Source: Fibrobacter succinogenes subsp. succinogenes S85
GTDB lineage: Bacteria > Fibrobacterota > Fibrobacteria > Fibrobacterales > Fibrobacteraceae
DNA: 32,000 nucleotides
NCBI RefSeq assembly: GCF_000146505.1
Contig: NC_017448.1
Location: 3,450,001 to 3,482,000 of the forward strand
Direction of reading: 5' to 3'
The notes under the pieces were generated by a model. The model made no database searches. It saw only the letters and a program-made list of their open reading frames with translations, and was not told the DNA's origin. The position numbers and the translations under genes are program-made. Shown here piece by piece: positions 1 through 32,000 of the stretch; within the stretch, counting starts at the first letter, position 1; the number at the start of each line of letters is the position of its first letter.

Positions 1-2483
1 TGAACGACATCCGGCCATTTATTGCCTTCGCTGAACCACTTTTTGCGTAACCTTAAAAGCTCGCTTTGCATGTCAAGTGCCGTGTTGCAAGCGCGTCTGG
101 CGTGGTCGTCGTATTTCATCGGGGCGCCAAAGAATGCGATAATGGCATCGCCTTCGTACTTGTCAAGCGTTCCTTTGTTCTTGGTCGTCAAGACGTCGGT
201 CATTGCGGTCAGGTATTCGTTCAAAAGTTCAACGAGCTTGCTTGCGCTTCCGATTTTTTCGGAGAATGTCGAAAATCCCTGGATGTCGGTGAAGTAGGCC
301 GTGATGTTGGATTCTTCGCCGCCGAGTTCCGGCATGTTACCTTCTGCCACCATTTCATCAATCAGTTCTGGCGAGATGTATTGTTTGAAGGAACTTTCGA
401 TGAATTTCTTTTCTTTGTTTTCGAAGTACGCCTGAACGACCATTGCAATGATGTTCGGTGTGATAATGGCGAGGAGTTGCTTGGAAACGCCGATATAAAT
501 ATTGTGCTTGAAACAAATGTAGGCGAAGAGCGTGTATAGAACGGCTATGCCGATTGTCAAAATTAGCGAAACAAAACTCCTGAAATAAACCCCGATGAGC
601 ATGCAAATGATGGCTAGCACAATGACTGCGATGCGCTGGTAATTTTCATTGAGGATTGTCATGTAGTCGTCCTCAAGGACGTTCTTGATGATGTTTGCGT
701 GGACGAGGATGGCGGGGATGTTTTCTTCGTGCGGACCGTTCACAATATCGAAAAGCGCCGAAACAGAAGACCCGAGAATGACCGTTTTCCCGGCATATTG
801 GTCAAGATTCTTGTGGTCTCTGTAAATGTCGTAGTACGAAATGTGCTTGAACGCTCTTGTTTCTGGCTTGAGATCGTTGAAACGGCCTTTGTACTTGATT
901 AGGAATCGCCCGTGGTCATTGATGGGAATTCTCTTGTACGGGCCGAAACGCAATTCTTCGCCGGGCTTGATGCTTGCAATTTGTTGGTCGCTTGCGTTAG
1001 AGATATCTTGCAGAATCTGGTTTGTGAAAAAGTGGATGGAGGCGGACCATTTGTTTTTGGCCTTGTCGTAGCTGATGTCCATGCTGCGGGAGAGGTGCTT
1101 GTGTTCTCCTATTTTCAGGTCCTTATAGGCGTATTCGTTTAAGTGGATGGTCTTGAGAACGCTGGGCGTAATATAGTTTTCATCATCGTCTTCATTCTTG
1201 ATGACGTAAACGCCTTCGGTCTCGTCGCTTTTGGTCATGGTAAAACCGCTATCCAGTTCGACGGATTCGCTAGTTTTGAGTTTGTCAAAGATGTTTTCGG
1301 GAAGCTTTCGTAGAACGTTAGAAAGCGTTGCACTCAGGTGCTGATTTTCTTCGACGAAAATGTTGAAAACGATTTGTCCGTCATTGTTACGGCTAACGCT
1401 AGTCTTGTATGAAGTTTCAACCTGGCTTGCTTTTTGTACCCCGCTTTCCTTGATTTGTTTCATTTTATCTCGTAGCGAGAGGAACATGGGGTAGGTGAAA
1501 TTCGGGAAAGTCGTGTGGTATTCGCCTACAGAGTCTCGGTAAATGCCGAAGGGCTTGCCGATGTCGATGTACTTTCCCATTTTAATTTGGATGTCTTTCG
1601 GATCCTTGTGGAACAGGTGCAAAATGGTCATCAGCGAGAGCGCACCGTAAATGCGCTGCGGAGCAAGTTTGTCTTCCTTGACGCGCGGGAACTTGTACAA
1701 AAGGTTGATTCTGCGTATGGTGCCATCATTGTCTGGATAGGCGTTTACAGCGCCAACGCGAGTCCCGGCATTGGCGAGTTCTGGGAAAACGTTGTCAAGC
1801 AGTGGTCTTGATTCAATTTCCTGTGGCTTGTCGGCCTGGTTCAACTCAAACGTTGATGAAAAGCCGACTTCTTTGGCGCGTTCCCAGGTGCTGAGGTTGT
1901 ACCAGTCGCTTTTGTTCCTGTAGTGCGTGGTGTCGTTCAGCAAAAAACTGACGATGCAGATGTTGGAGTTTCGCGTCGCTTCTACGAGCATGGAGTCGTA
2001 GTTGTAATAGGAATGGATTTGGGTGAACAATTTGACATGGCTTGTGTCGGGGTCAAGCTGCTTTAGAATTTCCTGGCACTGTTCTCCCTTTCTTTTTCCG
2101 AAGTCGGCATCCTTGAACAGAATATCAAATGCGATTGCCGCAGCGCCACCCTCTCCCAAGTTCTCGATAACCTTGGCGTGGATGGATCTGTCCCAGTTAT
2201 AGTAGTGTCCGAACTTTAACAGCGACTTTTCGTCAATATCGGCGATGATGATGTTCTGGTCGTTGTAGGGCGTACTCTCCATGATGACGCCGTCTTTTTC
2301 ACCGGTGGAGTCAATGACTTCGGTTGTCCACTTGAAAAATTGGTCGTAGAATATATTTTCTGCCGATTCTGCGATATAGTTGTTTTGCGAGTTACCGAAG
2401 ATGAGAGTGAGCAATACGGCGAGTGCTGAAAATGCGCTCCCGAAAAAAAGTTTCTTTTTGTTTTTTGAATTTTTCTGTGCCAT
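1..2483 (-). CDS. CHASE2-type membrane-bound class III adenylate/guanylate cyclase (3' end beyond window)
   Basis: Absent from the ORF track because no stop codon lies in the window. My reverse-strand translation from ATG (complement of 2481-2483) stays open to position 3. It reads MAQKNSKNKKKLFFGSAFSALAVLL, then a large extracytoplasmic-type region, then hydrophobic helices (IAVIVLAIICMLIGVYF, LILTIGIAVLYTLFAYICF, LLAIITPNIIAMVVQAYF). It ends with ITAYFTDIQGFSTFSE and LDKYEGDAIIAFFGAP, the cyclase-homology core. The CHASE2 label rests on architecture only. Confidence 0.85.
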   Translation of the reverse strand, partial: MAQKNSKNKKKLFFGSAFSALAVLLTLIFGNSQNNYIAESAENIFYDQFFKWTTEVIDSTGEKDGVIMESTPYNDQNIIIADIDEKSLLKFGHYYNWDRSIHAKVIENLGEGGAAAIAFDILFKDADFGKRKGEQCQEILKQLDPDTSHVKLFTQIHSYYNYDSMLVEATRNSNICIVSFLLNDTTHYRNKSDWYNLSTWERAKEVGFSSTFELNQADKPQEIESRPLLDNVFPELANAGTRVGAVNAYPDNDGTIRRINLLYKFPRVKEDKLAPQRIYGALSLMTILHLFHKDPKDIQIKMGKYIDIGKPFGIYRDSVGEYHTTFPNFTYPMFLSLRDKMKQIKESGVQKASQVETSYKTSVSRNNDGQIVFNIFVEENQHLSATLSNVLRKLPENIFDKLKTSESVELDSGFTMTKSDETEGVYVIKNEDDDENYITPSVLKTIHLNEYAYKDLKIGEHKHLSRSMDISYDKAKNKWSASIHFFTNQILQDISNASDQQIASIKPGEELRFGPYKRIPINDHGRFLIKYKGRFNDLKPETRAFKHISYYDIYRDHKNLDQYAGKTVILGSSVSALFDIVNGPHEENIPAILVHANIIKNVLEDDYMTILNENYQRIAVIVLAIICMLIGVYFRSFVSLILTIGIAVLYTLFAYICFKHNIYIGVSKQLLAIITPNIIAMVVQAYFENKEKKFIESSFKQYISPELIDEMVAEGNMPELGGEESNITAYFTDIQGFSTFSEKIGSASKLVELLNEYLTAMTDVLTTKNKGTLDKYEGDAIIAFFGAPMKYDDHARRACNTALDMQSELLRLRKKWFSEGNKWPDVV

Positions 2484-2585
2484 GACATGAAAAAGATAAT
2501 AATTGAGCGAAAAGTGTCATTTTTTGTAATAAAATAAGGAACTATAAAAGATTATATTTACAGAGGAAAATAGAGGAGCGAGTTT

Positions 2586-5500
2586 TTGGCTGCACAAAAG
2601 AAAAAAACTGTTAAGAAAACAAAAAAGCCTAAAGTAGAACCGAAGGCCGAAAATCAGGTGCCTGATTCGTATTTTGTGACGATGATGGTCGGCTATTTTG
2701 TGATGCTGGCCGGTATTGTGCTTTTGCTTGGGTGCGTGACACTCTCTATCGCAGGCGCGAAAGGTAACTGGCTTGGGGATTATTTTGGTGCAATGTTCCC
2801 GGAATTTATGACGTTCCTGTTTGGGCGTGTCGCTGTGGTTGTGTTTACGGCGGCTCTTGTCCTGTGGGGGCTTTTTATTGCTATTGCGTCGCTTCGACCG
2901 AAATTGTTGCGTTTTGCAGTGGGGGCGAGCTTGCTCGTCGTGGATTTGTCATTCCTGATGTCGCTCAAGAATTTTGGCGTGAGGGGGGTGACGAATGATG
3001 CGATTTCGATGAATGGGGGCGTTTTAGGTCAGTTCTTCTTGCAGAACTTGGCGATTCCTGTTTTCGGGCGTACTTCGTATGTGGCTCCATTGATTTTGCT
3101 TTTGGTGGCGCTTGCGATGATTTTAGTGCTTTCGTTTGGCGTGCGTCCGAGGCATTTTAGGTTTATTCCGCAGACGATGCGTTACGTGTGTGGTGTTTTT
3201 GGACAGCGCCGTTCGTTGGGCAAGGTTGAGATTGAAACGCTTGATTTCCCTGATGTCAATCCCGAGAAGAAAGCTGCTGAGAAAAAGACGCTCCGCCGTG
3301 GCGTGGTGATGGAAGACGAGACGATGATTTTTGTCCCGGATTCCGTGAAGATGCGCAGGCGTGGGAAGGTCGAACCGTTTAACGCTCGCCATAACTGGCT
3401 TACGGACGATTTGGATGTGAATCGTTCGGAAATGCAGACGCAGGTGGGCGACTCGTTTGGTTTGCCTCAGTATGCGGCGGGGAATGTTCCGGGTAACGCG
3501 GTGCCTGAAAATGTGGCGGCGAATGCGCCGGTTGCGAATGTTGCGAACGCATCTGCGGGGGCAACGCTTGGCGGTGCGGACGAAGATGGTGCCTACGAGG
3601 ATCCGGAAATTCGTCGTTTGGAAGAAGAACTCCGCTTGAACGAACGCCACATGAATGCACTCCAGATTCTGGAAATCAAGGAACGCATCGGTGCGCTTCG
3701 CCGTGCTCGCGATTTGATTGACTGGGAAAAGGGCCATAAGGGTCGTATGCAGGTGAAGGGCGATGTGCGCCGTACGGCGGGCTCTGAAACTGTTGGGGCA
3801 GCTATTGCTGGTAATGCTGGCGGAAATGTTTCGCCGAAATCTACTAAGCCGATGACCGTAACAACTCCGAGGGTGGCAAAGCCTTCGGGTGGTGAAGTGA
3901 AATCTTCGACAAGTGCCAATACGATTGTCTGTGACGCAACGCTTTCGGATTCTGTGGAAACTCGCGCGGCTATCCATGCCGAAGAGCTTTTGGGCGGCGA
4001 TGGCGCCTACGTAGAAGATTTCCCGGGAAGCCCGGCGGTTGATGATGACGAAACGTTTGCTCCGGTAGTTGTCGGTGCTGATGAAGTGGGCGAGGACCCG
4101 ACCTTTGGATCTGATTTTGGTGGAAATGCGCGCCCGGCATCTAAACCGGCTGTTCATTCTGCTCCGATTCCTGTGGCTCCGACGGCGTCTTACGACGAAT
4201 ACAAGATTCCTGAAATCGCAAAGATTCTTGACACGCACGAAGCGCAGACTGCGGATTACACCGAAGAAGAGCTTAATGCCATCGGTAAGATGCTCGAAGA
4301 AAAGCTTGAAAACTTCAAGGTCAAGGGTCGTGTAATTGGTTGCGAAACGGGCCCGATGATTACTCGTTTTGAAGTGGAACCGGGCCCGGGCGTGAAGGTG
4401 AGCCGCTTCTCGGCATTGCAAGAAGACTTGGCGCTCCCGCTCAAGGTCTCGTCCATTCGCATCTTGGCGCCGATTCCTGGCAAGGCTGCAGTGGGTGTGG
4501 AAATCCCGAATCGCAAGTTCCAGACAGTGTTCTGCCGCGATGTGTTCATGAGCGAAAAGTTCAAGCCCGCGCATGACAAGATTCTCGTGGCGCTAGGGAA
4601 GGACATCACGGGTGAATCGTTTACGATGGACTTGGCAAAGGCACCGCACTTGCTGATTGCCGGTCAGACGGGTTCCGGTAAGTCTGTTTGCATTAACGCG
4701 CTCATGGCATCGATGCTTTTCAGCAAGACTCCTGACGAACTCCGCATGATTCTTGTGGACCCGAAGGCGGTGGAACTCAAGATGTACGAAAACATCCCGC
4801 ACCTCTTGGCGCCTGTCATCACGAAGCCCGAAATTGCTATCCAGGCGCTCCAGTGGCTCTGCTACGAGATGGACCGCCGTACTGAAGTTTTGGCATCTGC
4901 AAAGGTGCGTAACATCGGTGGCTTTAACGCAAAGTTCGAAGCGGGTGAATTGCCGGATGAAGTTCCTGAAGAAGATCGTGGCCACCGCATGGCGTTTATC
5001 GTTGTGATTATCGACGAAATGGCGGACCTCATGATGGTTGCGGGCAAGGAAATCGAAAAGTCTGTGGCTCGCTTGGCGGCTAAGGCTCGTGCCGTGGGCA
5101 TCCACTTGGTGCTTGCCACGCAGCGCCCGTCTGTGAAGGTCATTACGGGTATCATCAAAGCGAACTTGCCGACTCGTATTAGCTTCAAGGTGGCATCTCA
5201 GATTGACGCCCGCACGGTGATGGACCATGCCGGTGCCGAAAAGCTCCTTGGCCGTGGTGACATGCTTTACAAGGCCGTGAACGATCCTGATCCGGTGCGC
5301 GTACACGGTGCATTCCTCAGCGACGAAGAAGCCGAACGCTTGGCCGACGCCTGCTCTGATCAGAATGTGTTCTACCCGCAGGTGGAATCGTTCGATGTCT
5401 CGGGCGGCGAAGAAGGCGATGAAGAAGGCGGTGGATCTCTCAAAAACGAAAAACTTGACAAGCTCTTGTTTGAAGTTGCGCAATGGGCTATTAGCGTGAA

Positions 5501-5684
5501 CGGTCTTTCGACCTCTGCGGTACAGCGCCACTTTAGCGTGGGGTACAGCCGTGCGGGGAAGATTGTGGACCAGCTTTATGGCCTTGGCGTGTGCGGCCCG
5601 AGCAAGGGCAACTCGAAACCGCGTGCCATGCTTATCGGAATGGACGAACTTATGCAGCTCGAACGTTCCGGAAGATTCGGCTAG
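2586..5684 (+). CDS. ftsK: DNA translocase FtsK
   Basis: TTG start 7 nt after GAGGAG (2573-2578). N-terminal TM helices and a long low-complexity linker. Motor domain with Walker A GQTGSGKS and VVIIDEMADLM. C-terminal gamma winged helix (STSAVQRHFSVGYSRAGKIVDQL). Confidence 0.95.
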   Translation: MAAQKKKTVKKTKKPKVEPKAENQVPDSYFVTMMVGYFVMLAGIVLLLGCVTLSIAGAKGNWLGDYFGAMFPEFMTFLFGRVAVVVFTAALVLWGLFIAIASLRPKLLRFAVGASLLVVDLSFLMSLKNFGVRGVTNDAISMNGGVLGQFFLQNLAIPVFGRTSYVAPLILLLVALAMILVLSFGVRPRHFRFIPQTMRYVCGVFGQRRSLGKVEIETLDFPDVNPEKKAAEKKTLRRGVVMEDETMIFVPDSVKMRRRGKVEPFNARHNWLTDDLDVNRSEMQTQVGDSFGLPQYAAGNVPGNAVPENVAANAPVANVANASAGATLGGADEDGAYEDPEIRRLEEELRLNERHMNALQILEIKERIGALRRARDLIDWEKGHKGRMQVKGDVRRTAGSETVGAAIAGNAGGNVSPKSTKPMTVTTPRVAKPSGGEVKSSTSANTIVCDATLSDSVETRAAIHAEELLGGDGAYVEDFPGSPAVDDDETFAPVVVGADEVGEDPTFGSDFGGNARPASKPAVHSAPIPVAPTASYDEYKIPEIAKILDTHEAQTADYTEEELNAIGKMLEEKLENFKVKGRVIGCETGPMITRFEVEPGPGVKVSRFSALQEDLALPLKVSSIRILAPIPGKAAVGVEIPNRKFQTVFCRDVFMSEKFKPAHDKILVALGKDITGESFTMDLAKAPHLLIAGQTGSGKSVCINALMASMLFSKTPDELRMILVDPKAVELKMYENIPHLLAPVITKPEIAIQALQWLCYEMDRRTEVLASAKVRNIGGFNAKFEAGELPDEVPEEDRGHRMAFIVVIIDEMADLMMVAGKEIEKSVARLAAKARAVGIHLVLATQRPSVKVITGIIKANLPTRISFKVASQIDARTVMDHAGAEKLLGRGDMLYKAVNDPDPVRVHGAFLSDEEAERLADACSDQNVFYPQVESFDVSGGEEGDEEGGGSLKNEKLDKLLFEVAQWAISVNGLSTSAVQRHFSVGYSRAGKIVDQLYGLGVCGPSKGNSKPRAMLIGMDELMQLERSGRFG

Positions 5685-5709
5685 GCTTCCCTGAAAATTG
5701 TTTTAAATG

Positions 5710-5747
5710 AAAAAGCAACTCTATGGGAGTTGCTTTTTTTATTTTTT
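5710..5747 (+). terminator. Rho-independent terminator of ftsK
   Basis: AAAAAGCAACTC (5710-5721), loop TATGG, GAGTTGCTTTTT (5727-5738), followed by a T-run. Confidence 0.8.
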
Positions 5748-5795
5748 GTAATGTTATGGGTTATATTTGAAGTTGGGATTGTTTTCCGTAAGAAG

Positions 5796-8720
5796 GTGAA
5801 AAAGTTGTTTTCAGAACAAAAAGAAATAAAAAGTCTTTCCGCTTATTTTGATAAGTTAGACCTCTTTTCTGAACGAATTGCCGTTGTCGACCATGACGGC
5901 GAACGGAATACGACATATCGGCAATTCTATGAAAACAGCAAGAAGGTGAACGCCTACCTTCGTAAAAAAGGGATTGGGAGTGAAGATTCGGTTGCAATCC
6001 ATGTCCCGCGCGGAATGGAATACATGGCTATTCGTGTGGGAGTCATTATGGCGGGGGCTGCCTGGGTCTCGCTAGAAGATATGATGGGGGTTGAACGTAT
6101 TGCCTTTGTCAAGAAAGACTGTAATTGCAAACTCGAATTCACCATGCAATACTGGGAAGAGGCGATGAAGGAAGTTCCCTGTGCCGAAATAAAAACAGCT
6201 AAGCCTCATGATCTTGCCTTTTACATTTACACCTCGGGCAGTACAGGAAAACCCAAGGGCTTGGCCCAGGAATACGGAATTTATAAAAATTTGATTGAAG
6301 GATGCTGTGGGTTCATGGAACCATATTCCAATCCGCCATCCCGGTTTGCGCATGTGATTCCTGAAAGTTATGTGGGCGGCGTCTATATTACCATGGGTGA
6401 ATTGTTTGTCGGAAATACAGTCCATGTTCTGTCTTTTAATTTTCTTAGGGATATAAAAGACCTTGCTCGGTATTTTGCAATAAACGGAATTGACACGACC
6501 TTTATGACTCCGCATTTCTTAAGGGCGATGCTGAAAATGCCTGGCTTTACGCTTAGGGCGGGTTTTACAGGCGGTGAAATTGTTTCTGATATTTATTCTC
6601 CTGAGTTTGATATAGTCAATATTTACGGCTCAAGTGAATTTGGGTACACCTCATGCCTTTTTACGCTGGATAAAAGCTACCGCAATACGCCCATTGGTTA
6701 TGCCACCTGCAATTCAGATATTGTCTTGATTGACGAAGATGGAAACGAAGCGGACGAGGGTGTTTTCTGTATTGCGCTTCCGTTTTTCAGAAGGTACAAT
6801 AAGGATTCCGAAAAAGACCAGTTCATTTTGCATAATGGGAAAAATTATTTTAAAACATCCGATTACGCCAAAAAAGACTCTGACGGAAAATACACCATTC
6901 TAGGTCGCATCGACAATATGGTGAAAATCAACGGGAACCGAGTTGATCCTTCCGAGATTGAATCAGCCGCAAAATCGGCATTGTCGCTTGAATTCTGCGT
7001 TGTAAAGGCTTTTGCAAAAAACGGCTTAGTAAGGCTCGGACTTTATTATAAAGATGAAAAAGAAATAGATGTTGCCGAAGCCGCTAAAAAATTGGAATCT
7101 TATCTTCCGATATTTATGATTCCCTCGTTTTTTGTCAAGCTGGATGAAATTCCTTTCAATGCGAATGGCAAGGTGGACAAGCTAGCCCTAAAAGAACCGG
7201 ATAATCCTGAAGACTTGTGCTACGTTGTACCGGAAAATGAATTGCAGAAAAAAATATGCGACCTTTTTGAGAAAGTCCTTGATGTAGACCGCAAAATAGG
7301 AATCGATGACGACTTTTTCTTTTTAGGCGGAGACTCTATACGCGCAATGGAACTTGTATCAGAAAGCCGCGATGTTGTAGAATCATTTTCTTTTAAGTTT
7401 GTCTATGGCGGACGAACTCCGCGTAAAATTGCAGAACTTGTTCAAAGGCAAAAAGCAGAAAATCATTTTCAAAAAGTTCCTGCTTTTTTGAGTGGTGTGC
7501 TTGAAAGAAAGGGCGTTCCTGTAAACGAGATGCAACTGAATTTCCTGAATCTTGATTTCAAGCATCCAGGAACAACAATGTTGAATCTTGCCTATAAGTT
7601 TAAACTTTCGGACGAAATTGGTTTGGATAAGTTTTCTGCCGCCCTTTCAAAGGAAATTGCGGCCCGTCCTGTTTTGTCCAGTGTCATTGAAAAACGGGGA
7701 CCCGAGTTTTATATTCGAAAACCCGCAGACAATTCCCACGAAATTCCTGTTGAGGAAATGAATGCCAGAGAACTGAAGATTGCCGAAGAAGAAATTTCCC
7801 GCCCGTTCAATTTAGACGGCTCTCCTCTTTTCAGATGTCGCCTTGTCCGTTCAAAAAACGAAAAATTTCTTCTTTTATGTGTTTATCATACTGTTTGTGA
7901 TGGCCTTTCGTTACAGCATTTTTTGAAAGATCTCTCCCGTGTTTACCATGGAGATGAACCCTCCAAGGATTATTTTTATCCGCTTCTTCAAAAGGATTAC
8001 GAACTGAGAAACTCAATGACATTTGAAGAAGATAGGGAATTCTTTATATCCCGCTACAGAAAAGAGAATTATGACGCCATTCCAAGGGTTGATTTTGATT
8101 TGAAAGAAAATGTAGATGGTCAAATCGCAAAGCCCTTTCCGTTCTCAAAAAATGAAGTGAAAGAATTCTGCGAAAAAATAAAAATAGGAGAGAATGCGTT
8201 TTATTGTGCCGCTTTTGCGTTGTCGGTTTGCCAGTACAACAATTCCAAATTAGTTCGGTTCGGTTGGGTTTGGAACGGCAGGAACGATGTAGAATCCATG
8301 AATTCGGTAGGCGTTCTTATTCGCGAGATTCCTATTGCTTTTTCGATGGAAAAAGAAAAAAGCCCTCGCGTGTATTTGGAAAATGCACAAAAACAGATTG
8401 AAGAAGGGATAAATCATGCGAGCCTTTCGTATTGCTTGGACGAATGGTTTATGCGAAAAAACGGGGCTGCAACGGTCATATTCCAAAACGATGTTTATGA
8501 TTATCGTGTTATAGATGGAATTATAAGTGGTGTGGAGGGAATCTTTTCGGATAAGTATCCTACAGCCTGCGAAAGTCCGCTGGATTTAGAAATTATTGAA
8601 AGTCCTGAAACTTTTGAGGCTCTTTTTGATTACAATGGTGCGTTGTATAAACCAGAAAGCATGGAAAAATTTGCCGAGATATTCGTTCAAAATTGTGAAA
8701 AACTACTGAAGGAGATGTAA
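5796..8720 (+). CDS. NRPS-like single-module enzyme: adenylation - carrier (T) - condensation
   Basis: A-domain motifs are YIYTSGSTGKPKG, NIYGSSEFG, FKTSDYA, GRIDNMVKINGNRVDPSEIE and NANGKVDK. Carrier motif is FFFLGGDSIRAMEL (Ser codon 7335-7337). The C-terminal condensation domain carries YHTVCDG (7884-7904). The track ORF starts at TTG 5730, inside the ftsK terminator. In-frame candidate starts are ATG 5751, GTG 5796 and TTG 5805; the start is unresolved. Confidence 0.85.
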   Translation: MKKLFSEQKEIKSLSAYFDKLDLFSERIAVVDHDGERNTTYRQFYENSKKVNAYLRKKGIGSEDSVAIHVPRGMEYMAIRVGVIMAGAAWVSLEDMMGVERIAFVKKDCNCKLEFTMQYWEEAMKEVPCAEIKTAKPHDLAFYIYTSGSTGKPKGLAQEYGIYKNLIEGCCGFMEPYSNPPSRFAHVIPESYVGGVYITMGELFVGNTVHVLSFNFLRDIKDLARYFAINGIDTTFMTPHFLRAMLKMPGFTLRAGFTGGEIVSDIYSPEFDIVNIYGSSEFGYTSCLFTLDKSYRNTPIGYATCNSDIVLIDEDGNEADEGVFCIALPFFRRYNKDSEKDQFILHNGKNYFKTSDYAKKDSDGKYTILGRIDNMVKINGNRVDPSEIESAAKSALSLEFCVVKAFAKNGLVRLGLYYKDEKEIDVAEAAKKLESYLPIFMIPSFFVKLDEIPFNANGKVDKLALKEPDNPEDLCYVVPENELQKKICDLFEKVLDVDRKIGIDDDFFFLGGDSIRAMELVSESRDVVESFSFKFVYGGRTPRKIAELVQRQKAENHFQKVPAFLSGVLERKGVPVNEMQLNFLNLDFKHPGTTMLNLAYKFKLSDEIGLDKFSAALSKEIAARPVLSSVIEKRGPEFYIRKPADNSHEIPVEEMNARELKIAEEEISRPFNLDGSPLFRCRLVRSKNEKFLLLCVYHTVCDGLSLQHFLKDLSRVYHGDEPSKDYFYPLLQKDYELRNSMTFEEDREFFISRYRKENYDAIPRVDFDLKENVDGQIAKPFPFSKNEVKEFCEKIKIGENAFYCAAFALSVCQYNNSKLVRFGWVWNGRNDVESMNSVGVLIREIPIAFSMEKEKSPRVYLENAQKQIEEGINHASLSYCLDEWFMRKNGAATVIFQNDVYDYRVIDGIISGVEGIFSDKYPTACESPLDLEIIESPETFEALFDYNGALYKPESMEKFAEIFVQNCEKLLKEM

Positions 8721-9019
8721 TGGAAATCAGGTCAAACTTAAATGGCGATGAATTGAAAGTAGAACTTTCGGGGGAGTTGAATGCGGTGACGGCTCCAGAG
8801 CTTTCGACATACCTTGCTCCGCATCTCGAAAAGATAAAGTCCCTTGTTTTTGATTTCAAGGAGTGCGACTTTGTTTCGTCGGCAGGAATCCGCGTGTTGC
8901 TTTCTTCTTTCAAGACTTTGAAAAAGAATCAGGGCAATATGCGACTAGAAAATGTGGGCCCGAATTTTAAGGACGTTCTCGAAGCGACCGGGCTAGATGT
9001 GGCGTTTGGAATTTTGTAA
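8720..9019 (+). CDS. STAS-domain protein (SpoIIAA/RsbV-like anti-sigma-factor antagonist)
   Basis: 99 aa of typical STAS size and pattern. FVSSAG (Ser codons 8876-8881) sits where the phospho-acceptor DSSG motif lies. The ATG overlaps the upstream TAA by 1 nt (TAATG). Confidence 0.8.
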   Translation: MEIRSNLNGDELKVELSGELNAVTAPELSTYLAPHLEKIKSLVFDFKECDFVSSAGIRVLLSSFKTLKKNQGNMRLENVGPNFKDVLEATGLDVAFGIL

Positions 9020-9027
9020 CAGAAGCA

Positions 9028-10758
9028 ATGTTCAAGACATTTCTTTCAAGAAAGTTTTTTTCGCTCTTGCTATCGAGTACAATTGGTCAACTCGTTATTA
9101 CGGTGCTGACCCTTTCAGACTCGATGATTGCTGGTGTAATGCTCGGTGAAGATGCCGTTGCTGCCATTTGCCTAGTTGTCCCAGCTTATTCGTTGGCTGG
9201 TTTTTGGGGATGTCTGGTTGCCTTGGGTGTCCCCATTATTTATAACCGGGCCATGGGAGAGTTTGACAAGAAAAAGGCCGATCGTTGTTTTGCGTTTGGT
9301 TTATTTATGTCTCTCTTGATGGGAGTAATTCTGTTTGTCACCTTTATGGTAATCGGGGATGCTTATCTTCGCTTTTATGAACCGTCTTCAATTGTTTTCG
9401 GTGCGGCAAAGGATTATTTCTTTTGGTACAAGTTTACTTTTTTACTGTTGCCGCTTTATACTCTGATGTATGTGATGGTCCTTGCCGATGGCGATGAAAC
9501 ATTGTCAATGGTTTCAGGAATCGTGCAGATTGTAGGGAACATCGTCTGCTCAATTGTTCTTGTAAAATTTATCGGTATTGCGGGAATTGGACTTGGCTCG
9601 TTTATTGGAACCGTTGCGGCGATACTCGTTTCTTTTGCACATCTTCTTCGTCAAGGCAATTCGCTAAAGCTTGGCTTTTACTTCTCGTTTAGGTGGCTTA
9701 TCGATGTTGTAAAATATAGCGCGGTTGATGCGGGCTCCTATCTTTTTTTGGCGTTTTACATTGCTGTGATGAACCGTTTTATCACCTTCGCTTATGGTCC
9801 CGAAATGCTTGTGCTTGGTGCTATAGTCCTTTTTATAAAAGAGATACAGGTCTTATTTGATGGTGTGGGGGAGTCATTTTCTCCGTTGATGAATATCTAC
9901 TTGGGCGAAGAATCCTATGATGCCGTCAAAAAATGTTATCGCCTTTCTCAAAAAACAGCTGTTGTCGAAGGTCTTGCGTTGACGCTGTTGCTGCTTTTGT
10001 TGGCGCCCTATGTTGTGAAACTTTATGATATCTCTGATCCGTTGATGTTTTCTTATGCGGTTGGTGGTGCTCGAATTGAAGTTCTGGGGCTTGTATTCTT
10101 GAGCTTGTTATACCTGTTGAGCTCTTACTATTTGCTCATAGACAAGATTAAACTTGGATTTATGATGAGTGCGCTCCGGGATGTACTTGTGGTGACTCCG
10201 GTCTGTGTGTTTTTGGGGTATTTCTTTGGGGTGTATGGAATGTTTGCCGGTATCGCCGTTAGCCCAGTGTTGGCTTATGTGATATCGGTTCTATATATCC
10301 GCATTCGTTATGGAGCCGAAAATTATCCATTGCTGCTTGCGGATAAGCTGAAAGGCTTCAAACATAAATTTTACGAGTTGAAACTGGACCCGGCATCAAT
10401 TGTTAAAACTCAGCAGCAGGCAGAAAAGTTCCTTTGTGAAAATGGGGTTGACCGTAAGATCGTCTCAAAGGTGAAGTTATTGATAGAAGACATTTATATG
10501 CTGATTTATGAAAAAAATGGTGCCGACAAAGCGGTCTATGCAGAGTGTACTGTTATTATTCGCGAAACGGGCGTACAGATTATAACCAAGGATGACGGTA
10601 TATTGTTCGATTTGTCCAGTGACGATGTCATCGCCGGGTCAATTGTTGAATTTATGGTTTCGGGCTATATGGAAAAATTGAAGGAAAATAAAAAATACTT
10701 GACGACCATGAGCTATAACCGGAATACATTCAAGGTAAACAACGAGGTGCGAGTATGA
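9028..10758 (+). CDS. MATE/MOP-family polytopic transporter fused to a C-terminal anti-sigma/GHKL-like (RsbW/SpoIIAB-like) domain
   Basis: About 440 aa of TM helices with a MATE-like N-terminus (LSDSMIAGVMLGEDAVAAICLVVPAYSL...NRAMGEFDKKKA). The cytoplasmic tail from 10357 reads KVKLLIEDIYMLIYEKNG...VQIITKDDGILFD, which fits the RsbW N-box/G1 layout but lacks the N-box Asn and a G2 GxGxG. Confidence 0.7.
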   Translation: MFKTFLSRKFFSLLLSSTIGQLVITVLTLSDSMIAGVMLGEDAVAAICLVVPAYSLAGFWGCLVALGVPIIYNRAMGEFDKKKADRCFAFGLFMSLLMGVILFVTFMVIGDAYLRFYEPSSIVFGAAKDYFFWYKFTFLLLPLYTLMYVMVLADGDETLSMVSGIVQIVGNIVCSIVLVKFIGIAGIGLGSFIGTVAAILVSFAHLLRQGNSLKLGFYFSFRWLIDVVKYSAVDAGSYLFLAFYIAVMNRFITFAYGPEMLVLGAIVLFIKEIQVLFDGVGESFSPLMNIYLGEESYDAVKKCYRLSQKTAVVEGLALTLLLLLLAPYVVKLYDISDPLMFSYAVGGARIEVLGLVFLSLLYLLSSYYLLIDKIKLGFMMSALRDVLVVTPVCVFLGYFFGVYGMFAGIAVSPVLAYVISVLYIRIRYGAENYPLLLADKLKGFKHKFYELKLDPASIVKTQQQAEKFLCENGVDRKIVSKVKLLIEDIYMLIYEKNGADKAVYAECTVIIRETGVQIITKDDGILFDLSSDDVIAGSIVEFMVSGYMEKLKENKKYLTTMSYNRNTFKVNNEVRV

Positions 10759-12215
10759 TTCAATATGGCATTACGGAAACCATTTTTGCTGAATTGTCCC
10801 TGTTTTCAATATTGTTGCTTTTATTCTTGCTGTATAACAATATAGCTCTGTATAAAATAAGTATTAAAGATAAACTTTCTATTGTCCTTGTGACGACAAT
10901 CGTATTGTCTATATTTGAATGGATTTGGCACTATGTAGATGGAAATGCGAATTTTCGAGTGCTGAGCTATATTTGTGCTGATGTTTACTCCGTCTGTTTG
11001 ATGATTGCTGTATCGATGTTTACGCTGTTCAGCCTGGAACGTTTTGAACTGAATTTTAATCCAAAAAAATTGAATGCTTTATTTTTTGTAACACCTACTA
11101 TTTTGACTCTTCTTTTGTGCCTCACAACGCCTTGGACTGGTTTAGTGTATTCCGTTGATGAGGGCGGATCAATTCAGTATAAGGAATTGTTTGACTTCTT
11201 TCTTGTCCCTGTATATTTTCTTTATATGTTATTTTCAATTTTGCTAGCAATTTACTATGTGATAATGCATCGAAAAAAGAAAAAAGAGAAAGTGGTTTAT
11301 GCAAGAAACCTGTTGATATTTGCTGTATTGACAGTGTGTGTCCAGGCTTTTCAGACCTATATTTTTAGAAATGATGGAAATTATTTGATAACAAGTCTTT
11401 CTTGGGCGATAGGCTTTGTATTCTTTACGACGTACGTGAATACGGATCGATTTGTTAAAAATCGTGAAAAAATTGCTGCCGTAGAATCGGATTTGGCTGT
11501 CGCTACAAATATCCAGTTGGCAGCCCTTCCTGCGGTAGAAAATGCCTTGCCGACGCACCCTGAGGTCTGTGTTTCTGCATCCATGACTACAGCAAAAGAA
11601 GTGGGTGGGGATTTCTATGATTTCTTTGAAATTGATGATACTCATGTTTGCTTTGTCATTGCCGATGTTTCGGGCAAGGGCGTTCCTGCGGCGTTGTTCA
11701 TGATGGTGGTGAAGACCATGATCCGTGACCATGCTTCCATGAAGCTTTCTACGGCGGAAATCTTCAATGATGTGAACCGCCTCTTGTGCGAAAACAATGC
11801 CGAAGAAATGTTTGCGACCGCCTGGATTGGTATTCTCGATACTAAAACCAAAATCATGAAATGCACCAATGCAGGGCATAATGCCGTGTGCTTTGCCAAA
11901 AAAGACGGCAAGTTCGAGTTCCTAAGGCAACGCCATGGTGTGTTCCTTGCCGGTTTTGACACTACGCAATATAAAGAAGCCGAAATTCAGCTTGAAAGCG
12001 GGGATTGTTTGTTCCTCTATACCGATGGTCTTACCGAGGCTCACAATGCGTCCTCTGAACTTTACGGCGAAGAACGGCTTTTAGAAAAATTAAATTCCAT
12101 TGAAATTCGTGGCGGTGAAAAATTCTTGAGGGAAATCTCGGATGACGTGAATGTATTCTCTGAAGGAACAGATCCCTTTGATGACCTTACAATGATGGTC
12201 CTCAAGGTGGACTAA
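10755..12215 (+). CDS. Polytopic membrane PP2C-type serine phosphatase (SpoIIE/RsbU family)
   Basis: ATGA start/stop overlap with the upstream gene. N-terminal about 230 aa is multi-TM. The C-terminal domain has GGDFYDF, FVIADVSGKGVPAA, LYTDGLTEA and FDDLTMMVLK, the SpoIIE-family metal-binding Asp positions. Confidence 0.9.
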   Translation: MIQYGITETIFAELSLFSILLLLFLLYNNIALYKISIKDKLSIVLVTTIVLSIFEWIWHYVDGNANFRVLSYICADVYSVCLMIAVSMFTLFSLERFELNFNPKKLNALFFVTPTILTLLLCLTTPWTGLVYSVDEGGSIQYKELFDFFLVPVYFLYMLFSILLAIYYVIMHRKKKKEKVVYARNLLIFAVLTVCVQAFQTYIFRNDGNYLITSLSWAIGFVFFTTYVNTDRFVKNREKIAAVESDLAVATNIQLAALPAVENALPTHPEVCVSASMTTAKEVGGDFYDFFEIDDTHVCFVIADVSGKGVPAALFMMVVKTMIRDHASMKLSTAEIFNDVNRLLCENNAEEMFATAWIGILDTKTKIMKCTNAGHNAVCFAKKDGKFEFLRQRHGVFLAGFDTTQYKEAEIQLESGDCLFLYTDGLTEAHNASSELYGEERLLEKLNSIEIRGGEKFLREISDDVNVFSEGTDPFDDLTMMVLKVD

Positions 12216-12240
12216 AAATTTTTTTGCTAGGTTTGTGGTC

Positions 12241-13152
12241 ATGAAAGAATACGCTCCTGCAAAAATCAATTTGTTTTTAGATGTAATCCGCAAGCGTGAA
12301 GACGGTTATCACGATTTGGGAACGGTCTTCCAGACTATTGACGCTGGCGATACGGTCGAAGCGACACTTCGCGAAGATGGCGAACTCCACCTGACGTACA
12401 ACGAACCGCAGAACTATCCGCTGGAATCCGACCTCGTGTTCAAGGCTGCGAAAGCGCTCAAGGAATTTGCAAAGTGCAACCTTGGTGCGGACATCCACCT
12501 CACGAAGGTGATGCCGTTGGGGGCAGGACTTGGTGGTGGAAGTGCCGATGCCGCCGCGACGCTCCGTTTGCTCAATCGCTTGTGGAACTTGAACCTCCCG
12601 TTCGAAACTTTGGAATCCATCGGTGCCCGTCTTGGTGCTGATGTGCCGTTCCTCGTTCGAGGCGGAACCGCCTTTGCTGAAGGTATCGGTGAACGTTTGA
12701 CGTTTGTGGAACCGCTCGACCTCCCGGAAGGGGCTGCACTCCTCATTGCGACTCCGCTTGATTCTGTGCCGACGAAGGATGCCTATGCGGGGGTCCCGAA
12801 GTCTGGCCCAGACCGTTGGGAACAGTACAAGGCGGCGTGGAAATCTCAGGTGCGGGTCGCGTTGTGTGGTGAGCCTGTTGCAGAGCCTGTTTCTGCCAAC
12901 GACACGTTTGTGCTGTTGGTCAATCCGGATCTTTGCTTCAATGCGTTTGAAATCTCCGTGTTCCCGACGCACCCGCTTGTCGCCGAAATGAAGCAAAAGT
13001 TCATTGAACTGGGGGCTGATGTTGCTTTGATGTCGGGATCCGGGGCTTCCGTTTTCGGAATTTTCAAGACCAAGGAACTTGCAGAAAAGGCTGCCGCCGC
13101 TCTGAAGCCGATTTCCCGCTACCAGACCGTCACCAAATTCTGGCATAGGTAG
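12241..13152 (+). CDS. ispE: 4-diphosphocytidyl-2-C-methyl-D-erythritol kinase
   Basis: MKEYAPAKINLFLDV...; GHMP-kinase motif PLGAGLGGGSADAAATL. The track start GTG 12235 is 2 codons upstream of the ATG. Confidence 0.93.
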   Translation: MKEYAPAKINLFLDVIRKREDGYHDLGTVFQTIDAGDTVEATLREDGELHLTYNEPQNYPLESDLVFKAAKALKEFAKCNLGADIHLTKVMPLGAGLGGGSADAAATLRLLNRLWNLNLPFETLESIGARLGADVPFLVRGGTAFAEGIGERLTFVEPLDLPEGAALLIATPLDSVPTKDAYAGVPKSGPDRWEQYKAAWKSQVRVALCGEPVAEPVSANDTFVLLVNPDLCFNAFEISVFPTHPLVAEMKQKFIELGADVALMSGSGASVFGIFKTKELAEKAAAALKPISRYQTVTKFWHR

Positions 13153-13217
13153 TGCCGCTTTTTTGTCAAAATGTGCGAAAAATGACTTTTTTCAGCTCTT
13201 TTTTTGCACGTTTGTCT

Positions 13218-13245
13218 TTGACAAAAGGGACTTTTTTACTATCTT
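13218..13245 (+). promoter_or_regulatory. Candidate sigma70-type promoter of tRNA-Gln
   Basis: TTGACA (13218-13223), 16-nt spacer, TATCTT (13240-13245), about 11 nt before the tRNA 5' end. Confidence 0.45.
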
Positions 13246-13256
13246 TGTCGCACCAT

Positions 13257-13328
13257 TGGGGTATCGTCAAGTGGTAAGACAACGGATTTTGATTCCGTTA
13301 TTCGTAGGTTCGAATCCTGCTACCCCAA
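13257..13328 (+). tRNA. tRNA-Gln (anticodon UUG)
   Basis: Hand-folded cloverleaf. Acceptor TGGGGTA/TACCCCA, anticodon stem ACGGA/TCCGT with loop TTTTGAT (anticodon TTG), T-arm GTAGG-TTCGAAT-CCTGC. 72 nt, no encoded CCA. Confidence 0.92.
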
Positions 13329-13358
13329 TGAATTTTTTTATCTAATGGAGATAACACA

Positions 13359-13982
13359 ATGGAACTCACAACGCTCAAAGCTGCCTCGAGAGTGCTAGGT
13401 GCAAACCGCGACAACGCCCGTTTGCGTAAGGCTGGTCAGATTCCGGCCGTCTATTATGGTAAGGGTATCGAAGCTAAGAACATCAGCGTCAGCGAAATCG
13501 ACTTGCGCAAGGTTCTTGCTCCGGGCAAGCGTTACACGCTTCTTGACCTCGAAATCGATGGCAAGGCTGGCAATCCGGCTCTCGTCTACAGTGTCCAGAA
13601 GGACGCTCTCACCCAGAAGATCACGCACGTTGACTTCATCAAGATCGCTGATGACGAATTCGTTAAGGTTCGCATCCCGGTCAAGCTTTCCGGTCTCCCG
13701 GTTGGCGTGAAGACTCAGGGCGGTCTCTTCTCTCAGGAAGCTCGTTATCTCATGCTCGCTGCTAAGCCGGCAAGCATCCCGTCTGTTCTCGAATTGGATA
13801 TCTCCAACTTCGAAACGAACGTGACCTTCTACGCTAAGGATTTCAAGCTCCCGGAAAACGTTACGCTCGCTTCTGGCCCGCGCACCGTTATCTTCACGAT
13901 TTCTTCTAAGTCCAAGAAGAAGGACGCTGCTGCTGCTCCGGCTGCTGACGCCGCTGCCGCTGCTGCTCCGGCTGCCAACTAA
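13359..13982 (+). CDS. rplY: 50S ribosomal protein L25 / general stress protein Ctc form
   Basis: N-terminus RDNARLRKAGQIPAVYYGKG with a two-domain Ctc-length body and an Ala-rich tail. The conserved rplY-pth neighbourhood is present. Confidence 0.9.
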   Translation: MELTTLKAASRVLGANRDNARLRKAGQIPAVYYGKGIEAKNISVSEIDLRKVLAPGKRYTLLDLEIDGKAGNPALVYSVQKDALTQKITHVDFIKIADDEFVKVRIPVKLSGLPVGVKTQGGLFSQEARYLMLAAKPASIPSVLELDISNFETNVTFYAKDFKLPENVTLASGPRTVIFTISSKSKKKDAAAAPAADAAAAAAPAAN

Positions 13983-14010
13983 TTCTGGCAACAAGCTGAA
14001 AGGCATTAAG

Positions 14011-14041
14011 AGACCTGCTCCGATTGGGGCGGGTCTTTTTT
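14011..14041 (+). terminator. Rho-independent terminator of rplY
   Basis: AGACCTGCTCC / GGGGCGGGTCT stem (11 bp including 2 G-U), loop GATT, then a T-run. Confidence 0.75.
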
Positions 14042-14066
14042 CGTTGAAAATTCTATATTTTAAGTT

Positions 14067-14219
14067 ATGAAATTACTCAAGCTTTTATCTTGCCTTTCTT
14101 TTATCGCCCTTCTTGGGTGTGCTAGTTCTGAACCTGTCGTGCAGCAACAGGATAGCAATGCTGATGAAGTTCGCGCAAATTCCGCAAAAGCGTATAGCGA
14201 ACTCGATGCGGAAAAGTAA
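14067..14219 (+). CDS. Small (50 aa) putative lipoprotein
   Basis: Below the track size cut-off. MKLLKLLSCLSFIALLGCASSEP... has a lipobox LLGC. No homology call is possible. Confidence 0.45.
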   Translation: MKLLKLLSCLSFIALLGCASSEPVVQQQDSNADEVRANSAKAYSELDAEK

Positions 14220-14241
14220 CGATATTTTTTAAGGTTTTATT

Positions 14242-14796
14242 ATGTATTTAATCGTCGGTCTTGGAAATCCTGGAACGCAGTATTCGAACACGCACCACAA
14301 TGCCGGTTTTATGGCAGTTGAAAAGCTCGCTGACCCGAGCAAGGACTGGAAATCGGAACACAAGGCGCTCACCATGAAGGTGAACATTGCAGGCGAAGAA
14401 TGCCTCCTCGTGAAGCCGCAGACTTACATGAACCTCTCTGGCGAAGCGGTTCAGGCGCTTATGACGTGGTACAAGGTCAAGGTCGATCATTTACTCGTTT
14501 TTAGCGATGATATTAATTTGGATGTAGGCCGTATCCGTTGCCGCAAGGACGGTAGCCATGGCGGTCAGAATGGACTCCGCAACATTATTGAACATGTGGG
14601 CGACAAGTTCCCGCGCATCCGCTTTGGCGTTGGCAAGTGCCCTCCGAAATTTGACCTCAGCAACTGGGTCTTGGCGAAGTTTTCTCCTGAAGACCGCCCG
14701 AAATTCGATGAGGCAATCGCAAAAGTCCCTGCCCTTGTGGAATGCTATTTTAAGCTCGGCATCGAAAAGTGCATGGAACGCTATAACGGAAAATAA
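14242..14796 (+). CDS. pth: Peptidyl-tRNA hydrolase
   Basis: MYLIVGLGNPGTQYSNTHHNAGF..., GSHGGQNGLRN. Confidence 0.95.
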   Translation: MYLIVGLGNPGTQYSNTHHNAGFMAVEKLADPSKDWKSEHKALTMKVNIAGEECLLVKPQTYMNLSGEAVQALMTWYKVKVDHLLVFSDDINLDVGRIRCRKDGSHGGQNGLRNIIEHVGDKFPRIRFGVGKCPPKFDLSNWVLAKFSPEDRPKFDEAIAKVPALVECYFKLGIEKCMERYNGK

Positions 14797-14833
14797 AGCC
14801 GTTATATGCAACTGATACATTAAAATTGTTATG

Positions 14834-14867
14834 AGCTCGACTAGTGATTAACTTGTCGGGCTTTTTT
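14834..14867 (+). terminator. Rho-independent terminator of pth
   Basis: AGCTCGAC (14834-14841) pairs with GTCGGGCT (14855-14862, one G-U), followed by TTTTTT. Confidence 0.6.
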
Positions 14868-14902
14868 ATTATATTGAAAGTAACCTTTTGGTGGAGGTAT
14901 GT

Positions 14903-16006
14903 ATGGTGAATAAAATTATTATTGCCTTGAGTATGGGACTCACGGCGGGGGTCTTGGCACAGGATTTTTGCAATGCAGCTAAACATACAGGTGCAAGCAA
15001 AAAAGTGAATGGAAACGAAGTGAGCTCGTTCAACGGTGTCGGTTACGAGCTTTGGTACGATAGGGCTACTTCGGGTTCGCTTACAATTTATGAAGACGGA
15101 TCCATGGCATGTTCTTTCCAGAATGCTGGAGACTACCTTTGCCGTGCGGGGCTTTCGTTCGATAGCGACAAGAAGTATAACGAACTTGGCGGCGATATGC
15201 TTGCGGAATTCAAGCTCGTGAAACAGAATATCAATGGTGCCGATTACTCCTATGTCGGCGTCTATGGTTGGATGGAAGAAGTCTCGAAATCCCCGAGCAA
15301 ACTGGTCGAATATTATGTTGTCGATAACTGGCTGACGGGGTGGAGGCCTGGCGATTGGGTCGCTAGCCATAAGATGGGCGATTACACAATCGATGGTGCC
15401 AAATACTCCGTTTATTGGGGTGAACATACGGGGCCGGCCATCAAGACACAGGGCAATACGACTTTTTTGCAGTATTTCAGCATTCGTGAAAATGCCCGTG
15501 ATTGCGGAGTCATCAATATTAGCGCTCACATGAGACAGTGGGAAAAGCTGGGCATGGAAATGGGTAAGCTCTACGAAGCCAAGGTGCTTGGCGAAGCGGG
15601 GAGCATGAGTAACGGCGTTTCCGGTACGGCCGATTTTCCGCATATAAAGGTTTATGTCAAAGGCGACGAAGTTCCGTCGTCCAGTTCCGTTGCTTTAAGT
15701 TCAAGTTCTGTGGTGTCGAGTTCCTCTGAAACTGTGCCGAGTTCGTCATCGGAGAAGGTCGCGGAATCTTCGAGTAGCGTTGACGGTTCTTCGAGTTCGG
15801 GGACCGATGCGATTCCGTTTATGGCTCAGCTCTTTGACAAGGCGGGTGTTTATCAGGTGTTCGATATGCAAGGGAATTTCCTCGGCAAGGTTGAGCTGAA
15901 GAATGGCTTGTCGCTTAAGCAGGCTGTGGCAAGCAAGTTTGCCCGCTCGTCCGTTTATCTGGTCAAGCGTGGGGCCTTTGCCAAGACGATTGCTGTCGAG
16001 CGATAA
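14903..16006 (+). CDS. Secreted GH11 endo-1,4-beta-xylanase with Ser-rich linker and C-terminal sorting-type domain
   Basis: ATG 14903 lies 5 nt after GGAGG; the track start is TTG 14888. Signal peptide is MVNKIIIALSMGLTAGVLAQ. GH11 hallmarks are YELW, YGW...LVEYYVVDNW, TFLQYFSIR and YEAKVLGEAG (the two catalytic Glu contexts). The tail ...YQVFDMQGNFLGKVEL...VYLVKRG resembles FCB-group C-terminal secretion domains. Confidence 0.88.
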   Translation: MVNKIIIALSMGLTAGVLAQDFCNAAKHTGASKKVNGNEVSSFNGVGYELWYDRATSGSLTIYEDGSMACSFQNAGDYLCRAGLSFDSDKKYNELGGDMLAEFKLVKQNINGADYSYVGVYGWMEEVSKSPSKLVEYYVVDNWLTGWRPGDWVASHKMGDYTIDGAKYSVYWGEHTGPAIKTQGNTTFLQYFSIRENARDCGVINISAHMRQWEKLGMEMGKLYEAKVLGEAGSMSNGVSGTADFPHIKVYVKGDEVPSSSSVALSSSSVVSSSSETVPSSSSEKVAESSSSVDGSSSSGTDAIPFMAQLFDKAGVYQVFDMQGNFLGKVELKNGLSLKQAVASKFARSSVYLVKRGAFAKTIAVER

Positions 16007-16668
16007 TGCGTTTGTTCCCTCATTTTTTTCTTTTCGTTCCAAAGTTGTCCATAACTAGGAATTTTTATCATTTGAATATCTGGATATTTGTCTTCCATCC
16101 AAGGAAAAAAGTGACCACACACAACGAGGGCGATGGGATTTTGTCTTTGAATCATTTCATCCAAACCAAGAATGAAATGACGAAGTCCCTCCTTGTCTGT
16201 TGAAATGCCGTTGGTGGTAATCGCAAGTACTGAATTTTGAGGCAACCCCTCCCAACACCATTCAAAACTGTCTTGAGTACTCCAACTAGCAGTAGGTATC
16301 ACGTTTATTCCTTTTTGTTGCCAGAAATAAGCTATTATACGATTACGATAACAGTTCCATTTCTGTCTGTTAGTTGAATAGTCTCTATAAAGGCTGTAAT
16401 CGGTACTAATCATTCCTTCAAGCTTTTGCAAGGGAGCGACATTTGCTAAGGGATCGTTCCAAAATTTATTTTGGTGAACGTCTTTGACAAAGCAATGGCC
16501 CCAAAGTTTTAATCCGTCTTTTGGGTCAATGATGTTAATGGGTAAGCATTTTTTGATATTTGGAATTGTTTGTGTGGGAGATAATTGGGGAACATGTAGT
16601 GACCCGACAAGAGGGGCTCCCTGTTGTATGAGCAAATGATCTAGAGTTATTTGGTCTTCTTTTTTCAT
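15955..16668 (-). CDS. DUF4417-family protein
   Basis: ISTDYSLYRDYSTNRQKWNCYRNRIIAYFWQQKGINVIPTASWSTQDSFEWCWEGLPQNSVLAITTNG matches my memory of the DUF4417 core (PDFS.Y.D.P...QIWN.YRNR...W...G..VIP...W). The last 52 nt overlap the 3' end of the convergent xylanase gene. Confidence 0.65.
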   Translation of the reverse strand: MKKEDQITLDHLLIQQGAPLVGSLHVPQLSPTQTIPNIKKCLPINIIDPKDGLKLWGHCFVKDVHQNKFWNDPLANVAPLQKLEGMISTDYSLYRDYSTNRQKWNCYRNRIIAYFWQQKGINVIPTASWSTQDSFEWCWEGLPQNSVLAITTNGISTDKEGLRHFILGLDEMIQRQNPIALVVCGHFFPWMEDKYPDIQMIKIPSYGQLWNEKKKMREQTHYRSTAIVLAKAPRLTR

Positions 16669-16686
16669 AGTTTATTTTGTGTGAGA

Positions 16687-17178
16687 TTATGCGTAAGTAT
16701 GCAATTCTAGTATTCGTCGCCGGTTCCCGTTTTTATACCAATATTCAACCTTGTCGCTCGGTTTTAAAATTCCTTTGCGGAGAGCTTCTTTGTATCCTTC
16801 AATAACCGATTCGACAGCCTTTTTCCCTTCAGCAATTGATTTGTGCTTGGAAAGCAGTATTATTTTGCTGTTTTCCTTGTGCTCGTAAAATTTAGACTCT
16901 GCAATTGTCGCTTTCATTTGTTTCGCTGCTTTTGCGAGGCTGCTGTTGCAAATTGTGTTGGCATTGTCTCCTTCAACACCTTTAACTTCTACTGGAGCAC
17001 CTTCAACCATCAGATCAGCTCTTTTATGATCGTTCGGCGTTTCTTTTAAAAAGGCGACATACTTGCCCTTATCAAGATAGTATTCAGCCACCTCAATTGC
17101 GTTTTTGTCCTGACGGGGGTTCCTGCTGTATTGAGGAAGCCTTTCCTTTTGTACGGCCTGATTGACCACCATATCCAC
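16687..17178 (-). CDS. PD-(D/E)xK-fold, toxin-like small nuclease (resembles CdiA-CT / Tox-REase tRNase-type domains)
   Basis: Motif RADLMVEGAPVEVKG gives D55-x8-E64-V-K66 (16981-17016). It is preceded by NAIEVAEYYLDKGKYVAF. GTG start at 17178, with an alternative ATG at 17172. Confidence 0.55.
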   Translation of the reverse strand: MDMVVNQAVQKERLPQYSRNPRQDKNAIEVAEYYLDKGKYVAFLKETPNDHKRADLMVEGAPVEVKGVEGDNANTICNSSLAKAAKQMKATIAESKFYEHKENSKIILLSKHKSIAEGKKAVESVIEGYKEALRKGILKPSDKVEYWYKNGNRRRILELHTYA

Positions 17179-17194
17179 CCATGTTTTACTCCTT

Positions 17195-17217
17195 TGTTCG
17201 CCTTATGGCGAACATTA
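17195..17217. promoter_or_regulatory. Palindrome TGTTCGCC-TTAT-GGCGAACA plus shared 11-mer GGCGAACATTA (operator or RNA hairpin)
   Basis: Perfect 8-bp inverted repeat at 17195-17214, in the 52-nt gap upstream of the PD-(D/E)xK gene. The 11-mer at 17207-17217 recurs at 18801-18811. Confidence 0.5.
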
Positions 17218-17230
17218 CGGTTAAAAAATT

Positions 17231-17698
17231 TTATTTTTCTTGTTTGTATATTTTTACGGGATTCTGCATTTCTGAATTTCTATAAAGTAACATTCGTGCG
17301 GAATTTACCCTTAGATAACGAATTTGTACCTTATCCTCATTCAATTTGAGAAAATCAGAAACAGTTATGTTTCCAGATATAGTATAGGCATTGTCTGCTG
17401 AACGGCTGTCAAATTCAATAAAGGTGATGTCATCATTGCTTGGTTCGCAAGAAAAAGATTCTTCAGGTTTTACAGGAACCATTCTATAATTGTACTTTGC
17501 AGAGATGAAATCCCATCTTCCGCAAACAGGGCAGCGCCAGACTTCCACTTCTTCGAAACGGAGAGGGAGGTCTTTTAGCATTACGTTTTCTGTTATGGCT
17601 TTTTTTATATCATCCATTCTAAATAAAGAAAGTTCTATTTGATTGATGCTGTCGGAATTCCGCATTCCGTACCCACAAAAACATCTCATGGATCCCAT
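17231..17698 (-). CDS. Hypothetical protein with split Zn-ribbon-like Cys pairs
   Basis: CFCGYG near the N-terminus and WRCPVCGRW at about residue 55. The ATG is 1 nt after the ImmA stop, so it belongs to the same operon. No family recognised. Confidence 0.55.
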   Translation of the reverse strand: MGSMRCFCGYGMRNSDSINQIELSLFRMDDIKKAITENVMLKDLPLRFEEVEVWRCPVCGRWDFISAKYNYRMVPVKPEESFSCEPSNDDITFIEFDSRSADNAYTISGNITVSDFLKLNEDKVQIRYLRVNSARMLLYRNSEMQNPVKIYKQEK

Positions 17699-17699
17699 A

Positions 17700-18389
17700 T
17701 TATTCCTCCAGCAGATTTAATTGAACGAGTCTAATGCGGGCTGCACTCACGCTCACTTCATATATTTGACAAATTGTATTGATAAAAGCAATTGATATTT
17801 TGTCGTTTTTTGACAACTTAAAGACAGTTGCTGTTTGAAAGAATTTCTTGAAAAGCAAGAACAGAGTTATCCTTGGCATTAGTAGTGCTCCAGCACCATA
17901 GTTGGCTTGGCGTTCCAACCACCAAATTGGTTTATGCAAATAAGAACTAATACTGACGATGTTGGAACTTGCGGCAATAGCGTTAGAATGATGCATAAAA
18001 TAATACGGATGCATTTTGATGTGGATGACTTCGTGTGCTGCCGTAAATCTGATTTCTACAGGAGACCGCGATTCGTCAACGACAATTGTTGAATTCTCGA
18101 TAGGAATGGGCTGCACTTTCTTTGTTTCACTATCAATAGACCAAATGACCATTTTTGAAAATGCGGTTATCCCTTTAGCTTGAGGATAGGCGATATCTCG
18201 CATTTCTAACTTGAAGCCGAATTCATTAGATTCAATCCATTCTTCAATAGGGACGCATTGTGGGTAAAGCAATATCTCTGGATGACACTCCCTCAAGTAG
18301 TTTTCCACAGCATCTTCAATTTGGGCGTAACTGACACGGTAAACGCCCCTTTCGTCCATGGAAATATGAGAGTAGTCAATAAAGTCCAT
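17700..18389 (-). CDS. ImmA/IrrE-family (M78, COG2856) zinc metallopeptidase
   Basis: HEVIH (18021-18035, minus strand) followed by ERQANYGAGALLMP, the family signature. The start overlaps the XRE stop by 1 nt. Confidence 0.85.
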   Translation of the reverse strand: MDFIDYSHISMDERGVYRVSYAQIEDAVENYLRECHPEILLYPQCVPIEEWIESNEFGFKLEMRDIAYPQAKGITAFSKMVIWSIDSETKKVQPIPIENSTIVVDESRSPVEIRFTAAHEVIHIKMHPYYFMHHSNAIAASSNIVSISSYLHKPIWWLERQANYGAGALLMPRITLFLLFKKFFQTATVFKLSKNDKISIAFINTICQIYEVSVSAARIRLVQLNLLEE

Positions 18390-18766
18390 TATTTGCCTTT
18401 TTGAATAATGTTAATGATATTTCGCCATTGATCGTCTGTAATCTTAGAATTTTTAGCAGAACGTAACGCGATGGCTGCAAGAGGGGTGGCCTTGATGTAT
18501 TCGGTCAGGTCTGTTGGGGCTACATCGCGCCTTGCTGTAGCGGACAAATCAAAAAGTTGATTCCTGTCATTTTCAGAAAGATTTAGAATGGATGCTATTT
18601 TTTCGAGAAATTCCTTTTCGATGGGATTTTTCTTTCCTTTTTCAATATCACAAACATAAGATGGAGCCTTTCCTAGCATATCTGCAAATTTTCGTAACGA
18701 GATGCCTAACTCTCGACGTTTTTCAGAAATAAAAAATCCAAATGAATCTAATGCTTTTGCAGTCAT
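18389..18766 (-). CDS. XRE-family helix-turn-helix transcriptional regulator
   Basis: RRELGISLRKFADMLGKAPSYVCDIEKGKKNP is a classic Cro/C1 HTH. ATG 18766 lies 5 nt after AGGAG; the track start is TTG 18781. Confidence 0.88.
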   Translation of the reverse strand: MTAKALDSFGFFISEKRRELGISLRKFADMLGKAPSYVCDIEKGKKNPIEKEFLEKIASILNLSENDRNQLFDLSATARRDVAPTDLTEYIKATPLAAIALRSAKNSKITDDQWRNIINIIQKGK

Positions 18767-18786
18767 GATTGCTCCTATCAAAAAAA

Positions 18787-18811
18787 AATGTTCTGCGTTC
18801 GGCGAACATTA
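18787..18811. promoter_or_regulatory. Inverted repeat AATGTTC-N10-GAACATT with nested GTTCG-G-CGAAC; candidate XRE operator or leader hairpin
   Basis: Lies between the predicted -10 and the XRE start. On the minus strand the hairpin is followed by T8 (A8 at 18781-18788). Contains the 11-mer GGCGAACATTA (18801-18811). Confidence 0.5.
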
Positions 18812-18814
18812 AAC

Positions 18815-18843
18815 AATATATCTTATTTGGATGGCTACGTCAA
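18815..18843 (-). promoter_or_regulatory. Candidate promoter of the XRE-ImmA operon
   Basis: The minus strand reads TTGACG (18843-18838), 17-nt spacer, TATATT (18820-18815). Confidence 0.5.
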
Positions 18844-18973
18844 TAGGATAAACGCATTTTTTTTGAAAAAAATCGATTTTTTGCCAAAATAGTCATTTTT
18901 CACCCTGGACTCAGTTTCGAGGTGCCGAAATCGTAACTTTCCTTTTAATATCGGGTACTTTGGTTTTTCCTCA

Positions 18974-18986
18974 TTTTTTTTTTTTT
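18974..18986. repeat. Homopolymeric T13 tract flanked by CCTCA / TGAGG
   Basis: Counted directly: 13 consecutive T in the divergent intergenic region. Confidence 0.9.
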
Positions 18987-19038
18987 GAGGCTCGGTTTTG
19001 TGTTTTTCCTGAACTAAAATGCCGATTTTATATTATTT

Positions 19039-19066
19039 TTGCCAATGACATAGAAAAGAGTAATTT
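19039..19066 (+). promoter_or_regulatory. Candidate promoter for the leader and methyltransferase operon
   Basis: TTGCCA (19039-19044), 16-nt spacer, TAATTT (19061-19066). The predicted start falls at the first leader hairpin. Confidence 0.3.
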
Positions 19067-19070
19067 GTCT

Positions 19071-19300
19071 CTTGTTCTCAACCTGAAATCGCCAAATTTC
19101 AACAACCCGAGAACAAGGCGAACGCTCACGCATGGATAGTCCGTATAGGGCTATTCATCGCATTGCTGTATCCGAGGCATAAGTCCCGGTTATTTGGCTA
19201 TGTGCCCATTTCGGGGCGTGGGTCGTGCGTTTATCGGGTTTAGGCTTTGGCGAGCCTCAGGTTGGTAAGCGTTACGACTCACGCCTTTCTTGTTGCTTGC
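19071..19300 (+). promoter_or_regulatory. GC-rich structured 5' leader / candidate cis-regulatory or small RNA upstream of the methyltransferase operon
   Basis: Hand-folded stems: 19071-19079/19109-19117; 19134-19142/19148-19156; and an 18-bp stem 19215-19232/19267-19285 with three G-U pairs, capped by AGGCT/AGCCT (19242-19257) and followed by TTTCTTGTT. No ORF of 60 aa or more in this stretch. Confidence 0.4.
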
Positions 19301-19381
19301 GATTGATTTTTTCGGCAACATTTTTAAGGTTTGAAATTTCGCTGACTTGCGAGGGCTAGAGGCATAAACAAGGAGTTGCTT

Positions 19382-22030
19382 ATGCCAAGCATTGCTGAAA
19401 TCGAAAATAAGATTGAAGATATTGTAGCCAAGTATCGTGAAACTGGAGCTACAGGTGATTTTATTTATGACTTTATCTTGGCTTATGACTTACCTAAGGC
19501 TTCGGTTAAACGTTTGCAAAACGGCTCGCTGAATTTATCTAAAAATCAAGGCGAAATCTGCTGGAAGGGCAAACTCCTTTACAAGGAATTGTTCAAAGAC
19601 GAATTAAATGTAAGCTTGGCTTTAGAAACTGCAAAATCTATTAAACATAATGAACGATTTGTAGTTCTTTCTGATGGTAAAAAACTGCTTTGTGTTGATA
19701 CAAAGACCAAAGACACCTTAGAGACTGAATTTAAGGATTTGCCGAAACATTCGTCATTCTTTTTGCCGTGGGCGGGGATTGAAAAAACGGAGTTTATCGA
19801 TGAAAATCCGGCTGATGTTCGTGCAGCTCGCAAAATGGCGAAGCTTTTTGACGAAATCAAAAAAGACAATGCTAAAAAACTGATTTCGCAACATGATTTT
19901 AATGTGTTCCTTTCTCGGCTTCTTTTTTGCTTTTTTGCTGAAGATACGGGAATTTTTACAGACAACTTATTTACAAATACTATTGCAGCGACAACAAAAG
20001 CCGATGGAAGTGACTTGAATGAATTTTTAGAACGGTTGTTTACCGTTCTTGATACAGCCCCCAAAGAACGTAAAAAGTTACCTGATTATCTTGAAAAATT
20101 TCCGTATGTAAACGGAGGACTTTTCCGTAATAAAATCGAGATTCCTCGTTTTTCAGCTCATAGTCGTAATAAGATAATTGAATGTGGTGAATTGAATTGG
20201 AAGGATATCAATCCCGATATTTTTGGTTCCATGTTCCAAACGGTTATTGACGAGGAACAACGCGGTGATTTAGGGCAACATTACACTAGCGTTCCAAATA
20301 TTATGAAGGTAATAGAACCTCTTTTCTTGAATGACCTTCGCAAAGAATTTGACGCTGCTGGAAAGAGTGTAACCAAATTAAAAAATCTGCTGTTGCGTAT
20401 TCGCAATATTCAAATTTTTGACCCCGCTTGCGGTTCTGGCAATTTCTTGATTATTGCCTATAAGGAACTCCGTAAATTGGAAATGGATATTTTGCTCAAA
20501 ATGCAGGAATTTGGGCTTACGGGGATTCATTTGAATCATTTTTACGGAATTGAAATTGATGACTTTGCGTGCGAAACAGCGAAGCTTTCACTGTGGCTTG
20601 CCGAGCATCAAATGAATGTAGAGTTTTTTAGCAAAACAGGAACAATATGCCCAACGCTTCCGTTGAAAGAGGCAGGCCACATAGTTTGCGATAACGCCTG
20701 CAATATTGATTGGAACAATGTTTGCCCAAATAATGGAAACGATGAAATTTATGTACTTGGAAATCCTCCATATTTAGGGGCACGATTGCAAAAAGAAAAC
20801 CATAAAAAAGATGTTGAGGCGGTTTTTGAAAATGTTAAAGGAGCAAAGAATTTAGACTACATTGCCTGTTGGTTCTATAAAGGTTCTGATTATATAGCAA
20901 ACTCCAATGCTACCTTAGCGTTTGTAAGTACCAATTCTATTTGCCAAGGCGAACAAGTCGCAATACTTTGGCCGCAGATATTCAACAAAGGAATTGAAAT
21001 TCAATTTGGTTATTCGTCTTTCAAATGGACTAACAATGCTCAATATAATGCTGGTGTAATTGTTACAATAATAGGGCTTAGTGACGAAAAATTAAGAAAA
21101 GAACATTTTTTATTTAATGGATTAAGAAAAAATAAGGCCTCTAAAATTAATGCATATTTGTCTTCGGGATCAGATGTAATTGTTGAAGAAAAGAAAGACT
21201 CTTTAAGTGATTTCCCTCCTATGAATTTTGGGAGTATGCCCAATGATGGTCAATATCTTCTTTTTGAAAAAAAAGAGCACGATGATGCAGTAAAGAAATG
21301 TCCAGAAATAAAAAAGTTTATGAAGCTTTTTCTTGGGGCTGATGAATTTATAAATGGAGAGAAAAGATATTGTTTGTGGATTACAGATAATAGCAAAAAA
21401 GAAGCTATGTCTATTCCAATTATTGCTGAACGAGTAAAAAAATGTAAGGAGCTACGTGTGAAAAGTAAAAGAGCAGCAACAAATAAATTAGCACTTGTTC
21501 CTTATAAATTTGGAGAAATTCGATATAAGGAAACCTCTTCAATCATTGTTCCGGGAGCTTCTTCAGAACGTCGTACTTATATCCCCATGGATTTTCTTTC
21601 TAAGGATACTGTTGTTTCGAATGCAGCGTTTGCAGTATATGATGCAGAACCTTGGCTTTTCAGCATCCTGAATTCAAAAATGCATATGGCGTGGGTGCGA
21701 ACCGTTGGCGGAAAACTCAAAAATGATTATCGCTATTCAGCCAAGCTTGTTTACAACACCTTCCCGTTCCCGCATATCAATGATGAACAAAAGAACATGC
21801 TTAAGGACTACGCTTTTGGCATCATTGCTGCAAGAGAAAATCATCCGGGAAAAACGTTGGCTGAGCTCTACAATCCAGAATCCATGCCCAATGACCTCAA
21901 AAAAGCACACGAAGAAAACGACTTTGCAATTGAAAAAATTTACAGAGCAAGGCCATTTGCTAACGATGAAGAACGCCTTGAGTTTCTCTTTAGGCTTTAT
22001 GAACAGATGATTCGCGAAGAACAGGAGTAA
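19382..22030 (+). CDS. MmeI-family N6-adenine DNA methyltransferase / target-recognition fusion; N-terminal nuclease motif apparently degenerate
   Basis: ATG 19382 lies 6 nt after AAGGAG; the track start is TTG 19376. Family-wide blocks are LLFCFFAEDTGIF, FPYVNGGLF, FDPACGSGNFL (SAM), GNPPYLG (NPPY at 20762-20773), STNSICQGEQV, YRYSAKLVYNTFPFP and ERLEFLFRLYEQM. Confidence 0.88.
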   Translation: MPSIAEIENKIEDIVAKYRETGATGDFIYDFILAYDLPKASVKRLQNGSLNLSKNQGEICWKGKLLYKELFKDELNVSLALETAKSIKHNERFVVLSDGKKLLCVDTKTKDTLETEFKDLPKHSSFFLPWAGIEKTEFIDENPADVRAARKMAKLFDEIKKDNAKKLISQHDFNVFLSRLLFCFFAEDTGIFTDNLFTNTIAATTKADGSDLNEFLERLFTVLDTAPKERKKLPDYLEKFPYVNGGLFRNKIEIPRFSAHSRNKIIECGELNWKDINPDIFGSMFQTVIDEEQRGDLGQHYTSVPNIMKVIEPLFLNDLRKEFDAAGKSVTKLKNLLLRIRNIQIFDPACGSGNFLIIAYKELRKLEMDILLKMQEFGLTGIHLNHFYGIEIDDFACETAKLSLWLAEHQMNVEFFSKTGTICPTLPLKEAGHIVCDNACNIDWNNVCPNNGNDEIYVLGNPPYLGARLQKENHKKDVEAVFENVKGAKNLDYIACWFYKGSDYIANSNATLAFVSTNSICQGEQVAILWPQIFNKGIEIQFGYSSFKWTNNAQYNAGVIVTIIGLSDEKLRKEHFLFNGLRKNKASKINAYLSSGSDVIVEEKKDSLSDFPPMNFGSMPNDGQYLLFEKKEHDDAVKKCPEIKKFMKLFLGADEFINGEKRYCLWITDNSKKEAMSIPIIAERVKKCKELRVKSKRAATNKLALVPYKFGEIRYKETSSIIVPGASSERRTYIPMDFLSKDTVVSNAAFAVYDAEPWLFSILNSKMHMAWVRTVGGKLKNDYRYSAKLVYNTFPFPHINDEQKNMLKDYAFGIIAARENHPGKTLAELYNPESMPNDLKKAHEENDFAIEKIYRARPFANDEERLEFLFRLYEQMIREEQE

Positions 22031-22035
22031 TCAAC

Positions 22036-23973
22036 ATGCCTGATATTGTTCATTTCGAATACGCCCAAACGGGTAATTCTTCCAAAACGGATTCTCTTGG
22101 AATGCGAGAAATGCAGGCTCGTGCCTATGCAGCCCGTGCATCTCAATATTTGTTGATTAAGTCACCTCCGGCATCTGGCAAATCCCGAGCACTTATGTTT
22201 ATCGCTCTTGATAAACTTTATCATCAGGGGCTAAAAAAAGTAATTGTCGCCGTTCCTGAACGATCTATTGGAGCATCCTTTGCAAAAACTCAACTGCGCA
22301 AATATGGATTCTTTGCTGATTGGAATCCTGTGGATGAGTATAACTTGTGCTTTGCGGGGAGTGATTCCAGCAAAGGCAAGGTAAAAAAATTCCATGAATT
22401 TATGGAAAGCAAAAATGACAACATCTTAATATGTACTCACGCTACCTTACGTTTTGCAGCCGAAGGATTGGACGAAAAAGCTTTTGATGATTGTCTCGTC
22501 GCTATAGATGAATTTCATCATGTTTCCGCAGATGATTCGAGTTGTTTGGGTGAAATGTTGCGTGGACTGATTTCAAAGTCTTCGGCACACATAGTCGCTA
22601 TGACCGGTTCATATTTCCGTGGAGATTCTGTCCCAGTGCTCTCGCCAGAAGACGAAGCGTTATTTACCAAGATTACTTACAATTATTACGAACAGCTTAA
22701 TGGTTACAAGTATTTAAAATCGCTTGGAATCGGCTATCATTTTTATCAAGGGAAATACACATCGGCAATCGGAGAAATTCTTGATACCGACAAAAAGACG
22801 ATTCTTCATATTCCAAATGTGAATTCCGGGGAATCCACAAAAGATAAACATTCTGAAGTCGACTTTATTTTAGATTCAATTGGTGAAGTTGAAAAGCAAG
22901 ATTTGGAAACAGGCGTGATAACGGTTCGTCGTAAAGACGGAAAATTGTTGAAAGTCGCAGACCTTGTAGATGATGAACCGGCAAACCGTACAAGAATTGT
23001 CGAATATCTTCGTAAAATTGCAAAACCCGAAGACATGGATTTAATTATCGCATTGGGAATGGCAAAAGAAGGTTTCGACTGGCCGTTCTGTGAACACGCT
23101 CTTACGGTCGGATATCGTGGCTCGTTAACTGAAATCATCCAAATTATTGGGCGATGCACACGAGATAGTAAAAATAAGACTCATGCACAGTTTACAAATT
23201 TGATTGCTCAGCCCGAAGCTAAGGATGATGATGTTGTTGTCGCCGTAAACAATATGCTTAAAGCAATTACCGCATCACTCCTCATGGAACAAGTGCTTGC
23301 TCCTGAATGGAATTTCAAAACTCGCGAAGATGGAGATGATTCTGAAGAACCGGGAACAATCAAAATCCGTGGATTTAAAACACCGTCGTCTAAACGAGTT
23401 AAGGATATTATTGAAACTGATATAAACGATTTGAAGGCTTCCATTTTGCAAGATAAAACCATGCAAAGTGCAATGCCGGGCGGTGTAGAACCCGAAGTTA
23501 TCAACAAGGTGTTGATTCCAAAAATTATCCGCACGAAATATCCAGATTTAACCGATGAAGAGGTTGAAGAAATTCGTGAACATGTTGTTGCTGATACCGC
23601 TATTCGAACTGCAAAAATTGAAAAGCATGGTGACAAACGATTTATTCGTATGGCAAATAAGTTTGTCAATATTGACGATTTGCATATTGACCTGATTGAT
23701 TCCATCAATCCGTTCCAAGCGGCTTTTGAAGTACTTTCAAAATCTGTTACTCCGAGCGTTTTGAAGATGATTCACAATGTCATCGAAGAAACCCGTATCG
23801 AGATGACCGATGAAGAAGCCATGCTTCTTTGGCCTAAAATTAAAGCTTTCAGAGAAACAAATGGACGTGAGCCAAATATATCTTCTGTCAATCCACAAGA
23901 AAAGCGATTTGCAGAATGTATTGTATATCTGAGAAAACGTAAGAGGGAACGCGATGCCCAAAACGCTAGATGA
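22036..23973 (+). CDS. SF2 DEAD/DEAH-box helicase/translocase (type III Res-like core, no recognisable nuclease domain)
   Basis: Motif I SPPASGKSR, motif II AIDEFHH, motif III MTGS, motif VI QIIGRCTRD. Starts 5 nt after the methyltransferase stop, with AGGAG in the upstream gene end. Confidence 0.88.
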   Translation: MPDIVHFEYAQTGNSSKTDSLGMREMQARAYAARASQYLLIKSPPASGKSRALMFIALDKLYHQGLKKVIVAVPERSIGASFAKTQLRKYGFFADWNPVDEYNLCFAGSDSSKGKVKKFHEFMESKNDNILICTHATLRFAAEGLDEKAFDDCLVAIDEFHHVSADDSSCLGEMLRGLISKSSAHIVAMTGSYFRGDSVPVLSPEDEALFTKITYNYYEQLNGYKYLKSLGIGYHFYQGKYTSAIGEILDTDKKTILHIPNVNSGESTKDKHSEVDFILDSIGEVEKQDLETGVITVRRKDGKLLKVADLVDDEPANRTRIVEYLRKIAKPEDMDLIIALGMAKEGFDWPFCEHALTVGYRGSLTEIIQIIGRCTRDSKNKTHAQFTNLIAQPEAKDDDVVVAVNNMLKAITASLLMEQVLAPEWNFKTREDGDDSEEPGTIKIRGFKTPSSKRVKDIIETDINDLKASILQDKTMQSAMPGGVEPEVINKVLIPKIIRTKYPDLTDEEVEEIREHVVADTAIRTAKIEKHGDKRFIRMANKFVNIDDLHIDLIDSINPFQAAFEVLSKSVTPSVLKMIHNVIEETRIEMTDEEAMLLWPKIKAFRETNGREPNISSVNPQEKRFAECIVYLRKRKRERDAQNAR

Positions 23974-25150
23974 TATTTTCGCTGATGATTCCTATGGCTT
24001 GCTAAATGAAAAGTCCAAGGCGAATCCAATTACAGACCAAGATCGCATGGTTCAAGAATTTGAGGAACTTTCACGTTTCGTAAGCGAAAATGGCAGGGAA
24101 CCTTCTGAAAATAGCAATGATCCATCTGAATATCGCTTAGCCAAAAGGCTCGCGAAATATCGTAGTGATAGCAAGTTGATTGAAAATCAAGCGATATACA
24201 ACGCCGATGTTCACGGATTACTTCATTCTACAGGAAAAAGCAATCAAAGCAAGGAAATGAGTTTTGATGAAATCCTTGATTCTTTTAATTTGAACGAAGA
24301 AGAAAAATCCATATTCGATTTACATCCGTCGGTAAAAAAAGCTATCGATCGCGATGAAGCAGATTTTATTGCAAAACGCAAACCATGCAAAGATTTCTCC
24401 AAATACGAATCAAAGTTTAAAAAAGTTCAAAACGATATCCGTAGTGGCAAGCGAAAACTCCTCGATGCAAAAATATCTCACCTTAAAGAGGGTGGATTCT
24501 ATTTTTACAATGGAGTGCTTTTCTTTGTAGAATCAATTGAGATTTCTCAAAAAAATGCAGTTACCCCCGAAGGCAAGCATATTTATGAAAACGGTCGAAC
24601 TCGCTGCATTTTTGAAAACGGAACAGAAGCAGCTTTACTTAAACGTTCTGTAGAAAAGTTATTGTATCTGAATGGAAAAACTGTTACTGAAAATAGCGAA
24701 GAAACAGCCGCGAAAGCAGAAAAGGAATTGGGCATCAACGAAAAAGATAAGGCTTGTGGCTTTATTTATGTTTGCTCTTCGTTAAGCAAAGAACCGTCCA
24801 TTGCAGAAATTAAAAACCTGTATAAAATAGGCTTTTGCACTACATCAGTTGAAGAACGTTTAAAAAATGCTGAAAAAGAACCTACATATTTGATGGCTCC
24901 AGTTCGCCATATTGCAAGCTGGCAATGTTTCAATATGAATCCGCAAAAATTTGAACAGTTGATTCATAATTTCTTTGGTCGTGTATGTCTAAATGTGGAT
25001 GTCTTTGATGAAAAGGGTGAGAGACATATTCCAAAAGAATGGTTTGTAGTTCCGTTACCTGTAATAAAACAAGTAATTGAAATGATAATCACTGGTGAAA
25101 TTATCAAATATCGCTACGATGAAAAAAAACAGGTTCTAGTGAAACGATAG
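23954..25150 (+). CDS. T5orf172 / GIY-YIG-superfamily domain protein (putative nuclease)
   Basis: The C-terminal domain reads GFIYVCSS...LYKIGFCTTSVEERLKN...PKEWFVVP (GIY / YIG / Arg / Glu layout of T5orf172-MUG113 domains). It overlaps the helicase gene by 20 nt. Confidence 0.8.
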   Translation: MPKTLDDIFADDSYGLLNEKSKANPITDQDRMVQEFEELSRFVSENGREPSENSNDPSEYRLAKRLAKYRSDSKLIENQAIYNADVHGLLHSTGKSNQSKEMSFDEILDSFNLNEEEKSIFDLHPSVKKAIDRDEADFIAKRKPCKDFSKYESKFKKVQNDIRSGKRKLLDAKISHLKEGGFYFYNGVLFFVESIEISQKNAVTPEGKHIYENGRTRCIFENGTEAALLKRSVEKLLYLNGKTVTENSEETAAKAEKELGINEKDKACGFIYVCSSLSKEPSIAEIKNLYKIGFCTTSVEERLKNAEKEPTYLMAPVRHIASWQCFNMNPQKFEQLIHNFFGRVCLNVDVFDEKGERHIPKEWFVVPLPVIKQVIEMIITGEIIKYRYDEKKQVLVKR

Positions 25151-25236
25151 ATTTTGTTTCAATAGCGGCTTTAGATGAAGCAATTCGAAAGAATGTCAGC
25201 CCGGCTGACGATATGAAATGAAAAATCAAACTATAG

Positions 25237-25260
25237 GCCTCTCAAATCTTGAGAGGCTTT
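25237..25260 (+). terminator. Terminator-like hairpin after the three-gene operon
   Basis: GCCTCTCAA - ATC - TTGAGAGGC (perfect 9 bp) followed by TTT. Confidence 0.6.
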
Positions 25261-25296
25261 AATGTTGCCTAAATTGCGGAAAAAGATTTAGACCTC

Positions 25297-25345
25297 TTGA
25301 CAATCGTGATTTTCTGATTTATATTGTATAGTGAACAAATGTTCA
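25297..25345 (+). promoter_or_regulatory. Near-consensus promoter plus palindromic operator-like site upstream of the Rpn-family gene
   Basis: TTGACA (25297-25302), 17-nt spacer, TATATT (25320-25325). TGAACA-AA-TGTTCA (25332-25345) follows at about +1. Confidence 0.55.
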
Positions 25346-25409
25346 AAGCAAACGAAATGTAATCTAAAGCCACGCCTTTTTTAGCTTGTAGGCGGGAGAG
25401 GAGTGAAAG

Positions 25410-26354
25410 ATGAAAGAACGTAAGTCCCTCAAGGACTGTATCGTGAAACCGGGCGAGAAGAGTCCCTTCGCAAATCTTCTTATTGATTTGGCGTTCAAGA
25501 AAGCATTCGATCCGGACAAGCCCACTAGCCGCAACAATCTCATCAACCTGCTGAACGACCTGCTTGAACCGCAGCTTAAGCGGCCAATCAAAAACGTGTG
25601 GACTCGCAATGTCGCAAAGAATCTGAGTGGTAGCAAAGAATCTCGCACGGCAATTTTCGATTTGCACTGTAAAGACGATATGGGCAATTTGATTGAGATT
25701 GAGGTGCAAATTCGCGAGATGGATAATTTTATGAAGCGTCTGGCTTTCTATGCGAGTGAACTGGTGGCCAATCAGGCCGAACCTGGTGAAGAGTGGAATT
25801 ACGATGTTCAGCCGACATACGTAATCGCGTTGACTCGTATTCATGTTTTTGATGACGAAAATGCTGTTCACCGTGCCGCCGTGACAGATTTGGAAACAGG
25901 CAAACAAGTTATGGATACATACAACTATGCTGTAATTGAGCTTTCTAAGGTTCCGTTTTTCATTGAGAAAACATCCAGTGATTTAAGCAAATGGCTGTTC
26001 TTCTTCCGTTACTTGAACCGCCTCAAGGAACTCCCCGAAGAGTTGAACGAGTCCAAGTTTCAACAGTTGACGGAAAGCTCGAAAGTGTCTAACTTTTCAA
26101 AAAAGGAATTTGAGGCTTATCAGCGTATGCATCACGAAAAATGGGATCACAATGTCATGGTGCCGGGCATTTTCAAGGAATTCGCGACGGAAATCAACGC
26201 AAAGATTGAAGAACGTATTTCCGATCGAAATCATGAAATAGCCAAGAAAATGGTTGCCGCAGGCAAGTTGTCTGATACAGAAATTGCAGACTATTCTGGT
26301 CTATCCGTAGAAGATGTTGTCGTTTTGCGGAGTCAAATGTGCGAGTCGGATTAA
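25410..26354 (+). CDS. Rpn-family recombination-promoting nuclease / PD-(D/E)xK_2 putative transposase
   Basis: FKKAFDPDKPTSRNNLINLLNDLL...AIFDLHCKDDMGNLIEIEVQI...FMKRLAFYASELV, the typical PDDEXK_2/YhgA-like N-terminal nuclease core. Confidence 0.78.
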   Translation: MKERKSLKDCIVKPGEKSPFANLLIDLAFKKAFDPDKPTSRNNLINLLNDLLEPQLKRPIKNVWTRNVAKNLSGSKESRTAIFDLHCKDDMGNLIEIEVQIREMDNFMKRLAFYASELVANQAEPGEEWNYDVQPTYVIALTRIHVFDDENAVHRAAVTDLETGKQVMDTYNYAVIELSKVPFFIEKTSSDLSKWLFFFRYLNRLKELPEELNESKFQQLTESSKVSNFSKKEFEAYQRMHHEKWDHNVMVPGIFKEFATEINAKIEERISDRNHEIAKKMVAAGKLSDTEIADYSGLSVEDVVVLRSQMCESD

Positions 26355-26451
26355 TATCCTGTAGTCCTTGCCGAGCCTATTGATTCTTGTCTTGAGGCTT
26401 GCTCGCCTTGCTTATGCTCTTTTTTACATATTTCTAGCGGTTTAGAGCTAG

Positions 26452-27957
<1,506 letters not shown>

Positions 27958-27982
27958 TCCTTTTCGGTAAAGAAGTTTTAAG

Positions 27983-28012
27983 AGACCCGTAACTTGATGT
28001 TGCGGGTCTTTT
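27983..28012 (+). terminator. Rho-independent terminator of guaB
   Basis: GACCCGTAAC (27984-27993) pairs with GTTGCGGGTC (27999-28008, one G-U), followed by TTTT. Confidence 0.75.
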
Positions 28013-28098
28013 GATATATATTGCTGAAAAGGAGATGCTCTGTCATCCTGGAACGAAGTGACGGGATCAACGGGCATGACTGCAAGGTAGCGTTTTTT

Positions 28099-29127
28099 AT
28101 GAATAAAAGGTCACGTTCGAGTTGGTTGTTGGCGGCGGTGCTCGCAGGTTCGATTGCGTTGCCGTTTGCTTTTGTGGCATGTGGCGATTCGACTGATGGT
28201 GCGCCGGTTGCTATGGGCGAGGATTTATCTTCTTCCGAGATGTTGGCGGAATCTTCGTCTTCTCAAGAATCCGCGAAGCCATTGAGCAGCTCTGCGAAAA
28301 TTTCTGCAAGTTCCAGCTCGGTGAAGTCCGAAAGCTCGAGTTCGGAAAAGCTCGCGGCATCATCTTCCGCGAAGCCCGCTGAATCATCGGATAGCGGAGT
28401 CTGCACGAACTGCGATAGCTATACGGCGGCAGACCCGATGCTTGTGGAAAATGGCGGCAAGGGATCTGTAACGACTTACGGGAGTGTCACTGCGAAAGAA
28501 ACGAGTCTCGGTGGCGCCTGCAATTACGGACAGACGAATATTCAGTATTATGCGGCAATCCATGTGAACGTTTCTCCGGGTGATGATAAAGGCCCGTGGG
28601 ATGGCGGCATGGCTTGTGGCGGCTGCGTTCACGTGAAGGCGAAAACACCGGATGGCTGGAAAGAAGTGACTGTGCGTATTACGGACCGTTGCCCGGATGC
28701 AAATTGCGGCGTGGATTTGGGCGGTGCGCCTGCTAGCGATATCATGGGAAATCTTGTCGGCCGCTATTACGGCGAATGGGAATTTGTGAGCTGCGAAGGT
28801 GTTGAAGGCGTGTGGGGCGATTCCACATCCATTTGGGTCAAAGAAGGTGCAAGCACGTATTGGAGCATTATTCAGGTTCGCAACCCGAAAGATGCTGTCC
28901 GCAAAATTGTATTCAATGAGTTGGATGGTGACAAGTCTTATACGCTTGAGTTTGTTGTGGGGACGGAAAACTTCTGGACCGTTCCGCAAGAGATTTTGCA
29001 GTCCAATAAAAAATATAGCGTAGTCGTCACGTATCGCAGCGGTACTGACGACGAATGGATTTTAGAAAGCTCCGAACTAACAATTCCTGAGGCGAACCTT
29101 TATTTGTACGAACATAGGAAAAAATAA
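28099..29127 (+). CDS. Expansin-like lipoprotein (DPBB domain plus CBM63-like domain) with Ser-rich linker
   Basis: ATG 28099; the track ORF begins at 28021. MNKRSRSSWLLAAVLAGSIALPFAFVACGD carries a lipobox. DPBB motifs are GGACNYG, GGMACGGCVHV, VRITDRCPD.NCG and DLGGAPASD. A second beta-sandwich-type domain follows (STYWSIIQVRN...). Confidence 0.8.
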   Translation: MNKRSRSSWLLAAVLAGSIALPFAFVACGDSTDGAPVAMGEDLSSSEMLAESSSSQESAKPLSSSAKISASSSSVKSESSSSEKLAASSSAKPAESSDSGVCTNCDSYTAADPMLVENGGKGSVTTYGSVTAKETSLGGACNYGQTNIQYYAAIHVNVSPGDDKGPWDGGMACGGCVHVKAKTPDGWKEVTVRITDRCPDANCGVDLGGAPASDIMGNLVGRYYGEWEFVSCEGVEGVWGDSTSIWVKEGASTYWSIIQVRNPKDAVRKIVFNELDGDKSYTLEFVVGTENFWTVPQEILQSNKKYSVVVTYRSGTDDEWILESSELTIPEANLYLYEHRKK

Positions 29128-29166
29128 GTTTGTATATTTTGCAATAAATGCTAAAAAGGAGTTGGT

Positions 29167-29916
29167 GTGAAATACATAAAGTTTGTACTTGTTTCTCTTG
29201 CTGTTTTGTTCATAATGGGCTGCGGTGGAACCAAGACTACTGTTTCTGAAAACTGGAATTGGCGCCCAGCAACTATCGCCGTGATTTTTACGAATCCGGT
29301 AGTGATGAATGCAGATGACGTTGAAGATGACTTGCCGGAGTACGTCAATAATTTTTCGGAATGGATGTCTGCTGAGCTGAAAAGAAACATTGAATCCAAA
29401 GCGACATTGCTTGGCAATAATTCTCGATTGCGTGTATATATGATGACTTACCCGAGGGGAATCTCCGGTAGTGTCAATTTTTATATGGGCGAGTCTGGGG
29501 TAATGTTTGAAGAAAAAGACGTTTTTGCTTTGGAAGGTGAACTTGCTTTGCCCGAAGCAGATGCTTACTTGTTCATTGACCAACTCAAAATCAATTCTGT
29601 GCTTACGGGTGGCGGCTTGGGTCTGCTTGGTTTGTTGCTCCACGAGGGGTTGATGACAATTAATGGTTCTTATGGTTTTTATGATGGCAAAACCCACGAA
29701 CGCATAGGTTATGGAACGTTGGCGGCTGTTGAAGATTATGTCTTTGGTGTTTCGAAGTCAAACTGGGAAAATCTGATGGAAAATGCAGTGAAGTTTATAT
29801 TTGACGATACGCCTGTTTTGGAATGTGATCATTGCTCTGTCCGTGCAGAAGCGAATTGGGATGAGTCAAAGAAAACTTCGCGTAAGGAAGCTCCAAAGAA
29901 GAGCGTCTGGGATTAG
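29167..29916 (+). CDS. Hypothetical lipoprotein
   Basis: GTG start after AAAAAGGAG. MKYIKFVLVSLAVLFIMGCGG carries a lipobox. No family recognised. Confidence 0.6.
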   Translation: MKYIKFVLVSLAVLFIMGCGGTKTTVSENWNWRPATIAVIFTNPVVMNADDVEDDLPEYVNNFSEWMSAELKRNIESKATLLGNNSRLRVYMMTYPRGISGSVNFYMGESGVMFEEKDVFALEGELALPEADAYLFIDQLKINSVLTGGGLGLLGLLLHEGLMTINGSYGFYDGKTHERIGYGTLAAVEDYVFGVSKSNWENLMENAVKFIFDDTPVLECDHCSVRAEANWDESKKTSRKEAPKKSVWD

Positions 29917-29946
29917 TTTCACTTGATTTAAGAATTGTTCAAAAAT

Positions 29947-29977
29947 AAAAACGGCGCCTTGGTGGGCGTCGTTTTTT
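29947..29977. terminator. Bidirectional terminator between the convergent lipoprotein gene and gatA
   Basis: A-run, AACGGCGCC (29950-29958) paired with GGCGTCGTT (29965-29973), then a T-run. A second hairpin lies at 29984-30009 (GTCGCGGCATTT / AAATGCGCGAC). Confidence 0.7.
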
Positions 29978-30025
29978 GCTAGAGTCGCGGCATTTGTGAA
30001 ATGCGCGACTTCTGAAACGCGACTT

Positions 30026-31462
30026 TTACTTGTTCAAGCGTTCCGTTGCTTCGGCGACTGCAAGCAAGTCCGCTTCCTGGAACGGCTTGCCAATCCACTG
30101 GAGGCCAACCGGGAGTCCGCCTGCCATACCGCACGGAACGCTCACGCCCGGGAGACCGGCGAGGTTCAAGCTAACGGTGTAGATGTCGGAGAGGTAAACG
30201 GCCATCGGATCGGATTCGTTCATGCCGCACTTGAGCGGGAGACCCGGCATCGTCGGGCTTGCAATCACGTCGCAAGTCTTGAATGCTTCGGTGAAGTCGT
30301 CCGTGATGAGGCGGCGGACCTTCTGGGCCTGCACGTAGTAAGCGTCATAGAAACCGGCGGAGAGAACGTAGCTTCCGAGGAGGATGCGGCGCTGCACTTC
30401 CTTGCCGAAACCTTCACTGCGGGACTTGGCGTAAAGGTCGAAGAGCTTACGAGCTTCGGCACTGCGGTAGCCGTAACGCACACCGTCGTAGCGGCTGAGG
30501 TTGGAGCTTGCTTCTGCCGTTGCAATGATGTAGTAGCTGGACACAGCGTAGCTGATGTGCGGGAGGCTCACTTCCTTGATCGTGGCGCCTTCGGCTTCCA
30601 TCTTCTTGAGCATGTTTTCGATAGCGGCCTTGCATTCTGCATCGAGGCCTTCGCCAAAGTATTCCTTCGGAACGCCGATGACCTTGCCCTTAACGCCTGT
30701 GCCGAGCTTTGCGGTAAAGTCTTCGGTCGGGCGAGTGCTCGTGGTGTTGTCGTGCGGGTCAATGCCGCAAATTGCACCGAGGAGCGTTGCGCAGTCACGA
30801 ACGGTTGCACCGAACGGACCAATCTGGTCAAGAGAGCTTGCGTAGGCGAGAAGGCCGTAACGGGATACGCGACCGTAAGTCGGCTTTAAACCGACGACAC
30901 CCGTGCAGGCAGCCGGCTGGCGGATGGATCCACCCGTGTCGGAACCGAGAGCGCAAGGAACCGTGCCAGAGGCGACGGCGACTGCGGAACCACCCGAGGA
31001 TCCACCTGGAACGCGGGATTCGTCGAGCGGATTCTTGACCGGGCCGTAGTAAGAGGTTTCGTTGCTGGAACCCATGGCGAATTCGTCCATGTTCGTCTTG
31101 CCGACGATGATGGCGCCTGCGGCTTCGAGCTTTTCAAGAGCCGTTGCTGTGTACGGGGCAACAAAGTTGTCGAGAATCTTGGAGGCTGCCGTGGTGCGTG
31201 TGCCGGTCAAGCACATGTTGTCCTTCACGGCGACCGGGATGCCATCGAGGGCGCCCAGAGACTTGCCTTCGGCGCGGCGCTTGTCGCTTTCCTTAGCGCG
31301 TTCGAGAGCGCGGTCGTTCAGCACCGAGATATAGGCGTTCAAATTCTTTGTAGATTCAATTTTTTCGAGGGAGGCCTGTGCGAGCTTTTCGGCAGTGGTG
31401 CTGCCGTTTGCAAGTTGAGCCTGAAGTTCCTGAATAGTCTGCATTATCTTTCTCCGGACCAT
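30026..31462 (-). CDS. gatA: Glutamyl-tRNA(Gln)/aspartyl-tRNA(Asn) amidotransferase subunit A
   Basis: Amidase signature GGSSGGSAVAVASG and DTGGSIRQPAA, with full-length GatA-like organisation. Confidence 0.96.
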   Translation of the reverse strand: MVRRKIMQTIQELQAQLANGSTTAEKLAQASLEKIESTKNLNAYISVLNDRALERAKESDKRRAEGKSLGALDGIPVAVKDNMCLTGTRTTAASKILDNFVAPYTATALEKLEAAGAIIVGKTNMDEFAMGSSNETSYYGPVKNPLDESRVPGGSSGGSAVAVASGTVPCALGSDTGGSIRQPAACTGVVGLKPTYGRVSRYGLLAYASSLDQIGPFGATVRDCATLLGAICGIDPHDNTTSTRPTEDFTAKLGTGVKGKVIGVPKEYFGEGLDAECKAAIENMLKKMEAEGATIKEVSLPHISYAVSSYYIIATAEASSNLSRYDGVRYGYRSAEARKLFDLYAKSRSEGFGKEVQRRILLGSYVLSAGFYDAYYVQAQKVRRLITDDFTEAFKTCDVIASPTMPGLPLKCGMNESDPMAVYLSDIYTVSLNLAGLPGVSVPCGMAGGLPVGLQWIGKPFQEADLLAVAEATERLNK

Positions 31463-31770
31463 TTCATGATGTAAATAGCTAAAACCATGCCAACAAGGCC
31501 TAAGACGTTCCCTTTGAAGCCTAAACCAAGTGCAAATTTGACAAAGTACAAATCAATGACGACGGGTTGCGGTGTATCGCCAGAAAAACCGATACTGAAA
31601 TCGGGACCCGCTGTAAAGAAGTGGTGTACGCTATTATCGTAGCCACCTGCGTTCAAGAGTACTCCGAGTTCGCCAAATAAAGCTCCGACAGCTTCGCTCA
31701 AGATGCCGCCTAAAATAAGGCCGACAAAGATGAATAATAAGAGACGTCCTAGTGAGTTCTTGTGAGTCAT
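31444..31770 (-). CDS. Small membrane protein, DUF4321-like
   Basis: 108 aa with an N-terminal TM (LLLFIFVGLILGGILSEAVG) and a C-terminal TM (LGLVGMVLAIYIMKW). Overlaps the gatA start by 19 nt. The family call is from memory of the DUF4321 pattern. Confidence 0.55.
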   Translation of the reverse strand: MTHKNSLGRLLLFIFVGLILGGILSEAVGALFGELGVLLNAGGYDNSVHHFFTAGPDFSIGFSGDTPQPVVIDLYFVKFALGLGFKGNVLGLVGMVLAIYIMKWSGER

Positions 31771-31790
31771 GCCCGCAAATATAGTATTTC

Positions 31791-31811
31791 TCTCGTCTCT
31801 CGTCTCTCGTC
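31791..31811. repeat. Perfect 7-mer tandem repeat (TCTCGTC) x3
   Basis: Read directly at 31791-31797, 31798-31804 and 31805-31811. It lies in the intergenic region upstream of the DUF4321-gatA operon. Confidence 0.9.
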
Positions 31812-31821
31812 TATAATCTCA

Positions 31822-32000
31822 TTAACCCAAATCGATATCGGGTGAAACCTGTATCGTGAAGTCGGGGTAAAGCTCAGCTGCTTCGCTCTTGATGGTTTCG
31901 AGGGCTTCCTGGGCGTTTGCACCGAATTTGATGACCACGTCAAAGCGCATTTCCTTGGCTTCGATGTCCACGTAAAAACCGTGCATCTGGAGCGCCCAAT
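31822..32000 (-). CDS. Partial CDS (C-terminal 59 aa), possibly the cytoplasmic domain of a cation diffusion facilitator transporter
   Basis: My translation is ...WALQMHGFYVDIEAKEMRFDVVIKFGANAQEALETIKSEAAELYPDFTIQVSPDIDLG*, with stop TAA as the complement of 31822-31824. The pattern resembles CDF C-terminal domains, which is weak evidence. Confidence 0.4.
   Translation of the reverse strand, partial: WALQMHGFYVDIEAKEMRFDVVIKFGANAQEALETIKSEAAELYPDFTIQVSPDIDLG

Follow-up and report, generated by a model that had tools for sequence, protein, structure and literature searches.

What does a partner switch control when its anti-sigma-like component is part of a transporter? This question is raised by four coupled ORFs on the + strand (5796-12215) of a 32,000-nucleotide stretch of Fibrobacter succinogenes DNA, referred to as a whole as the window. 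They encode an A-T-C NRPS, a STAS protein, a DinF-type MATE transporter with a cytoplasmic tail and a PP2C phosphatase. Partner switching is textbook sigma factor control, with very few non-transcriptional outputs described so far. We lean, somewhat beyond even chances, towards reading the locus as a horizontally mobile small-molecule cassette, whose hub would be a DinF-type MATE exporter with a kinase-dead RsbW/SpoIIAB-like C-terminus and whose partner switch would be re-targeted to that exporter.

Layout and genomic setting of the cassette

The cassette is a low-GC island flanked by ftsK and ispE. GC over 5.5-12 kb is 0.36-0.45, compared with 0.50-0.55 in both flanks, in agreement with the initial annotation, which had described the segment as AT-richer than its surroundings. 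The features are as follows, all on the + strand.

5709..5739, +, intrinsic-terminator-like hairpin (14-bp stem and T-run) that ends ftsK, identified by scan and sequence
5796..8720, +, single-module A-T-C NRPS, 974 aa, identified by Pfam domains and motifs; approximate domain limits A 5865-7205, T 7251-7442, C 7512-8711
8720..9019, +, single-domain STAS protein of the anti-sigma-factor antagonist type, 99 aa, identified by Pfam and TIGR00377
9028..10332, +, membrane domain of the DinF-subfamily MATE, aa 1-435, aligned over its full length to 12-TM DinF-BH and PfMATE
10333..10758, +, cytoplasmic tail of the MATE, aa 436-576 plus stop (141 aa), with a predicted RsbW/SpoIIAB-like GHKL fold and degenerate ATP-binding motifs
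10755..11474, +, N-terminal polytopic membrane domain of the PP2C, 6-7 TM with short loops
11475..12215, +, linker and SpoIIE/PP2C phosphatase domain (Pfam match aa 294-485, ~11634-12209)

The linkage reported for the four ORFs was confirmed base by base: NRPS and STAS are joined by TAATG (stop 8718-8720, ATG 8720-8722), an 8-nt gap (CAGAAGCA, 9020-9027) separates STAS from MATE, and MATE and PP2C overlap in ATGA (10755-10758). The same spacing is repeated in a relative (L001; 7693/7693, 7992/8001, 9731/9728), and the junctions are therefore conserved rather than a product of chance. The hairpin marks the upstream limit of the cassette transcription unit; with junctions that overlap or nearly abut and a terminator upstream, the genes probably form an operon. 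The NRPS start at 5796 is a GTG rather than an ATG, and an equally good alternative is TTG at 5805, which follows a Shine-Dalgarno sequence (AGAAGGTG) at 7-9 nt. A longer ORF from TTG-5730 was rejected because its start falls within the ftsK terminator hairpin.

The transporter tail and the phospho-switch components

The MATE matched PF01554 (MatE) in two stretches at 48.9 bits, above the Pfam cutoff, and the DinF-BH structure 4lz6 over aa 10-424 (E 1e-12). PRK09575 matched aa 6-421 (E 1.4e-24) at 87 bits, below the curated cutoff of that model (445 bits). These alignments place the transporter among genuine DinF-type MATEs. A flippase identity (MurJ/Wzx) was rejected, as the full-length match of the membrane domain is to the DinF/PfMATE drug/metabolite exporters.

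The tail gave no Pfam match even at E<=10, HATPase_c_2 (PF13581) included, and no PDB sequence match. By sequence alone its resemblance to RsbW is weak (E ~1 in PDB, 15% probability in hhalign), and HMMER and hhalign align RsbW on it in the same register. The tail was modelled twice independently with AF2 (pLDDT 66 and 80.6, core 92-98). In Foldseek comparisons with known structures, the top 18 and 21 matches of the two models were exclusively SpoIIAB, RsbW, UsfX and LvrC (prob 1.0, TM up to 0.74), with SiaB among the weaker matches. An adjoining MATE paralogue in locus L063 has a tail with a Pfam-significant HATPase_c_2 match (34.9 bits, cutoff 27.4). The models thus indicate that the tail has an anti-sigma/GHKL fold, and the "MATE-anti-sigma-like" call of the initial annotation stands at the level of fold but not at that of sequence profiles.

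The N-box Asn of GHKL proteins binds Mg. In the tail, this column is M, L, V or I in 79/79 family representatives (Leu57 in the window). The G2 box reads [SG][YF]NRN, its glycines absent from all 79 (NRN at the G2 GxG in the window), and only the G1 DxG of the ATP boxes is kept. Since the N-box Asn and the G2 glycines are missing throughout the family, the tail is probably a pseudokinase, that is, a kinase-dead binding domain and not an RsbW-type kinase. Its invariant positions (tail numbering) are E52, E/D53, N62, D87, G89, N129 and R130, with conservation of 97-100% among the 79 representatives for E52, N62, G89, N129 and R130. The E52/N62/D87/G89/N129/R130 set could be a ligand pocket rather than a STAS interface.

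The STAS protein matched PF01740 (61 bits) and TIGR00377 (73 bits), both above cutoff. Its predicted phospho-serine is S54 (codon 8879-8881), within CDFVSSAGIRVLL, and the motif CD[FY]VSSAG[IL]RVLL is invariant across 31 distinct sequences. The phosphatase domain matched SpoIIE (PF07228) at 164 bits with all four metal-binding motifs intact (GGDFYD, DVSGKG, YTDGL, DDLT), as they are in 32-33/33 orthologues. Invariance of the serine motif and intact metal motifs suggest that the phospho-switch has been retained. The membrane domain of the PP2C matches no known family; it is conserved alongside the cassette across phyla and specific to these cassettes.

The window's cassette contains no kinase gene. 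As the tail is probably no kinase, the kinase that phosphorylates STAS is missing from this cassette, and STAS phosphorylation in this organism is thus an assumption. L027-29 and L039 have canonical HATPase_c_2 genes within the cassette, and the N, G1 and G2 boxes of these genes are intact. The opposing kinase would be such an RsbW-type protein rather than the tail, with its gene part of the cassette in some lineages and, in this genome, presumably at another locus.

Gene neighbourhoods and the question of a sigma factor

The MATE-tail fusion family comprises 497 representatives, nearly all of 555-590 aa with the tail C-terminal, from Fibrobacter, Lachnospiraceae, Clostridia and Treponema; the cassette is also present in a cultured strain, Fibrobacter sp. 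UWB13. The neighbourhood census covered 26 de-replicated clusters, 14 of them with full flanks. STAS and PP2C were each present in 10 of these 14 contexts, always together, and an NRPS likewise in 10; all three accompanied the MATE-tail in 7 contexts and none of the three in 1. The four genes thus occur together in different phyla, and their order varies: at least five arrangements were seen among Fibrobacter, Lachnospiraceae and a Treponema-labelled bin. Islands often gather unrelated cargo and the region is low in GC, as would suit a chance gathering of four genes with no functional link. However, such a gathering is hard to square with recurrence across phyla, with a STAS-PP2C pair that always stays together beside the MATE-tail, with overlapping junctions and with a cassette-specific PP2C membrane domain; the census effectively refutes it, and we assign it next to no weight.

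The MATE-tail was found with STAS and PP2C without an NRPS (L008, L039, L063) and with an NRPS without STAS or PP2C (L011, L031-33, L049-50, L065), a pattern that points to the MATE-tail as the hub of the cassette. In 4/14 full-flank contexts the tail is kept without STAS or PP2C, so it must also have a STAS-independent role, for example in dimerisation, ligand binding or NRPS docking. If docking were its role, the tail would hold the NRPS at the pump and unphosphorylated STAS would compete with the NRPS, so that the coupling of synthesis to export would be switched, not pump activity. The frequency of NRPS neighbours, their persistence where STAS and PP2C are missing, which would make tail function independent of STAS, and an overlap of the NRPS and MATE genes in L011 are all consistent with docking. 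We nevertheless consider it unlikely: MATE-tail, STAS and PP2C form trios with no NRPS nearby, and MATE-tails that are 80% identical occur with NRPSs that share only 35% identity, making a co-evolved docking surface less plausible.

No sigma-70-family gene was found within 8-10 kb in any of 66 loci, Firmicute ones included, and no SigF-like or ECF-like ORF in the 32-kb window; the earlier observation that no sigma factor gene is adjacent therefore extends to all of them. This bears on whether the tail is a membrane-tethered anti-sigma factor, sequestering a sigma factor encoded elsewhere, with the MATE as a flux or substrate sensor. By releasing the sigma factor, STAS and PP2C would then alter transcription, with the cassette as one possible target. 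Sigma factors are the canonical output of STAS/RsbW/PP2C sets, and the closest structures to the tail are anti-sigma factors, UsfX among them. Firmicute sigB/sigF-type operons, however, are normally contiguous, and a distant sigma factor leaves both the conserved transporter fusion and the conserved NRPS linkage unexplained; we find this account improbable. The proposal that a partner-switch domain was welded to a transporter instead is favoured by fold, co-occurrence and lack of a sigma factor, with the reservation that the tail does not have canonical kinase residues. It withstood two refuting conditions named in the initial annotation, lack of co-occurrence in other genomes and a tail unrelated to anti-sigma/GHKL folds.

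The NRPS and proposed control of export

AMP-binding (142 bits), PP-binding and Condensation all matched the NRPS above Pfam cutoffs, which bears out its description as an A-T-C enzyme; LgrA was its best PDB match. The A3 (YTSGSTGKPKG), T (GGDS) and C (YHTVCDG, xHxxxDG intact) motifs and the A10 Lys (K517) are present, and the C domain has diverged strongly (its best PDB match has E 7e-11). Asp235 of A domains binds the substrate alpha-amino group. The specificity code of this A domain is VGYHFGIYTK, and position 235 is Val in the window and V, A, S or I in all cassette NRPSs, in a register set by alignment to GrsA and to LgrA, the latter from the PDB match. The lack of Asp235 makes an alpha-amino acid an improbable substrate, so that the aminoacylated product previously envisaged is unlikely and an acyl or keto-acyl product more likely. 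To our knowledge, neither VGYHFGIYTK nor SAISxSLSTK is an assigned code.

Within Fibrobacter, the NRPS has been swapped (35% identity, another specificity code), whereas STAS, MATE and PP2C keep 73-94% identity. Such an exchange is hard to reconcile with a pump that tightly recognises a single product. The NRPSs of the cassette fall into two specificity classes, which are interchangeable. In relatives, the cassette includes a PLP aminotransferase as well as a decarboxylase resembling NspC (338 bits against TIGR01047, short of that model's cutoff); the window's own cassette has neither. The tie between an NRPS class and the decarboxylase suggests acyl-polyamine-type products.

These partners also bear on a Dlt-like alternative, in which no free metabolite would be secreted: the A-T-C enzyme would acylate a membrane- or surface-bound acceptor, the MATE would move the modified carrier and the switch would adjust the chemistry of the cell surface. 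The A domain gets good scores from DltA models, MATE-tail paralogues in L065 lie between GT_STM0557_N glycosyltransferase-like genes, L008 has a Polysacc_synt/MatE neighbour, and DUF1302, LolA-like and MMPL lipid-transport genes adjoin several cassettes. However, most cassettes have no glycosyltransferase, the decarboxylase and aminotransferase point to soluble polyamine-type chemistry, and the membrane domain is not of the MurJ/Wzx kind. We give envelope modification little credence.

We therefore return to the re-targeted switch. The NRPS would activate a carboxylic acid other than an alpha-amino acid and load its own carrier domain, and its terminal condensation domain would join the acid to a free amine or alcohol. 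Judging from gene adjacency, the MATE would export the product. STAS unphosphorylated at Ser54 would bind the RsbW-like tail and alter transporter activity, much as RsbV and SpoIIAA act on their anti-sigma partners, with the pump instead of a sigma factor as output. The 6-7-TM PP2C would dephosphorylate STAS-P on a membrane-sensed signal or through contact with the pump. Export gating by STAS binding is thus proposed by analogy. That a phospho-STAS switch on a kinase-dead MATE domain gates the release of an NRPS-made acyl-amine is a tentative proposal, which we hold at somewhat less than even chances; it would make this the first partner switch known to act on a membrane pump itself.

If true, acyl-amine release would be gated by a membrane signal through a dedicated 7-TM PP2C, both in gut Firmicutes and in fibre degraders that abound in the rumen, and the tail would be a natural case of a GHKL pseudokinase serving as a docking module. 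A family of ~500 clusters with an anti-sigma-like domain in a transporter would add post-translational export control to the known outputs. The cassette points to a small-molecule pathway, as yet uncharacterised and shared horizontally, in Fibrobacter, the main rumen cellulolytic bacteria, and Lachnospiraceae, and acyl-polyamine-type products, if made, could serve competition or signalling on plant fibre.

No description of such a system was found in the literature. The Bacillus modules RsbV-RsbW-RsbU/P and SpoIIAA-SpoIIAB-SpoIIE share with the cassette a STAS antagonist with a conserved phospho-serine loop, a SpoIIE-family PP2C, membrane-anchored as SpoIIE is, and a GHKL-fold partner, SpoIIAB and RsbW being the best structural matches of the tail. 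They differ in that the GHKL component of the cassette is fused to a 12-TM MATE and lacks the N-box Asn and G2 glycines, and in that the cassette has no linked sigma factor and is embedded among biosynthetic genes. UsfX, the anti-SigF protein of Mycobacterium tuberculosis, is not known to have kinase activity. It also has an RsbW fold, is among the top fold matches (PDB 8ih8, 8jzt) and binds STAS antagonists, the role proposed by analogy for the tail; unlike the tail, which is part of a pump with no linked sigma factor, it is soluble and sequesters SigF. VibH joins the free amine norspermidine in vibriobactin, a precedent for terminal or free-standing condensation. VibH-like condensation and NspC/FslC-type decarboxylases resemble the A-T-C enzyme with its intact xHxxxDG and the decarboxylase and aminotransferase of relatives, although the cassette A domain lacks Asp235 and its C domain is very divergent.

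Phospho-STAS logic is aimed at non-sigma targets in SiaABCD of P. aeruginosa (a diguanylate cyclase) and SypE/SypA of V. fischeri (reviewed in PMC8256260), and in HenR/All4160 of Anabaena, where a biosynthetic enzyme, a glycosyltransferase, is directly controlled (bioRxiv 10.64898/2026.04.08.717354). In all three the kinase is active, whereas the tail is probably kinase-dead, and there is neither a transporter fusion of the anti-sigma-like domain nor an NRPS link. SLC26/SulP STAS domains and MlaB of the ABC transporter MlaFEDB are cytoplasmic regulatory or auxiliary transporter elements, a precedent for a STAS fold serving a transporter (PMC8256260; PMC5016091). In those systems, STAS is either a domain of the transporter or a partner of its ATPase, and neither a GHKL protein nor a PP2C takes part; the cassette topology is inverted, with the anti-sigma-like partner on the transporter and STAS free and probably phospho-regulated. 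TciR of Vogesella, a REC and RsbW-like fusion with conserved kinase residues, regulates indigoidine, a single-module NRPS product; no RsbV homologue is present, and no cognate sigma factor was identified (PMC12826045). TciR thus resembles the cassette in an RsbW-like domain in an unusual fusion that is genetically tied to a single-module NRPS product, but it is a soluble response regulator, whereas the cassette has a transporter as the fusion partner and contains STAS as well as PP2C.

Composition of the cassette

The proteins encoded by the four plus-strand genes at window 5796-12215 each belong to a known family, namely NRPS, STAS, DinF-type MATE and SpoIIE-PP2C.

Genes of the cassette and its flanks
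Upstream flank: ftsK
First ORF, within 5796-12215, plus strand: NRPS with AMP-binding, PP-binding and Condensation matches (Pfam/NCBIfam)
Second ORF, 5' edge at TAATG 8718-8722, plus strand: STAS (Pfam STAS; TIGR00377, anti-sigma-factor antagonist)
Third ORF, plus strand: MATE, with MatE over residues 1-430 and ~140 C-terminal residues (the tail) without a match
Fourth ORF, plus strand: PP2C, with SpoIIE/PP2C over the last 190 residues and ~240 hydrophobic residues N-terminal to the phosphatase
Downstream flank: ispE, tRNA-Gln, rplY, pth

The junctions described in the initial annotation were all verified (TAATG at 8718-8722, an 8-nt gap at 9020-9027 and ATGA at 10755-10758), as was its AT-rich segment, the GC content being 0.36-0.45 in the cassette versus 0.50-0.55 in both flanks. 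Because a strong terminator hairpin 3' of ftsK (5709-5739) overlaps TTG 5730, this codon was ruled out as the NRPS start, which is placed at GTG 5796 or at TTG 5805, the latter positioned behind the Shine-Dalgarno AGAAGGTG. The source is a Fibrobacter succinogenes-like genome, and its nearest relative, the metagenome-assembled genome RUG13674, encodes a MATE protein with 98% identity. In PADLOC, none of the four cassette proteins matched a defence system.

DinF-BH and PfMATE matched the MATE membrane domain along its entire length, and a flippase identity (MurJ/Wzx) was dropped in favour of a DinF-type MATE. Among solved structures, LgrA was closest to the A domain of the NRPS, whose specificity positions, aligned to GrsA and LgrA, read VGYHFGIYTK and fall into the code class [VA]G[YF]x[FY]G[VI]Y[PT]K. 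A second code class, SAISxS[LI]STK, occurred only together with a decarboxylase and a class I/II aminotransferase; nearest to this decarboxylase is the carboxynorspermidine decarboxylase NspC (338 bits, under the equivalog cutoff of 409). Asp235 was absent from every cassette NRPS, the carrier serine and an xHxxxDG motif were present, and the C domain was very divergent. From these sequences we infer that the enzyme would join an acyl unit other than an alpha-amino one to a free amine, the acceptor being of polyamine type in the class-2 clusters, and that the MATE would export the product.

The MATE tail as a probable degenerate anti-sigma-kinase domain

No match to the tail was found in a Pfam scan at E<=10 or in a PDB sequence search, and a tail-family profile run against the PDB retrieved de novo helical repeat proteins only, plus RsbW at E=1.1; sequence alone cannot settle the fold. 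Word-indexed protein searches with the tail or its profile gave short fragments only, and full-length members were obtained solely from an exhaustive profile search, which yielded 497 cluster representatives, and from a second search with a full-length profile. For the metagenome scan, one alignment (A2) was too diverse and another (A1) worked. Nearly all full-length members were 555-590 aa long and had their tail at residues ~425-570, so that the fusion is a conserved family instead of a chance event. Databases name these proteins 'MATE family efflux transporter' or 'hypothetical protein' and nothing more specific.

An AlphaFold2 model of the tail built from 12 sequences (pLDDT 66) had a beta-alpha-alpha-beta-beta-loop-alpha-beta topology, and a second model from 23 diverse sequences (pLDDT 80.6, core 92-98) had the full Bergerat-type topology. 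In Foldseek searches of the PDB, the first 18 matches of the first model were all SpoIIAB, RsbW and UsfX, and the first 21 of the second model added only LvrC, by its RsbW-like domain (probability 1.0, 125-139 aligned columns, TM up to 0.74); SiaB, the RsbW domain of Rv1364c and histidine-kinase domains ranked lower. With only anti-sigma kinases among the top matches, the predicted structures support the relation to the anti-sigma/GHKL fold that the initial annotation had suggested. Sequence-level support for this fold, independent of the models, comes from one related locus, L063, where a second MATE encoded directly after MATE-tail, PP2C and STAS genes has a C-terminus matching Pfam HATPase_c_2 at 34.9 bits. 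This 591-aa protein (L063:11615-13390), whose C-terminal match is Pfam-significant, has an intact N-box (CVEELTTNAVEHG) and G2 (AGIGI), and the G1 Asp is changed to His. The same contig carries a further, separate STAS-PP2C-HATPase_c_2 trio upstream.

HMMER and hhalign placed RsbW and the tail family in the same register, in which the conserved tail residue E/D53 corresponds to RsbW Glu49, tail DDGILFD to the RsbW G1 box DEGDSFD, and tail Leu57 to the RsbW Mg-ligand Asn53. Among 79 tail-family representatives, Asn occurred in none (0/79) at the N-box column or those adjoining it, G2 GxG was replaced by [SG][YF]NRN, and E52, N62, G89, N129 and R130 were 97-100% conserved. A joint alignment showed ExxxN and GxG in canonical kinases and the L063 MATE tail at the very positions occupied by ExxxL and NRN in the window tail. 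The tail is probably not a kinase, and given the loss of N-box and G2 together with these invariant residues, we read it as a binding domain of GHKL descent that has an invariant constellation of its own.

Partner genes and a possible switch on the pump

To survey the neighbourhood, 65 loci were gathered from genome and metagenome collections, and their ORFs were labelled by phmmer. De-replication at 85% identity left 26 MATE-tail clusters, 14 of which had at least 4 kb of DNA on each side. STAS and PP2C were each found in 10/14 of these contexts, always as a pair, and an A-T-C NRPS also in 10/14; four kept the tail without STAS or PP2C, and one (L010) lacked STAS, PP2C and NRPS. All three partners lay beside the MATE-tail gene in 7/14, so that the grouping seen in the window does recur in other genomes. 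A merely coincidental adjacency is contradicted by this census and effectively excluded.

Gene orders around MATE-tail genes
Fibrobacter, including cultured strain UWB13: (decarboxylase-aminotransferase)-NRPS-STAS-MATEtail-PP2C
L024-26: STAS-aminotransferase-NRPS-MATEtail-PP2C
Lachnospiraceae and related contigs (L009, L030, L038, L041, L064): MATEtail-PP2C-STAS-NRPS
No STAS/PP2C (L011, L031-33, L049-50, L065): NRPS-MATEtail
No NRPS (L008, L039, L063): MATE-MATEtail-PP2C-STAS

The varied orders and contents thus mark the MATE-tail as the hub, which pairs independently with a regulatory couple (STAS and PP2C) and with a biosynthetic enzyme. In Fibrobacter, comparison of L001-L007 and L012-L021 with window 5796-8720 showed that the two NRPS classes (~35% identical) replace each other, and that the STAS, MATE and PP2C genes downstream of them keep 73-94% identity. 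A less likely rival reading makes the tail a docking site for the NRPS, with STAS competing with the NRPS for it; the pairing of tail and NRPS where STAS and PP2C are missing speaks for it, and the loci in which the tail has STAS and PP2C and no NRPS speak against it.

The loci yielded 31 distinct STAS proteins, every one of which keeps the motif CD[FY]VSSAG[IL]RVLL. The predicted phospho-site of the window STAS is S54, placed there by alignment to SpoIIAA Ser58 and RsbV Ser56. The PP2C motifs GGDFYD, DVSGKG, YTDGL and DDLT were present in the window protein and in 32-33 of 33 orthologues; the 6-7-TM N-terminal domain had no family match and has a recognisable orthologue in Firmicute cassettes. 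Standalone canonical HATPase_c_2 kinases were found inside the cassette in four loci, directly after PP2C in L027-29 and also in L039.

RsbW-type kinases (HATPase_c_2, E 1e-16 to 1e-21)
L027:11899-12324
L028:11905-12324
L029:8251-8676
L039:11509-11919

As their N, G1 and G2 ATP-binding boxes are all intact, these cassettes hold a real kinase and a degenerate MATE tail. No such standalone kinase occurred within 8-10 kb in Fibrobacter succinogenes-type loci or in the window. A sigma-70-family ORF was likewise absent from the window and from every locus collected, which extends the earlier observation that no sigma factor gene is adjacent, and a search of the window ruled out a hidden sigma factor or kinase. 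The lack of a sigma factor speaks against the less likely alternative that the tail, with its anti-sigma-kinase-like predicted fold, still sequesters a distant one.

The best-supported reading is a partner switch re-targeted to the pump. Unphosphorylated STAS would bind the kinase-dead RsbW-like tail and alter transport, the 7-TM PP2C would set the phosphorylation state of STAS on a membrane-level signal, and a canonical kinase would counter PP2C, either from inside the cassette, as certain lineages have it, or, in the window organism, in trans. Retention of the tail without STAS or PP2C, the lack of a kinase in the window cassette and the reuse of the same pump with different NRPSs weigh against this switch. 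The wiring resembles the Rsb and SpoIIA modules and the non-sigma partner switches SiaABCD, SypE/SypA and HenR/All4160; unlike in these, the GHKL-fold partner belongs to a transporter, is degenerate and is NRPS-linked. STAS-transporter links are known from SLC26/SulP and MlaB, but with the opposite topology. Neither a MATE/anti-sigma fusion nor this cassette was described in the literature searched, in agreement with the initial annotation, which knew of no such system; a co-culture paper on F. succinogenes UWB7 concerns fungal NRPSs and other efflux pumps.

Several loci carried additional genes. DUF1302, DUF1329/LolA-like and MMPL/RND-like genes recurred just downstream of several cassettes on the opposite strand, and may form an outer-envelope export set for a lipid or hydrophobic compound. 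In a further, less likely rival reading, the system would modify the envelope instead of secreting a metabolite. The accessory proteins U181 and U272 had no family match, U181 showing only a weak TMEM164 match.

Accessory genes at related loci
L005:11185-16792, L007, L011:11274-15690, strand opposite to the cassette: DUF1302/LolA-like/MMPL set
L011:10737-11282, L032:10417-10965, L027:12325-12900: U181, ~180-aa polytopic membrane protein (TMEM164, E 0.004)
L002:3876-4694, L003:2713-3534, L013:8706-9527: U272, ~272-aa predicted lipoprotein (signal peptide and LTGC lipobox)

U181 comes after MATE-tail in loci that lack STAS/PP2C, and after the kinase in L027-29. Some Fibrobacter loci have the lipoprotein gene upstream of the NRPS; elsewhere it adjoins a second, SiaA-like PP2C (~535 aa). 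At L054:3-1040, upstream of a distant MATE-tail gene (~39% identical to the window protein full-length, 31% over the tail), a 345-aa protein joins a SAM-methyltransferase-like domain to a C-terminal STAS, a fusion hinting that STAS can bring further enzymes to the tail of the pump. At L065:1-17443, the genes for two MATE-tail paralogues of 569 and 597 aa are interleaved with a pair of GT_STM0557_N glycosyltransferase-like genes, beside an A-T-C NRPS and a 2499-aa protein without a Pfam match; STAS and PP2C are absent there. L006, a contig binned as Treponema, has an additional STAS gene upstream and a cassette MATE-tail 81% identical to the Fibrobacter protein. Separate from it, a partial protein from a Treponema sp. 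MAG (P0018) is 55% identical over the tail. Either there was recent horizontal transfer between phyla of the rumen, or the sequences were mis-binned.

Other features of the window

A second low-GC island (GC 0.35-0.41) at 15955-26354 resembles a defence or mobile island. It is an insertion between the genes for GH11 xylanase and IMPDH, because IMPDH comes directly after the xylanase gene in Fibrobacter sp. UWB13. Besides the genes listed below at 19376-26354, the island holds DUF4417, two small ORFs without known family and an M78/IrrE-like peptidase.

Further features of the window
1-2516, minus strand: CHASE2-domain adenylate/guanylate cyclase gene, divergent from ftsK, running off the left edge
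19376-22030: MmeI-family type IIL restriction-modification enzyme
22036-23973: DEAD/ResIII helicase
23954-25150: T5orf172/MUG113 protein
25410-26354: PDDEXK_2 transposase-like gene
28021-30889, plus strand: three consecutive ORFs (368, 249 and 297 aa), no Pfam match

The seemingly non-coding, ORF-free 2-kb stretch at 540-2586 is really the body of the minus-strand cyclase gene. The third of the consecutive ORFs (29996-30889, plus strand) was reported as wholly within an amidase ORF (30026-31462, minus strand); the strong match of the amidase to a GatA-type Pfam family makes it the likelier real gene of the two.

Follow-up and report, generated by a model that had tools for sequence, protein, structure and literature searches.

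Does an operon that places an MmeI-family methyltransferase beside an SF2 helicase and a T5orf172/GIY-YIG protein encode a new kind of restriction-modification (R-M) system or a member of a known family, and how would its three products share the work? The question is raised by a locus on the + strand of the Fibrobacter succinogenes S85 chromosome, analysed within a window of 32,000 nucleotides to which all coordinates refer. The three genes lie in an AT-rich island flanked by pth/GH11 and guaB, with 37.8% G+C in the trio versus 55.3% in guaB; the hand counts in the initial annotation, 17/60 at 21121 and 34/60 at 27361, were exact. On balance, the locus probably encodes the whole of a DnmA(YeeA)-YeeB-YeeC system, an R-M-like defence of MmeI-type origin that depends on ATP and is made up of three proteins. 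The operon is laid out as follows.

19382..22030, + strand: gene 1, a YeeA/DnmA-type MmeI-family N6-adenine methyltransferase with target-recognition domain (882 aa, ACX76034.1/WP_014547063.1; from Pfam, the match to MmeI 5HR4 and an exact-sequence look-up)
22036..23973, + strand: gene 2, a YeeB-type SF2 ATPase/helicase, presumed DNA translocase (645 aa, ACX76035.1; from YeeB identity and Pfam DEAD/ResIII/Helicase_C)
23954..25150, + strand: gene 3, a YeeC-type protein, presumed cleavage subunit (398 aa, ACX76036.1; from YeeC identity and Pfam T5orf172/MUG113)
25237..25262, + strand: likely operon terminator, the hairpin GCCTCTCAA-ATC-TTGAGAGGC followed by TTTAATG (direct reading; the same hairpin was found in a scan)

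The ORF list gives gene 1 as 19376-22030 (+) and genes 2 and 3 as 22036-23973 (+) and 23954-25150 (+), in agreement with the coordinates reported before. The start of gene 1 is most likely the ATG at 19382, as originally placed, which is preceded by AAGGAG. Genes 1 and 2 are separated by 5 nt (22031-22035) and genes 2 and 3 overlap by 20 nt (23954-23973), both spacings having been verified. Upstream of the gene 2 start at 22036, an AGGAG ribosome-binding site lies inside gene 1, and upstream of the gene 3 start at 23954, the ribosome-binding site AAGAGGGA lies inside gene 2. Judged from these junctions, the trio is a single, translationally coupled operon.

Gene 1 belongs to the MmeI family along its whole length, as had been claimed: it matches five of five MmeI Pfam domains (MmeI_N, hel, Mtase, TRD and C) and aligns with MmeI (PDB 5HR4) over residues 44-876 (phmmer, E = 2e-190). 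Its methyltransferase motifs are FDPACGSGNF (346-355) and NPPY (461-464). The PADLOC v2 model REase_MTase_IIG covers the protein end to end at 1049 bits, and the PglX and DrmMI models give weak partial matches far under the family cut-offs (BREX-1 PglX, 42.8 bits against a cut-off of 500). Two of its domains bear on function.

19382..19876, + strand: N-terminal domain of gene 1, a homologue of the MmeI nuclease domain without the PD-ExK triad (MAFFT and phmmer alignments; PMC2731913)
21167..21775, + strand: target-recognition domain of gene 1 (alignments to MmeI; recognition rules from PMC2731914)

In a MAFFT alignment of MmeI with 10 YeeA-type proteins, the PD-ExK residues are missing from gene 1 and its nine relatives. 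The MmeI catalytic residues D70, E80 and K82 are gone from gene 1: E80 is replaced by an invariant Lys and K82 by Leu, Val, Ser or Phe, and D70 aligns with a gap. It is this loss, overlooked in the initial annotation, that makes a separate nuclease necessary, and it is key support for the split reading given there. Gene 1 is assigned to the YeeA subgroup because it is an MmeI-family protein devoid of PD-ExK residues, the defining trait of that subgroup (PMC2731913). Following Morgan et al. (PMC2731913), the N-terminal domain is presumed to serve for docking of, or communication with, the helicase and nuclease subunits.

At the MmeI positions 751/773/774/806/808/810, gene 1 carries G/N/A/K/D/R. 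In the published MmeI code, the pair K806/D808 specifies G in position 6 of the site and the pair R810/A774 a purine in position 4 (PMC2731914). The target of gene 1 is therefore predicted to end in R-A(m6)-G. The recognition domain of a near-identical relative (L017) is 59% identical to that of gene 1, versus 99-100% in the N-terminal and hel domains, and the specificity residues covary as in active MmeI enzymes (E/N with R/D, E/R with K/D). By this comparison, recognition domains are exchanged among close relatives.

Gene 2 is 65% identical to Bacillus subtilis YeeB (BLASTP) and 71-73% identical to archaeal homologues. The SF2 motifs ascribed to it are present, namely I (PPASGKS, 44-50), II (DEFH, 158-161), III (TGS, 190-192) and VI (QIIGRCTRD, 369-377), and all four are invariant in 32 homologues. 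Its structure model is poor (pLDDT 59.5), no close relative was found among solved structures, and PADLOC v2 holds no dedicated model for it, returning only weak partial matches to helicase models from other systems. The alignment to B. subtilis YeeB stops at residue 602, near the beginning of a further element.

23836..23943, + strand: C-terminal tail motif of gene 2, aa ~601-636, '...F..NGREP..S.NP.E.R.A...' (hhalign; Fig. S5 of PMC9973331; BLASTP)

This tail is homologous to the N-terminal motif of gene 3 (hhalign probability 93.6%, E = 2e-7). It is absent from the inactive B. subtilis YeeB but present in the active Vibrio crassostreae protein (Fig. S5, PMC9973331).

Gene 3 is 41% identical to B. 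subtilis YeeC. An N-terminal helical motif (aa ~38-73) is followed by a variable linker, a conserved central β-rich domain (aa ~140-260) and, as proposed from the sequence, a C-terminal T5orf172/GIY-YIG-type nuclease domain (Pfam T5orf172/MUG113, aa 269-378, nt 24758-25087). Across 34-37 homologues, residues G269, I271, Y272, K291, G293, R302 and E362 never vary. [quoted passage not shown] The AF2 model of gene 3 (pLDDT 76.5) had no significant Foldseek match in the PDB, which leaves the GIY-YIG fold unconfirmed, and the protein matches no PADLOC v2 model.

The three-gene order is retained in a Treponema-labelled MAG, Cyclobacteriaceae, Flavobacterium, Methanosarcina mazei, Fibrobacter-type contigs and others. 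The arrangement is not due to chance, because the trio recurs in order in each related locus long enough to show all three genes. Conservation as a neighbourhood, on which the initial annotation had made its reading depend, is thereby borne out in Bacteroidota, Fibrobacter, a Treponema-labelled bin, Methanosarcina and plasmids. The helicase is present on 232 plasmids, and the YeeC-like family comprises 368 clusters (50% identity) at E ≤ 1e-30. With dN/dS values of 0.03-0.085 (0.03 for gene 2, 0.085 for gene 3), the trio is, by this measure, under strong purifying selection. A 6.15-kb cassette (19021-19381 plus the trio) is common to a second locus (L003) at 95% DNA identity, by which the cassette is seen to move between genomic contexts as one unit. 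In a Flavobacterium locus (L006) three other genes separate the methyltransferase from the helicase, and a visibly decaying Proteus plasmid cluster has its methyltransferase truncated by IS26 and its YeeC split. One plasmid homologue bears the RefSeq name 'type IIL restriction-modification enzyme MmeI'.

The initial annotation could match this composition to no named R-M type or defence system. However, Morgan et al. described YeeA-YeeB-YeeC in 2009: MmeI homologues without PD-ExK are 'invariably' flanked by DEAD helicase and GIY-YIG genes, B. subtilis YeeA/YeeB/YeeC being the example, and a split division of labour was already proposed (PMC2731913). The claim of novelty fails because the trio is already assigned to a named family, the outcome that the annotation itself had said would overturn it. 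Its distribution of recognition and methylation, motor and GIY-YIG-type cleavage over three proteins is nevertheless the best-supported reading and agrees with the literature. YeeA was later renamed DnmA and the cluster tested (PMC7261158, PMC9973331, bioRxiv 10.1101/2021.05.05.442762). B. subtilis DnmA methylates GACGAG (m6A), its deletion is viable and the m6A affects promoter activity; the cluster failed to protect against three phages, transformation was unrestricted and the motif is not avoided in phage genomes. V. crassostreae yeeAB confers resistance to one phage subclade; this evidence concerns yeeA and yeeB only, with inactivation by plasmid integration, for which polar effects are possible.

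On the basis of these comparisons, we propose that gene 1 would use its MmeI-type recognition domain to bind an asymmetric site of 6-7 bp, and would methylate one adenine on one strand, marking host DNA, as DnmA does at GACGAG in B. subtilis; the predicted site ends in R-A-G. It would be unable to cut, given the lost PD-ExK residues and the absence of cleavage activity of YeeA in vitro. When the bound site is unmethylated, the degenerate N-terminal domain of gene 1 may recruit or activate the YeeB-type SF2 ATPase, which would then translocate along DNA, and the YeeC-type T5orf172/GIY-YIG protein would make the cut. The homologous 'NGREP' helical motifs in the helicase tail and the nuclease N terminus may be assembly modules. 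As in Type I systems, restriction probably requires the methyltransferase subunit for targeting, which would explain why a dnmA deletion is viable in B. subtilis. Low dN/dS, invariant catalytic motifs, swapped recognition domains and intact C-terminal modules are signs, at the level of sequence, of an active system.

Defence might instead not involve classical cleavage in or close to unmethylated sites. In that case the methyltransferase would only mark self DNA, as PglX does in BREX, and the helicase and T5orf172 protein may nick, block replication, degrade DNA from its ends or kill the infected cell. The weak similarity of gene 1 to PglX and DrmMI, methyltransferases from non-classical systems, the conserved central domain of gene 3 with no significant structural match, and V. 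crassostreae protection limited to one phage subclade would fit such a mode of action. We nonetheless consider it unlikely, since the T5orf172 catalytic residues are invariant and Gp88 is described as a nuclease, recognition-domain swaps with an intact MmeI code are the pattern expected of a site that doubles as restriction target, and BREX/DISARM partner genes are absent from the window. Less likely still is the relic interpretation put forward for B. subtilis, in which only the methyltransferase matters, as an orphan epigenetic regulator, with no restriction left to genes 2 and 3. The B. subtilis phenotypes (no protection, viable dnmA deletion, altered promoter activity) and the decaying Proteus cluster point that way, but here three intact ORFs have dN/dS of 0.03-0.085, the helicase is 71-73% identical between bacteria and archaea, the C-terminal modules that B. 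subtilis has lost are kept, the cassette is transferred as a unit (95% DNA identity), recognition domains are exchanged and the V. crassostreae homologues are protective. That gene 1 is an autonomous Type IIG/IIL enzyme, as automatic tools label it, upstream of an unrelated helicase-nuclease defence pair is highly improbable: the end-to-end REase_MTase_IIG match (1049 bits), the IIL MmeI name of the plasmid homologue and the three intervening genes in L006 are outweighed by the loss of PD-ExK in gene 1 and nine relatives, the lack of endonuclease activity in YeeA and a Moraxella homologue, the restriction of the two flanking genes to motif-less MmeI homologues (PMC2731913), translational coupling and the joint occurrence of the trio in each sufficiently long locus examined.

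The proposed three-protein DnmA-YeeB-YeeC system can be set against its known relatives. B. subtilis DnmA(YeeA)-YeeB-YeeC and V. crassostreae 7F1_18 yeeA/yeeB belong to the same three families, in the same order and likewise in an AT-rich, horizontally acquired context. The active Vibrio proteins have full-length C termini, as do genes 2 and 3, whereas B. subtilis YeeB lacks the 'NGREP' tail of gene 2. The predicted S85 site (...RAG) need not be GACGAG because the recognition-domain residues differ. MmeI and Type IIL/IIG enzymes are homologous to gene 1 over nearly its whole length, with the same methyltransferase motifs and a common recognition code at 751/773/774/806/808/810; MmeI-like single-strand m6A protection is probable here, no second methyltransferase being nearby. 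In contrast, MmeI unites nuclease, methyltransferase and recognition in a single ATP-independent chain, while the S85 system has two extra subunits including an ATPase; unlike MmeI, gene 1 cannot supply cleavage because D70/E80/K82 are lost.

The cluster was termed 'Type I-like' by Morgan 2009 and Nye 2020. Type I systems (HsdM/HsdS/HsdR) follow the same proposed logic, in which a methyltransferase-recognition complex targets restriction, an SF2 motor acts and cleavage depends on the methyltransferase; they differ in a separate HsdS, a motor and nuclease joined in HsdR rather than divided between two proteins, a PD-(D/E)xK rather than GIY-YIG/T5orf172 nuclease, and a bipartite site as opposed to the asymmetric, one-strand-methylated site predicted for S85. 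Type ISP enzymes (LlaGI, LlaBIII) join nuclease and SF2 translocase activity to m6A methylation and target recognition, and methylate an asymmetric site on a single strand. These functions reside in one polypeptide with a PD-(D/E)xK nuclease, compared with three proteins and a GIY-YIG-type nuclease in S85. CglI relies on a stand-alone methyltransferase of conventional type and on a nuclease of a different fold. The R subunit of CglI reads the site, whereas in S85 recognition lies within the methyltransferase, and the two are likened by description, not by sequence similarity. CglI/NgoAVII (R + H + M) is a precedent for nuclease and helicase-like ATPase as separate proteins, since nuclease R and the DEAD-family ATPase H communicate along DNA via NTP hydrolysis (PMC5737866). 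BREX PglX and class 1 DISARM DrmMI are distant MmeI relatives that likewise place their mark on one strand of an asymmetric site; none of PglZ, BrxC and BrxL, already listed as missing by the initial annotation, and none of DrmA, DrmB and DrmC was found in the window.

The S85 operon differs from the B. subtilis cluster in its host, F. succinogenes, and in a structured leader that precedes it.

19062..19305, + strand: structured leader of ~240 nt, 5′ of gene 1 (conserved upstream DNA, nhmmer, covariation)
19071-19079 paired with 19109-19117, + strand: 5′ stem
19117-19131, + strand: invariant block GGCGAACGCTCACGC
19132-19158, + strand: covarying hairpin
19172-19189, + strand: second hairpin
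19213-19296, + strand: long G/U-rich stem followed by a U-run, intrinsic-terminator-like

The leader lies within the 6.15-kb cassette and was detected by nhmmer in 35 loci. It shows covariation (97.8% of cells paired versus 38-51% with slid partners), and the score was reached by 0 of 500 shuffles; Rfam 15 gave no match at E ≤ 10. Among trio loci the leader is confined to the Fibrobacter-type ones, and on Fibrobacter-type rumen contigs it also stands upstream of many unrelated restriction, defence and surface-protein genes. In the Fibrobacter lineage, the operon would be transcribed through this leader, and the terminator-like stem that closes it suggests attenuation-type control. The leader, more than the trio, is the novel element of the locus.

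The three genes form a single co-oriented cluster, for which the accessions and the host chromosome (Fibrobacter succinogenes subsp. succinogenes S85) were established by exact-sequence look-up.

19376-22030, plus strand, gene 1, open reading frame with its likely start at 19382 (ACX76034.1)
22036-23973, plus strand, gene 2, open reading frame (ACX76035.1)
23954-25150, plus strand, gene 3, open reading frame (ACX76036.1)

The ORF list agrees with the initial annotation on the shared plus strand, a 5-nt gap between genes 1 and 2 and a 20-nt overlap between genes 2 and 3. Gene 1 likely begins at the ATG at 19382, which is preceded by AAGGAG, the ribosome-binding sites for genes 2 and 3 sit within the respective preceding genes, and the trio forms a coupled operon. 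Its G+C content is 37.8% compared with 55.3% for guaB; the earlier hand counts (17/60 at 21121 and 34/60 at 27361) are right, and the AT-rich island extends over ~16.0-26.4 kb between pth/GH11 xylanase and guaB. The domains originally assigned were also recovered with Pfam, namely MmeI domains in gene 1, DEAD/ResIII/Helicase_C in gene 2 and T5orf172/MUG113 in gene 3.

Judged by sequence, the trio is an intact YeeA(DnmA)-YeeB-YeeC cluster of the 'second set' of MmeI homologues defined by Morgan et al. in 2009. Members of this set are without PD-ExK and are 'invariably located next to' DEAD helicase and GIY-YIG genes (PMC2731913); in the window, an MmeI protein devoid of PD-ExK is adjoined by a YeeB-like helicase gene and then by a YeeC-like gene. 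Compared with the Bacillus subtilis reference sequences (Fig. S5 of PMC9973331), gene 2 shares 65% identity with YeeB across 609 residues, and the corresponding value for gene 3 and YeeC is 41% (E = 3e-70). Gene 1 is probably orthologous to DnmA, the sequence of which was available as fragments, judging from synteny, MmeI-family membership and motif loss. The initial annotation had found no named counterpart for the trio, a claim that falls with its assignment to this described cluster (PMC2731913). Its reading as a split restriction-modification (R-M) system was right in substance but not new, as Morgan et al. had the same idea: the MmeI-like subunit was proposed to provide specificity and single-strand protective methylation, and its altered N-terminal domain to engage separate helicase and endonuclease subunits (PMC2731913). 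The trio is an annotation correction more than a discovery. A literature search for a later name or a resolved mechanism of the YeeA-YeeB-YeeC system found none.

Gene 1 carries 5/5 MmeI domains in Pfam (MmeI_Mtase, E = 3.7e-106; MmeI_TRD, E = 1.3e-81), and its alignment with MmeI (PDB 5HR4) covers residues 44-876 (E = 2e-190). NPPY and FxGxG-type motifs are present, and the protein combines the motifs of gamma-class N6-adenine methyltransferases with an MmeI-type recognition domain. The MmeI PD-ExK motif (D70-X9-E80-X-K82) is missing from its N-terminal domain. In gene 1 as well as in nine relatives that represent six other lineages, an invariant Lys replaces E80, D70 falls in a gap and the K82 position is occupied by L, V, S or F (L in gene 1). 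YeeA and a Moraxella homologue (MslORFHP) showed no endonuclease activity when expressed (PMC2731913). Gene 1 is in fact a nuclease-dead protein, presumably reliant on two partner proteins. A D-x8-D-T-K string (RFVVLSDGKKLLCVDTKT; gene 1 residues ~98-109, window 19673-19708) is conserved across YeeA-type N-domains and superficially resembles PD-(D/E)xK. As a relocated PD-(D/E)xK motif it was set aside, because it matches non-catalytic MmeI strands and its first Asp is Asn in one relative.

Within gene 1, divergence is highest in the recognition domain (window 21167-21775). In the related locus L017, the gene 1 homologue (L017:10903-13548) matches its window counterpart at 99-100% identity in the N-terminal and hel domains compared with 59% in the recognition domain, and the specificity residues G/N/A/K/D/R of the window are exchanged for R/D/S/K/D/R; another relative, L026, carries MmeI's own set, E/N/A/E/R/R. 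Between the near-identical systems of L017 and the window, the recognition domain has evidently been swapped. In MmeI, the residue pairs 751/773 and 806/808 set site positions 3 and 6 (Morgan & Luyten, PMC2731914), and among the relatives these pairs vary in a coupled manner, 751/773 as E/N or R/D and 806/808 as E/R or K/D. Gene 1 has K/D/R/A at positions 806/808/810/774, and we predict that its site would end in R-A(m6)-G, since K806/D808 correspond to G at position 6 and R810 with A774 to a purine at position 4. The residues for site position 3, G751/N773, fall outside the published rules.

In gene 2, SF2 motifs I, II (DEFH), III and VI are found and are invariant among homologues. The ResIII match (E = 2.5e-6) covers a generic SF2 N-lobe only, and Pfam detected no nuclease domain. 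The AF2 model is poor (pLDDT 59.5), because every homologue in the alignment is >70% identical, and a search of PDB sequences with the gene 2 profile returned nothing beyond marginal motif-VI matches to RIG-I/DHX58/XPB. PADLOC gave partial PbeA/Cas3 helicase-lobe matches; kinship with Dnd/Pbe was rejected because these span the RecA2 lobe only. The YeeB-type helicase is 71-73% identical among Fibrobacter, Bacteroidota and methanogenic archaea (Methanosarcina mazei, L009; Methanolobus, P0190), far above its two partners (about 52% for one and about 45-50% for the other), which would imply strong constraint and wide horizontal transfer.

The T5orf172 (E = 1.7e-11) and MUG113 matches of gene 3 sit C-terminally. 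This region has the GIY and YIG strands, catalytic Arg and metal-binding Glu that characterize GIY-YIG nucleases, as GFIY (269-272), YKIG (290-293), R302 and E362; seven residues (G269, I271, Y272, K291, G293, R302 and E362) do not vary among 34-37 homologues, and I292 hardly varies. The AF2 model has a mean pLDDT of 76.5 overall and a confident C-terminal domain. Foldseek with this model found no significant solved relative, and the fold assignment therefore rests on Pfam and on the literature, which places the T5orf172 domain in the GIY-YIG endonuclease superfamily and describes the T5orf172 protein Gp88 of ICP1 as an origin-directed nuclease (PMC8263062).

The check proposed in the initial annotation, whether the trio is conserved as a neighbourhood across genomes, gave a positive answer: wherever the contig was long enough, tblastn found all three genes. 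A scan of the genome collection with the single gene 3 protein as query yielded two loci. Gene order is kept in L001 (a rumen MAG labelled Treponema), L002 (a Cyclobacteriaceae MAG), L008, L011, M. mazei L009, the Fibrobacter-type contigs L012 and L013, several rumen metagenome contigs and Flavobacterium L006, which has three unrelated genes between methyltransferase and helicase. The YeeC-type family comprises 368 clusters at 50% identity (E <= 1e-30), and the YeeB-type helicase occurs on 232 PLSDB plasmids, 118 of them conjugative; many of the helicase-bearing plasmids are conjugative ones from clinical genera. A search of the E. coli genome with the 6.3-kb region gave no match. The window and L003 share 95% DNA identity over 19021-25172, with a dN/dS of 0.03 in gene 2 and 0.085 in gene 3, indicating that the trio is under purifying selection. 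Synonymous divergence between the two is uneven along the cassette (dS is lowest, at 0.026, in the first 960 nt of gene 1, rises to 0.336 in gene 2 and is 0.074 in gene 3), and this strong variation points to mosaic recombination inside the operon.

The insert in L006 (Flavobacterium sp. RSSB_23, L006:3854-7948) is of defence type and consists of a KAP NTPase, an unknown gene and an SLFN/AlbA_2-HATPase gene; SIR2+HerA and AAA_15+DUF4435 pairs lie downstream, and the element carries a relaxase. L006 is a dense defence island, as the insert genes and these pairs cluster there. In L043, the conjugative resistance plasmid pG32-177 of Proteus terrae (NZ_CP053372.1), IS26 has truncated the MmeI-like gene, and the annotation divides the YeeC-type gene into two ORFs of 95 aa and 304 aa. 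L043 is an example of cluster decay.

We consider it probable that the trio is a Type I-like, three-subunit, ATP-dependent R-M system. In such a system, gene 1 would recognise the site and methylate one strand, and gene 1 on an unmethylated site would license the YeeB motor and the YeeC nuclease. Under this model, the proteins would form a complex, the motor would translocate, YeeC would cut and restriction would require the methyltransferase subunit. In B. subtilis, DnmA is both required for m6A at GACGAG and sufficient for it (PMC7261158), and inactivation experiments in Vibrio crassostreae 7F1_18 traced resistance against a single phage subclade to these genes ('only yeeAB mediated resistance'; bioRxiv 10.1101/2021.05.05.442762). 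By analogy with these homologues, gene 1 should be an active methyltransferase and the trio may be protective.

A non-classical defence in which methylation does no more than mark self is an alternative that we regard as unlikely. Less likely still is a relic with an orphan epigenetic methyltransferase. The B. subtilis copy was named a relic by its authors because of the absence of a phage effect and of motif avoidance: deletion of yeeB or yeeC left susceptibility to three Bacillus phages unchanged, and the DnmA motif shows no avoidance in phage genomes (PMC9973331). In many species, the cluster is nonetheless kept beside DnmA homologues (PMC9973331). Deletion of dnmA is viable and leaves transformation efficiency unchanged (PMC7261158). 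On the other side stand the purifying selection on the window's genes and a sequence feature that sets the B. subtilis system apart. A homologous motif of ~36 aa around NGREP is shared by the gene 2 tail (aa ~601-636) and the gene 3 N-terminus (aa ~38-73), with an hhalign probability of 93.6% and E = 2e-7.

23836-23943, plus strand, NGREP motif copy in gene 2 (hhalign)
24065-24172, plus strand, NGREP motif copy in gene 3 (hhalign)

B. subtilis YeeB stops just short of this tail; the protein from V. crassostreae, which is protective, keeps it. Because the window shares the tail with V. crassostreae, its copy of the trio appears to be the complete form, and we hypothesize that the missing tail explains why the B. 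subtilis system is inactive. The NGREP motif may be an assembly motif of the system. Pfam matched neither the motif nor the central domain of gene 3; a suspected likeness to the helicase-associated (HA) domain found no support and was dropped. Finally, an autonomous Type IIG enzyme beside an unrelated helicase-nuclease pair is highly improbable: gene 1 shares the methyltransferase motifs and recognition positions of the Type IIL/IIG enzyme MmeI but lacks its PD-ExK catalytic motif. The PADLOC v2 Type IIG model spans gene 1 end to end, so that automatic tools are likely to mislabel it.

The Type I-like R-M system proposed here also differs from other known arrangements. Dedicated models for gene 2 and gene 3 are lacking in PADLOC v2, none of its models matches gene 3, and no NCBIfam family scores above cut-off for any of the three proteins. 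The PglX models of BREX reach at most 42.8 bits on gene 1 against cut-offs of 400-900, and, as previously noted, PglZ, BrxC and BrxL are absent from the window ORFs scanned with Pfam. Pfam matches were obtained for 18 of the scanned ORFs and not for several others; besides the trio they comprise FtsK, NRPS-like, MatE, SpoIIE, GHMP kinase, L25, Pth, GH11, DUF4417, M78, HTH, PDDEXK_2, IMPDH, DPBB-like and amidase. The DrmMI model of DISARM class 1 matches gene 1 only partially, over the recognition-domain region; gene 2 has no DrmA/DrmD model match, and no gene for DrmB (DUF1998) or DrmC (PLD) was found with Pfam and PADLOC. Type I R-M systems differ in having a separate specificity subunit, HsdS, and an HsdR that joins motor and PD-(D/E)xK nuclease; in the trio, recognition is fused to the methyltransferase, and motor and nuclease are two proteins. 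Neither Methylase_S nor HsdR_N was detected in the trio and its neighbours (Pfam). In Type III systems, a beta-class Mod is combined with an SF2/PD-(D/E)xK Res; gene 1 belongs to the MmeI family and is not a Mod.

The island holds further genes. A five-gene cassette on the minus strand (15955-18781) encodes an HTH protein, an M78 peptidase, two unknown small proteins and a DUF4417 protein, with similarity of HTH to PADLOC capH (1e-4), of M78 to capP (4.9e-12) and of DUF4417 to a PHROG 'nuclease' (8e-42). PADLOC v2 has no model for this HTH-M78-x-x-DUF4417 arrangement; with its CapH/CapP-like regulator, the cassette is a candidate for a separate module of defence or addiction. It adjoins the trio in three orientations (window, L003/L034 and L012) and also occurs without the trio (L047 and L044); for these reasons the CapH/CapP-like HTH and M78 genes were rejected, as the main reading, as regulators of the trio. 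At the right edge of the island lies a PD-(D/E)XK_2 (Rpn/transposase-like) gene (window 25297-26354, plus strand), preceded by the best sigma-70-like promoter match of the region (TTGACA-17-TATATT, 25297-25325). A segment of 165 nt (25250-25414) is 71% identical to L003:9654-9815, beyond the HTH-M78-DUF4417 cassette of L003.

The part of the locus most worth following is the leader upstream of gene 1. DNA comparison places the start of the conserved cassette ~360 nt upstream of gene 1, and this region contains a structured element.

19062-19305, plus strand, leader: 5' stem, invariant block GGCGAACGCTCACGC, two hairpins and a long stem

In the long stem, the invariant G/U-rich 5' arm GGGGCGTGGGTCG pairs with ...CGACTCACGCC and is followed by a U-run; this 3' stem resembles an intrinsic terminator and lies ~85 nt ahead of the ATG. 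With Rfam 15, only a tRNA-Gln was matched in the whole window at the gathering score, and only a 12-bit snoRNA noise match in 18900-19450 at E <= 10. Scanning metagenomes with the 21-nt invariant block retrieved 29 loci, of which 27 contain the whole leader and two its 5' half in a profile search. Counting those from the other comparisons, the leader was found at 35 loci in all. It is present in the window, L001, L003 and L012-L042. Covariation was computed from an alignment of 29 non-identical sequences. Standard pairs make up 97.8% of pair cells, compared with 38-51% when the partners are slid by 1-3 columns, and none of 500 shuffles reached the covariation score (0/500). One hairpin displays two-sided changes in 8/10 pairs, and the terminator stem one-sided, wobble-compatible changes only.

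The trio is present at only about a third of the leader loci. Without it, the orientation of the leader toward the downstream gene is unchanged, and the next ORF (>=80 codons) begins 3-94 nt past the profile match in most loci and 238-933 nt past it in four. The downstream genes elsewhere include a Type III-like Mod+Res pair, a Dcm methylase, a UvrD/PD-(D/E)xK protein with a methylase, an OLD-family ATPase-TOPRIM protein, a PDDEXK_4 protein, a radical-SAM enzyme, Fib_succ_major lipoproteins and others. On Fibrobacter-type rumen contigs, the leader heads unrelated R-M and defence genes as well as genes for variable surface lipoproteins, and at some loci the upstream flank and leader are common and the downstream genes differ. 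No copy was found in viral contigs. An integron attC site, a bridge/omega RNA and a retron ncRNA were discarded, as the neighbouring genes do not fit. In our reading, the element is a portable leader at the 5' end of Fibrobacter accessory operons. Its invariant block could pair over 8 bp with the 5' arm of the terminator and thus act as an antiterminator; an attenuator, a processive-antitermination target, a small RNA and a recombination handle are candidate roles. Tentatively, and with less confidence than we place in the R-M assignment, we suggest that this previously undescribed leader is a single RNA switch, working as an attenuator or as a target of processive antitermination, or else a recombination handle for cassette exchange shared among the loci, and that it controls horizontally acquired accessory genes as a set, anti-phage genes included. 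If regulatory, it would represent a rare shared RNA-level control over many different defence systems.

The F. succinogenes S85 type strain is hard to manipulate genetically, and its intact full-length trio is a candidate transformation barrier as well as material for biochemistry. The YeeA-YeeB-YeeC family is widespread in bacteria, archaea and plasmids, and as a system it has no PADLOC v2 model. The retained MmeI recognition code makes its sites predictable and engineerable, and together with the swapped recognition domains and the helicase-nuclease motif missing from the B. subtilis system it renders the family more tractable.
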